This document shows positions 1 through 64,000 of a DNA stretch of 64,000 bases, one piece after another. Source of the stretch: Cenococcum geophilum. Taxonomy: Eukaryota. Under the pieces are notes generated by a model that was not told where the DNA came from, ran no database searches, and worked only from the letters and a program-made list of their open reading frames with translations. Position numbers and translations under genes: made by a program. The stretch lies in assembly GCA_050273025.1 (NCBI GenBank), contig CP158635.1:8866001-8930000 (forward strand), in the 5' to 3' direction. Every line of letters begins with the position of its first letter. The first letter of the stretch is position 1.

Positions 1-1299
1 TCTATTTACCGCTTACTCTAGTATTAAGAAAAAGGCTATAATATTTCTACTTATAACCTAATATTAGTCTATTAAGTTTAGACAAAATACTATCCTAACC
101 ATTACCATCCTTAAAAGTCGTGTTTATTAACTTAGATTGTTTATTAATTAACTAAGACCCATATACGGATGCTAAGGGCCCATTATTTATATAAAGGCCA
201 GTTAAGTTACACCTTATAAAGTATTAGTAGAGTTTTACCAGGGAAAGACTAATAGTGTAAACTAATAGTCTAGGTGGTTTTTAGAGAGCTAAGTTAATTA
301 ATATTAAGCGGGTAATTGGTGCTAGTAGCTCTGGATTAACTATTATTAATAAGACCCTTGCTAAACGCTAGACTAGTTACTCTCCTTAACTTATTAGGAA
401 TATCTATAAAGTAAGCTTCGTTATCTAAATTAATAGGTTTTATTAACATTAAAAATAATAGTAATAGATTGCATTACTAGAGCGATTAATTAAAGTGTAT
501 CTTATATTAAAACTGTAATAGGTATAGTAGGAGCGTTGGCAGTAATTAGGAGGATATTTAGCGGAACGTACCTATTTAATAAAGTACTAGGCGGCTGATA
601 AATATAATAACGCCACCGGTATGGCTCCTCCTTAATGCACAAGCGCTGCAATTTTAAGAATTTAAGGCGTATATATATAAATTTACACTATAGTGTAAGC
701 AGATTTATACAGAGACTAGAGGACCAATCTTAATTATATACTGAAATCTTAACTCTAAGCTAAATATAAATAACTACTATTAAAGTCCATAATATTAACG
801 AGTTAATATAGCTAACTAAATTTAACGGAATATAGTAAGTTTTATGATAAAGTAGGGTAATTATTATAGGCTTATAACAAAGAGCGAGATATAAAGCTAG
901 AATAAGCCCTTTAGAACGTAAAAAGAACTAGTAAGCCGATTAAAGGCAAATATAGGGTTAGGGTACTTAGAGAGGCACTAAATAGTATTATTATGCAGAA
1001 GGCGGAAGCGGAGATTAGTGGCGTTAGCCGGTTTTATATTGCTAGCGGTTAATTAGGTTAACGTAGTTAATATAATTAATAGGGTTAACGGAGTTGATGG
1101 GGTTAATAGCCCCGCCTTAGTAGGCGGCACTCGCCTAGCGACACCAAACTTCTTATTTTAACGCCACTACGTATAATAAGTCTTACTACTAGGTCTAAAG
1201 CTAGTAATATATAAGCTGTTGCCGGATATTCCAAAACTTAATAAAAGCAGTTTCTGGTAAGTAGGGATATAAGTATAGCCTTAACTTTTAATAATAAAG

Positions 1300-1622
1300 A
1301 TCGGCAGATACTTATATAGGAGGAAGCTAAATAACTTCGCTTATTATATCTAACACGCTTTACTTAGTTTAAGATTCCTATAGACAAATAGAAGGAGCTT
1401 CTAGAGCGTTTAAATAACCTACTAGCGGCTAAGAATATACCTAAGGTAGCTACTAAAGTCCTTAATTAGCGTATAGTATAAGCCGTTAAAAAAGCCTATT
1501 GTTAGTTCCACTATATTACGGCTAAGACACTTATACTAATTTATGTTTAGCTTTATTAAATATAGCGCCTAGGGAGGAAGTAAGCGAATTAAGTTAATTA
1601 ACTAATTGACCCTAGGCATTAA
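1300..1622 (+). pseudogene. RIPed ORF remnant of unknown function
   Basis: After RIP reversion the frame reads DRQILIQEEAKQLR...ELLERLNNLLAAKNIPKVATEVLDWRMVQAVKK. It looks protein-like but no family was recognised. Confidence 0.3.
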
Positions 1623-2484
1623 CTAAGCTATATAACCCTATAAGAGATATAGGATAAGTGACCTATATATTATAGGCCCTATAAGGTATAAGAGTAGGAC
1701 TAATAGAGGGATATTACTTAGAAAAGTTGTTTTAGTTTTCTAAGTGGTTTATATATTAACGCTAGTAGCGCCCCCGCTTTTAAGTCTTCTTACTTAAAGA
1801 GGCTTATTTATACCAGACTTTATTAAAGATATTAGGCTTTTAAAGGGTTAATAGGGAGGTAAAAAGCTAGATAGAAAACGTTTACGTTAGTGTTAGTTTA
1901 TGCTTAGTGTTAAGACCGATACTATAGAAACCGGCAAATTTACTTAGCGATCTTAACTATTAAGTATTTTTATTCCCTAAGCTACTTCTTAAGCCTATTA
2001 GTCCCCTAAAAATCTCATTTTCTCTAATAAGAAGCCCCCACGCCGCACTAATAACGCCTCTTATTATATAAGGCATCCCTTTAGCACGTATATAGGCCGT
2101 AGTCTTTAATATATTAATTACCGATCTTTTTAAACCACGCTAGGATATATAAGTAGTTATCCTTAGTAAGGATAATATGCACGCCTAGGATTATTGGAAG
2201 CCCGCTATAGATATATTTATACTAGCTTCTTACCTAATTTAAAGCTTTAGATAAAGTAGCCTCCTACTATATTACCTATAGTCGCATCCTATTCTAAATC
2301 TAAATAAATTAATATTGCTATTCGCCTAGTCTACCTTATCTTAATAGAGAAGCTAGACGCAGTGTCTATAACTATAGTTTAAAATTTAGGCGTAAAGATT
2401 ATAGAGGAACCTTCTAATTAACTAATTATTCGTTTATACTCCACTCTTAAGTAAAGATAATATACTAACTATTTTATAAAATAA

Positions 2485-2901
2485 ACCCGAGAATACGCGT
2501 GCGTATATCTAGGGTGTCTATATAAAAGCATATATAGGAACAATTAGTTCCGTTATAATAATTCTTAGCACTTTTAGATAGATATATAGGTATATCTATA
2601 GGAAACGGCGACTAGCTAATAATGTCTAGACCTAAGCTATAACACGCAATGCTTTAAGCAGCATCTTTAAATATATAAGGGTACCGTTCCTTTTAAGGAT
2701 ATTAAGTTATATTATATAGGCCGGAATGGCCAATTCCAATATTAGTGTGGCTTCTATACGCAACTATAGAAATTAGAGATAGTACGTAATAAGGCTTAGA
2801 ATGAGCGTGCTAAGTATATCCTTAATCATTTTAATAAAGGATATACTTTTGGCGATTGGTAGTGTTTAGAGTTAAAAGGATATAAGGGTGAAGTTAAATA
2901 G
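2485..2901 (+). pseudogene. Fungal C2H2 zinc-finger protein, 3' exon (RIPed)
   Basis: RIP-reverted reading: REYACVYPGC...RNDWFRHDNSQHFQIDMWVC...FKQHLQIH...IGRNGQFQYWCGFC...AWNERAKHILNHFDKG...DW. This follows the fungal C2H2 pattern DWxRHxNSQH...IGRN..WCGFC..AWxERxxHIxxHF. The 5' extent was not resolved. Confidence 0.75.
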
Positions 2902-4604
2902 AATAACTCTTAGCTTCTATCTACCGTACTTCTATAGTTTTAGTTTTTGGATTACAGTGGCAAATATTATAGGGTTTATAATTTTATAGAACGTAATTTA
3001 TATTAGATTCTAAGGTTTTATTACCCGAACTTTATAACTATAATTTATCCTTTAACCCGTCAGCGCCTAATAAGTAAGTAGTCCGTATACGAACTTTAAA
3101 ACAACGCATGCCTATGTAGATTCCATTAATTAATTACCTACTATATTATAAAATACGGTTCTTTAGGAAGGATAAGTGCTAGCTACCTTATATTAAGCGA
3201 CTTAACTTCTAAAATTAAGCGTGTATATTAAATTACTATAAAATCAAAAGCTTTATATTCCTTAGCACGAGCGTTAAATTTTAGCTCGATTAATTGGTTA
3301 GTTCTTATTAATAACCGTTAGACACGAATTGACTAGTTAAGGGATAAGTGTAATTTTAATATAAAATGCTCTTAACTAATCGCTATAAACGCCATAATAG
3401 ATACTACCCTAGCCTAAGTACTAGCGTAAAGAAGCGGATACTTAAATAGCTTTAAACATTAGAGTTTCTATCTCTAATCCTATTACTTTCCTGCAATTTA
3501 TAATTCTAAAAACCTATATATTCCGATAAAGATATTACCGCAAATACTATAACGCACACCCACTACTTTATATTAGAGGATTTCTTTAGAGGTTAGATAA
3601 TTTACTTACTAAGAGGTAATAATCCGTCTGAGGTAAGGTAAGGAGAATTATACTTACTATAGCTGGAAAAAAGCTAATAGTTGCGCCGAGTATAATTATC
3701 CATAATGCTTTATCTAACTAGATTTGTTTTACTATAACCTAGAAAGATGTATTATAGTAATATATACACCACTCTAACTCTATAATAAGCTAAGCTATAG
3801 TAAATAGAACCTATACTAAGACGCTTCCTAAAGCTATTAAGACGTATACTAAAAATCGGCTTAATATTAAGAATAATAGTACTATATTAGAAGGCTGGAG
3901 TAGGGAAGAAAATAAAATGGCAATAATAAGCACCTAGCGTGCTAAGTAGGGGTTTTAGCAGTATTACTTACAGGAGTTCTATAGACTTATAACCTAGTTC
4001 CCTATTGGTGGATTCCTTTAATATAGTGGCCTTATAGACCTAAATAACTAATATAAGTAATAATAGAGACTCTAGCAACTAAGTTATTGGCTATAATAGG
4101 TCTTAGGGTAGGTAGACTTTCTAAAGCTTCTTATACCGCTAAATAAGAAGCCTAATAATAAGTTTAGGAAAAATAAAAAGGAGGAGCACCTAAAGCAAAA
4201 GATGCTCTTAGAAGTAACTTAGCTTATAGTACTAATAAAGTATAATACAGAACAGTATAAAGTAATAAAAGAACTATATATAGGAATACGTAGCATAGGC
4301 AAACTAATAATTGTGTATTATTGTAACCGAAATAACTAAGAGCGGCGAAGGGAGAAGGTAACTATATCTTTAGCCTAGCCAACCTGCCGCCCTTATATCC
4401 ATACTAGCAATACTAGAACTTATAGGAAAGTGGCCTTAAATGTCCTATTATAACTTATAAAAGAACTAATATAATATTAGAAATGCTTTTCTAGGGGGTT
4501 AAATACTATCTCCTAAGGTAAACAAAGTTAGTATAAGACTGTAGATATGTTGGGGTAAGCGGGATAGGCTAACTTTAGGGGGTAGGGGGGAGGCGTTTTA
4601 CGCG

Positions 4605-4715
4605 GTAACTACTAAATCCTAGACGTAGTATACCGCGACCACCAAATTATAAACGCCTTTGCACTATAACCGCCAAATTATAAACGCCTTCGTACTATAA
4701 CCACTAAATTATAGA
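4605..4715 (+). repeat. ~30-bp tandem subterminal repeat, 3-4 units
   Basis: accaccaaattataaacgcctttgcactata / accgccaaattataaacgccttcgtactata / accactaaattataga. Confidence 0.8.
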
Positions 4716-5869
4716 TATACTAAAAATTAGAGCCGCTACTTATAGTTAATATAGCAATCACCGCCTCTTTTAGCTAAGTATATTTAAATCTAAATCCAAG
4801 CTTTAATATAGTTGTTATCCCTTAATTAAAGATTAAATAAGCTAGTAATTATAAATAAGGATTAAAATCTATAAGCAAATATCTAAGTAATACTAAGTTA
4901 TAACTAAATCCGGCGCCTAGGATAAAACTCTATAATATCTAAAAAATACCAGTTAATACTAGTTAAAAACACAGTTGGATAGCTACTATTAAGTAGGAAA
5001 GGTTATATAAAAACGAGCCGCCGCCTTACTCCTAAGTAGTTAAATTAGAAGAGACAATTTATATTAAAGGTAAGTAATCCCAGGAATAAGGACTGTCCCT
5101 CTAAATATATTGGTATATAATAAGTCCCGCTTAACCTCTAATCCTTCTTATAAATTAGGCGTAGGCTTAAAGGCTAGGTTTAATTAATAGTTGCCTTATA
5201 CGTATAAGAGCTATCTACCTCTTTAGGTATACTATTAGGCTAACTTATATTTTAAGTGCATATATACAAAGTAAACACAACAATAAATTTGGTATTTTTT
5301 AGTTATTAAGCCTCCGTTATACCAACACCCTAAATTAACTAGATACACTATAGAACTAAAATAAGGTTAGTAATATATATATAGCTAGATAATTACGGAA
5401 TACTAAGCTAATTACTAGAAAATGCTATTTTAAATAATAATAAATAACTCTGCCGCGAATGTTTTTTAGTAGTCGGATATAATACGCTAGGTAGTTATAT
5501 ACCTAGTATATAATAATAAGAACTAAGAGTATATTACTAAATATATAATATATAGGGAGTGCCTTATTATCAGACAAACAAAAGCTCTATTAGAGTATGG
5601 TTATTTCTTAATTAAATTTTGCTTTTATTTACGTGTTTAGTTTTCTAGTTCTTTTAGCATTAGTAAGGCAACTAGCCCTAAATTTAAATCGCGTTATATA
5701 AAGGTTAAGATTTTATCTAAGTTAAAGATATAAGTTCTCTTGCCCTTAAAGTCCATAAATACTAAAAGGAGTAGTTACTAGACCTATCTAATAAGAACTT
5801 TACCTGCTTTATCTTGCAGCTTCTACAAAATTAAGGCATTGTAGTCCTTAAAGACGCAACTAATGCTAT

Positions 5870-8800
5870 TGTCAGATAATCTGTATTCTCGGTGGCGTAG
5901 GACGTGCACTGGTTACATACACGGGTCACGTGTATTATAAATATCTTCGTCTAAGCCCAGGGGCCCTAGGTCAAGCACCGATCAAGACAAGATCAAGATC
6001 ATCAATCAATCAACCTATTTCATCAATAAATAGCTCTATATAAACTATCTAACAGTTATGAGCCCAGTCCGCCGACACAAGAAGCTATTCAGCTAGTACT
6101 CAATCATTTGAAGAAATTCTACCTCATCGTCAGACTCTAACACCTCATCGTCACAAGACGACCCTAATCGAAATCCTACCTCAATTGTCACAGGACGAGA
6201 TTCCATGAGATTCCACGAGATTCCACGAGATTCCACCTCAATGGTCAAAGGACGATTCTGACGACAAGGACGATCCTGACGACAAGGACGATCCTAATAA
6301 CAAGGACGATCCTAACGACAAAATACCATCTCAATTCCTCCTTTGCCTATTAGTTAAATAACTCCACTAACTACCTCATTAAATACGATCATCCTTAATA
6401 AGTCAGAAGACTAGGAGCAATAGATCTAGTAACTATAAGCCCTCACGGACAAACAAATTTGGGCCCACGTTAACCCAAACAATGCAGTACCTTAACGAGG
6501 TCTACTACAAGAACCACCCTATCTAGAAGTTATAGATTTTAATAAGAATGTAACCTTATATATATAGCTCTCAATAAATCAATAGAGGGCGTATAAGAAC
6601 AGTAAACAATACTATAACTAGAATATAAAGTATTTCCTAAAATAAGAAGAGCACCTTTAACAGATCCGTACCTAAATTACGTCCACAGTATCAATTTAGA
6701 AGAAGCTACTACTTAACCCTTCCTTAACAGTTAAAGAATAGCTATCTTAACTAAAGGAGAACACGGAACCTACCTTATTATTTATTAGGAAAAAGGTACA
6801 GCACCAGTATATAAAAGCCCTTAAGGGGTTTAAACACTTATTAAAATTAAATTAATAGTTAGATTAATGGGAATATGTAATAGTACTAGGAGAGAAGTAT
6901 AAGATCCCTTAAATATCCGATAGAATCTAGCTTTAAGATTTAGCAGAAGTTATTTAACCTTTTAGCGACGCCTACTATATAAAGTACACTACCGAGTTAA
7001 ATAACCCGCAGAAGTTAAGATCTTCTAAATACCGTAGAGTAGTAAAGGAGCTATAAGAAGGACTTAGAACACCCTTAAAGAAAGCTAATACTACTATAAA
7101 AGGGAGTACCTTTAATGCAGACTTTGCAGAGTAAGCTATTAAGGATTACTCTAATACTACTAAAGGTTTATAAAGAGGAAGAGCCTTAGTATATAATAGA
7201 CGCTTAAAGAGAGCCGGGATACTAGTAGATAAGGAGACGTCCTATAAGAAGCTAACGCCTAAGTGCTTAGCGTGCGGAATACGAGGACACTCCCTATAGG
7301 ACTATTAATGTTTATTTAAAGATAAAAGACCTATAGGAGTTATAATAGGAGATACGCGCATTAATAGGGCACTAAAAAAGGTAGAAAAGAATAAGAATCT
7401 CACTAACTAAGTTATAAAGATTAGACTTAAAGAACAGGAAGATAAGGCTTAATAATAATAAGATAAAAGTTAGGAAGTTAAGATTAAGGGAGAAGCTAAT
7501 ACGATATTTCTAGAATTGTATCACATAGGTTAAATCCATCTATTAAAGCTATTAACTATTCTTAACTTAGGAACTACTCTCTATATTTTTAATAACCTTT
7601 CTCATTTTTATAACTTTAGGAAAGCTCTAAGACTTAAATATATCATCGCTGGCAGCTTAGAAGTGCCTATACTAGGCTATAGCGACGTTACTATCTAAGT
7701 TACAAAATCAGACAAGAGCAAGGGAATCCTATATCTTAAGGACGTTGCCTTTTATACGGACTTCAATACAAATTTAGTATTATTCCGTGTACTTTAAAAA
7801 TAAGGGTACTACTAGGACAATAAAGGAGAGAACAATCTTCTAGTTTAAAAGGATAACTTAGTCCTATATTAAATAAAAGAACGTTATAGATAATAAACTA
7901 TTAAATACGTCTAACTAGGAAGTCTATTAGCGTTTAATATAAGCCAACTACTACGCTAATAAAAGCGCAGAGCATTATTAAGAGACGCTTGTTTAGATTT
8001 AAAAGGAGATATATATCTATAGTATCTACATCTAGGTTATCCAGGACCTATAAACCTTTATTATTTAGGTCTTAACGCCTTAGGAGTTAAGCTTTAAGGC
8101 CTAAAGATAACAGAATGTTAATATTGTAGTCTCGCTAAAATTAAGCGTTAGGTCTTAAGAAGGTTCTTAAAATAAAAGATTAATAAACCCTATTTTAACC
8201 TCTATATTAACTAAACTAACCTTAAAAAAGCGTATACCGGATTTATATAAGTTATACTTATCCACAACACCTACTTAGAAAGATCCTTCCCATACTTTAT
8301 AATAACGTATAGTAAGAAAAAGGAGACACTATAGGTGCTTAAAGATTTTATCTAGTAGATTTATCTAAGGTATAACCTTAAAGTTAACACTATTAGATTA
8401 GACAACGAGCTAGGGAAAAGGAAAACCCTTAAATAGCTACGGACTTAAGGGATTATATTTAAGCCTTTAGCGCTATATACCTAAGCTTAGAACAGTACCA
8501 CCAAACGCTTAAGGGGTGTAATTATTAAAAGAGCACGAGTAATAAGAATTACTGCTAATTTACCATATAACCTATAGAATGAGATAGTTAACTATATAGT
8601 TTACCTTTAAGATTAAACGCTACGGGAAAGTAATAGTTAGATATCGCTATATAAGAGGTTTTATACCTTCCTAGCCAATAAAAGATTAAAAAAGCGGCAA
8701 CTAGTGCACCTAAAAGCCTACGGTTATAGGGCGTACGCAATAACGTTAGACGCCTAGCTAAGAAAGAAAAGGCTAAGTAAGCTAAATCCGCGAGCCCATA

Positions 8801-11490
8801 TCGGCTATCTTATCGGCTATAACTCTACCAATATCTATAGGATCTAGATCCTATATAAGGGTATCATTATCTTTATAAGGGATGTTATCTTTAACGAAAA
8901 GACGTTTTTCAATAGTAAGTAAATAGACATCTTAAAGGACCTATACGCTAAGTTAGATACGCTAATTAAGAAGATTTAACTACTTAATACCTAGACTAAG
9001 AACGAGGTCCTTCTGGAAGATAATAAAGTAGTATTTAAACCGTCAATTTAAGAGGAAGACGACGACGTTAATAAGCCAGTTTAAGCCTTTAATAAGTTAG
9101 CAGATCTTAAGCTTATAAGAGCTCTTAAAGATATATACTATATACTACCTCTAACAGAAGAAGATAAAGAATCTCTATATACCTTTTACGTCGAGTATCC
9201 TATAAAGTTAGATATATAAGGTACTAATTAAGACGTCGCTTATTAAGCAGAAGATATGTTTAATACTTAGGGGGTATCTAATAACTTAGTTAAAGACTTG
9301 TTTAAGGAAGCTAGTAATAATAGGTTTAAAGACTTTATTACTAAAAGGATTATATTAGCCTATTACAGCACCTTCTTAGCAGAAAGGAAGTTCAACCTTA
9401 ATAGTTAACTTAATAATAGTAAGCTAAAATTAGGTAGAATACGCGATATTAGATTATATAAGAAGAATCTACCTCCGCTACCTTAGTTAATCCAGAACCT
9501 TAATACGTATCCTCTTCGAGATTAGTTCTAAGAGGCTTAACGAGCCTATCTCCAATCTTATTATTAAATAAGGTCGTTTTAAGAAACAGATAAGAAGCAT
9601 ATAAAGGGATAGTAGGTCCTCAGCTTAATATAGGTATTCGTTTACAAGACAGATAAGTATGGATTTCTCCAGAAATATAAGGCACGCTTAGTAGTCTATA
9701 GAAATTAATAGGCCCTAGGAGACCTACCTACGAGAGCTACTATATTAGCTAGTATAACCTTCTAAACCCTTATAGCGATTACTACAAAATTTAACCTAGA
9801 GACGATATAGATAGATACAGTTAATGTGTTTATCTATTGCGATCTTAATAAGGTCGTCTATATAAAGCTACCGCTAGGGTTTAATAAAGGAAAGACAGAT
9901 AAAGTACTGCACTTAAGAAAAGCCCTATACGGACTACAATGATCACCACTATTATAGCAAAAGAATCTCACGAGCTTATTAAACGAATTTGGTTTTAAAG
10001 AAGTACCCTAGGAGCTATATATCATACTAAAAGGTAAAATAGTCGTCTTCTTCTACGTTAATAATATTATCTTCTACTACCAAAAGACAGATAAGAAGAA
10101 AGCTTAAGAAGTAATTAAGGAGCTAAGTAAGGAATACTAGATAAGTACCCTTAACGAGCTAAAATAATTCCTAAAAATCTATATACTACGCAATTATAGC
10201 TAGAGGCTCCTATAGCTATCCCAGAAAGCCTATATTAAGAAGATAGCTAACTAGTATAAGATAGATCTTAGAGGGTATCTTCTAAACACTCCTATGACAG
10301 AATCGGAACTCCTCCCTACTAATTACTATATAATCTATCTAATGTGTCCGTCCCCTAATATAGACCTATTAGTCCGTCCTATATCCCTACTAGCTTCTAT
10401 AATACTATATTAAAGAAAACTAGGTTTAGTACTCTATGCAGCCACTATAACGCGTCCGGATATTACCTTTGTAGTATTATAGCTAGTAAGGTTTAATTAG
10501 GACCTAAGCTAAGAGCACTATTAAGCGGTAGATAGAGTTATCTAGTATTTATATAGTACGAAGAGCAGAGTAATCTACTATAGAGGAAATAAGAAAGGAA
10601 TAAACGGTAGAGGGAAAGATAAAGGAATACGTAACTAAGGATAAGATAACGGAGACGGTAGAAGTAAAGCGCAATTATTTATCTATGCTAGCGACGCATT
10701 ATTTATAGATAACTTTATTAATAGAAAGAGCTTATAAGGATATATTATAAAGCTATTTAGGGGGCTGATTGCCTAGAGAGTAAATAAGCAGGGTACTATT
10801 ATAACATTAAGTATAGAAGCTAAGTTATTAGCCCTATTACAGATAGCAAAGAAAGCTATCTTTATTAGTAGGCTATTTAAAGTAATAACGCTACACCTAA
10901 ATAAGCCCTTAATTATTAACTGTAATAATATCTAGACACTCTAACTAATTATAGAAGACACGGTAAAGCTAATTACAAAGCTCCGATACGTTAATATCTA
11001 TTAACACTAGTTGCGTTAAGAATATATAATAAGACGAGTGCTATTATAATAGAAAGCGACGAAGGAGATAATTGCCGATGGACTTATAAAGGCCCTGCCC
11101 AAGTAGAGGTTTAAAAGCTTCATTAATATAATTAGAATAGTGGATATTAAGGAGCGGCTAAATGAGGAGAAGCAACTGGAGGACCTAAGGGAGAAGGTTA
11201 GGGCGAGAAGGAAGGATTTAGATAAGATTACGGTTCAATTAACGCATAGACGGACACGAGAAGGTAGCTAGCTTCGTCCTCGACCAGGTCGAAGCTAAGG
11301 GGGTATATCAGATAATCTGTATTCTTAGTGGCGTAGGACGTGCACTAGTTATATGCACGGGTTACGTATATTATAAATATCTTCGTCTAAGCCTAGGGGC
11401 CCTAGTTCAAGCACCGATTAAGACAAGATCAAGATTATCAATTAATCAACCCATTTCATTAATGAATAGCTCTATATAAACTATCTGACA
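5870..11490 (+). mobile_element. Full-length Ty1/Copia LTR retrotransposon (RIPed)
   Basis: 185-bp LTRs at 5870-6054 and 11306-11490. 5-bp TSD GCTAT at 5865-5869 and 11491-11495. GTTATGAGCCC primer-site motif after the 5' LTR and a purine tract before the 3' LTR. Domain order gag-PR-IN-RT-RH. Confidence 0.97.
6240..11270 (+). pseudogene. Copia gag-pol polyprotein (RIP-disrupted)
   Basis: Zn knuckle CLACGIRGHSLQDC (~7264). Protease L(D)(S)GTT (~7561). Integrase IR(S)DNE and QNG.AER-like motifs (~8390-8510). RT FYV(DD)I (10051-10068). RNase H IADGL(T)K (~11071). Confidence 0.92.
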
Positions 11491-12094
11491 GCTATTCCAA
11501 AGTAGCCGCAAATTAACGATAATAAGGTTATACCAGTTTTCTTTTCTTTAAGGAAAAAAAGCTCTGCTTACTAATACCTTTAAAGTTTATAAATGCCCTT
11601 ATTAGTTTTGCTAGGGATAGTAGTTTCTAAGTCTTATATATTAAAGAACACGATTTCCCTTAATATGCCCCACTCTTAATTAGATAATTACTAGATTAAA
11701 AGCAGCTAGCTAATAATAATAATATTATCACTATCGGTTACTATTACCTTGGAGGAGATATTAATTAGAGATAGATTGTATAGTACAACCTAGCCCTTTA
11801 AAAGAAAGAGACTAATAGTATATTTATTATTAAAGTATGTAGAGGGGATATATAAGTAATCGCGCCCACTAATTAAGCTAGCTCTTATTAAAATTAGTAT
11901 TATTTAGAACGGGTAGCTAAGACGATTAAGTCTAACTCCTACTATTAGAGAAGGGAAAGTAATAGTAGTTTATTATATATGGAATAGGAATAAGCCTACT
12001 TAATAAGTAGTAAAACGCAACTTATTTACGTTATTTAAGATATATTTTATCTAATCTCTTTACTAAGAGTCCTAAAGCTATAACTACTAACCCT

Positions 12095-13160
12095 AGCCTG
12101 CTTTATATATAAGATTATTAAAGGAAACGTTAGCGGCGTAAGGTTCCATCTTAAATTTAAAAATCCCCTTACTATAACCCCCTAGTTTACCTACCAAAAA
12201 CTCTACGTACAGAGCTATATATCTAAAATCCCCTTTAGTATTATTTCTACTAAACCTAACTATAGCGGCACTTAGTAACCCTAACCTAAAGTCCCTTCTA
12301 GCTTTAGATTTAATAGAAAAATTGGTTTATAGATCTATAGTAAATCTAAAACCCTCTTTAATAGCGCTTGGTGCTATAGAGAACTTAAACACCTTCCTAC
12401 CCCCTTATACTTTAGGTTTAATCGCACATAGCGTAGTGCTTAGTGCTATAGTAAATTTAAAGTCTCCTTCTGTAAAAGACGTTGGGATAGGCATCTAAGT
12501 ACTATCTTTGGCTTTTGAAGTTAAGGGGCTTATTTCAGCGCTTAGAGGAATAAATTCTCCTTAGCCACCGCTATTAAAGCTAGGTTTTAGCGAGTCTGTA
12601 TAAGGCGTATAAACGGTAGAGTCTTCCGTTTATTTTGTTTAATTACTAGCCTTTACTAATTATAAGTTTATATCTTATAAGCATTTCTAAAATAAAATAA
12701 TCTTATAATATACTCTTCTTAATATACGTTATAAATAGTGTAAATATTTAAGTCCGTAATAAAGCTTTTATACTATAAGCTTTCCGCTTATATTAAAGAA
12801 GACCAGCGGAAGAGTTAAATTAGTGGCTGTATGGTAGGCACGTATCCTAGTTAAGATAACGCTTTAGAATCTTATGCCTAAACCCCTCTATAGTTTTAAT
12901 ATGCTTATAATATAAATCTAGACACTAGTAAATTCTATTATAATCTTTAATAGGATAATCCTACCCTTCTTTTAACTTTAAGGGTTAAAAATGTCTAGCT
13001 CCTATATAATGCTTAAGGGCGAGAATGTGACTGATAACGGCCTTAGTGAAGGCGGCTTCGTCTACTTATATTATGGGCAATAGCCTAAATATCTCCTCTA
13101 AAATACTAACTTGTGTAGCGAGATCTTTATATAATATAAATAAACGGTATTATAGGTTGG
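12095..13160 (-). pseudogene. C2H2 zinc-finger protein with C-terminal FxFxMxP-like repeats (RIPed)
   Basis: RIP-reverted minus reading YQCLDLCHKHIKTIEGFRHKILKRHLNQDTCPPCSHRFNSSAGLLRHKRKAH (~12930-12770). Downstream frame has EGDFKFTIAL / KVFKFSIAP / EGFRFTID / GIFKFKMEP. Limits approximate. Confidence 0.5.
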
Positions 13161-14354
13161 CATCTTTTCTCTTTAATAGGCATCGACGTTTAGCACGTTA
13201 GGGGTAAGGTAGAGGTATTTTAACGGATATATTTATTATATATATTAGTTTCTTTATAAATGTTAGTATATATACCGTCTGTAGCGTATAAAGAGCTACT
13301 TACTATTATCTCTATTTAAAAGCTATCGAATGTGTTTAATAGGCGGGTAGTTAGTAAAACGTTATAAGTATATATACTGAGGTTTACCTAGCCTATATCC
13401 GAGGTCTTACCGTCTAGGGGTTAAGGCTTGGTGCGTTAAGTTGTGGGCGGAATTTAGCAGCGCTAACTGCCTAATTCCGGCTATAACTAAGCCTTAAGCC
13501 GGATATATATAATAACTAGACTTATTACTAGGTTTAGAACACATTAAATACTTTATTAGAGATAGTTTGGTTTCTCTACCCTAAATGCTTATTTATAATG
13601 TATTTACGAAGAAGAGAGTTTATATATGCCCTTTGCTAGCAATACGCAGCCCCCTTTACGTTTGTTAAATTATTTCCTCCTTTGCCTTCTTATGTATATT
13701 TAAGTAAGCCTCTCGGTTTAATATGTCTTTATAGTTACCTAGAAGAAATTCTTATATAAGCTTCTTAGGCCTCTATATAGAGACTAGCAGAGGCGTACCG
13801 CAGTTTTTATTAAGCCTATATTCACTATAATAGAAAATTAGTTATGCATTAATAGCTTAGGTGTTTGCTCTTATATTGCAATAATATTTGCTAGATATCT
13901 TTTCTACATCTTCTAGTATTTTGTGCACTAAGCTCTTACGGTATAGCAGAGATAAGTACACTTATAGTAAACCTGTATATAATTATATATTGCTAGTAGT
14001 AAACAAAAGGGAATGGATATTAAAGGATATTAAATAACAGCAATTAAATTAAGCTTTTATTCTTAAATAAAAAGGATTATTAATTAAAGAGCGTATATCG
14101 CTTTAAGTGTTAGAAAAGTAGGGTACCTAAGATCCCTATTATTACTAAAGAGTATTAGGAATTAACAAAGTATTTACACAAGAGCTTATATTACGTAATA
14201 CTGTATAGGGCCCTTTAGATAAACACTAGATAAGTAATAAGTACATTCCCTCTACTATCTTAAGCTACCGGGATTTATTACTAATACTGTTAAATCTAGT
14301 ACGCATATTATAATTGGATTAGATCTTAATATAGGGCTCCTTATACTAGTGCTT

Positions 14355-14483
14355 ACGGTATAAAGCGTCTATAATTTAATAGTCCTAGTGTGAAAGTGTT
14401 TATAATTTAGTGGTTATAATACAAAGGCGTCTATAATTTAGTAATTACTATGCAAAGGCGTCTAGAATTTAGTAGGTACTATA
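14355..14483 (-). repeat. ~30-bp tandem subterminal repeat (inverted partner of 4605-4715)
   Basis: aaaggcgtctataatttagt recurs about 4 times at ~30-bp spacing; it is the reverse complement of the 4605-4715 unit. Confidence 0.8.
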
Positions 14484-15591
14484 AGCTATTAAACTATTTA
14501 GGGTTCTGCTATAATTTAGATAAGAGCTAATTAAGAAGCTAATACTACTTTCTTTTCTTTTAATGTTATCCCGGATATAATCTAAGCTAAATTGCAAAAA
14601 ATCCTTAAGGTTAGATAACCTAAGCCTTATTCTATAACTCTTTATATTCTGTAAGCCTTAGATATAATTGTTTAATAGGCTTAATAGGAGTTAATTAGAT
14701 TTATCCCTAAAGCTTATTACTTATTTAAGAAGATAAGCCGTCTTTAGAAGTATATATACTCTAAATAATAGTAATAAGCACGGTGTGTGTTCCCTATAAA
14801 TATTATAGGTAATTAATATACCCCTTTTTCCTCGCTCGCTTCTTCTACCTATATAACATTTCCTAGGTATAGGACTCTCTAAAACTTCTAAAGGTTTAGC
14901 TTAGTAGTCCGCTCCCTAATAGTCTATCTTTTTAACTTTTTATATTTTACTCTTTTACTATCTAGAACGCGAAATAGTAGGATACCTTACGCTTTAAATA
15001 GAGAGAGCTAGGGTTCTATATTAGGAATGCTTATATCGTTATATTAATTGTTAATACGTTAGATTATTCTATATATAATATTAGTATTAGCGCTACGTTA
15101 ATATGTGGAAACTTTATATCCCGCCTCCTCTTAGTAGTCCATATCTTTAATTCTATATATTTCTGCATTTTAAACTTCTTTAATATCGTATATAAACTTA
15201 GCCGTCTACTTTTAACTACTAACTACCGCGATAGAATGGAAATAGGTAAGTAAAAGGATACTCTACCCTACAGTTACTAGAGTTAATAGTTTACCTATAG
15301 AGGGGCAGCTACTAATTTAGAAAATTCACGCGTATAACTATGGCAATTATATAAAAAGTTACTCTTAAGTGGAGCACTTAAAGCGATACTAAAAATCCCA
15401 TAGGTCTCTACTCTATTTAACCGTAGTGTATATTCCTAACTCTTATAGGCGCTAAAGAGCCGACTTACTATTATAATAAATGCCCTAGAACTTTCTTTTA
15501 ATATAACCTCTTTAAGAGATATAAGGAGCGTTATAGGGTAAGGGCTATTGCTAGCTATAGTTAAGACTTGTAAATCTAAGTACTAAGCTTA

Positions 15592-15830
15592 AAGCGGAGA
15601 ATAAGACCGCCACTAAGTAAAAATCCGTGCCTTTAATGCTCCTTTAAGAAACTTAGGTATAATAGTGATGGTAATAAACCTTGCCTAAGATGCTTACTAG
15701 TAGGTTTATAATGTATTTATAAGTGGGGGCGTAACTAAGCAAATCTCCTAGAAGTATTAAAGGAGACTAGAAAACTAGTAAAAGAGATAAATAGAAGAAT
15801 AACGGGAAATAAAGAGGATAAATTAATGCT
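15592..15830 (+). pseudogene. Zn(II)2Cys6 binuclear-cluster transcription factor (DNA-binding domain plus coiled coil), RIPed
   Basis: KRRIRPPLSKNP-CL(Q)CSFKKLR(C)(D)SDGNKPCLRCLLVGL(Q)CIY gives Cx2Cx6Cx7Cx2Cx6C at 15628-15714, with the third Cys TGT->TAT. It is followed by LLEVLKETRKLVKEINRRI. Gene limits not resolved. Confidence 0.8.
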
Positions 15831-16420
15831 AGGAGTACGGTTCCACTCCCCGTCCTTAGATTTACCTACTATCCTATCTTCCTTAAACTTCTTAGCGGCC
15901 TTACTTAAACTACTATATTACCCGGAACCAAATTTTCTCTTTAAAAGCATCTCCTAGTACTAGATTTGCTTATATCTAAAGTTCTCTAAAAGGACTAAAA
16001 CATTACTATATAGGTGCGGCTACGTAAGGGATAAGCACTATAGCAATATAAAGCATGGTTAGGCTCCTTTAGGTTTTATACCTCTACTATAGATATACAA
16101 TAATACTGCATTATATACCTCTTCCGTTGCTTTTTAATATTGTTCTTTAGTGCCCTTAGCTAATTTTAGTACGTATAAGCCCTCTATAATATGCGTAAAA
16201 TGTTAAATAAATATCTAACATACTAAGAGAGTTCCCTCTACTAATAATAGAAGAAGGTAAATCATTTCCTAAAAGATATTTTGTTAATGCTAATAATAGT
16301 AAAGTTATATAATTCTAAGGTATCTTAAATATGCTAAAGCATTATATAATTACTCTTTATACTAAATCCTATTAATTTAGGAAATGTATTTTTATCTACT
16401 GAGCTTTATATAGTAGTGTG

Positions 16421-19400
16421 TGTCACGGAGTAAGCACAAGCGGTGATAATATATAGCGAAGTAGGTATTATTAAGCTATGTACATAAACTGCGTAATAAA
16501 GTTAAGACGTTGCGTAAGGAAAGAAGGTAGGAAAACGGGAAGAAAGGGCATATATTGTTGGCTTGGTTGCTTAGTTAACACGTATATAGGCAGAATAGGG
16601 TTTAGGTTATGGTCCTAGCAGAACTTGGCAAAATTTAGTGGAACTTGGCAGAATATGGCAGAATGCCGTAGATTGCCGTTAGATTGCCATTAGATTGCCA
16701 TTAGATTGCCATTTTATAGTTGGTCTCTAATTGCTAAGTCGGTAGAAACAGGTGGATGTGTGTAAGGTGTTATGGGGGTGTCCCGTAATAGTATCCCCCC
16801 TTTAAACTCGAGCTTCTGCGAGATAGGGCTATGGTAGTTCTAGGTGGAGTTTGTGAAAGTCTTTTGCGGCTTGTATAAGTCCTATAGAGTTAATAGGTTC
16901 CTATAAGGACTTAGTAAAGCCTCTCTATTTTATAAGATATATATATTAGCGTTTCCGTTTGTTATACTTAATATCGTTAATTCTTTTAATAAAGTACTCG
17001 TTCTTACTATCTACTTTAACTGGTGGGGGAGGGTCTTATATTTATCTAGGTAGGGCGTTTAATACGGGGGTAGTAGGGTAGAGGACTGACGTATGGAATA
17101 TGGGGTGGATTTTAACCGTATTAGGGAGCTTTAGTTAGTAGGTATAAGGAGAGATAACCTTTTTAACCTTATAAGGGCCAGCGTTCTTCTAATTAAGTTT
17201 CTTAGTAGGTCGTTTCGTGTTTAGATTTCTTGTGTCTAGCTAGACGAAATCGCCAATTTGGTAGGCTAGTGCTAGGGTTCGTTTCTTATTCGCTGCGGCT
17301 TTATAGACAGATTAAGCCTATATTATCTCATTAGTAAGGAACTGTTATAGTTCCTCTATCTTCTTTACGAATTTATTTACTTCTACGACTTATAAGGCGT
17401 AATAAGTAGGGTAAGGAATATTACTAAAGGGTTTAAAACCCATTTATAGGTGCTAGCCGTAATTAGCTAGGAACGGGGAGACTTTTATAGTTTCCGAGAC
17501 GGAATTATTTGCAGTAAACTCGGTAAATATAAGCTAGTTAATCTAGTTATCCTATAAATACGACGTGTATATCCAAATATACTGTTTCATTATAGCATTT
17601 ACGCGTTCCGTTTAGCTATCCGTTTTTGGGTAATATATAGTAGACAACAGTGCTTTAATGTAGAGTTAAGTAGTTAGTTTTTTCTAAAATGCCGAGATAA
17701 ACTGGCTGCCTCTATTAGAGATAATTATTTTAGGGAGTCTGTAGAGTTTCCATATGTAATCTAGAAATAGTTAGGTAACGGCAGGCGTTAATATATCAGG
17801 GTAGGCGATTAAGTGTCTTATTTTAGATAGTCGGTTTATAACTACTATAATATTTATGCAGCCTCTACTCTTAGGAAGGTTAACAACAAAGTTAATTAAG
17901 ATATCCTTTTATCTTCGGTCCGGAACGGGTAGCGGCTTTAAAAGACCGTTATACGTCTTATGCGAGGCTTTAGCTCGTTGGTAGGTGTGGTAGCTAAAGA
18001 CGTACCTTTATATCGTGTTATACATATTTAGCTAATAATACTCCCATTAGAGTAGTTCTAGGGTCTTTCCTTAGCCCGGGTAGCTAGCGATAGGTAGATT
18101 ATATACGTGTTTAAGGAGTTTAAGCTTAAGCTTATTGTAATTAGAAATAACTAGACGGTTTTAGTAATATAAGCGATTTCTACAGGCTTTGTATTTACTT
18201 AGAGAAATCTTTTTAGAGTATCTAATACTATCTTGTATTAGCTTAAGCGTCTCTTAAATAAACTTGTTATTTGGGTATTTGTTAACTATAATCTGTTTAA
18301 TTAATTAATTAGTTATTTTAAGGACGTGTACCGTAAGATTTTTAGTAGGAGGGTTGAATAGTTTAGGGTGAAGTAGGGTCTAATTTTGGTAAGAGCGCGC
18401 TTCTTCTAGGGCTGGCGCGTCTTATAAGCGTTAGGTTAGGGCATTAGGCTTCTAACCTTAGACGCCTAGGTAGTACGTAATTAAGAATCGGAAACGAGAC
18501 AGATATTCTAACTAGCGGGCCTAATAATAACTTAGCTGTTTTATAGTTGTAAAGTACTGTAGGTTCTTATAGTCGCTAAGGACTTTAATTAGAAATCTAG
18601 CGCCTTCTAGTTTGGGTCGCTATTGTTTAAAATACTTAATAATAGCTAACAATTCCTTATTATAGATCTCGTAGTTATATTTGGCTAGGCTTAGTCGTTT
18701 TAAGAAGTATACTATAGGGTGTAATACTCTATCCTTATTATACTGAAATAGGATGCCTCCGGTGACGTAGTTAGATAAGTTGGCTTTTATAACACTTATT
18801 CGGTTTGGGTTAAAGTGTTAGAGCACGGGCGTAGTAGTAAATATAACCTTTAGATAGGTAAAGGCCTTCTTATATTCCTTGTTAAAGATAAAGACTTTAT
18901 CCTTTTAGGTTAGAGCTATAAGGGGTAAAACTAGGGTGGAGAAGTTATTAATAAACCGTTATAGAAATTAGTAAATTCTATAAAGGCTCTTACGTCCTTA
19001 ACATTCTTGGGTTCTTACTAGTTTACAATTACTTTGACTTTCTTCGGGTTTATTTATATACTATTCGTAGAAATAAGGAGTCTAAGGTATAGGACTTCCG
19101 TTTTATAGAACTTGTATTTATCTATATCTAATTATAGACTAGCTCCATATAGGGCTTATAGGATAAGGTTAACGTGTTTCTGATATTCGGTTAGGTTATT
19201 ACTATATATTAGAATATCGTTAATATAAGCAGTATAGAAGATATCTAGGTAGGGGCGTAGGGTGTTGTTTATATAATATTAAAACGAGCTTAGGGCGTTT
19301 GTAAGGCTAAAGGGTATTACTAAGTACTTAAATAGTCTATATTAGGTATAAAATGCAGTAAGCTATTTGTCCCCTTTTATAATATGGAGACGGTTAAATG

Positions 19401-22332
19401 CAGAGATAATATTGAGCTTTATGTAGTAACGAGCCTTACTTAGTTAGTTTAGTGTCTTCTATATTAACGGGATCGGATATCGGTTCTTAATGGTAACGGC
19501 GTTAAGAGCTTAGTAGTCTATATAGAAGCGTAGACCGCCGCTGGGTTTCTTAATGAAGATTACTAGTGCGGCTATAGGCGATAAGCTTGCTCTAATAAAT
19601 CCTTTGCTTAGGTTCTTATCTAAATACTTTTATAGTATTTAGAGTTTGTTTTGGGATATCCCGTATAAGGGTCTAAATCTAGGCTACTTTCCTTCTTTAA
19701 GTACAATCTTATGGTCGTACGATCGGTGTTTTGGTAGCTTGTCGGCTTCCTTCTATAAGAATGCCTCTAGGCGGTTATAGTACTCTACAAGTACCTTTAT
19801 AGCAGGGTCGGTATGCTTCTTTAGTATTAAGGCCTTTTTAATATCAGCCATAGTGACAGCAAAGATCGTATATTTAGGTTTCTTAATAAGTTGCGCTAAC
19901 GGAGTAGCTCTAATTATGCGGATATCTAGGGTACCGAGCTTATTTAGCTCGTCCGTAGTTTCTTATTTAGGTTTAGGTTTAGTATTAGGTACGGAGTTAG
20001 TGTTAGATTTAGGTTCGGGTTCTTTAAGTATTCTTTTTATTGTAGAATACTAGTCCTTCTAGTAGTTTTGTGTGCTAAGCTTAAGTTTCTATTTAGTTTA
20101 GGGCGGTATAGTGCTTAGTAATAACTTATAGAGCTTAGTGAAATTTTCGGATCCTTAGTGGGTATCGGTGGAATTCTTATATTAGTGGAATTTGGTGGAA
20201 ATCTTACGTTGGTAAAATCTGGTGGATTCTTTAGATTTTGGTTTTAGGTCTAAGCAGTAAGTTATAAAGCACTTTTGCTTGCAACGGGAGGCGGTAAATA
20301 GAAGCTTAAGGTTATCCTAATTAATAGTTACCTTATATAGCTTTATCTAGGGTTATTTAAGGATTACTAAGTGACCTAGGGTGGTAACAAAAAGCTTAAT
20401 TAGTTCTTTGTGGTTTAGGTATTAGAGTTTTAGGGTTACCACGTGGGTAATACAGCCTAAGATAGTATATTTGCCATTAAATCTAAATATATTAATATGC
20501 CGGTTAAGGGGGGTTAGGGTAAAACCATTATCTTATATAAAGATCTTGTTAATAAATCCTATGCCGCTAGCTCCTATGTTAATTAGGATTTAAGCGTTAG
20601 CCTATTAACTATTCTGCTGAAGATAACAGTCGATAGTTATGCTACGGTCCTAAGAGTTAGAGTTTGTGACGTTAAATGCGTTTAACGAGATCCTATGGCA
20701 AAGCTGTCCCGGAGAGCGACTTAGCTCCAAGACCTTCCTTTTAGAGGTAATTAGGGTGGGGTTCTTATAGGACGTTAGCTGTAGCTTCGTCCTTATAAAT
20801 GGTGCTTATTAGACGTAGGGGTGGAACCAGATAAAGATCGGGGACGGTAACTGGAAGATCGATATGGTGAACGGCTGCTAGTACTAGCCGTTTATAAATT
20901 GTTTTAGGGTATAGGGACGGAGTAGTAGTTTAAGAGGTGGGAGCCACTTCTATATTTAAAGCAGAGGCCTAGCTTAATACGTTGTTCTTATTTAGAGGAC
21001 CCTAATAGGGCGTATCCTAGGGTCCTAGTGTTAATATCCATGGCGTTAGGGTGTTTAGGTTAAGATAATGACTTAGTAAACGTTCGCGGGGTTATTATAT
21101 TATACCAATAAACGGGCTTTAGTGTGAGGCGTAGTATATCATTATACCGTTTGTTAATAATATTTATATAGGCGTTAAGAGTTTCTAGGAGGTCTACGCC
21201 TATTAGGGAGGTTTTTAGTTTAGGGCTTAAGGACTTAATGAGGCTGTTAATTAGTATGGAGTTATTCTAGCCTGTTTCCTTTGTGTAGTGGTTAAATTCG
21301 GAGAAGTATACTAGGAATCTTTTCTTTTCTTAAGTTATTTGGTTTATCTTTCTTTAAGCGGTAGCTTGGCGGTTTGGGTTACCGTATATAGCTTTAAGAA
21401 GTGTGACTAGGCTTTATACTAAGTTTAGTTAAAGAGGTTTAATAAGGTTAGCTATATCTCCTCCTAGTTAACTTAGGGCGTAATAGAGTTGGTTAGCTTT
21501 AGTTAGGTAGCGGTTAGCATTACTAGTTAGCTTATTCTTAAGCCGGCTTAAAAATAACTAAAGCTCTTATTGTTTACTGGTAAATACTAGGGGGTCTAGT
21601 AGTTTCTCGGATTGTTTTAGTATAGTAGTCGGTTCTATGGGATGAGTAACTACTACTAATTCGGGGCTTACGTTCCGCGTATTTATCTCCAAAGATAGCG
21701 TTTAGTCTTAGGGCCTTAATATAGGCATCTTAAGGATGCGGACTTCTTCTTAAAGTGCTTTAATTAATTGTTATTATTATGCTTTTTATTCGGCTTGCTA
21801 TTGAGTTAAAGTGGCTTAGTGCTATATAAGGGCGTCCGTAAAGGACTTTTGTATACCTACTAATTATTCTTAAAGTGCAGCTATAATAGCGTCGGCCGTT
21901 ATAGGGGCTTTAGGGTCGTTCTGCATTTTTAGAGGGTAGTGTGGGTTTTTAACGCAACGTAGTGTTATAGAGTAAGTATAAGCGGTAATAATATATAGCG
22001 AAGTAGGTATTATTAAGCTATATATATAAACTGCGTAATAAAGTTAAGACGTTGCGTAAGGAAAGAAGGTAGGAAAATGGGAAGAAAGGGTATATATTGT
22101 TGGCTTGGTTGCTTAGTTAATACATATATAGGCAGAATAGGGTTTAGGTTGTGGTCCTGGCAGAACTTGGCAGAATTTAGTGGAACTTGGCAGAATATAG
22201 CAGAATGCCGTAGATTGCCGTTAGATTGCCATTAGATTGCCGTTAAATTGCTATTTCGCGGTTGGTCTTTAATTACTAAGTTGGTGGAAATAGGTGGACG
22301 TGTGCAAGGTGTTACGGGGGTGTCCCGTAACA
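16421..22332 (-). mobile_element. Full-length Ty3/Gypsy chromovirus (RIPed)
   Basis: 370-bp LTRs at 16421-16790 and 21963-22332. 5-bp TSD GTGTG. PPT is the reverse complement of GTATCCCCCCTTT at 16791. RT AYI(D)DILIYS at 19201-19230. Chromodomain YLIK(W)RGF..(W)EP at ~16895-16940. Gag knuckle LCFKCRSGSH ~20940. Confidence 0.97.
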
Positions 22333-22931
22333 GTGTGTTTGTAAGGTTGGTTTTATTAATCTACTTACTTAGTTAGCGAGTTATTAGTAGGGAATATACT
22401 ATCTTTAAGACTTATAAAGTAATTAACTAAGAATTAAGTCAGTGCCCCTTATCTAAAAAGTATACTTTAACCAGCTAATAATAAGAAGGTTAGCTAGGAA
22501 ACCACTCTTAAAGGCGCAGGAATAGTGTAATTAATAGGCCGGTACGCAGGAATATAATACTATTTAACTTTACTTAATATAGCTTAGAGGAGTATAGAGC
22601 CTTAACCTAAGCTATAGAAATACGTCCTTTAACTAAGCCTTTATTATATAACCTAACTGCTTCTAAGCGCTGCGGCTGTATACCCCGCCACTTACCCTTC
22701 CTAGAACTTTAGAAGTTATACTAGTCCTTAGTTAAGCGACTAATGTTTAAAGCTCTAACTAACTAGCTAAATCCGTCGCAGATTAGATAAAGCTAATAAT
22801 AACTTCTTAATGTATATATAGAGGCTTTAGAGCTATGTTTAATAAAGTAGAGTTCTTATTCTTAATTGTTCTGTTTAATACTAAATTACTCCCTTAAATA
22901 TTGCTTAAGGCGTAGTTAAAACTAGAGAAAT

Positions 22932-23933
22932 ATGCTATCTAAGAGTGTTTTATTTAGCTTAGTGCAGCTTATAGATAGCAAGAAATATAGTAACTTAAAA
23001 CTTATATGCTAGGGGCTAGAGTTTAAAGTCTATAAAGCGATTATATACACCTAATCTCCTATACTTATAGCTGCCTATAATAGAGGCTTTTAGGTAAAAG
23101 CTAACTAAATATCTAGTGGAATTAACCCTAACTAACCAACTAATAGGTAGGAGGTGGCGACTAATATTATAAATATTAACGAGTTTAATTCCGGTACCGT
23201 TAAGCGGATAATCTAATTTATATATAAGAGGGACTATAAGAATAGTAAGGAGGAGTAAGGATTTAATATTGATAATGCTGATGCCTTATCGCTATCTAAA
23301 CTAGATAATAGCGATGGCGATAATAAAGACATAATAATACGGCCGATGACGGCCTATATCACACTTCGTCACGTCTATATTAATGCAATTACTAATTACT
23401 ATAATATACTATAGTTAAAAGAGCTTATAAATATAAAAATCTAATATATTCTAGGAACTAGCTAGTCCGCAAATGGGTTTCCTAATATTATTAAGGATGT
23501 CTTTAGCCTAATAGGCGACTTAGTATTATATAATATAATCACCTTAATAGCGGCTAAGTATATTAAAGAGCTTATTAAACTTAAGGACTTTATAGAGCTA
23601 GACATTATAAGCGATTTCGCTATCAGCATTATATAGATAGCGATTACCGTATCTAAGGACATAGAGGAAATTTTTATACTAAAACTTTAAGCTATCTAAT
23701 CTCAGCTATAACAAATAGAATTACTGCTTTAATCCGCTAAGGCGAGGTATATTGTGGCTGAGCGTAAAAGCGAAAACATTAATAACTGTCTTAATACCTT
23801 TTACATAACTAGAACCTATTATAATATTAGTTATAGAGCCGAGTTTATATATTATATTAAGGATAGTAGTTATCTATCTAACCCTAATTACCCTTATATA
23901 CTTTATTGTAAAAGGTATAAGCGTTATATATAA
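22932..23933 (+). pseudogene. BTB/POZ-domain protein (RIPed)
   Basis: ATG at 22932. RIP-reverted KYSDLKLICQGLEFKVHKAIICTQSPVLTAACDGGFQ, then an intron (~23094-23149), then EVATNIINI.EFDSGTVKRMIQFMY, HVYINAIADYYDIPQLKELA and a Cys-rich C-terminus. Typical fungal BTB protein. Confidence 0.88.
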
Positions 23934-24099
23934 GTAAAGATACATAGCTTAGGAGATTGGCTTAGGTAGGAAGTTATTATATAATACTTCTCTTCCTTTC
24001 TCCGTTTGGGTTGATCTAAGAAATTCGAATATATATCTCGTCTATAGTCGGTCCGTTGGATATTATACAACTGTATTATCTATCTCCTATTAGCCTCCC

Positions 24100-24215
24100 C
24101 TTACTTTACCTCTTACCCTACCCTTTATCTTATCCTTTACCTCACCCTTACCTTTACCCTTACCCTTACCCTTACCTTTACCCTTACCCTCACTCTTACT
24201 TATTACCCCTCGCCC
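24100..24215. repeat. Degenerate (CCCTTA)n hexamer microsatellite
   Basis: taccct/tacctt units repeated about 15 times in the spacer between the convergent BTB and captain 3' ends. Confidence 0.75.
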
Positions 24216-24454
24216 CCCTAAACAAATTATAAAATCCTAGTCATTGTATCTATTCTACTAAATACTAAAATAGGATTGGATAATAATAGACTAAAATAAA
24301 ATAAAAAGTAGTAAAGAATAATAAGATAAGCGCGTAATGACTAGGAAAAGGTCCCATATATAAGGAACGTATAGTTCTAAATTTACTAGTTATATGCCTT
24401 TCTATAGGTACTAGAGGGTTAGTATAGGATTCTCGCATAGGTAAGGCGACTTAC

Positions 24455-24586
24455 CTAGCGGTGCCTCTTAATTAGATGCTATACGCCATGTATAAGGGCT
24501 ACGTAATTTTTAAAATACTTAAGTCCTTTAATCTACTCTAAGCAATAAGAATGCTTATAGTGGAACCCCTACCTAAACACTCCTTC
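24455..24586 (-). pseudogene. Starship captain, C-terminal fragment (segment 3 of 3)
   Basis: Reads EGVFRQGFHCKHSHCSEWIKGLKHFKNHVALVHGVQH after RIP reversion. It joins segment 2 in frame when 24587-32573 and one TC are removed. Confidence 0.85.
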
Positions 24587-24854
24587 CATCAGGAAATTTT
24601 TTTTTGGGCGCGTTGTTGCAAACGAAAATCGGGGTCTACAAAACCTGCGTAAGTCGCAATTTTAGCAATTTGCGGCGATTTGTAGCAATTTGCTACAAAC
24701 ACATAGGCTACCTATACACGCGCCTGCCCTATCTATGTGTTTATAACAAATTACTGCAAATTGCCGCAAATGCTAAAATTGCGACTTACGCCTGCAGGTT
24801 TTGCAGACCCCGATTTTCGCTTACAACAACGTGCCTAAAAAAAAATTCTTAATG
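24587..24854. repeat. 268-bp fold-back palindrome (MITE-like unit with its own two TIRs)
   Basis: ~120-bp arms, e.g. gcaaacgaaaatcggggtctacaaaacctgcgtaagtcgcaattttagc versus gctaaaattgcgacttacg..caggttttgcagaccccgattttcgcttac, around a ~25-bp spacer. Confidence 0.93.
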
Positions 24855-25199
24855 CAGAGGCTCTGCACGAGGCTCTACACAAAGCTCTGCACGAAGGGGG
24901 TCGCAGCTCGGCAAGGTCACGGAAAAGCTCGGCAAGGTCACAAAGTTCAACGGGGTCAGAACTTTAAGTTTGACTTTATGACCCTGCTCAGCTTCCAACC
25001 CCGCCGAGTTTGTGCATATGCAGCGCATATATAAATAAAAAATTTAATATATAGAATTTAAAGTATTTAAAGTATTTAATAAATAACGAATATAATAAAA
25101 CACTTAATATGCATATGCAGAGCATATGCATACCCTAGCTACAGTACAAAATACGCGAGCTAAGTTATTAAAACATGGCCCGTGCATACGCGTCGCATA

Positions 25200-27250
25200 T
25201 CCACAACAACAGCGGTCGCATTATAACTTCTCCACGACACCACCACAGCATACACCACGGGTATGTCCTGCATAACCTATACATAAGCGTTACATATGCT
25301 GACATAGTGCTAGTTAAATTTAACCACTAAACTTTATTCTCGCATACGCCTTACCATAAGCCTCTTAATTATTAATTTTAATAATCCGCAGGTAGCCAGC
25401 GCCAACAACCCTAGCACCTTTAGCTACCACTATAGTAAGCATATGCTTTGTATATACCCACAAGAAGTATATACTAATAGAAGTATATAGGCCTAATCCC
25501 CAACCCTAACCCTAACTGGGTAATACTAGGTTAGTTATAGAGAACGCATATATAAGGTATATACTTATAATAGACAAAGCACGCGCCGCAGCTTTAGTAG
25601 CTAGTGGAAGGTATAAGTAAACCAAGCGCTGTATATCTATAGCATATGCTAACCTTATATAGCCCCAGCTGTGACGGTATAGGACAACGCAAGTAGGTGC
25701 CAGAAGAGCTTGACGTAAAGAGTATGCATATACTAAGCGTAAACTAGATCCACCTAATCCCGCGTCCGTGTTATCTACTGTTAACTCTATAGTGTAGGTT
25801 ATATATCTATACCTTCTATATAGCATATGCTGACAATAAACATAGCTATAATATTGCGGTAAATGGTACGCAGATATGCGGCTGGGTCTTTACCGCCTAG
25901 CCAAGCGTATATTCCGTATATGTATAGCATCTACTTTATCCACTAATATAGTTGTAGTACCGCCGCTATATCTGCAATAAGCACAGTAGTGCCTGTACGT
26001 ATTACCATATAATAGCAGCTAAGGCATACGCTTACTATATGTAGTAACTAACTCTCCTACTACTAATACGTCGGCCGCGGAGCTAATTGCGGGAGAGAAG
26101 TATATGCCTAGTATATGCCACGTATATATAACGCTAATGCAACATAGCGCCCTAAAGTATTTCGTTCTCTCTGGCGGCTAGCGGGATACTAGGTACCTAT
26201 ATAAGCTTAGGTAAATTATACACATGCAATATATATGCAGTACTAACACTAAATATAGCCGTAGCCCTTTAGGGTTGAGGATTACGGAGTATATAGACGC
26301 CTACACTTTAATTATGTATGCTTACTCTATACCTAGCATATACCTAGCCTAAACTAACTAGATACAGTGCCTAAGACTAGGGGTTTGCCGCCCAATATGG
26401 CAGGCAATTCTATCGCGAGGTAAGAGCACTAGTATAGCTTCTGCATATACGCACTATACCCCAATATATCTATCTATCTATATATCTATATACTTATTCC
26501 CCCTAAGTTTAATTTCAGACCTAATAGTACTTATAGGCCTAAGGGTAGCATATATGAGGGATAACTACGGCCACCATTAGGACTACTACCCAATTCGGAA
26601 ACAAATACTTATCTCTATATTTAGGACACTGGCAAAGTCCAACTTTACATAGGCCCTACGCATACGTCACTAATACTACTACTTAGTTATATTGCTAGCT
26701 TATACGCGTATACACTACGTATATGCAAACCCCTAATGTCTTCTACTAACTATAGATCAATACATGCTTATGCTAGGCGTATACTAATATAAGAGAAATA
26801 GCGTGTTGGCCCGTCTACCCCTTCTACCGGCTTAAAGCGCAAGGTTAGTATTTCACCTGTATATATTCAGCATATACTAACTATATACGCAGCGTGGCCT
26901 AACCCCCCCGGGCAACCGCGAGGAGTCTCCCTCGCCGTCCACCCGCCGCCAAAAGGGCAAGTTTTTCTTGCATATACCCTGTATATGCACTACTAATATT
27001 TAGCAGCAGGGGGCAGAAAACTAGCCAGCCGTCGTTATAGTGGTAGTAAGAGCTCCGGTAAGTCTAGTTCCTTCTATTACGTATATTATACTTATACTTT
27101 ATATAAGCTACGGGCGGAACCCGCCAGTTATCCCGCCTCTCCCGTATAATGCGGGAAGCTAGTCTTAAACTTTAAGTCCTAGCATATGCTAGGCCTACAT
27201 ACTGCATACGCAGTGTGCAGTATATATAGTTGGAGTTTTAGTGAAGTTTG
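25200..27250 (+). pseudogene. MULE accessory gene built of micro-exons (unknown product), RIPed
   Basis: A run of GT...CT(A/G)AC/CTAAT...AG introns of ~45-60 bp (e.g. 25261-25307, 25435-25490, 25617-25662) separated by very short exons. No family recognised and limits are approximate. Confidence 0.55.
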
Positions 27251-27379
27251 TTTGGTGGATAGGCTAGGTATATACCTAATATAGGGCACGGGCCAATAGG
27301 CCTATATTAATTAATTCTTTATTTATGGTTATAGAACTCTATATAACATTTGCTATATATATACCTTATATATACACCT

Positions 27380-30300
27380 ATATACTAATACTATACTCCT
27401 ACACCCACTTCTTAAGCTCTACTAGTTCCTTTACTTTATTATATACGTCTTTAGCCTGTTTTAATTTGTTAATTCGTCGCTCCATATTTTCTATATATAG
27501 CGTATATACCTCCTTTTCTAGCTCCTCTATAGATAGGTAAGACCTATACCTCTTGCCCGCAGCCTGGGGTGTTTAACTTTAAGATATTAGTAGTGGCATA
27601 TACGCTATATATACGGTAAACACGCGCAACATATCCAATACTAATACAATATTATTATCTACTATACTTATCTATAATATATTCTATCTACTAAATATAG
27701 TAGGTTTAGGGGTATTAAATAGGTTCTAAGGATTCTAGGGAAGATTTAGCCTAGGATTTCTAGCTCGCCGCTTAGCTGCTTTCCGCTATTTCTACGCTGC
27801 CTAAGCTTAGTATATACTTTATATTTGCATCGCATATATATACATTATTTCCGTAGCTATACTACTATCCGCTTTAAGTCGCAATGATTTTTCTATATAT
27901 TATCTATTCCCGCCTCTTTATATAGCTCTTATATATTAAACATTTCTTATATATAAAGTTTAAGCCTTTACCAAAATATTAGAATATATGGTGCATATAT
28001 AGAGCGTATATATTTACTATAGCACTACGGTAAGCACGCATAACTTTTGACCGGTAAAGTTATTATCTTAAAAGTAACTACTTTTACTAATTCCAGTATA
28101 CTTCCGTGTATATGCCCACTACTTATAAGGGACCTTTAACTTTTCCTTTACAAGCCCGGCTAGTATCCATATTTTCTTCTTATTATTTATCTAAGACGTA
28201 AGCTCCGGATGTAGTGTATATATGCTTTATATACGCGCGATTAGTATCTGCTCTATCTCCGCTTCCTATATCTGCTCTATAATATATCTTACTTTATGAG
28301 TTAGAAAGCGCTTAGTAAAGTTCCGTTTAACGTATACTAGGTAGAATATAAGTATATACTAAAGGTGTTCATCCCATTTACGGGATAGGTCAAGTATATA
28401 TAGGTAGTCCCCAAAGCCTATATATTATAAGCATATACTAGGCGTATGCAAAGCGTATACCTAATATATACTTACCGCCAGCTTATTTCTTATATATATT
28501 AACGGTAGCTATATAAAGTCCGGTTCCGTAAATATATATAAATTGTATAGATAATCGAGCAGTATTACCTAAAACCTTAAACACTAGCTTAAATATCTTT
28601 GCGTACGTAGCACGTGTTTCTAGATTAAGAAAGGCGTATACCCACACCTTGATTCCTATTATTGGTATTAGCGTATATATAGCATATGCGTAGTATAGGG
28701 CATATATACATTTAGAATTCTTATCCTATCCTGTAATTAAGAATAGATTCGTTTTGCCTTAAACTATCTTAAATAATAGGTCCATTTCTATACATATTAC
28801 GCGTTAGAATGCCTTAGCTTACGCGTATATACAATATATAATAAGGAAATACTTGTTATTAAAGTTATAAATTGCCCAAATCTATTACTCGGTATTCTCT
28901 TTATGTTAATTAATAGAGAACTCGCGTAGTATACCTGCTCTACTTAGTCTTTATATATGCTTAGCATATATCTAACCTATACTTACCTATATATACCGTC
29001 CCCTCTGGGAATTATACCATCCTCTCCTTTCTAATTAGAGCAGTAATTTAATCCTTAATATTAAGACTACTATATACTGCACGTAGTGTCTACGCCCTAT
29101 ACTTCCTACATAAAATATAGTACTGCAGTAATAGAATAAATCGACCTATATAATAGTAAGTGTTTTATTCGCATATACTATGCATATACGGGGCATACGT
29201 GTAGTAAGGCTTAGGACTTCCACCTGCCTTATTGCCTCAACTACGTTATTAGCAAGGTCGATTAGTAGCTTTATTAGGTACGGTGGATAATATATATAAG
29301 AATTCCGTATAATAAGGTAAATGTAAGGATATTATATTATATTAATAGGAATATAACAATCTAACTGTGCACCGTATACGCGGCCTACTACCCTACCTTA
29401 GCCTTGCGGGTGGTTAAATCCTATATATGCTTAGTATATGTATAGTATATGCAACATATATATATTACTTACTATAATATTTTCACTTTAATGTTGCATG
29501 TCCAATATAGGTATATTCTCGTTTAATTTCCTAAACTCCATATTTAATAAGTAGACGAAGGTATTGAATATCTACCTAGGCAGTTATCGGTGATAAAGGC
29601 CAGGCAGTATGCCATACTTTAGTATTACTGCTACTGGAATAACTAATAAACTCTACCTGTATATAATAAGCATATATTATATATACGCTGGCTATATGCG
29701 TACTCTATGCTAAAAAAATATCATTAGTCTGCTTTTACTATATACACGTTCTTGTGTACTAGGGTATATACACTACTACCATAATTATAGAATACTATAG
29801 TAGTAGCTGTATATTATAAGCATATGCCTAATATACATAGACGACGCTTACTTCTCTATACTTTGCTTAAGCTTTTTATTAATCTCTACTGCCTAGTATA
29901 GACGACTACTATGCTTTTAGAGGTCGTTAATTAATTTAAGCTTAACCCAATTATATGCTAAGCATATATGGAGTATATCCTTATGGGCGTACTCACAGTG
30001 TCTAATACCGCTATATTTAAATGCTTAATAAAATGCTTTTCCGCTCTCCTAATTATTGGTTTCTCTAAGGAGTTATAGTTATATAATTTTAGCGTTACCA
30101 GTTTAATAGAATAAAAATTAAATCTACTAAAGGTATAAATACGGCATATGCCTAGCATATATATAGCTTACCTTTAACATATACTGCTTAATAATATCGC
30201 GTACTATCTCTTTATCTGCATCTATAGATAGTAAAGGTATTACTTTATAAACAAAATATGCAATTCCTTCTTTTCTAGTTGCTGGATATTCTAGCATTAT

Positions 30301-30690
30301 AATATAGTCTATTACCTCTTAAACAATAACTTAATGCTTACCGTTAAAGCTAATAAGTGCTTTATAGTCTCGGAGTGTGCTTTAGCTATTCTAAGCATAT
30401 ATATAGCCTATATATAGTGTTATACATAGTCTTACCTTAGAGAGACCTATATAAAATAGAAGCCGCTATTATATACTATCTTAATCCTCGCCCTCCTCAG
30501 CTTCCTTATCTTTAATTCTCTCTCTATTAATTATATTATCTTAAAAACTATCGTCTTCGTGTTTAATATTAGGTACGCTCTAGAGTACCTGCGTATACTT
30601 AGTATATGCGTGGCATATAGTGGTACAAACTTACTAGTAAGCCGTTTAGCCACGCTGCTATACTCTTATTTGCTTTAGTATTGTTTTCAG
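27380..30690 (-). pseudogene. MULE-type DDE transposase, at least 11 introns, RIPed
   Basis: Spliced, RIP-reverted reading: HTHYPPYPIKLP; IEMDLSFKMV (D1 ~28780); YAFLNLETRATYAKIFKLVF; HGTGL..ATVDMCKKQAGGFGDYL (D2 ~28499); HILIFCLVHVKRNF (CxxH ~28330-28345); HTGISESSH (E ~28083); coiled-coil tail. Confidence 0.85.
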
Positions 30691-30996
30691 TTATTATTGA
30701 TATAGCGAGGCGCATATAAATGCGCGTTTATATACGTATGTGTATATATGTATGTTTATATATCTATATATCTACGTGTCTGCGTGTCTGCGTGCGTATG
30801 CGTAGCATATGCCCTAGGTATTTGGTTTGTGCGGTCGCTTAAGTTAAATGTGGCTACCGATGCGCGTTCTGTATGGGTAAAAGTGTGACCCCGCCGACCT
30901 TTTGCCGGTGGTTCCATCGGTGACCCCGTTCAACTTTCGCCGACCCCATCGGTGACCTTGTTCAACTTTTCCGTGACCTTGGTCAGCTGCACCCCG

Positions 30997-31115
30997 TGCA
31001 CGAAGCTCTGCACGAAGCTCTACACGAAGCTCTGCACGAAGCTCTACACGAAGCTCTACACGAGGCTCTGCGCGAAGCTCTGCGTGCGGAGGCTCTACAC
31101 GAAGCTCTACACAAA
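30997..31115 (+). repeat. 12-bp minisatellite GCACGAAGCTCT (continues 24855-24896, split by the MULE)
   Basis: Direct tandem units; source of the HEAL/ELRA/TKLC pseudo-ORFs. Confidence 0.95.
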
Positions 31116-31279
31116 GCCTTTGTGTATGCGCGGGACACACTACTATCGGGTCCCCGCTATATTCCCGATAGCCTCGACACGTGCCTCTGCCAAGTATACC
31201 CCTTATATACACCTAGGTAGCCACCTCATTTTTTACCCTTCCTTATATCCTACCTAGGAAGACACTAGAACGACAGCCA

Positions 31280-31565
31280 GCAGACGACCGTCGCCGGAGC
31301 CAGACGACCATCGTCGGAGCTAGATGACCGTCGCCAGAGCTAGACGACCGTCAGAGCCAGACGACCGTCGTCAGAGCTAGACGACCGTCGTTAGAGCTGG
31401 ACGACCGTCGCCGGAGCCAGATGACCGTCGCCAGAGCTAGACGACCGTCAGAGCCAGACGACCGTCGTCAGAGCTAGATGACCGTCGCCAGAGCTAGACG
31501 ACCGTCAGAGCCAGACGACCGTCGTCATCGCCACACGACCGTCGCCAGAGCCACACGACAACCGT
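31280..31565 (+). repeat. 15/18-bp minisatellite GAGC(C/T)AGACGACCGTC(GCC)
   Basis: About 15 tandem units of two lengths, with a higher-order repeat of ~69 bp. Confidence 0.92.
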
Positions 31566-31624
31566 TCGAACGACCAGCCAGCGAACACGATAAACGATTC
31601 GATCGATCGATCGAATCAAGGTAA

Positions 31625-32168
31625 CATAGACAGGTGGGCATAGATAGGTAGGCACAGACAGGTAGGTATAGACGGGTAGGTATAGACGGATGGACAAATA
31701 GGTAGGTAGGTAAGTAGGTAGGTAAATAGGCAGGCAGGTAGGTAGGTAGGCAGGTAGGCAGGCAAGCAGGTAGATAGGCAAATAGGTAGGTAGGTAGGTA
31801 GGTAGGTAAATAAGTAGGTAAATAGGCAGGTAGGCAGGTAAGCAGGCAGGCAGGTAGGTAAATAGGTAGGTAGGTAGGTAGGTAAGTAGGTAGGTAGGCA
31901 GGTAGGTAGGTAGATAGGTAGGTAGGCAGGTAGGTAGGTAGGTAAGTAGGCAGGCAGGTAGGTAGGTAGATAAGTAGGTAGGTAGATAAGTAGGTAGGTA
32001 GGTAGGTAGGTAAATAGGTAGGTAGATAGGTAGGCAGGTAGGTAAGTAGATAGGTAGGTAAGTAGATAAGTAGGTAGGTAAGTAAGTAGGTAGGTAGGTA
32101 GGTAGGTAGGTAGGTAGGTAGGTAGACAGGCAGGCAAGTAGGTAGGTAGGTAGATAGATAGGTAGATA
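31625..32168 (+). repeat. (TAGG/CAGG)n tetranucleotide microsatellite, ~540 bp
   Basis: Visible taggtagg/caggcagg run; source of the PTYL pseudo-ORFs. Confidence 0.97.
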
Positions 32169-32573
32169 ATTTAGAGCCTCTGTAAGAGGCTTCCCCCTTA
32201 ATACCTAAAGTAGATAGCTTTATATTTTATATAGTTATAATATAAATATATTTAAAAGTATACTATAGAAATCTATAGAAATATATAATAATTTGGTTAT
32301 TATATAATATAATTATAATTTATATAGTTACAATTTATATAGTTTTTATAATTTGTATAGTTTGCGCGCTATTTATTTATAGGGTAGCGTTTTACTGCAA
32401 TTTATTTATAGGGGTAGCATTTTGCCGCAATTTGCTATTAGGTGCTGCGATTTTATTATAAAATATGCGTTTTGCGTAAATTGCTATTAACTATATCTAC
32501 CTACCGTAACCGTATAGTTTGCGGCAATTTGCCGCAAACCGCAATAATAAGCCCTAAAAAAAATTTCCTAATA

Positions 32574-33055
32574 TCTATAACGTAATTATTAAGATACTTC
32601 TATAGTGTATCCTTTTTTATAAATAGGCGGGTTTGCCTTAGTATTAAGAGTTAGTTATTGCTAATATAGATAAGATAAATAAGATTAGTAAACGTTATAG
32701 AATACAGCAGCTATATTATCTTAATACCCTCTTCCTTAATTAGGACCACGCTCCGCGTCTTATTTAGGTTTTCTTAAAAAGGCGAGTTTAAGCTAATCTA
32801 TTCTTTCTGCCGCTTTGCCTACTAATAGGTACTAGTATTAGCGTTACTTACACCTCTTTTTACGCCTATTATATTTTAGTCTACTTTAAACCTAAGTTAA
32901 AATTTAATAGCCTTACTTAGGATCCCATTCTACCGACTCTTTTATTAATTATAATACTTAATAAGATTACAGATAAATTTTATATAAAGTTTTATAGCGT
33001 GTCCTTCTTTAAGCTTATTTAGCGGCTAAGATAGTAGTTTAGTAATAGCAGCACG
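32574..33055 (-). pseudogene. Starship captain, segment 2 of 3
   Basis: RIP-reverted ERAAIAKLLSQPLDELKE...FICNLIKYCNQQESR...LICLICIGNDQLS..RQTRPFAKKDTLQKHLDNH. In frame with segment 1 across the Gypsy CACG TSD. Confidence 0.85.
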
Positions 33056-34150
33056 TATTACGGAACCCTACCGCAGGGGCCTCTATAGGAGAGCCCCGTG
33101 CTCTCGCGTATACCTCGCGTACAGCTTATGTCAGCTACGCGTAGGTATATTACCTCTTTACGCCCTTGACCCTTACGATTAATCGCGTAACGTCTTGTAG
33201 ACTCCTTGAATATATACGCTTTATAGCCACTGCCCCCGTCCCATAACATTATATTACGCCTTTTTTACCACTAACGCTTAGCCTACGACCAATTCTACGT
33301 CTCTGTAATACTATAGGCGCTGCTAGAAGCAGCGTATCTACGAATTACCTTACTTTATACTTCCAAGAAACCTATAATAGTAAGACAATATCCCTTACTA
33401 GCTATTATATTAAACCTAAAGAATAATCTAATACCTATACCTAACCTATAACGCTAATTAATCCCAGGAGAATTTAATTTATTAGCCTTAGCCTTAACCC
33501 CTAAGGAGACGGACACCAATAATGTTTTATTTTTTATTAACTATATAACTACAGACAAGCAAATGGAAGGGCTATTATCTATTAAAATTGAAATATGAGA
33601 CGCCGAGACGTTTGTAAAAATGGTAGCATAAGACCCTAATAAATACTACCGCCTTTTATAGAACTATTACCTAAAGCTTATATAAGCCGAGATGCGTGCT
33701 GCCTAAGATCGCGATATTATTCAAGACCTATAAGCTTGTGAGGCGCTTACTAATAACATACGTTAAGAAACTAAAGACGATCTCCGTGTGTCTAAACGCG
33801 ACGTTTAATAGTTAAAGAAGGCTAAGATTACACTAATTGCTACAGTTACTAAAAGAGAAGGCATAATTAAATACCTATAATCTTAGCTTAATGAGCATAT
33901 TTGTAATAACGCCAAACACCTCTTTACTATATATAACGCTACCTAAGTCTCTACGCCCCCGGCAATTTTACCTACTTAATGCTTAACGGAGGGCCAGCGC
34001 TAAGCAGTTTTACCTAACAGGAACCCCTACTAAAGTAGCGACGATAAAAGCTATAATAATTGGACCTAAACTGCTACCGCAGGGTCTAATATACGCTACC
34101 CTGATCCCTTAGTCTTCTAGGGAGACCGTAAGGAATATAGCTACTAGTGT

Positions 34151-35016
34151 GGGAGGGTACGACCCAGTGTGGGTTTGTATAAACCTTATCGCGATAAGAC
34201 GCAATGGATATCCTTATCGCGATAAGGATATCCATTGCGTTTTATCGCGATAAGTCTTGGCATACCCCAAATAAATTTTTAGTCGCCTTCCTCCTCTTTA
34301 TTACTATATATAATATAGTTTTAGAAGTAAAATTAGACGCTCTCAACTCTATTAATACCTCTAAATCGAAAAATATAAGAGGTTTATTAGCTCTTTAATA
34401 TAGAATACCCGTCCACTAGGCAGTAGTATAGTTTTAGATAAATCTAATCACAATAAGTCTTAGCATACCCTAAATAATTTTTTAGTCGCCTTCTTTATTA
34501 TTATTATATAAAAAGAACTAATTTAAACCTAGTAAATAAAGTTATATTATCCTTTTTTTCTAAATTTTAGTAAGTGGCTCTATATATGGCTCTACATCCG
34601 GCTCTGCGCAGGAAGCTCTGCATACGGAGGCTCCGCACGAAGCTCTACACGAAGCTTTGCACGAAGCTCTGCACGAAGCTCTGCACGAAGCTCTGCACGA
34701 AGCTCTGCACGAAGCTCTGCACGAAGCTCTACACGAAGCTTTGTACGAAGTTCCGCACGAAGCTCCGCACGAAGCTCCGCACGAAGCTCTGCACAAAGCT
34801 CTGCACGAAGCTCTGCACGAAGCTCTGTATACAAAAGCTCTGCACGACGGCTCTGCGTACGACGGTTCTGTGCTATTCTGCTTGGTTGGGGTAGAAAAGC
34901 CCCGCACAGGGCACTTTATCCTTATCGATTGCAATATTTTATGCATTTTCTATTGGATAAGGATATTTTATGCTCGCTTATTCGCATTATCCAAAACCAC
35001 ACTGGTACGACCTCTC
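34151..35016. mobile_element. 866-bp non-autonomous TIR element (MULE-like ends) carrying the 12-bp minisatellite
   Basis: Left GGGAGGGTACGACCCAGTGTGGGTTTGTATAA versus reverse-complemented right GAGAGGTCGTACCAGTGTGGTTTTGGATAA. Three subterminal TTATCGCGATAA palindromes at 34185-34254. No TSD found. Confidence 0.65.
34600..34860 (+). repeat. 12-bp minisatellite GCACGAAGCTCT, ~20 units, nearly un-RIPed
   Basis: Direct tandem units of the same sequence as at 30997 and 55085. Confidence 0.96.
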
Positions 35017-38000
35017 TAAGATAGGAAAGTCTCAGTGCTGTCTGTCAGTCGGTTCATCTGTCAGTCGGTCGGTCAGTCAGTCGGTCGGTCACTATCAGTC
35101 AGAATTAAGCAGTAAGAAGAGAAAGAAAAGAGTGTATTGAAGGAAAATTGTGTGTCTGTCGGTCTCGCCCGAGTTGTTGAAGACTCTGAAGACTCTAGAC
35201 CGATCTATATAACTTGTGGAAGGCCTGGGCTCTCCCGAAGCTATGCCCAATCTAGATGTTGAATCCTGGGGCCAAATCACACCACCACACTAGAAGATGC
35301 AAATCTGTAAGAAACTAACTTAGAGCGCCTACCTTTTTCCTATAGAAGATACTAAGATTAGCTATATTATCGGGTGAATAAAGGGTACACCGTTTAATAG
35401 ACTCTTCGCCTAATAGGAGACTAGTGGCCCCTAGAAGTGGTAGTCCCACTAAGAAGTTCTTGACGATCTTAACCTAATGTACTATAACCACGACCTACTG
35501 GCCACCAACTGAGCTAAACTATGTGCCCTAAAGATGAGCCCTACCGAATTATTTGACGAATTCTATATTAAATTCTAGGAATATACCGGAGCCCTCGCCT
35601 AAGATAATACTAAAGACTAGGAGGACCTCCTTAAAAAAGTTACTTATTGCCTTAGTTACATAGCCGCCAGCTATAACTATAATAATGTTTATAATATAGT
35701 AGCAGCTCTATAGAAGATCGAATAATAACTAAATTAGATTGCTACTACTAACCCTTACCTAAAGACCTCCCTATAGAAGCCCCCCGGGCCTACTAAACCT
35801 ATATATACTAAGCTACCAACGCCTACTACCTTAAGTACTACCGGAACTAATATCAATTTCTCTATACTAACCTTTCTATAGAAACTCCTAGATAGAGAGC
35901 GCGAGCTACTCTAGAAACTAGGATGCTGCTATAGATACTATTAAGAAGGCTATTATTATAATAACCTAAACTGCCTAATGGCTAGGTTTAGTAGCCGCCG
36001 CCTAATACCTAACCTAATACCCTAAACACTAAATACGTTGCTATATACTACTACCGTATAAAATAAAGACGTAGTAATAGCGGTAGAGTTAGATACGGAA
36101 ACGGAAAACGCTAAGTCCTAGCCCTAAGTCATGGGTTAGGACGCCCTAATAATGGAGGGATCTATATATTGGCTTACTTAATAGATAACTTTATAAAGAT
36201 AAATAGACGGAAATAGATAGTTTTACCTATAATAGGAACTACTGCTAAAAAATAATATAAAGGCCGTTTTATAATTAATTACGGAGCTACTAATAAATTT
36301 ATAGATACCTAATTTATATATACTTATAACCTACCTACCTTACCCCTTACCAAAGCCCACGCCCTATAACTCGCTAACGGTAATTATACTACATAGAAGA
36401 TTACCTATATGGCATAACTCCACCTAGATATAAATAGGCATTAGGAAAAACTCTAGGCCTATATAATACTACTTGCTAACTACCCTATTATCCTTAAAAT
36501 AAACTAGCTTAAATAATACAACCCCACCATTAACTGGAAGAAGAGAGAAGTAACCTTTAACTCTAAATACTGCAGAGAGACTTACCTAGGGCATAGCCTA
36601 GCCGCCTCTATTTACTCCCTAGGATATTAACCTAAGAAACCTCTTATTACCCCACCTACGACCAACTACTACTACGTAAGTGCCCTAGCCTTCTACCGCA
36701 TAACATAAAAGAAAGGCTAGACCGTTACTATAGCTTCCCGATCACAACTATATAAGCTTAATAAAAAATAGGACTACGTCCTCTATAGTAATAGAATAAA
36801 TATAGTCGACCTTTTAAAAGATAATACCCCTATAAAACTCTACGGACTTTTACCTTTAGACTTTAAGAAGTTTATAAAGCTTAAAAAAGGACTTACCAAT
36901 AAAGAACTCTGTAAGCTTCTCCCTAAGAGGTACTACAACTTTACTAATATATGCTTACAAAAGAGCGTAGATATACTCCCCCCACATTAACCTAATAACT
37001 ATGCCATTAATATTAAATAAGGAAAAATGCCACCTTATAAGAGACCCTACCTAATATTAAAAGATAAGCTTCTAGTTGTAAAAAAGTATATTAACGAGCA
37101 CCTTAATAAAGGATTTATTTATCCTAGCATATCACCAGTAGCTGCCCCTATTCTTCTCGCTAAGAAGCTAAAAGAAGGTATCTAATTCTACATTAACTAT
37201 AGAGGACTTAACGCTATTATAATTAAAAACTGATACCCAGTACCGCTTATACATAAGACCCTTAAGCGGCTTAGTTAAGCTAAAATCTATACTAAGCTTA
37301 ATATTATTGCCGCCTTTAACTATCTTTAAATACAGGAAGGTGATAAATAGAAAACCGCATTTACATTACGCTTCAGCCAATTTAAATATACCGTTATACC
37401 CTTTAGCGTATGTAACGGCCTAGGTACCTTCTAAAGCTATATTAATAACGCCTTATAGGACTACCTTAATGACTTCTGCTCTGCGTACCTGGACAATATA
37501 CTTATTTATAGTAATAACCCCTTTAAGTATACCGAATATGTTTAAAAGGTTTTATAGCGCCTTAGGGACGCAGGAATTTATATTAATTTAAAGAAATGTA
37601 AATTCTTAGTTATAGAAGTAAAATACCTTAAACTAATTATTACTACTAAGGGTGTCCATATGGACCCTGAGAAGGTATATATAATTACTAAATAGTAAGC
37701 CCCTAACTGCATTAAGGATGTACAAGCCTTCCTTAGTTTTGCTAACTTCTATTAGAAATTCATATATAACTTCTTAGGCGTAGTAGCACTACTTATAGTA
37801 ATAATGCGAACGAAGGGCCTTTTTATAAAAGGAAGAAAAACGTACTTATGCTTTACCTGGACGCCTAAATACGAGAAGGCGTTCTAAGACCTTAAAAATG
37901 CCTTTACTAAAGCACCTGTCCTAGCTCACTTTATACTAGGACGATAACTCTACCTTAAAACTGACTCCTTAGATTATATTAACACAGGCGTCCTCTTTTA

Positions 38001-40564
38001 GATAGGTAATAACGGTCTCCTTTACCTAGTTATATTCTACTCGTCTAAGCTTATACTATAAGAGTGTAACTACAAGATCTATAATAAAGAACTCCTTATA
38101 ATTGTACGAGTGTTTAAAGAATTCTAATTAGAACTCTCCTTAGTAGAGCCTAACCAGCTAACTAAAGTCCTTATGGACTATCGCAATCTTAAGTACTTTA
38201 TAACTATGAAGCAGCTAAACCAATGCTAAGTATATTGGAACGAGTTCCTCTCTGGTTTTAACTTTAAAATTATATATAGACTAGGAGTATAAGGTACTAA
38301 ACCTAATAGCCTAATACGCCGCTTGTAAGATCTTCCTTAGTCTAAAAATAACCCTTATAATTAGTTCCAATAATAGACAATCCTAAAAGTATGAAATTTA
38401 GCCCTAGGTATACTATTTATAATAGAGCTAATTATACCCTAGCTTTATACTATAGAACTAGAGTTACCTCCCAAAATTAATAAGCTTATTACTATGGCAT
38501 ATAACGCCTCTGTTAACCTATTACTATATTAACTTATCGCCGTAAAGACCGCTAGCGCCTATACGCTGCCTACTAACCTCTAAAGCTTAGGCTAGATTAA
38601 TATAGCAGCCTTAAAAGTAAAAGAGAACAGACTCTATTATAGAGGCCGCCTATTTATCCCTAACTTAGAAAATTTATAACGGCAACTAATCTAAATAGCC
38701 TATAATCTTTAATTAAGCGGCCACCTAGGTAAAGGAGGAACCTATAAGCTTCTTAGCCGATACTACTTTTGGCCAAAAATAATAGACTTAGTTGAACACT
38801 TTATAGGCGCCTATTATAGTTATAAGCGCGCTAAGGCCTTTAATATAAAGTACTAAGGACTACTATACCCTCTACTAGTACCTATATAATAATGGGCAGA
38901 TATTGCTATAGATTTTATTGTTAATCTACCACCCTATAAATAACACGGCCGTACCTATAAGAACATCCTTATAATAATATACCGACTTATAAAAGAGCGC
39001 CACTACGTTCTAACCGAAGGTGTAGCCGTTAGCGACGTTACTAACGCCTTCTTCTGTAAAGTTTACTAACTATATAGGCTACCTAACTCAATTACGTCCG
39101 ACTAAGGCATATAATTTAACTCTGATATATAGAGACGAATCTACTAACGCCTTGGTATCTCCGTTAAGATATTTATATCCTTCTATTATAAAACTGCTAG
39201 GTAACCGGAAAACGCTAATGCCAGTATAAAAGTGTACCTATGATAGGTAGTTGCCTATAGTTAAGATAACTAGGTGGATTACCTCCTACTAGGTAAATTT
39301 ATAGCGAATAACTATGTCTTAACTACTATAGGACTTACCCCGTTCTTTGCGAATAAGGGTTATTACCCCTAATCTGGTATAGAGCTACTAGAACCTATTA
39401 ATAAGAAACTGCTATATAGAAAACGCCTTAAGATGCTACTTGCTAACTAGCATGTAGACTATATAAAAAATCTACTTAACTACTATAAGGGAGAAATGGC
39501 CTGGGCTTAAGTAAAGTAGGCTTACTTTACTAATTGTTATAGAACGCTACTACCAAAGATACGTGTTAGCGACTGGGTATAGCTAGATATACGCAATATC
39601 TTTACGTAGAGGCCTATAAAGTCACTTAATTATAAGAACCTTGGCCCCTATCTAATTAAACGAGTTATTAATAGGGGAGCCGTATATAAGCTAGAACTCT
39701 TACCTGCCCTAGCTACCCGTGGGATATAGCCTATATTTTACCTATAGCTACTATACCTCTATTAGCCTAACCCCTTACTAGGGCAGATATAGCCTAAACC
39801 CCTACTAGTACTAATCCGAGATAAGAACAAAGATAAGAACTATAAGGAGTGGACTGTTAAACAAATTATTAACTCTAAATACTTTGGCAAAGGTAAAGGA
39901 CGACGGCTTTACTACAGAGCTATATATATAGGATTTAATATAGATTAGCTAGAATGGCAATTATAGGAAGACTTCAAAAATGCAAAGGATCTAATTAGCG
40001 ACTTTTACTACGCGAACCTATAGAAACCGGGCCTAAGCAGAGACTTTATACCTAATCCTCTATAGGAGCCCTTATAGAGTTAAACCGTTATATATTGCCA
40101 CGTAAGGGCAAATTACCGTTAGATTGCCGTTAGATTGCAGTAAAGTGCGATCATGTAACTGGAATATTGTTGAGATGTCTAGGAACTTTAACCGGCGGTT
40201 AAAGTTATCTAATTAGTTGGATTCTTAGATGCCAAACCCTATTATATAACATTATTTTAAGCCTTTAGCAATACCCCCCTTTTCTTCTTTTCTATACCTT
40301 AAGTGTCTCTTCTATATATATATAGTAACCACAGCGTTGCCGGAGCTCCGCCTCTATAAGAGGGGGGGTAGTGTTATAGAACCCTACCGCAGGGGCCTCT
40401 ATAGGAGAGCCCCGTGCTCTTGCGTATACCTCGCGTACAGCTTATGTCAGCTACGCGTAGGTATATCACCTCCTTACGCCCTTAACTTTTACGATTGATT
40501 GCGTAACGTCTTGTAGACTCCTTAAATACATACGCTTTGTAGCTACTACCCCTGTCCCGTAACA

Positions 40565-42473
40565 CACGTTTATAAAATTTATACTATAGAGCTAAACAGG
40601 TAGGAATTTCCGTCCTAACGCTACTACTAAGCTATCTTTTAATATTATAATCGTTAATAGCGTTATAAAAATTAAGAATAACCTAGTCCTCTTTTTATTT
40701 ATATAGGACGTTTATAACACTATAAAGTTTACGTCTAGCTTTATTATAACGGTTATATAGTTTTATTCCCTTTGCGGTGTTAATAGGGTAATATCCCTAG
40801 CTCCTAATCTTTTACTTATATCGCTCTTATTTCTCGCAAAGCTGTAGAATATTAGGGCGTTAATTAAGTTTTAGCTGGAATTTAAGCTTTTACTCGTTAG
40901 TTAGACCTATAGGGGCCCGCTTATCCCTTAAGATCCCCATTTATACGGCATATTAGATAAGGTTGTCCTATAATAGAGTCCTAAAGTAAATTAACTAGAA
41001 ATCGCGCTTAATTAAATTAGGTAAATAAAACCGCTAGTAGGTATTACCGTAATAACCTATTATCTAATTTCGCTCTTCTAAAGTAAGGGTGCCTAAAAAA
41101 CTTAGTTAATATATGCACTTATATTAAATTAAATACTTACTATTTAATTTCCTTCTAGACACTCGTTGCAGCTAATAAAGTTTAAGCGATTTTTTAAACC
41201 TAGCTACTTAGCCTAACTATACGTAGTAATTACGGCATTTCTAGTAAGGGAATGCTTTGGTGTCCGACACTCCCTTATAACTAGCCATTATCTTAATATC
41301 TTAAAAGATAGGTCGTTTCTCTATTTCCTTCTTAAACTTTACTTTAAGACTCTTTTTTTTTACTAGGATTTTAAGTCTAAAAATCTCTTCCGGTAAAGTG
41401 TAACGGCGTTAAAATATATTATCCGCAATAGCAAGGCTTATAAGATGGGATAGGATATAAAAAGCTAGGATACTTTTAAGACGGAAAATAAACCTCTTAC
41501 TATAGGTCTATTAGCACCATTCGCGCCATTTTTAATTAACGTTGCTATATACCGTCTGCCTATGCCTCTAGAATTCTTAATATATATAAGACTTACGAGG
41601 GCAATAGTTATAGTTTAATTAAAGTTTTTTATATCGCGAACTCTTAGGATTATAATATGTTTATATAAAAGCGCTTTATTAGAGCCTCTTACGCTTAAAC
41701 TTTTAATAAAAGCTTAGGGTCTTATTGCCGTGGCACTAAAGAGAAGGATTGCTCCTATCTATACTCAAAAATAACTATAGTAAGGCTTCGCGTCTATTGT
41801 TTAATAGGCATTAATAATTATATACAAGTCCTGTATATATATAGCATCCTTTTCTTTCTCTAACGTGTCTAGCTTATATATTAGTATTAAGTAGGTTAGG
41901 ATCCACTATAATAAATTAGCTAGGATTTTTTTAAAAAATTTAAGATTACCTATATCTTGTATATTAAGTTCTGCGCTATTATTTATACTATGGCCTACTA
42001 CATTTATAAATTTATATAGTATTCATCTCCAGTATAATTAGATTATACTTTTCTTCTTAATTTAAGAATTTTTTACGCGCTATTTAAGGTATATTTTAAA
42101 CGTGTTAGGCATACACTAATAAAGAGCCTTAGTTAGGTTAGACTTAACTTTTAGGTAGAACCTAAATATAAATTATTAGTATTATAAGGTGAATTTTAAT
42201 TTAAATATAAACGAACTTTTTTTAATTCTAAAACTTATGCTGAATAAGAGAAGTAAACTAGGGCTTCTATTTTAACTTTGCCCTTTCTTAGTCCTTATAA
42301 TACGCAATCCTCTACTATAAATATTCCCCCTTAGAATTGGCGTCTTCCCTAGCTCTAGAGTTAGAGCTTAAATCTAAGTCTAAAGCTAGCTTAGAATAAG
42401 ATGGCTTGCCTAGTTTAGAGTCTAAGCTAGAGGCTAGATCTATATTTCGCCATTTCTTACTTTAAGAGGGTAT
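40565..42473 (-). pseudogene. Starship captain, DUF3435 tyrosine recombinase (segment 1 of 3), RIPed
   Basis: RIP-reverted, spliced reading: FKIYLKWRV...STIQSYWR...YKLDTSEKEK...LLFSATATRPRAFIES...ALLYKHI...LISLAIADNIF...LGQVAGFEKSLELYQLQRVSGRKLN..TLEERNQIMGHYGNTYQRFYLP.LIKRDFQSIYFG...SRDKRAPIGLT. These are the catalytic R, YxxRR, MGH and Y motif positions of DUF3435. Confidence 0.92.
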
Positions 42474-45400
42474 AGTAGTTAAACGCGTAATATCTTAGTG
42501 CTTTAGTAGCTACCAGTTACCTATACGTAAAAGCTAGCTTAAGAGCGACTGCTATTAATAGGAACGCTAAAAAAGGCTCTATAGAAGATCGGCGTTTTTA
42601 AGAGCGGGATAGGGCAAAAAAATCCCATGGGTAGAAACCTAGAAATTAAGTATTAAAAGTAAAAGACATAATAGTAGGGAAAAATGCATATATAGCTACT
42701 GTGGGAAAAGGGTTAAAGGAGCGTAGTGCAGAAGGGAGGTTTTATCGTGTAAGGGTAGTGCTTTTAGCAAAGGATAAGGATAAAGGTAGGCGGCGGACGT
42801 CTATGGCTTTTTAAATAACGTTAGCCGCCGAGGGACGTTTGGGGAGCTTCTAGGTTTGGTAAGTAAGTAAGGGAGACCCTGCTGTCCTTGGCATACTTAG
42901 CATGTTGTAAAAGCGGCGACAGATATGGGTTTAAGCGAGGAGAAACAGCCTCCTAAAACGGGGGGGAGGAGCCTCTAAATCCGGCTGCGTCTTCCCCAAT
43001 AACAAGATTCTAGAAGGGATAATAATATACTATAAGGAACAAAAGAATGTTTAATTAAGAGTTTTGCGTTTTATTATAATAACGTATACTAAATTTATAA
43101 GGATGCTAAGTATAGCGTAAGCTATTAGCTATAGGAGCCAAAATTATTAAAGTTTAAAGGAACTAATAAACTAGTTTAAACTACTTTAGTACTTAATAAA
43201 GGTAAAAGGCCATAAGCTTGAGATTTTTAAGACGAGATATAAGATAACTAAGATTCTTAAGATAAGATAAGGTAAGCTTAAGGACCTATAATAGATAATA
43301 ACCAATAGAGTAAAGCAATGGCTTAGTTTAGTAATATATAAATAAGCTTAGGACGAAGTTTTCTAAAAGTATAAGACTCTTAAGACGAGATAAGTAAGAT
43401 TTAAGACTTTTAAAACGAGATAAGAATACTAAGAAAGCCTAGTTAAACTAAGGTTAGAGTAAAGCTTAAGATAGAAGCAAGCTTAGGATTAAGAATCCTA
43501 TAGGACTAAGATTTTAGTAATAGAATAAGGACTATTAAAGAAATTGCGAGTAAGGCTTAGTAATAGGATTAAAATGTTAATACTATAATTAAGAAGTAAG
43601 AGAACTTTAAGGATCTACTTATAAGACGTAAACTAAAAAAAACTATAGAAGAATTTAGATAAAGAATTATTATATAGTAAGAATAGAAACTAGATAAGAG
43701 ATCTAGTATATTAGGTTATATAAGGGATAGAGCACCTATATAAAGAATTACTAATAAGCTTAGGGTAGGTATACTAAGAGCTAAGTAGCTTACTAAACTA
43801 AAAAATAAAGAGGATTTAGGGATCCCTATTAGGTTTAAAGAACGATATATAAAGGGCTGTTATAATATAGTAATAAGAAGATACTTCCTTACGGATAAGC
43901 CGTATATACTCTAGTAGCTATACCAAAAATAGTATAGGCAAAGGTATAACGATAAGTGGGAAGATTTCTATATATAGTTAGATAAATAAGTTATCTAGGA
44001 CCACCCAATTATAGAGAAGGCTATAGCTTATATTAAAGAAACCTTAATTATAACATTAAAGGATCTAGAGGAATTATTAGAGGACTAGAGAAGTAAGAGA
44101 TATATCTTAATACCTATAAATAAAGTTATAACGTTTAGATTAACGTGTTAAAGGTTTAAACTTAAAGATAAAGATAAGTTAAAAGTTAACCTAAAGCACC
44201 TAGTATACTATACGCTATTATGGATTATATATATAGACAATATATATAAGATATACAGAAATCTAAAAGAAAAGAATTGGAAGTACCCTATAAGGATATA
44301 TTAGGCGCTAGATAAGTAATAGTATAGAAATACTAAATATATATATAGATAGCATCTAATAAAAGTTTAAGAGTTAGAAAACTTAATACTTTAATTAAAA
44401 AGATTCCTTATAGAAGAATGCTTAGACGGATAATAGTAGTAGGAATACCTAGAGAATACGTGTTTATAGTATATTAAAGATAAAAAGCGAATTAAGTATT
44501 AGCTAAAAAGTAAGCTAAGTGTAATAAGATTAAGCAGCTAATAGTTAGGAAAAGTAGAGGCCTATAAAACTAAAGAGAGCTAATAATAGAGCCTTAAACC
44601 CTTAAAGGAATTTAAGAATAATACCTAAATTTATAAGTTAATTAGTAAGACTAACAGTTTAAAGTACTAATAGATAGTGGAGTAATACGGAACTATATCT
44701 TACTAGTAATAGTTAAAAGAATAAAATTACCTTACAGATAAAAGGAATAATCTTACCTATTAGTTATAATTTTAGGAGATCTAATAGCCTATAGAGGAGG
44801 GATTATTAATCTTAAAATAGGACCTATTTAAATAACTATTAAAGGAAGATGAATTAAGATATCTTTTAATATCCTACTATTAGGATAGGATAAGGTAGTA
44901 TTAGAAATACCTTAGTTATAGGAATATAATCTAAGGATTAATTAGATTACAGGTTAGGTTAATATTAGAAATACTTAACGCCGTAAGATATAATAGTAAA
45001 CTAAGTTAATATAGTACTAAGTTAGAGCGATATATAAAGAGACTAAGTAAGGCTTAAGTTATATATTAAAAAGATACTATAAGTATAGTAAGAAACTATA
45101 GAGCCTAAAAAGTAAAAAGCTAGTAAATTATATAGTATAGGACTATAAAATAGAGTTAGAACTAGAAATAAGTCTAGGGTTCTTTCTAACCTATAAGCTT
45201 ACTAAAGAAGAGTTAAAAGCACTTAAAGAGTTTATCTAAGAGAACTTATAAAAGGGATATATTAGACTATTATAGTTATTAGCAGGTTATCTAATACTGT
45301 TTATACTAAAGAAGAATAGAAAACTTAAATTATGCATTAACTATAGGCAGTTAAATAGTATTACTTAAAAGGATAGGTACTCTTTACCCTTAATTAGCGA

Positions 45401-46603
45401 AATCTAAAATTAGATAGGTAATGCGCAAATCTTTATAAAGATAGATCTAAGATAGGCGTACTATTAGATTAGAATTAAGGAAGGTAATAAATAAAAGACA
45501 GCCTTTAGATTAAGAGAAGGACTATATAAGCTATTAGTTATGCAATTTGGGTTAATAAATATACTAGTAATATTTTAGAAATAAATTAATAGTATATTAG
45601 GAGAATACCTTAATAAGTTTGTTATAGTATACCTTAATAACATTATTATCTACTTAATAACTAAGGGAGAGTATAGAGAACATGTTAAATAGGTCTTAAA
45701 GAGACTATAGAAAGAATAGATGCTAGTAGCAATTAAGAAATACGAGTTCTTTATAGGGAAGACCGATTTTATTAGATTTATTATTAAACTAGGTTATATT
45801 AGTATGGACCTAAAGAAAATTAAAGCTATAGTAAGTTAGTAAGAATTAGAGAATATAATATAGTTAAGGTTATTTTTAGGGTTTTGCAACTACTATAGAA
45901 GGTTTATAGCATAATGGTTAAAGAATATTAAACTATTTACTAGGCTTATAAAGAAAAAGGAACTATAGGTATAGGGAAATAAGTAAAGAAAGCTGTTTAA
46001 AGAACTTAAAAAGCTGTTTACTTAGGAGCTAATCCTTAAGATCTACTAACTAGGACTAGACACGGTTATAAAAATAGATGTATTAAACTATATACTAAGA
46101 GTATGCTTACTATAGAAGTATAAGGACGTATAGCATCCAGTATTATATTATAGTAGAAAGATAATACTACTAGAGTTAAACTATAACATCTATAATAAGG
46201 AGTTATTAGGTATAGTTACAGCATTTAAAAAATAGAAAGCATTCTTATAAGGCGTAGAGAAACTATTTATAGTTAAGATAAATTATAAGAACCTAATAGG
46301 GTTTCTAATAATAAAATAACTTAATTAAAGATAAGTTAAATAGGTAGAGATGCTTACAGAATACTATTTTAAGATTTAGTATACTAAAGGAACTAAGAAT
46401 ATAAGGGTAGACATACTTAGTAGAAAAGCTAAACTATAGAATAATAAGAAGCTATTAAAAGCAATACTATATAGAGATAAGGATGGATAAATTAGATATA
46501 ATTACCCTAAGCTAGTAGTAACTTAAGAGGATAATAAACTAGAAAAAGTCTACGAGATACTAGAGAGCTTTTGGATATAGAGAATTCTAAAAGTATAGCT
46601 AAA

Positions 46604-49600
46604 TGTCGGTATATATGCTTTAATTAACGTGCACGAATATCACTGTATTGCGATACGTATGCGGTGTTGGTTGTTAGATGATTGTTTGGTCTCTAATGTA
46701 GTGTTAATAGTATATATACGCGTCTTGCGTAGATTACGTGCTCTATACACGTGATATAAATATATATACCAACACTAAAGCAACTCTAAAAAGAAACTAA
46801 ATTGTGCTATTTCCGTTGTTCGTAGTATATACGTAATAACTAGCTCTTCCGTCCATAACACGCAATAGCTATAATGGCGCTAGGGCCTATTACATACTAC
46901 ATTCCGCCAACTTCTGCTATGCTACTAAATTCTGCCAAATTCTGCTATATTGCCGAATTCTGCCAAATTCTGCCATGTTGCCGGATTCTGCCAAATTCTG
47001 CCATATTGTCGAATTCTGCTAAATTCTGCCGGGTTATTAAATTCTGCCAAATTCTGCCATATTGCCGGATTCTGCCAAATTCTGCTATATTGCTGGCCCT
47101 AACTTCACTAGCGCCTTAGTAGCCCCCGCGTCTACCTTCAGTGACACTAAACTAAAGTCAAATCCGTTCGCTTAACCCACTCTACGGCCCATAATTCGAC
47201 TTAATTCGTGTTAATAAGTTATAATAGTGCCGTACAAGGCTTACCCTTTATCATAGCGTCCGCAGGGTTAGTGTCTCTATTAATCCACTTAACTTTAGTA
47301 ATCTGTCTCCGCTTATAAGCTTGGCGGAGGCATATTACATTAATTATTAAGCGTTTCTCTTGCGTAGTTCCTAGTCGGATAAGATAGTTGTATAAAGACT
47401 TCAAATCGGTATAGAGAACAAGTAGTAGGTTGACCTGTAAGATCTTATTTAGCGTAGATTTGATTATAGCGCCTATATCAAAACAATACGCTATACCGTA
47501 CAATTCTGAGGCTAATACGCTCCTAGTAACTCTTTTGCACTTGGTTAAGGACCAATAGACAATATTTGCCTTGTTTGAGGCGTCCGCTAGTATAAGTACG
47601 TAGCCAATTTATAAAGATAGGTCCTTATTGTTGGCGAAGGAAGCGTTTATAAATACTAGGAGTTGTAAGGTATTGACATCTAGCTTGACGAACTTTAAGC
47701 CTCTATTTGCGTTCTTAATCTGCCAACTTAATCGCTTATTAAGACTCTTTGTGTCATCTTTAACTAGGTTAATTACCTAGGTAGTAAAGGATAGATTAAA
47801 TAAGGCCTTTAGTTAATAAACAGATGTAATATATACACCTTTGGCACGTTAGGCGATATACTGGTCTTTTAGTATTAAAGTATAAGTAGCTCCTTTTGAG
47901 CCAATACTCGTGGCTAGTTTAGTGCTAATTGGGCTGAGGTTTTTATATTGCCGCTCTTAAGTAAGGGTGATTTTATCCGGAATAAGTTAAATAAGGCCAC
48001 TATTGAATTTAAGGGGTGTATTAACTGTAAGTTGCTTACGCTCTTTGGCTATAAACTTTACCTTATATAGCTTATTCTGCTCCGCCTCTATAAAGGTCTC
48101 ATCTGCCAAGAATAGGGTGTTATTGGTCTATAGGCCTATAATGCCAAAGGGTTTATTGCTTTAGAGAAGGCAAGGGTCGTACGTAGATTGGTCTATATGT
48201 AGCTGCTGTATATAATACGAATGGTAGGTCTTAAATTAGTGGTTACTGGCTTCTAGTACTCCGTATAGAGGCTTTAGCACCTTTAAGACCGTATCCTTAC
48301 TAATTCTAAGTTTGTTCTGTAGTTTACAAGGTAGGCGCACGTAGAATTTACAATTTAGGTTTGTAGTGGACTGTATATAGGCTTGTAATATATCCCGTAG
48401 GTAGAGGCTGTATAGCCCTATGGCGGCTATATATAGGATAAGTCGCTAGCTGACTCGCTAAATGGTTGGTGATTAAGTTAACACAAGCTCTTTCTCCTAG
48501 TTGTTATACGCCTATATAACTAGTTGAGACTTCTTAAAGGCCTTATTAGTACCTAGGTTCTTAATTTCGTCTATAAAGCGTGAGTTAAAGAGTTGTATAC
48601 CTTGGGGTATATTTGTAAGCTTCGTAATCTTAAATACTCCTTTCTTAAGTAGACTGGTGAGTTCCTTTTGCCAGGAGGCGCTAAATTAAGTAATATTATC
48701 TTGCGAGTAAGTTGTGATATCTACTATAGCTATAAGTAGGGGGTACTTGCGTGGGCGACCTCGGCCTCGTTTTGGTGCTAGTTAAGGGGCAGCTTCCTAA
48801 AATGGAGGCGTAGGTTTGTTAATTCGCGTGGGTTCTATGTGCTCTACGGCGTCATGGATAGGAGGCTCCTCGGTCGGTTCTGGTTGTAGGTATGGTTTAA
48901 CAACCATAGATCGGAAAGATGTAGGTTTATTTAGTAATTTAACCGTATATGTTTCTCCTTTGACCGTAAGTAGGTTATGTGGTCCGTCCTAGTGTCTAGC
49001 TTGGCCCGTATTTCCTTCTCTCCATACTAGAACGGGTGAGTTTGGTAGTAGGTCGTGTACCGCGTTAGTTTTAGGTCCGTTGCGCATATTTAGGGCGTCT
49101 GCGATTTAACGTCTAGCTTGTAGTTTCTGAATTTCTGCCATGGCCTTCTTAATTGCGTTTGCTCGCTGTGTTACTGACGGTAATGGTGCATCTAATTCGA
49201 CCATTTAAGGGTATGCGCCGAATACTAATAGTGTAGGGACTAATCCATCCGGGCTAGCGGTGTCATTAATAGCCTTAAACGCCATTTGTAGTGCTATGTC
49301 TTTGTTAATATTAGGGATCTTAACGGTGATTATTTGATATACGCGTTATAGCGGTCTATGGTATCGTTTTACTATACTAATAGAGTTATAGGCTTTAACT
49401 GGAATTCCTTTTATATTAATACCTATAGTACTTGCGTACTGTTTAAATTCCTTACTAATAAAGTTCTTGCCTGCGTTATATATGACTAGATCTGGTGGTC
49501 CTAGATATATATTAATCCAGCACATCCGTAACACATCCTATGTATATTTGGCGCTTATATTTTGTAACCACCTACTAGCTTAAAAGCGTGTTCCCTTATC

Positions 49601-52600
49601 AACTATATGTAATAATAGGCTTCCGCTAATATATATAATGTCGATGATAATACAGTAGTTAAAATTAATGTTATCCCATAAGGTGAAGCGGAACCGTCCT
49701 AGTGACTTCCCGTGCTTTTAGCAATAGTGATAGTACTTGGTAAGATATTTAAGAGTCTTCTTATTAGTATCGTGGCTAGCTTAGTTTAGTACTTTCTACA
49801 GCCTTTTAACTAATAGGTGGCCAAACCGACGGTGTAGTTATTGTAGTTTCGTGTCTATTAGGTAGTAAGGGTTTAAATTAAAGGATTCTAAAAGATAAGT
49901 TTATAGAGAAGTGTTCCACATAAGAAAGGGGTAGCCGAACTGTTGTACTACTAGCACTTCCTTAGTACGGGTGACGAGGACATTCTTAAGGTTATTATAG
50001 TATACCTATAGCTTATCTATATCTGCTAGGCAGAGTAGGAATAGTATATTGGCTTAAACGATATAAAACTGTATCTCGCCTATTAGACTGTTAATATATA
50101 TAGTTCTAATTAAGGAAGCAGTACCTATTCCGAACTGTATATTAACTTAGCCCTTTATTAAGGTGTCTAATTTTATAGATAAGTCCGCAGTTTATAGTGC
50201 CTAAAATTGTTTATAACTAGCCGTAGACTTTCTTAAAGCTCCTATATCTATTATAATGCCTATAAACACGGTTAAGGTGTATTATAATTTAGCGTTAGCA
50301 CTGTATGCGAAAGGATTAGTGCTTAGAGCGGTTATAGCGGTTTCTGTTATATTTACCGCTGTTAGTAAGTAGGTAAAGGCTTTATTGGCCAGCTCTATGC
50401 TTATAAGGGTTGCTTTATTAGGTATAAGGTCTTTAAAGGTTATAAAGTAGGTAGTAGGAGGTTGCTTTAGCTTTTCTAAACTAAGTTTAGATCTAATGTC
50501 TATAATAAGCGTTTTAAAGATCTTATTGAAGTCCTCTAAATCCTTACTGTTGTCTCCTTCGCAGTTAATAATGTACTGCTTAAAGCGTTCTTTAAAGCGG
50601 TTGTTAAACCGTCCTTTAGTTTAATTACTAAAGCGGCTTTTATATTCCTCCTTAGCCTTATTACGTTCCTCCTTTATATGTCTCTATAAACGGCAATCCT
50701 TTTTCTAGTAGATATAGCAACGTCCCTTAGATCTGCTGTTACTATTAAATTGTCTATATATTTGGTTACGGCTAAGATTTCGGTTATTTCGGTCGCGATT
50801 TTGGTTATAGTAGCGGTAATCCGTAAAGAAGGTAGTATATACTTCTTGGCTAGGGTGTTCCTTCTCCTATATAACAATTAAAGACTGCAATTTGTTAATT
50901 AACTAAGATAAGTCTTCTCTAGGGTTTAAGACGGCAATTTTATAAGTAGGAACTCCCTAGCAAGCCATAACTAGTTTATTAGTAAGAAATAGTGGTGTTT
51001 AAAATTTAGAGTTAATTCTATACTACTGCTTGCACAGCTTGTTAATTAGTAGCTGAAGACACTAGTATATAGGCTTGTTAGTATTCGCGTCGATAATGCC
51101 TTATAGTGTAATTGCGTTCCATTCCGCGAGGTTTTTTCTATAAAACTTAGGTCCTTTAAAGAAGTTCCGCATATAGGTGTATACTTCTAGGTATATTCTG
51201 GCTAAAAGGGTACGGTTGTAGTAATGATCTTATATAAGTCCCTTTAGTATAGTAGGGAATGTAATTATATAATCGTTTGGTTGTAGGCTAGCTCTTCTAT
51301 AAATATCTTCGAAGATAGTTAATTTAAAATTAAAGCTTTCGCTAACTCCATCATATTTCTAGCTATCTATATACATCTTTGCTACTATAGTAGCCTCTTT
51401 ATTATATAAGGCTGTTCCTCCTACTCCTAAGTCTAGTTGCTGCTGTAGGGTAGATTATAATAGGGTATACTGCTATTGGCCAGGTTGCTAAGGGTTATGC
51501 TAAAGGTGATACTGCTATTAGGTAGCAGTTGGCGCAGTTTGCCGGGGTATAGGTATTATAGGGGTAGGTGTTATAGGGGTAGGTGTCTGTGTTCTAGGCG
51601 GTATTAAAGCTATAGCTATAGGCTAAGCTGGTTTTAGGCTAGTAGCTAAACCTATAGCCAGACCGTCGCGGGTGGGATTAAGTCGATCTTATAAGCTTCT
51701 AGTGTTCAGCGGTCCCTTTGTCTTATTAATAGCTGCTATAAGGTCCTTATTCGTCCATTCACATTATTCTTCTTCTTAAATAATATCAAATAATATATTA
51801 GAGAGGGTAATTTTGGCATTATGCTTGGCAATATACACTCCTCTTTTAAGTAGGTGTTTTTGTAGCTTAGCTCTAGTATCCGAACGCATCTTTTAAAAGT
51901 CTTTTAGGGTAAACTCCTTAAATTCTTTTTAAAATATAGTCCACAGGGTATTGTCTAAGAAGTCCTCCTTTTTATATATATAAATCTTTGTTTCTATAAA
52001 CTCCGCTAGTTCGTCCTTTATAGTCTCGCCTAAATTAATTCCGCTACTGTGTTTCCTGACCTTTATAGCCCATTCTTATTCCTCCACTAATGCCATAGTT
52101 GTAGGTATAAGGGTAGGTGTAAGAGTTGAGGTTAAAGTTAAGGTCGGGGTTAAGGGTTATATGTACGTTCTCTACAGCTGTTAGGCCTATAAAAGTGTTC
52201 TTAGCAAGACTGCTATTCTCTTAGCGATCTATTGTATTGGCTGTAAGGCTAGTATAAATTCTCTTAAGCTTAAGGGAGGTTGTAATCTTCTCTAAGTAAA
52301 GATATAATTCTCTAGGCGATTTGACGCGTTAGTAGTTAAGCTAATACGTGGTCTTAAGCTTTAAGGGTAATATAGCTTTCTCCTTTAACTAAAATAGGGC
52401 GATAACTCTGTGATCTGACGCGTTAGTAGTTAACTAATGCGTGGTTTTAAGCTTTGCTATTGCGTATTTCCTAATCTATACGTCTACTAATTAGTGTTGG
52501 TATATATGCTTTAATCAACGTGCATAAATATCACTGTATTGCGATACGTATGCGGCGTTAGTTATTAGATGATTGTTTGGTCTCTAATGTAGTGTTGATA

Positions 52601-52665
52601 GTATATATACGCGTCTCGCGTAGATCACGTGCTTTATACACGTGATATAAATATACATACCAACA
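46604..52665 (-). mobile_element. Full-length Copia LTR retrotransposon, GalEa-like
   Basis: 171-bp LTRs at 46604-46774 and 52495-52665. 5-bp TSD CTAAA; the empty site is visible in Gypsy copy B. RT GL(Q)T(DD)TL at ~48115-48140. RNase H TD(S)KSL..EKRL..NPADAM(T)K in ORF 47219-47503. Integrase fragment in ORF 49346-49534. Palindromic CTAATTAG instead of a tRNA PBS next to the 5' LTR. Confidence 0.95.
46905..47092. repeat. Decamer array (AAATTCTGCC) in the Copia 3' UTR
   Basis: aattctgcca units with a ~29-bp higher-order period. Confidence 0.9.
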
Positions 52666-55084
52666 CTAAAAGATCTATAGATAAATATATATGAAAATTA
52701 AAAAGTAAAGTATATTCTAAAGAGTATAGTAGAGCATTTTATAAAAGATTTCTATAAGGGAATAACTTAAGGATATAATGGAGCAATAGGCTTAGTGTTA
52801 AAACTTTAGAAAGAATACATTATTAATAGAATCTGGAATATTATAAGAAAAGTAATAAAGAAGTATCTAAATTGCTAAAGAAATAAACTAATAAGGTATA
52901 AGCTATATAGGGGGCTATAACCTATTAAAATATTAGAGAGATTATAGGAGGTTATATTATAGGACTTTATTATTAAATTACTAAAGTTAAGATATCCTAT
53001 TACTAGATAAGAGCACGATATAATTTTAGTAATAGTAGATAAGTTAACTAAATGGGGCTACTTTATAGTATGTATAGAAGAAATCTTAGCAGAAGATATC
53101 GCTAGAATCTATATTAAAGAAGTATTTATAAGATATAGAGTACTAAGCAAGATTATATTAAATAGAGATTTAAGATTTATAGTAGTATTTTAGGAGGTAT
53201 TCTTAGCGGAGTAAGGAGTTAAAGTAGTAGCTTCTATTATATATTATCTATAAATAGACAGATTAATAAAAAGATTAAATTAGACGCTAGAATAGTATCT
53301 AAAATATTATATTAATTACATATAGAATAATTAGGTATTGCTATTACTAGTTATATAGTTTATATATAATATAATACTATAAGAAGGAATAGGCATATTA
53401 CTATTTAAGGCAAACTATAGATACGAGCTAAGAATATTATTATTACTATAATAAGCGAAGAAAATAAGTAGTACAGCTAAAGAAAGGATAAAGATACTAA
53501 TAAATCTTTATATAGACCTTATAGAATTAGTAAAAAAGGTATAAGAGAGAATAAAAAAGTACTATAACGCTAAGAGATCTAAGGGACTAAATCTTAAGGA
53601 AGGAGATAAAGTATAGCTATTATATAAAAATTTTAAGAGTTAATAACTAAGTAAGAAGTTAAACTATGTTAGACTAAGACCTTTTAAAATTATTTAGAGG
53701 ATTTTACTAGTTATATTTAAATTAACCTAACTAGCTAAAATAAAGATCCACCCTATATAGTATATCGCAATACTAGAGCTAGTATATAGGAATATTAAGC
53801 CACTAGTTTATAAAGCAGACACGTATAGAGGATAAGAGGAAGATAAATAGTAAGTTTTAAAGATCGTTAGTTATAAAGATATTAATGATAAAATATAGTA
53901 TAAGGTTAAGTAGATAGGCTATACTAAGACAACCTAGGAACTACTATAAAATCTAAAAAACGCTATAAGAAAGATATAGGAGTATTAGAAGAAATTAAGT
54001 TAGGTAGCATTAATAAAGAAGGATTGCTAAAGAATAAGTTACCTATATTAGGATTTTTTTTGGGCTCGTTATTACGGTTTATGGTAGGTAAATATAGTCG
54101 ATAGCAATTTGCGCAAAACGCACGTTTTATAACAAAATCGCAGCACCTAATAGCAAATTACGGCAAAATGCTACCCCTATAAATAAATTGCAGCAAAACG
54201 CTACCCTATAAATAAATAGCGCGTAAACTATATAAATTGTAAAAACTATACAAACTATAAAAACTGTACAAATTGTAACTATATAAATAATAATTATATT
54301 ATATAATAACCAAATTATTATATATTCCTATAGATTTCTATAATATACTTTTAAATATATTTATATTATAACTATATAAAATATAGAGCTATCTACTTTA
54401 GGTATTAAGGGGGAAGCCTCTCGCAGAGGCTCTAAATTATCTACCTATCTACCTACCTACCTGCCTGCCTGCCTGCCTACCTACCTACCTACCTATCTAC
54501 CTACCTGCCTACCTACCTACCTGCCTACCTACCTACCTACCTACTTACCTACCTGCCTACCTACCTGCCTACCTACCTACCTGCCTACTTACCTGCCTAC
54601 TTGCCTACCTACCTATCTATCTATCCGTCTATACCTACCCATTTATACCTATATATTTATGCCTACCTATCTATACCTACCTATCTATACCTACCTGTCT
54701 ATACCTACCTATCTGTACCTACCTGTCTATATCACCTTAATTTAATTAATTAATTAAATCGTTTATTGTGTTTACTGGCTAGTTGTTTAAACGGTTATTA
54801 TATAGCTCTGGCGACGGTCGTCTAGCTCTAACGACGGTTATCTAGCTCTGACGGTTATCTAGCTCTGGCGATAGTTATCTAGCTCCGGCGATGGTTGTCT
54901 GGCTCTAGCGATAGTCGTCTGCTAGCTGTCGTTTTAGTGTCTTTCTAGGTAGGATATAAGGAAGGGTAAAAAAATAAGGTGGCTACCTAGGTGTATATAA
55001 GGGGTATACTTAGCAGAGGCACGTATTAAGGCTATTGGGAATATAGCGGGGACCTAATAGTAGTGTGTCGCGCGTATATATAAA

Positions 55085-55945
55085 GGCTTTATATAGAGCT
55101 TCGTATAGAGCCTCTATACGCAGAGCTTCGCGTAGAGCCTTATATAGAGCTTTATATAGAGCTTTATACAGAGCCTCGTATAGAGCCTCTATATATAGAG
55201 CTTTATATAGAGCCTTATATAGAGCCTTATATAAAGCTTTATATAGAGCTTTATATAGAGCTTTATATAGAGCTTTATATAGAGCTTTGTATAGAGCTTT
55301 ATATAGAGCTTTATACAAAGCTTTATATAGAGCTTTATATAGAGCCTTATATAGAGCTTCTATACGTAAAGCTTTGTATAGAGCCTTATATAGAGCCTTA
55401 TGCAAAGCTTTATATAAAGCTTTATGCAGAGCTTTGTATAGAGCCTCTATACGTAGAGCTTTGTATAGAGTATTATGCAGAGCTTTATATATAGCTTTGT
55501 ATAGAGCTTTATGTAAAGCTTTATGTAAAGCTTTATATAGAGCTTTATATAGAGCTTCGTGTAGAGCTTTATATAGAGCTTCGTGTAGAGCTTCGTGTAA
55601 AGCTTTATATAGAGCTTTGTATAGAGCTTTGTATAGAGCTTCGTACAGAGCCTCGTATAGAGCCTCTATACGTAGAACTTTGTATAGAGTTTTATATGGA
55701 GCCTCGTGCAAAGCTTCGTGTAGAGCTTCGTATAGAGCTTTGTATAAAGCTTTGTGTAGAGCTTTATACAGAGCTTTATATAGAGCTTCGTGCAGAGCTT
55801 TATATAGAGCTTTGTGCAGAGCTTTATATAGAGCTTCGTGTAAAGCTTTATGCAGAGCTTTGTATAGAGCTTCGTGTAGAGCTTCGTGCAGAGCTTTGTG
55901 TAAAGCCTTATATAGAGCTTTGTATAGAACCTTGTGTAGAATCTC
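55085..55945 (-). repeat. 12-bp minisatellite, ~70 units, strongly RIPed
   Basis: agagcttcgtgc units grading into agagctttatat; produces the 319-aa and 374-aa pseudo-ORFs. Confidence 0.96.
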
Positions 55946-55947
55946 TA

Positions 55948-56186
55948 CATTAGGATTTTTTTTAGGCATGTTATTGCAAGCGAAAATCGGGGTCTATAAA
56001 ACCTGCGTAAGTTACAATTTTAGCAATTTGCACAAACATATAGATTGGGCAGGCGCGTGCATAGGTAACCTATGTGTTTGTAGCAAATTGCTGCAAATCG
56101 CCGCAAATTGCCAAAATTGCGACTTACGCAGGTTTTGCAGACCCCGATTTTCATTTACAATAACGCGCCTAAAAAAAATCCTAATA
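55948..56186. repeat. Fold-back palindrome (MITE-like unit), copy 2
   Basis: Homologous to 24587-24854, with a short deletion in one arm. Confidence 0.92.
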
Positions 56187-57155
56187 TAAGGGGGACCTAA
56201 GAAGAGTAGTTACCAAACTACTTAGATCTATTTCCTTTTTAGCTAGAAGAGAATCCGTTTTTTTATTACTAAGTTCCTATAAACCTTATTCTATAAGTTT
56301 TTACTCCTTAAAATAACCCTTTTTACAAACTTTCTTAAGATAAAGTAACTAAGCAGATGCTATAATATAAGTATTTAAGGCCTTCTATTCTGTATTATAA
56401 GAATATTCTAACTTAATAAGAGCTTAAAATAACTCGCTATTAAGATAAGTAGTAGTAGATTAAATATAAGACCCTAAGATAAATTAACTAGGGAACTAAA
56501 TAACTATTAAGGATAATAAAACGTGTATATTTAGTATTAGATATAAAACAAACGTTATAGAATAAGTAAATATTTACTTTAGTGTACTCTAAATAAGAGG
56601 ACAGTTATTAAGAGAATAGACTCGCTAATATAATATAAACTAACCCCTCTTTTGTATAATAAGAATATAGAAATAGTATAATCTTACTAAGTAATAATAT
56701 TATAGTAATAGTGCGGGCATAATATTAAGCGTATAAAGAAGAAGGAGCTTTAGGTATAATAAGTAACAATATTAACTAAATTAATTAGATGGATATTATA
56801 CCTCTAGTAAACAACTTAGAGATATTAAAAGTTTTTAAGGATAAAGATAGAAAGAAGGGAGATAGTATTACGGATGCTTTAAGTACAATATTATAACTAC
56901 TAAGAGAGGAGTTAAAAGTAGCTAGTTAGTTAATTAAGGTATAGTTTAGAATAGAGCTAATAGAACTATATAATAAGAAATAGTAACTAAGGTTATATAA
57001 CGTGCTATATATTAAATAAGAGAAATAAGAGGAACTTACGTACCTTATATATAAGACGTACTTTACGTATAAGGAGGATTTCTTAAAAGTATAGTTGTGT
57101 ATTTAAAGGACTATAGTCCCTACTTAGATAGTTCTTCTCCTTTATAATAAAGCCT

Positions 57156-60100
57156 TATAGTAGGAACTACGGTAAACTTATTAATAGGCTAGGTATATAG
57201 GTAAATAAGAAGTTAATAACGTAATAATAACTAGTAGAGTAGTTACCTAACAGATTAACTCTAATTATATTCTGAGATTTACTACAAAGAAGAGAACTAT
57301 TTAGGTAGGGATTATAGTTCTTTAAATATATAACCGTACTTTTAAGAAATCCCCTTTATATATAAGGTATATATACTTTACTTACTCTATTATAAATTCT
57401 ATAGATCTTATAGATTATATAGATTACGTTATATAACCTTAGTTACTATTCCTTATTATATAGCTCTATTAGCTCTATCTTAAACTATACTTAAATTAAC
57501 TAACTAGCTTCTTCTAACTTCTCTTTAAGTAGTTATAATATTATACTTAAAGCGTCCATAACACTATTTCCCTTCTCTTTATCTTTGTCCTTAAATATTT
57601 TAAATATTTTTAAGTTATTTATTAAAGGTATAATATCTATCTAATTAATTTAGTTAATATTGTTACTTATTATACCTAAAGCTTTTTCTTCTTCTTTAAC
57701 TATTTATTATATTCGCACTATTACTATAATATTATCTCTTAGTAAGATTATACTATCTCTATATTCTTATTATTTAAAAGAGGGGTTAGTTTATATTGCG
57801 TTAGCGAGTCTATCTTCTTAATAACTATCTTTTTACTTAGAGTGCACTAAAGCGAATATTTATTTGTCCTATAATATTTGCTTTATTTTTAATACTAAAT
57901 ATATATAACCTATTACTTTTAATAGTTATCTAGTTCCCTAATTGATTTATCTTAAGGTCTTATATTTAATTTACTGCTACGCGGCTAGATAATAAACTAT
58001 TTATTGCCCTAGTAGAATTACGTTATTTTTATAATACTAAATAAGAGGTGGCCAATGCTTAGCAACGGGCCCTTAAGTCTTATCTTACTGCGTTTACTTA
58101 GTTAATCCGTCTTAAGAAGGTTTATAAGAAGGTTTATTTTAAGAAGTAGAAACTTATAAAATAAGGTTTATAGGAACTTAGTAATAAAAAAACGGATTCT
58201 CTTCTATCTAAGAAGAAAATAGATTTAAGTAGTTTAGCAACTACTCTTCTTAGGTCCCCCTTAGGTAACTTATTCTTTAGTAATTTTTTTTATTAATACT
58301 ACCTAACCTAATCTCTTCCGATACTCCTATACCTTTTTTATAGCGTTTTTTAGATTCTCTAGTAGCTTCTAGGTAGTCTTAGTGTAGCCTATTTACTTAA
58401 CCTTATACTATATTTTATCGTTAATATCTTTATAATTAACGATTTTTAAAACTTGCTATTTGTCTTCCTTTTATCCTCTATATATATCTGCCTTATAAAC
58501 TAATAGCTTAATATTCCTATATGCTAGTTCTAGTATTATAATATACTATATAGGGTAGATCTTTATTTTAGCTAGTAGGTTTAACTTAAATATAACTAGT
58601 AAAATCCTCTATATAATTTTAAAAGGTCCTAGTTTAATATAGTCCAACTTCTTACTTAGTTGTTAACTTTTAAAAATTTTATATAGTAGCTATACTTTAT
58701 CTCCCTCCCTAAGATCTAGTCCCTTAGATCTCTTAGCATTATAGTACCTTTTTATTCTCTCTTATACTTTCTTTATTAATTCTATAAGGTCTATATAAAG
58801 GTTTATTAGTGTCTTTATTTTTTCTTTAGCTATACTACTTATTTTCTTCGCTTGCTATAGTAATAACGATATTTTTAGCTTATATCCATAATTTGCCTTA
58901 AATAGTAATATGCCTATTCCTTCTTATAGCGTTATATTGTATATAAACTATATAACTAGTAATAACAATACCTAATTATTCTGTGCGTAATTAATATAAT
59001 ATCTTAGATACTGCTTTAGTGTTTAATTTAGTCTTTCTATTTAACTGTCTGTCTATAGATAATATATAGTGGAAGTTACTGTTTTAACTCCTTACTCTAC
59101 TAAGAATACCTCTTAAAATGCTGCTATAAATCTTAAATCTCTATCCGATATAATCTTACTTAGTACTCTATATTTTATAAACACTTCTTTAATATAGATT
59201 CTAGTAATATCCTTCGCTAAGATTTCTTCTATATATACTATAAAGTAGCCCTATTTAGTTAACTTATCTACTATTACCAAGATCGCGTTATAATCTTATC
59301 CGGTAATAGGGTTTTTTAACTTTAGTAACTTAATAATAAAGTCCTATAATATGACCTCCTATAGTCTTTCTGGTATTTTAATAGGTTATAGCCCTTTATA
59401 TAGCTTATGCCTTATTAGTTTATTTCTTTAGCAATCTAAATACTCTTTTATTACTTTTCTTGGGATATTCTAGATTCCATTAATAATGTATTTTTTTTAA
59501 AGTCTTAATACTAAGCCTGTTACTCTATTATGTCCTTAAGTTATTCCTTTATAGAAATCTTCTATAAAATGCTCTGCTATACTCTTTAGGATATACTTTA
59601 CTTCTTAATTTTTATATATATCTATCTATAGATCTTCTAGTTATATTTTTATAATTCTCTATACCTAAAAGCTTTTTAGTATCTTATAGACTCTTTCTGC
59701 TTTATTATCCTCTTAAGTTACTACTAGTTTAGGGTGGTTATATTTAATCTATCTATCCTTATCTTTACGTAGTATTGCTCCTAATAGTTTTTTTTATTAT
59801 TTTATAGTTTAGCTTTTCTATTAAGTGCGTTTACTCTTATATTCTTAGTTCCTTTAGTATACTAAATCTTAAAATAGTATTCTATAAGTATCTTTGCCTA
59901 TTTAACCTATCTCTAATTAAGTTCTTTTATTATTAGAAACCCTATTAGGTTTTTATAATCTATTTTAACTATAAATAGTTTTTTTTATACCTTATAAGAA
60001 TGCTCTCTATCTCTTAAGTGCTATAACTATACCTAATAACTCCTTATTATAGACGTTATAGTTTAACTCTAGTAGTGTTATCTTTCTACTATAGTATAAT

Positions 60101-63100
60101 ACTGGGTGCTATGCGTCCTTATACTTCTATAGTAAGTATACTCCTAATATATAATCTAATATATCCGTTTCCACAACTATGTCTAGTCCTAGTTAATAGA
60201 TTTTAAGGATTAGTTCTTAGGTAAATAATTCCTTAAGTTCCTTAAATAACTTTTTTTATTTATCTCCCTATATCTATAGTTCCTCTTTCTTAATAAGCCT
60301 AGTAAATAGTTTAATATTTTTTAACTATTATGCTATAAACCTTTTATAGTAGTTACAAACCCCTGAAAATAACCTTAACTGCGTTATATTCTCTAGTTCT
60401 TACCAACTTACTATAACTTTAATCTTCTTTAGGTCCATACTAATATAATTTAGTTTAATAATAAATTTAACGAAATTAGTCTTCCTTATAAAGAACTCGT
60501 ATTTTTTAATTACTACTAGTATCTATTCTTCTTATAGTCTCTTTAAAACCTATTTAACGTATTCCCCGTATTCTCCCTTAGTTATTAAGTAGATAATTGT
60601 CTGTATGAGTAGAGGTTACGTGGTCATGTCTCTGATTAGTCATCCTTACGGTGACTCATCAGCCCCCTATTTAGGCACCGCGATCCTTACGATCCTCGGC
60701 AAAAGACACGAATGAATCAAGAACCAGTTACCTTGTATTGCAATTGCAGTACCCCCCCGGGTGATACCGACAATAATAATATTATTAAGGTATACTATAA
60801 TAAACTTATTAAGGTGTTCTTCTAATACGCTATTAATTCGTTTCTAAAATGTTACTAGTGCGTTTATTAATCCAAATTATATAATTAATGGTTTATATAG
60901 TCCTTTTCTTAACCTAAAGACTACCTTCTATTTATCGCCTTTCTTAATTTTAATCTAATAGTACGCCTATCTTAGATTTATCTTTATAAAGATTTACATA
61001 TTACCTATTTAATCTTAAATTTCGCTAATTAAGGGTAAAGGATACCTATCCTTTTAAGTAATACTATTTAACTATTTATAGTTAATGCATAGCCTAAGTT
61101 TCCTATTTTTCTTTAGTATAAATAATACTGGATAACTTACTAATAACTGCGATGGTTTAATATATCCCTTTTATAGGTTCTTTTAGATAAACTCTTTAAG
61201 TACTCTAAACTTTTCTTCCGTAAGCTTATAGGTTAGAAAGAACCTTAAACTTATTCTTAGTTTTAACTCTATCTTATAGTCCTATACTATATAATCTACT
61301 AGCTTTTTACTTTCTAGGCTCTATAGTTTTTTTACTATACTTATAGTATCTCTTTAGTATATAACTTAAGCTTCGCTTAGTCTCTTTATATATCGCTTTA
61401 ACTTAGTACTATATTAACTTAGTTTGCTATCGCGTTTTATAGCATTATATATCTCTAATATTAACCTAACCTATAATCTAATTAATCCTTAGGTTATATT
61501 TCTATAATTAAGGTATACCTAATACTGCCTTATTCCGTCCTAATGGTAAGATATTAAAAAATATCTTAATTTATCTCCCTTTAATGGTTATCTAAATAGG
61601 TCCTATTTTAAGATTAATAATCCCTCCTCTATAGGCTATTGGATCTCCTAAAATTATAACTAATAGGTAAGATTACTCCTTCTATCTATAAGGTAATCCT
61701 ATTCTTTTAACTACTACTAATAAGATATAGTTTTGCATTACTCTACTATCTATTAGCGCTTTAAACTGCTAATCTTACTATTTAACTTATAAATTTAGGT
61801 ATTGTCCTTAAATTCCTTTAAGGGTCTAAGGCTTTACTACTAGCTCCCTCTAATTTTATAGGCCTCTACTTTTCCTAACTATTAGCTACTTAATCCTATT
61901 ATGCTTGGCTTACTCTTTAGCTAATACCTAGTTTACTTTTTATTCTTTATATACTATAGATATATATTCTTTAGGCATTTTTACTACTATTATCCATCTA
62001 AGTATTCTTCTATAAGGAATTATTTTAGTTAAAGTATTAAGTCTCCTAACTCTTAAACTTCTATTAAATGCCAGCCGTATATATACTTAGAATTTCTATA
62101 CTATTACTTATCTAGCGCCTAATATATCCTTATAGGGTATTTCCAATTCTTTTCTTTTAGACCCTTGTGTATTTTATATATATTGTCTATATATGCAATT
62201 TATAATAGCGTATAGTATACTAGGTGCTTTAGGTTAACTCTTAACTTATCTTTATTTTTAAGTTTAAACCTCTATTATGTTAATCTAAACGTTATAACTT
62301 TATTTATAGGTACTAAGATACGTTATTTACTTCTCTAGTCCTCTAATTATTCCTTTAGATCCTTTAACGTTATAATTAAGGCTCCTTTAATATAAGTTAT
62401 AGCCTTCTCTATAATCGGGTAGTCCTAAATAACTTATTTATCTAACTACATATAAAAATCTTCCTACTCGTTATTATATCATTACCTATACTACTTTTAG
62501 TATAGCTGCTAGAGTATATATAGCTTATCTATAAGGAAGTATTTTCTTATTACTATATTATAATAGCCTTTTATATATTGTTTTTTAAACCTAGTAAAGA
62601 TCTTTAGATCCTTTTTATCTTCTAGTTTAATAAGCTACTTAGCTCTTAGTATACTTACCCTAGGCCTATTAGTAATTCTTTATATAGGTGCTCTATCCCT
62701 TATACGCCCTAATATACTAGATCTCTTATCTAGTTTCTATTCTTACTATACGATAATTCTTTGCCTAAACTCTTTTATAGTTTCTTTTAGTTTACATCTT
62801 ATAAATAGATCCTTAAAGTCTTCTTACTTTTTAATCTTAGTATTAATACTTTAATCCTATTGCTAAGCCTTACTCGTAATTTCTTTAATAGTCCTTATTC
62901 TATTACTGAAATCTTAGTCCTATAGGATTTTTAATCCTAAGCTTACTTTTATCTTAAGCTTAACTCTAGCCTTAGTCTAACTAGGCTTTACTAGTATTCT
63001 TATCTTATCTTAAGAGTCTTAAATCTTACTTATCTCGTTTTAAGAGTTTTATACCTTTAGGAAACTTCGTCCTAAGCTTATTTATATATTGCTAAACTAA

Positions 63101-64000
63101 GCTATTACTCTACTCTATTAGTTATTATCCGTTATAAGTCCTTAAGCTTACCTTATTTTATCTTAAGAATCTTAGTTATTTTATATCTCGTCTTAAAAAT
63201 CTTAAGCTTTTAGCCTTTTGCTTTTATTAAGTGCTAAAGTAGCTTACTATCCTACTTCTCTTATATCTCGCGAAGCGATAGATATTATATCTAGTAGGGT
63301 TTTAATCCCTACTAATGTTCCCTATTCTATAGTGAAATTATTCTTTACCTCTTATGTAATATCTCTAAGGTCTATATACTCCTAATAAGCTACCTTTATT
63401 ACCTTATTATTACGGAATGTTTCGCCTATATTAAATTTATTGTCCTTAATATCCGATCTATAAACTAGTTTATTAGTTCCTTTATATTCTACTAAGTATA
63501 GCTCCTATAGCTAATAGCTTACGCTATATTTAGCGTCCTTATAAATTTAGCATACATTATTATAATAAAATGTAAAGCTTTTAATTAAATATTCTTTTAT
63601 TTCTTATAGTATATTATTATTCCTCTATATATATATGTTATTTACTAGTCTTATTCCTTTTACTATATAGTAACTTTAACTACTTTTATAGTCTTTAATG
63701 TAATAACCTTATTTTCCGTGGTTTATATAAGCTCCCTCTTTAAACCATTTTTCTTACTATAGAGTCCGCCTAAATGTCTTCTGCTATTAAAATCCTTAAT
63801 TTAGCCTCTGCTCTTTAGACCTTTAATTACTTAATTCTTGTTCTCTAGGTTTCTATAATTTCTTATTTTATTTCCTAGATTCTTTAGTACTACTTAGGTC
63901 TATTAGCTTTACGCTATACTATAGTTTCTAACTTAGCTTTAGTTGTTATATACTCTACGCCTTATATAACTATAGAACTCTATCCTAGCCTCTCTTAGCC
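57156..64000 (-). mobile_element. Ty3/Gypsy chromovirus, copy B (same family as A), running off the window
   Basis: 3' LTR at 57156-57563 with PPT (reverse complement of CTATTTCCCTTCTC) beside it. Interior is the reverse complement of copy A without A's insertions and with ~215 bp extra at ~63245-63460. Confidence 0.92.
60598..60772. mobile_element. 175-bp solo LTR, essentially un-RIPed
   Basis: TGTC...GACA termini with 5-bp TSD ATAAT at 60593-60597 and 60773-60777; absent from copy A. Confidence 0.93.

Follow-up and report, generated by a model that had tools for sequence, protein, structure and literature searches.

The window (the whole 64,000-nt stretch of Cenococcum geophilum DNA that was analysed) carries three separated pieces of coding sequence on the minus strand between 24455 and 43012. 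This raises the question whether these are the remains of one captain recombinase of a Starship and, if so, how far the element that it belonged to extends. The initial annotation regarded the left 43 kb as a dead Starship on which at least seven later elements had landed.

Reassembly and decay of the split gene

The three pieces are confirmed to be one former gene, and the excisions of 33056-40564 and 24587-32573, each together with one copy of its target duplication, are real. Piece 1 (40569..43012, minus strand), recognised by Pfam, tblastn and homology to the metagenome contigs L008 and L004, holds the 5' edge, an upstream region, the N-terminal exons and most of the DUF3435 core. Piece 2 (32576..33055, minus strand), recognised by its match to the library protein P0001, by L004 (2615-2133) and by alignments through the join, holds the linker after the recombinase core. 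Piece 3 (24455..24586, minus strand) holds the relic of a C-terminal C2H2-like finger and the stop codon (24457-24455). Phase is kept across the joins (2532 + 480 nt, with every following piece in phase). In tblastn searches with intact homologues, residues 546-696 of P0001 matched 33055-32615 (E 7.8e-11), starting exactly at the join, and residues 165-215 and 315-357 of P0004 matched 33055-32903 and 24586-24458, again beginning exactly at the joins. The read-through, a script-made translation of the rejoined pieces with stops given as X, aligned across join 1 with P0001 (661 residues, 39% identity, E 8e-139) and across both joins with P0151 (371 residues, E 2e-73). The pieces are contiguous and uninterrupted in L004 (86-88% identity) and likewise contiguous in L008 (80-85% identity). 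Both joins are bridged in contigs of four sequencing runs: those skipping from 24584 to 32574 number 7, 1, 1 and 4 in runs X1, X6, X7 and X14, and others skip from about 33050 to 40570, where the join of the LTR element is bridged in X1, the probable source strain, by rows of 2, 3 and 2 contigs.

A continuous minus-strand frame up to 43012 had been proposed. The pieces, their coordinates and the phase across the joins stood, but a 53-nt intron shifts the frame, and 43012, correct as the 5' limit of piece 1, is the 5' edge of the element and not the first codon. Residues 68-255 of P0001 matched 42160-41552 and residues 256-535 matched 41498-40590 (tblastn), so that the adjacent residues 255 and 256 fall in different frames; the stretch 41552-41500 on the minus strand (GTATAT...CTAAT...TAG) is a probable GT..AG intron, and two 48-nt in-frame gaps relative to the homologues look like further introns. 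Homologue-supported coding begins at 42473 (P0075, tblastn match at 42473-42297). As had been observed, the gene is missing from the ORF track, with no ORF of at least 80 aa over any piece; ORF-based annotation overlooks such genes entirely in RIPped isochores.

The recombinase gene is dead and presents no open frame for an active enzyme: the read-through contains 75 stops in 1048 codons, and the aligned codons 50 in 710. The RIP indices are strong (TpA/ApT 1.68; (CpA+TpG)/(ApC+GpT) 0.42), and nearly all differences between the copies are C/T and G/A transitions, with 374 transitions and 30 transversions between the window and L004, 425 and 31 between the window and L008, and the same transition bias in the run contigs. 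Together with the 5' edge, the captain forms a multi-copy module present in tens of copies. Single module positions are covered by 13-36 distinct contigs in X1, with similar counts in X6, X7 and X14; the Logan run contigs are about 200 nt long with paralogues mixed, contig counts are not copy numbers, and only distinct-contig counts were used, because depth figures are not copy numbers either. Starships are expected at low copy number (PMC11162782), which is an expectation and not a definition, and the tens of copies depart from it.

Regarding the later insertions, the LTR retroelement at 33056..40564 is of very high copy (highest depth bins), is skipped in the bridging contigs and has LTRs of 194 nt at 33055-33248 and 40371-40564 which are 91% alike. 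Its ends read T(G>A)TTACGG...CCGTAACA, and it is flanked by a CACG target duplication (left copy 33052-33055, right copy 40565..40568). The 8-kb TIR element at 24587..32573 has a TC duplication on both sides, is skipped in the contigs passing from 24584 to 32574 and ends in the inverted sequences CATCAGGAAATTTTTTTTTGGGC and, as reverse complement, TATTAGGAAATTTTTTTTAGGGC; it contains a small inverted-repeat unit (24595-24847) and tandem repeats. A shorter relative of this element lies at 54073-56178. Further to the left are LTR retroelement B (16422..22332; 373-nt LTRs, GTGTG duplication) and LTR retroelement A (5870..11495; 188-nt LTRs, GCTAT duplication), both later insertions as well. Four insertions in the left 43 kb are thus confirmed, instead of at least seven.

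Family of the recombinase and the 5' edge

The evidence supports a DUF3435 tyrosine recombinase of the Starship-captain kind, as initially assumed: Pfam PF11917 matched at about 40623-41471 with 80.8 bits (cut-off 25.8) and E 1.3e-22. A word-indexed homologue search with the X-containing read-through gave no match, and an exhaustive HMMER search was needed, which returned 185 library proteins at E<=0.001 and seven at E<=1e-30, the best being P0001. The motif positions ..TAIRP.., ERNxI.G., ..TYxxFY.. and RDKRAP are still recognisable. The C-terminal C2H2-like finger also held up, its relic in piece 3 aligning to the C-x4-C...H...H tails of P0151 and P0007; the UniRef name of P0007, P0048 and P0145 is 'C2H2-type domain-containing'. 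In supplements S3/S4 of PMC11162782, P0007 (KAF2845010.1) appears among the 'tyr' genes of starfish with the label fam04, P0079 (OAT11875.1) is labelled fam03 and P0041 is given as 'n.d.'; these supplements contained no entries for six more accessions looked up. Family 4 is Serenity (Table 1 of the same paper). In a quick ML tree of 24 rows (the window and 23 proteins picked for length among the 150 matches listed), the window row, which was flagged for odd composition, grouped with P0001 (SH-aLRT 96) and then with P0005 and P0007 (100), and the fam03-labelled P0079 fell in a different clade. The tree, which includes one fam04 and one fam03 label, supports starfish family 4, Serenity, as the probable closest labelled relative.

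The captain KAF2845010.1 of the Serenity family (starfish family 4, clade 1), from Plenodomus tracheiphilus (13 captains and 0 elements in the starfish paper; Gluck-Thaler and Vogan 2024, PMC11162782), shares with the window captain the DUF3435 core, the C2H2-like tail and its clade in the quick tree, and is 32% identical to the read-through across 473 residues even after RIP. The Serenity family was always found in TE-rich regions, and its elements were the hardest Starships to delimit, according to the starfish authors because of their location in transposon islands (PMC11162782). The window captain likewise lies in a transposon island; it differs in being dead, split and present in tens of copies, without defined element boundaries or cargo. 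A compact, multi-copy tyrosine-recombinase element lacking long terminal repeats would work much like the Cryptons, the fungal tyrosine-recombinase transposons used as outgroup in PMC11162782, but the window protein matches Pfam DUF3435 and starfish-labelled captains.

Position 43012 marks the exact 5' edge; here the similarity of the window and L008 starts sharply at YYTAGAATCTTGTTATTGG. The flanks outside differ, being a truncated Gypsy-like element in the window and a sequence of family Z in L008. Uninterrupted copies of these two targets read ATTCCT and ATAACT directly before the break, and the window's own hexamer is ATCCCT (5/6 fit to ATWHCT). The hexamers of the two uninterrupted targets fit the ATWHCT 6-bp repeat described directly upstream of the 5' edge of Sanctuary (preprint 10.1101/2024.03.04.583430). 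The captain reads inward, away from the edge, as in a Starship, and the data support a true 5' edge of an element adjoining it. The disrupted target, Gypsy-like copy A (43013..46601, continuing at 52665-54045, plus strand, with a Copia-like insert at 46604-52670), is cut on its 5' side exactly at this edge; the inverted Gypsy-like copy B (63642-58262), L011, L007 and 49 X1 contigs continue upstream of the break in copy A. (Note that 'Gypsy-like' and 'Copia-like' denote a motif reading of translations.) The idea that the upstream part of copy B is an LTR gained no support, its identity to the 3' ends of copies A and B being 50-53%.

Sanctuary of Bipolaris sorokiniana (PMC12506042) also has the captain as the first gene near the 5' edge. 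In contrast to the window locus it is intact, low-copy and 47-plus kb long and has NLR, patatin and ferric-reductase genes and an ATACCT 3' repeat, none of which was found in the window; the likeness concerns edge and hexamer features. The locus itself is a genomic fossil of a known kind. As in the derelict or degraded Starships (the term recommended in PMC11162782), the captain locus is RIP-mutated, transposon-invaded and non-functional; published derelicts, such as derelict Horizon in P. nodorum, were recognised through synteny with an intact element, whereas no intact copy of the window locus is known. New here are the exact 5' edge at 43012 with a Sanctuary-type hexamer in two copies with different flanks, the multi-copy unit and the shared core of ~3.5 kb.

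Extent of the element

After removal of the two later insertions, the window, L004 and L008 share a core of 3497 nt. It closes with a 441-nt tail (24014..24454, minus strand) which is common to the three copies. The last letters of this tail, GAATTTCTTAGAT, form an att-like motif, and it is here that L008 departs from the others, the divergence point reading ATTTCT+TAGAT. (These metagenome relatives came from an alignment query; P0151 alone as query found no relative in metagenome contigs.) The window and L004 remain alike for at least 800 nt past this point, into a BTB gene. This BTB/POZ gene relic (22709..23913, plus strand) is RIP-killed, convergent with the captain and a dispersed repeat, identified by Pfam BTB (E 0.052) and by homology to L004 and L020, and is the only candidate cargo in the left 43 kb. 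Its paralogue in L020 scores 21.0 bits (cut-off 20.5; E 4e-4), and the BTB area is covered by 24 and 28 contigs at 23799 and 24058. The relic stands beside the captain in two of the three copies compared, and in L020 a BTB unit follows a different captain relic at a distance of 6.3 kb, again in convergent orientation. Six-frame Pfam scans of 22335-24457, 11496-16421 and 1-5869 revealed no transposase, reverse transcriptase or Starship accessory domain; DUF3723, ferric-reductase, patatin and NLR were absent in six frames from the 12.9 kb that remain when the two left-hand LTR elements are set aside; this sequence yielded the BTB relic and a weak Zn_clus hit only. No 3' boundary or direct-repeat pair of the element and no inverted partner of its 5' terminal 153 nt were found in the window.

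The locus probably represents the 5' 'captain module' of a Starship family of the Serenity/Sanctuary type, in a copy which was inactivated by RIP and sits here inside a Gypsy-like retroelement. The module is predicted from its sequence to comprise the 5' edge and a DUF3435 tyrosine-recombinase gene of roughly 0.8-1 kaa, with introns and a C-terminal C2H2-like DNA-binding finger. The living recombinase would have joined the end of the element to a short core within AT-rich DNA derived from transposons, in a Cre-like manner and via a circular intermediate. Multiplication of the module may have set off RIP, killing all copies, and the LTR element and the 8-kb TIR element would then have landed in the dead module. 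To the left, the element could stop where the 3.5-kb module stops, take in the BTB gene or extend beyond the left end of the window. Membership in the Starships is based on the captain and the 5' edge, because the analysis turned up neither a 3' end nor a direct-repeat pair, an empty site or a typical accessory gene. Regarding the claim of a dead Starship across the left 43 kb, the captain is supported; a 43-kb Starship is unproven, given the missing 3' boundary and accessory domains, the tens of copies and the fact that L008 shares nothing beyond 441 nt past the stop.

A single derelict giant Starship, running from 43012 to the left end of the window and beyond with its cargo overwritten by RIP and at least four insertions, is possible if rather unlikely. 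Nothing in the left 43 kb corresponds to the missing half of the Gypsy-like target (a 30-mer with <=8 mismatches, blastn with 358 nt and an L011 probe found only copy B in the window), and a simple insertion would therefore end beyond position 1; since a missing target half is to be expected from a very long element, this keeps the giant element in contention. In L008, too, the 12.9 kb downstream lack the second half of family Z. The continued likeness of the window and L004 into the BTB gene, the BTB unit near a different captain in L020 and the observation that Sanctuary relatives have little in common beyond captain and edges (10.1101/2024.03.04.583430) point the same way. Against it, the window has no recognisable 3' edge, and no accessory domain emerged from 12.9 kb although the equally RIPped captain scored E 1e-22. 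The 9.4 kb downstream in L008 matched neither the left side of the window nor other loci and held no LTR pair, pieces of the left side behave as dispersed repeats because they recur in other contigs in inconsistent orientation, and the giant elements would have to number in the tens, like the copies.

The number of copies suits a compact transposon with nothing but the captain, about 3.5 kb long (43012 to 24014) and multiplied like an ordinary transposon, with the neighbouring DNA as flank: the copies were near-identical before RIP, only the 3497 nt are common to all three, the divergence point ATTTCT+TAGAT mimics the 5' junction (ATWHCT, then YYTAGAAT), and an engineered element of captain plus edges was mobile (Urquhart et al., cited in 10.1101/2024.03.04.583430). 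This reading is nevertheless unlikely: in neither independent copy does the 3' flank continue the disrupted target (L008 not family Z, the window not the Gypsy-like element), the window and L004 share their 3' flank, and the comparison covers just two independent insertions. Equally doubtful is a mere 5' fragment of a longer element, whose body and 3' end were lost when parts of the transposon nest were deleted or rearranged, with unrelated DNA now standing to the left. Gypsy-like copy A is itself without its 5' part, a partner half is absent, nested and truncated elements abound in the window, and the starfish authors expect many captain pseudogenes (PMC11162782), but a break point at 24014 with an att-like motif shared by independent copies is unexpected from random deletion.

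Possible captain-only units and cargo

The captain module represents a multi-copy, RIP-dated family which offers many parallel copies, an exact 5' edge, a Sanctuary-like hexamer and an att-like candidate site, either internal or 3'. It is conceivable, though improbable, that the 3.5-kb unit is a natural, self-sufficient 'mini-Starship', composed of a Serenity-type captain and two att-like ends (5' ATWHCT plus YYTAGAAT; 3' ATTTCT plus TAGAT) and amplified to tens of copies like a conventional transposon, whose 3' att-like site was also a recombination point picking up downstream DNA such as the BTB gene. In the literature found in a search for RIP-dead, multi-copy or captain-only Starships, the term 'mini-Starship' occurred only in the Sanctuary preprint (10.1101/2024.03.04.583430), where it denotes elements of 47.5-72.7 kb and an engineered construct; the starfish screen was for element lengths of 15 kb or more (PMC11162782). 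A whole-genome comparison of module copies could define the ends and the target rule of the family, and could also reveal whether captain-only units spread by themselves. If the 'mini-Starship' reading is true, the locus would be a snapshot of Starships gaining and swapping cargo.

Reassembly and identity of the captain gene

The captain gene lies on the minus strand of the AT-rich window (GC 0.25-0.45) in three pieces (40569-43012, 32576-33055 and 24455-24586), none of which, as the initial annotation had remarked, is overlapped by a stop-free frame of at least 80 codons in the ORF search of the window. The insert at 33056-40564 is an LTR retroelement with a target duplication: it is flanked by direct repeats of 194 nt (91% alike), its termini read T(A)TTACGG...CCGTAACA, with a copy of CACG on each side. 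The insert at 24587-32573 has inverted termini and TC on each side. After excision of both inserts, each with one copy of its duplication, one phase is kept across 2532 + 480 + 132 nt. Matches of the best homologues to the window (tblastn) begin exactly at the joins, with residues 546-696 of P0001 (738 aa, Coniosporium apollinis) falling on 33055-32615, and residues 165-215 and 315-357 of the homologue P0004 on 33055-32903 and 24586-24458. A read-through assembled by script was aligned with P0001 over 661 residues (39%, E 8e-139), with P0151 over 371 residues spanning both joins (E 2e-73) and with P0007 (E 2e-71). The three pieces are contiguous in the metagenome contigs L004 and L008 (86-88% and 80-85% identity at the DNA level, respectively), and Logan contigs of four sequencing runs carry the joint 24584->32574 (7, 1, 1 and 4 contigs) and likewise that at about 33050->40570. 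Since the homologue, metagenome and Logan contig tests agree, the proposed reassembly from three pieces by two excisions is confirmed. The single continuous frame proposed with it stands in part: the phase is kept across both joins, but a probable 53-nt GT..AG intron (41552-41500) shifts the frame. Two in-frame gaps of 48 nt relative to the homologues are probably further introns, and position 43012 marks the 5' edge of the element rather than the first codon.

Regarding identity, positions 99-364 of the 418-position Pfam DUF3435 profile were matched (80.8 bits, E 1.3e-22), and an exhaustive HMMER search with piece 1, stops being read as X, yielded 185 proteins at E<=0.001, of which 62 reached <=1e-10 and 7 reached <=1e-30. 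In the starfish supplement (Gluck-Thaler and Vogan 2024, PMC11162782), P0007 (KAF2845010.1) is a captain gene of fam04, P0079 (OAT11875.1) is assigned to fam03 and P0041 is 'n.d.', and no entry was found there for six further homologue accessions; family 4 is Serenity, clade 1, in Table 1 (PMC11162782). The Pfam match and the kinship with P0007 support the earlier designation as a DUF3435, Starship-type captain, and the predicted C-terminal C2H2-like finger is borne out by the last piece, which lines up with the Cys/His tail in homologues named C2H2-type by UniRef. In a quick ML tree of 24 rows (the window, flagged for composition, and 23 hits picked for length from 150 listed; SH-aLRT support only), the window was joined with P0001 (96), then with P0005 and P0007 (100), and the fam03-labelled P0079 fell outside this group.

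Inactivation by RIP and surrounding repeats

The read-through contains 75 stops in 1048 codons, and the RIP indices are 1.68 (TpA/ApT) and 0.42 ((CpA+TpG)/(ApC+GpT)). The window differs from L004 by 374 transitions and 30 transversions and from L008 by 425 and 31. The captain is dead, and RIP is the cause; because the differences are nearly all transitions, the copies before RIP were about 99% alike. Several soil- or plant-associated metagenome contigs (L004, L007, L008, L011, L014 and L020) are RIPped transposon nests. They hold the repeat families of the window at 77-88% identity, so those samples contain this fungus or a close relative.

The 8-kb TIR element (24587-32573, 2-bp duplication) has a shorter 2.1-kb relative at 54073-56178, with common ends (24598-24888 / 56178-55914) and a common tandem-repeat tail (31014-32514 / 55189-54073). 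The left end of the 8-kb element holds a small unit of inverted repeats (24595-24648 / 24794-24847). One 12-nt minisatellite (GAAGCTCTGCAC-like) occurs in the LTR element (34591-34866), the TIR element (30978-31128) and the TIR relative (55077-55940), and read contigs link the three sites to one another. Nested in Gypsy-like copy A, an LTR element at 46604-52670 (176-nt LTRs, 93% alike; GC 0.35-0.39) has taken far fewer mutations than the DNA around it. Its translation contains long open stretches of Copia-like integrase/RT, and it may be a young post-RIP insertion. Between the inverted Gypsy-like copies lies a palindromic arrangement of about 700 nt (56868-57563; 56868-57150 vs 57153-57563); it aligns in either orientation with a single region of L011 and L007.

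Element edges and the left 43 kb

Likeness between the window and L008 sets in sharply at YYTAGAATCTTGTTATTGG (position 43012), and the flanks there are unlike. That of the window is Gypsy-like copy A (43013-46601) without the upstream part found in copy B (63642-58262), L011, L007 and 49 contigs of X1, the run of the probable source strain; that of L008 is a different repeat, family Z, which continues unbroken in L014 and L011. Just before the break point the unbroken targets read ATTCCT and ATAACT, matching the ATWHCT repeat upstream of Sanctuary, a Starship of Bipolaris sorokiniana (preprint 10.1101/2024.03.04.583430); by a rough estimate, the probability of such a fit by chance is well below one in a thousand.

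On the 3' side, the likeness of L008 ends at 24014, 441 nt past the stop codon, directly after GAATTTCTTAGAT (24014-24026, minus strand), which resembles the 5' junction (ATWHCT-type hexamer plus TAGA, the element start). Beyond 24014 the window and L004 stay alike into a 1.2-kb unit (22709-23913), a RIP-killed BTB/POZ gene dispersed as a repeat (also L020 18480-19801 and L004 2611-3948); the L020 copy is above the Pfam BTB/POZ threshold (E 4e-4, 21.0 bits), and the window copy gave E 0.052. It stands tail-to-tail with the captain in the window and L004; in L020 it converges with a distantly related captain relic from 6.3 kb downstream.

The initial annotation had read the left 43 kb as a dead Starship invaded by at least seven later elements. 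Four such insertions are certain, namely LTR elements at 5870-11495 (GCTAT duplication), 16422-22332 (GTGTG duplication) and 33056-40564 (CACG on both sides, 194-nt repeats) and the TIR element at 24587-32573 (TC on both sides); the others found no confirmation. In six-frame Pfam scans of the remaining 12.9 kb no Starship accessory domain was seen; the matches were confined to the BTB relic and a weak Zn_clus hit (Zn(2)-Cys(6), 15625-15723, plus strand, E 0.004, below threshold) in otherwise unrecognisable RIPped DNA. Portions of these 12.9 kb occur again in other contigs, and their orientation there is inconsistent. Neither independent copy (window, L008) has the rest of its disrupted target as its 3' flank, and that missing half was not found in the 12.9 kb of L008 or the left 43 kb of the window. 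The reading as a captain is supported, and that of the left 43 kb as a dead Starship is unproven; as the target half was found beside neither copy, a simple compact element and a giant one each leave something unexplained.

Copy number and known Starships

Both 'derelict' Starships degraded by RIP and pseudogenes of captains are on record (PMC11162782), and the Sanctuary preprint describes natural 'mini' elements of 47.5-72.7 kb and a mobile engineered captain-plus-edges unit (10.1101/2024.03.04.583430). The literature search found no published account of a Serenity-type captain module that is present in many copies and was killed by RIP. At >=85% likeness, single positions in the captain pieces and 1 kb past the stop codon were covered by 13-36 distinct contigs in each of the four runs, contig counts not being copy numbers. 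Each join is spanned by several distinct contigs, in the probable source strain too, so uninterrupted captain paralogues exist. This captain family has tens of copies, whereas Starships at large are expected at low copy number (PMC11162782).

What the first reader, a model, noticed from the sequence alone, without database searches (positions are those of the whole stretch)
25200..27250. Second MULE gene made of micro-exons, convergent with the transposase
Seen: on the plus strand, ~50-bp GT..branch..AG segments follow one another with very short exons between (e.g. 25261-25307, 25435-25490, 25617-25662, and many more to ~27200). By eye more of the region is intron than exon. Known: maize MuDR has convergent mudrA/mudrB genes. 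Inference: this may be an uncharacterised helper or anti-silencing protein, possibly the factor that binds the GCATAT array. ORF finders would miss it.
Basis: partly seen in the sequence, partly recalled or inferred. Interest (0 to 1): 0.7.

Follow-up and report, generated by a model that had tools for sequence, protein, structure and literature searches.

The report
Zinc-finger helper gene in fungal transposon
A decayed fungal jumping gene carries a real second gene, cut into 15 short pieces, for an uncharacterised zinc-finger protein that related transposons also keep, and that may recognise a short DNA palindrome repeated in exact helical step through the transposon's introns.

Summary
The second gene is real. 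A RIP-mutated 6.1-kb Mutator-type element (24897-30996, 9-bp target duplication) carries on + a 15-exon gene (25356-27175), convergent with the transposase. This copy is dead: start lost, 9 stops, one donor lost, no frameshift. Support: intron signals above shuffles; seven spliced joints in RNA contigs of relatives, none in DNA; the same exon lengths and phases in divergent intact elements, with saturated synonymous sites; three annotated Aspergillus hypothetical proteins match the spliced product (E 8e-65). The protein has a conserved 185-aa part with one C2H2-type finger and a basic tail; no family is named. It accompanies the transposase in 28 of 29 loci with enough flank (8 of 9 groups), convergent or tandem, once duplicated. 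GCATATGC sits in 63 of 64 introns, is phased at exactly 11 bp, and is absent from TIRs and flanks. Best reading, inferred only: an element-encoded DNA-binding protein that coats this lattice, working like plant VANC. Binding and anti-silencing are untested. The scan earlier noted 11-nt phased palindromes in another fungal Mutator-like element (e1-7824860).

The parts
24897..30996 (.). Whole Mutator-type (MULE) DNA transposon, RIP-mutated, 6100 bp
   Evidence: Full-length matches in L012, L020, L021, L023, L026, L028 at 76-87%; loose ends of RNA contigs at 24893/24896 and 30996; empty-site match to the second copy of the host repeat
24888..24896 (+). Left 9-bp target site duplication
   Evidence: Identical to 30997-31005; 9-bp duplications, exact or with 1-2 changes, also flank L020, L021, L023, L026, L028 and L002
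30997..31005 (+). Right 9-bp target site duplication
24897..24958 (+). Left imperfect terminal inverted repeat with internal sub-repeats; holds no GCATATGC
   Evidence: Inverted matches 24897-24941/30952-30995 and 24942-24958/30921-30937; first motif 117 nt in
30921..30996 (-). Right imperfect terminal inverted repeat
   Evidence: last motif 184 nt from the end
25261..25307 (+). Likely 5'UTR intron of gene 2
   Evidence: GT..branch..AG; an intron-like stretch just upstream of the start is seen by eye in L012, L004, L002, L014; no RNA joint among those shown
25356..27175 (+). Gene 2 (pseudogene in this copy): 15 coding exons 25356-25434, 25491-25529, 25580-25612, 25663-25692, 25748-25793, 25846-25906, 25958-25994, 26045-26099, 26148-26210, 26259-26315, 26368-26419, 26508-26843, 26893-26956, 27007-27057, 27108-27175; 356 codons, no frameshift; start ATG reads ATA; 9 internal stops
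   Evidence: Mapped from near-intact L012; RNA joints; L012 has 0 stops, the 8 RIPed copies 8-16
25847..25985 (+). C2H2-type zinc finger C-x8-C-x12-H-x4-H, split by intron 25907-25957; first Cys and first His are mutated in this copy
   Evidence: All four ligands invariant in 7 of 7 intact models (x10 first loop in L018); Pfam zf-C2H2_11 on P0064 E 0.025, under the cut-off
26045..26419 (+). Exons 8-11: conserved, predicted helical region of no named family
   Evidence: helices 115-136 and 150-173 in a low-confidence model of P0064 (pTM 0.28)
26420..26801 (+). Region with three candidate 3' splice sites after exon 11: 26507 (in frame, long form), 26536 (implied by RNA contig ends; stop follows at once), 26801 (in frame, skips the middle)
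   Evidence: outer copy in L047 has only the skipped form
26802..27175 (+). Basic, Ser/Thr/Pro-rich tail (likely nuclear signal and non-specific DNA contact; inferred)
   Evidence: 15-18 K+R against 3-6 D+E in the last 66-70 residues of L012, L002, L047 models
27378..30697 (-). MULE/IS256-type DDE transposase gene, RIP-mutated, about 11 short introns that also carry the motif
   Evidence: 62 homologues; model of homologue P0007 matches ISCth4 transposase, E 4.4e-5; introns read by eye in L012, mapped; joint 30381-30436 in RNA
25014..30812 (.). GCATATGC lattice: palindromes in introns and UTRs, often in pairs exactly 11 bp apart
   Evidence: 62 GCATAT/ATATGC in 6100 bp of element against 34 in the other 57,901 bp; spacing

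Best explanation
Gene 2 is an integral accessory gene of a Pezizomycotina MULE clade (shown). It encodes a 250-360 aa protein: conserved N-terminal part, one C2H2-type finger, a helical region and a basic tail (shown by alignment). Inferred mechanism: it is a nuclear, sequence-specific DNA-binding protein that binds the palindrome GCATATGC, probably as dimers packed side by side on one face of the helix, which is why sites come 11, 22 and 33 bp apart. The many short introns of both genes are where the element can store these sites without changing its proteins. Coating the whole element would keep it transcribable or mobile against host chromatin silencing, as VANC does for plant VANDAL MULEs. 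The window copy itself makes no such protein; it was killed by RIP.
For: Gene reality. Co-inheritance: 28 of 29 loci with at least 2.2 kb downstream carry all or part of it; gene 2 and transposase identities co-vary over 10 non-independent pairs (rho 0.69). DNA-binder anatomy: four invariant metal ligands with finger consensus, weak Pfam C2H2 hits, basic tail. Target: motif within one mismatch in 63 of 64 introns, exact in 43, exact in 0 of 3714 conserved exon bases, 0 in 19,178 bp of flanks; 84 of 115 close pairs at 11 bp, 17 at 22, 4 at 33; departures from consensus in paired sites are 78 mismatches, 23 G-U, 3 compensatory, which fits duplex-DNA sites better than RNA hairpins. TIRs, where MULE transposases bind, lack the motif. 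The group with the most divergent finger (L018) has lost the phasing (1 pair among 39 sites). Precedent: VANC21 binds a 9-bp motif accumulated in introns and non-coding parts of its own MULE (PMC5735166, passages).
Against: No binding or chromatin data. One finger alone is a weak binder and the Pfam scores are under the cut-off. The motif stays the same across groups whose proteins are only 41-74% identical, unlike the fast co-divergence of VANC and its motifs. Motif sites were hit by RIP as often as context-matched sites (kept 0.39-0.58 against 0.49-0.65), so nothing shielded them from RIP. A MULE transposase alone can bind and activate its own elements (bioRxiv 10.64898/2026.08.24.746577, section 7). 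The motif often abuts the branch site, which also fits a splicing role. The raw-read RNA run X21 showed at most 3-fold depth and no listed joint on gene 2. It is not known whether the three Aspergillus genes lie in transposons.
Confidence: 0.45

Rival explanations
1. Gene 2 binds the lattice or the transposase but acts in transposition itself (bending or packing the element, helping insertion like maize MURB) or as a self-limiting repressor, not against silencing.
For: Same co-inheritance and DNA-binder anatomy. MURB appears essential for insertion (PMC10401008, passages). RNA contigs cover gene 2 (depth 17-1238) but hardly the transposase core (0-4 at 27334-28989), which a repressor would also give (the tool warns depth is a poor measure of expression).
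Against: Sites run through the whole element rather than near the ends; no homology to MURB was found or tested directly.
Confidence: 0.22
2. The lattice is read by the transposase or by a host factor; gene 2 has another job (for example protein or RNA binding).
For: AtMu1 transposase binds and activates its own family without an accessory gene. The motif is invariant across distant groups, as a host factor's site would be.
Against: TIRs use different sub-repeats; motif absent from 19 kb of flanks; the one group without gene 2 (L050, a truncated element) has 0 exact motifs, though little of it is left.
Confidence: 0.2
3. The motif works in RNA: it is a splicing signal or hairpin, and gene 2 is a splicing regulator that switches the element's own introns.
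For: The last motif ends most often 12-26 nt before the acceptor, next to the branch site; two palindromes 3 nt apart can pair; three candidate acceptors after exon 11 suggest regulated splicing.
Against: Only 3 compensatory against 78 mismatched positions; strict 11-bp period; no strand bias in the commonest variants (6 against 5); motif also in UTRs and variable coding parts.
Confidence: 0.1
4. No real second gene, or a passively captured host gene (Pack-MULE cargo).
For: The window copy is broken; most RNA joints are flagged 'between: not known' and come from relatives about 85-93% alike.
Against: Conserved exon lengths and phases, saturated synonymous sites, independent annotations, presence in 8 of 9 groups; random nearby GT/AG choices give a median open frame of 50 codons, 37 of 2000 reach 185.
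Confidence: 0.03

Closest known systems
VANDAL MULEs with VANC anti-silencing proteins (Arabidopsis; PMC5735166, PMC10398659)
   Same: MULE with an extra gene; a short motif piled up in introns and other non-coding parts; variable low-complexity part in the extra protein.
   Different: Fungal; has TIRs; protein has a C2H2-type finger and no sign of VANC homology; motif is a palindrome phased at 11 bp and shared across groups, not tandem-repeat-born and family-specific; function untested.
Maize MuDR mudrA/mudrB (PMC10401008)
   Same: Two-gene MULE with TIRs and 9-bp duplications; small second gene (convergent layout recalled, not from a call).
   Different: Orientation varies here; 14 introns; zinc finger; no evidence of homology to MURB.
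Yarrowia Mutyl mutA/mutB (via PMC6446971 and PMC5014426; the original paper was not held)
   Same: Ascomycete MULE, 9-bp duplication, second gene; the review credits MutB with a DNA-binding role.
   Different: Mutyl is placed with the Hop group, whose transposases carry the Pfam MULE domain (PMC3441728), while 9 of 9 homologues here had no MULE hit. MutB was not compared by sequence.
Spectre MULE of aphids (PMC6446971)
   Same: Two ORFs, one a C2H2 zinc finger, one the transposase.
   Different: Arthropod clade, 8-bp duplication, perfect TIRs; no motif lattice mentioned in the passages seen; not compared by sequence.
TET/JBP-carrying fungal DNA transposons (PMC12730594)
   Same: Fungal DNA transposons with a second gene proposed to counter silencing.
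   Different: Those carry an enzyme and belong to other superfamilies; gene 2 has no recognisable catalytic domain.

Membership tests
MULE / Mutator superfamily | RNase H-fold DDE transposase with helical insertion, related to IS256 | tested here: met
   Model of homologue P0007: top five Foldseek hits are ISCth4 (E 4.4e-5 to 2.7e-4), Hermes next
MULE / Mutator superfamily | CxxH motif after the second Asp | tested here: met
   C33 and H36 nearly invariant in alignment A1; mutated in the window copy
MULE / Mutator superfamily | 8-11 bp target duplication and TIRs | tested here: met
   9 bp in the window and six related loci; TIRs 45-70 bp
MULE / Mutator superfamily | Pfam MULE (PF10551) or Transposase_mut hit | tested here: not met
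   0 of 9 homologues; a divergent clade that these profiles miss
Classical C2H2 zinc finger | C..C-x3-(F)-x5-(L)-x2-H-x3-5-H with four invariant ligands | tested here: met
   7 of 7 intact models and P0064, P0066; first loop is long (8-10)
Classical C2H2 zinc finger | Passes a curated Pfam C2H2 cut-off; beta-beta-alpha fold | tested here: inconclusive
   14.7 bits against 27; model unreliable there (pLDDT 37-59 over residues 61-90)
VANC anti-silencing proteins | Sequence homology to VANC | tested here: inconclusive
   No named family in Pfam, PDB or Atlas look-ups; no direct comparison with a VANC sequence
VANC anti-silencing proteins | Short motif accumulated in non-coding parts of the cognate element | tested here: met
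VANC anti-silencing proteins | Binds the motif and removes silencing marks in trans | not testable with these tools
   needs EMSA, ChIP and methylome work
mudrB / MutB | Homology to MURB or MutB; needed for insertion | not tested
   no such sequence was fetched; function needs a transposition assay
Pack-MULE cargo | Host gene fragment in a non-autonomous element, not conserved across families | tested here: not met
   Whole gene under purifying selection beside intact transposases in many groups

The most novel reading that the evidence does not exclude
An undescribed clade of fungal MULEs carries its own sequence-specific chromatin factor and has turned some 25 short introns into a helically phased lattice of binding sites for it: a fungal, independently evolved counterpart of VANC, and a case where intron number is kept high to store protein-binding sites.
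Probability: 0.35. Interest if true: 0.85.

Novelty: new variant of a known kind. Interest (0 to 1): 0.64.

Why it matters
Accessory genes of MULEs are few and mostly of unknown function, and the sequence-specific anti-silencing kind is described from plants in the papers seen. This gives a fungal accessory protein family with intact copies, a named candidate target (an 8-bp palindrome at 11-bp period) and a one-experiment test. If right, it shows how a transposon can counter fungal genome defence, offers a reason for extreme intron density in a mobile element, and yields a small programmable-looking DNA-binding module. It also shows a gene class that standard annotation of repeats misses.

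Tried and rejected
No genome is held for the window. Pfam on 10 read-through frames: 0 families. Word-based protein searches with the RIPed transposase and with one read-through frame of L014: nothing. Exact 26-nt DNA scan of metagenome contigs: 0. My first by-eye model had wrong donors and missed three introns; an automatic splice finder drifted after exon 11; both were replaced by homology-guided models. Transposase profile against PDB sequences: no real hit. Gene 2 structure: AlphaFold on P0064 with a thin alignment gave pTM 0.28; Foldseek found nothing at E 0.001 and VIA-align best Z 4.5: uninformative, not evidence of a new fold. Atlas: best cluster 0.91, unnamed Ascomycota hypothetical proteins; C2H2 clusters at 0.85-0.87 are leads only; no Atlas result exists for a transposon-borne copy. 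Homodimer prediction: no answer, score 0.02. Trees of transposase and gene 2 were mostly unresolved, 1 starred branch each, so no order of inversions is claimed. The identity table was a scripting error and was redone. RIP protection of the motif: not seen. Ten transposase hits looked up for A. tanneri or A. alliaceus origin: none. Literature searches found no description of this gene or motif; Repbase and the Mutyl paper could not be read, and no supplements were read, so a prior Repbase annotation is not excluded.

Full report
Setting. The window is RIP-type AT-rich fungal repeat DNA (TpA/ApT 1.3-2.7 throughout) with no long ORF at the finding. The finding lies in a 6100-bp element, 24897-30996, bounded by imperfect TIRs and an exact 9-bp duplication, inserted in the 12-bp array of another repeat whose second copy at 54073-56188 shows the empty site. 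The minus strand 30697-27378 is a decayed transposase: it finds 62 homologues, named ones from Aspergillus, Penicillium, Blastomyces, Annulohypoxylon and others, all 'hypothetical'. They have no Pfam MULE hit (0 of 9), but a model of P0007 matches ISCth4, an IS256/Mutator-type transposase, best (E 4.4e-5). So the element is a divergent MULE.

Observation. Intron-like signals on + at 25200-27250 are well above chance: 8 against 1.8 +/- 1.2, 0 of 500 shuffles, best of 248 slices. A scan with a transposase alignment returned 50 loci. L012 is a nearly unRIPed full copy (76% identical, TpA/ApT 0.95). Its gene splices to 350 codons without a stop; mapped on the window this gives 14 coding introns and 356 codons with no frameshift. 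The window copy has ATA for ATG, AT for one donor, and 9 stops, which face Gln (7), Trp (1) or Arg (1) codons in L012. The seven other RIPed copies have 8-16 stops. Random nearby GT/AG choices in L012 give a median of 50 open codons; 37 of 2000 reach 185.

RNA. Four of 24 listed runs were laid. Among the 15 joints shown (206 not shown), 7 lie in gene 2, all in metatranscriptome contigs X15 and/or X16 and none in the DNA run X1. Two match predicted introns exactly (26100-26147; 26844-26892), one does once five intervening letters are read as the exon start (25794-25845), and four match predicted ends within 0-5 bases, two of them jumping a diverged exon. Most are flagged 'between: not known'. 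Contig arithmetic fits further splices: a 116-base gap equals two exons of 64 and 48, and 170 unaligned bases equal exons 9-11. Most contigs are 85-93% alike, so they come from relatives; two X16 pieces (170 and 179 bases) have no difference from the window. Against: the raw-read run X21 had at most 3-fold depth there and no listed joint. Depth on gene 2 (17-1238) far exceeds the transposase core (0-4), but the tool warns against ranking by depth. X16 contigs begin at 26535, implying an acceptor at 26536 that is followed at once by a stop; two in-frame acceptors (26507, 26801) are supported only by conservation.

Conservation. Seven intact models from six loci (L012, L005, L002, L014, L047 twice, L018) were built. 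Exons 2-11 are 39, 33, 30, 46, 61, 37, 55, 63, 57, 52 bases in L012, L005 and both L047 copies, and as far as the contig goes in L014; L002 and L018 each lack an intron, and L018 has some longer exons. Proteins are 41-74% identical over the first 185 residues while synonymous sites are saturated or nearly so (pS 0.62-0.88, pN 0.19-0.46). An alignment of read-through frames found three proteins annotated by others, one from Aspergillus alliaceus/burnettii (KAF5858235.1) and two from A. tanneri (a fourth hit is an unspliced mistranslation of L004). They match the spliced profile end to end (E 8e-65, 2e-48, 4e-48). Their genomic context could not be seen.

Co-occurrence. Of 50 loci, 29 have at least 2.2 kb downstream of the catalytic core; 21 were set aside as too short. 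Sixteen have profile hits. Twelve belong to one heavily mutated group: two were tested directly and hold the gene in tandem (scores 459 and 467 against shuffle maxima of 89), the other ten share all or part of that stretch. L050, a truncated element, has none. That is 28 of 29, or 8 of 9 groups by my grouping, counting the shorter L011 and L014; loci within a group are not independent. The gene is convergent in the window group, L002, L004-6 and L047 (two copies in tandem), and on the transposase strand in L011, L014, L018 and the L033/L041 group. Convergence is therefore not the point.

Protein. A conserved N-terminal stretch, a variable linker, one finger C-x8-C-x12-H-x4-H with the usual hydrophobic positions, a predicted helical region, then a Ser/Thr/Pro-rich and basic tail. 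Pfam gives only sub-threshold C2H2 hits. No solved relative was found, but the model is too poor to say more.

Motif. GCATATGC or an overlapping word is the commonest 8-mer in all 7 elements examined and absent from 19,178 flank bases. It occurs within one mismatch in 63 of 64 gene 2 introns and exactly in none of 3714 conserved exon bases; transposase introns carry it too. Of 115 pairs within 40 bp, 84 are 11 apart, 17 are 22 and 4 are 33; 45 of 64 introns hold such a pair against at most 1 in 200 shuffles. Off-consensus positions are rarely compensated (3, against 78 mismatches and 23 G-U), so a duplex lattice in helical step fits better than hairpins. TIRs lack it. It was not spared by RIP. 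I found the phasing before seeing note e1-7824860, which reports the same design with another palindrome in another fungal Mutator-like gene (unchecked).

Mechanism. Shown: a conserved, spliced accessory gene; a finger-type motif; an element-confined phased lattice. Inferred: the protein binds the lattice (about 0.6) and this keeps the element active against silencing (0.45 overall). Rivals are a role in transposition or self-repression (0.22), another reader of the lattice (0.2), an RNA-level role (0.1) and artefact or cargo (0.03).

Known systems. VANC21 binds a short motif accumulated in introns and other non-coding parts of its own MULE (PMC5735166, passages; PMC10398659, abstract). MURB appears needed for insertion (PMC10401008, passages). 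Mutyl and Spectre have second ORFs, Spectre's a C2H2 finger (PMC6446971, PMC5014426, passages). AtMu1 transposase activates its own copies unaided (bioRxiv 10.64898/2026.08.24.746577, abstract and section 7). Other fungal transposons carry TET/JBP genes (PMC12730594, passages). Passages of PMC3441728, PMC5751038 and PMC11162782 showed no such gene. Nine searches found no description of this gene or motif; Repbase, the Mutyl paper and all supplements were not seen. That mudrA and mudrB are convergent is recalled. Verdict: the element is a MULE; gene 2 is not shown to be a member of the VANC, MURB or MutB families but may work like VANC. New variant of a known kind, interest 0.64.

Noticed in passing
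L047:3604-4661 and 1812-2852 (both minus): One element carries two tandem copies of gene 2, 60% identical; the outer one lacks the middle exon.
   Followed up: partly
window 27175-27378: The two stop codons are about 200 bp apart and an X16 contig of gene 2 runs to 27329, so the two 3' ends may overlap and give double-stranded RNA in convergent elements.
   Followed up: no
window 24595-24896 plus 30997-32514; second copy 54073-56188; array also at 34576-34859: Host repeat of the insertion: a 250-bp palindromic end, 12-bp and 20-bp arrays and a 4-bp microsatellite; very high depth in DNA run X1 and strongly one-strand reads in RNA run X21 (460-850-fold). Identity unknown.
   Followed up: no
window 43177-46601 / 59638-63642, 52665-54045 / 58262-59641, 56187-58263: Long inverted duplications at about 88% and a 2-kb fold-back, very AT-rich.
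   Followed up: no
window 5872-6059/11308-11495, 16420-16792/21962-22334, 33055-33248/40371-40564, 46604-46788/52495-52679: Four pairs of direct repeats 5.4-7.3 kb apart at about 91%, probably LTRs of RIPed retrotransposons.
   Followed up: no
L041:8400-10100 and related L033-L048: This group is mutated in a different context from the window: G+C runs and donors are lost while the CA/TG-rich palindromes survive (22 exact), suggesting another RIP-like specificity.
   Followed up: no
window 26957: A GC donor shared by the window, L023 and L026 where other copies have GT.
   Followed up: partly
L002:4500-4800 (minus): Near-copies of the palindrome also sit in the variable coding middle, where they give a repeated short peptide.
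   Followed up: no
L024: The locus holds rearranged or nested pieces of the same element family.
   Followed up: no
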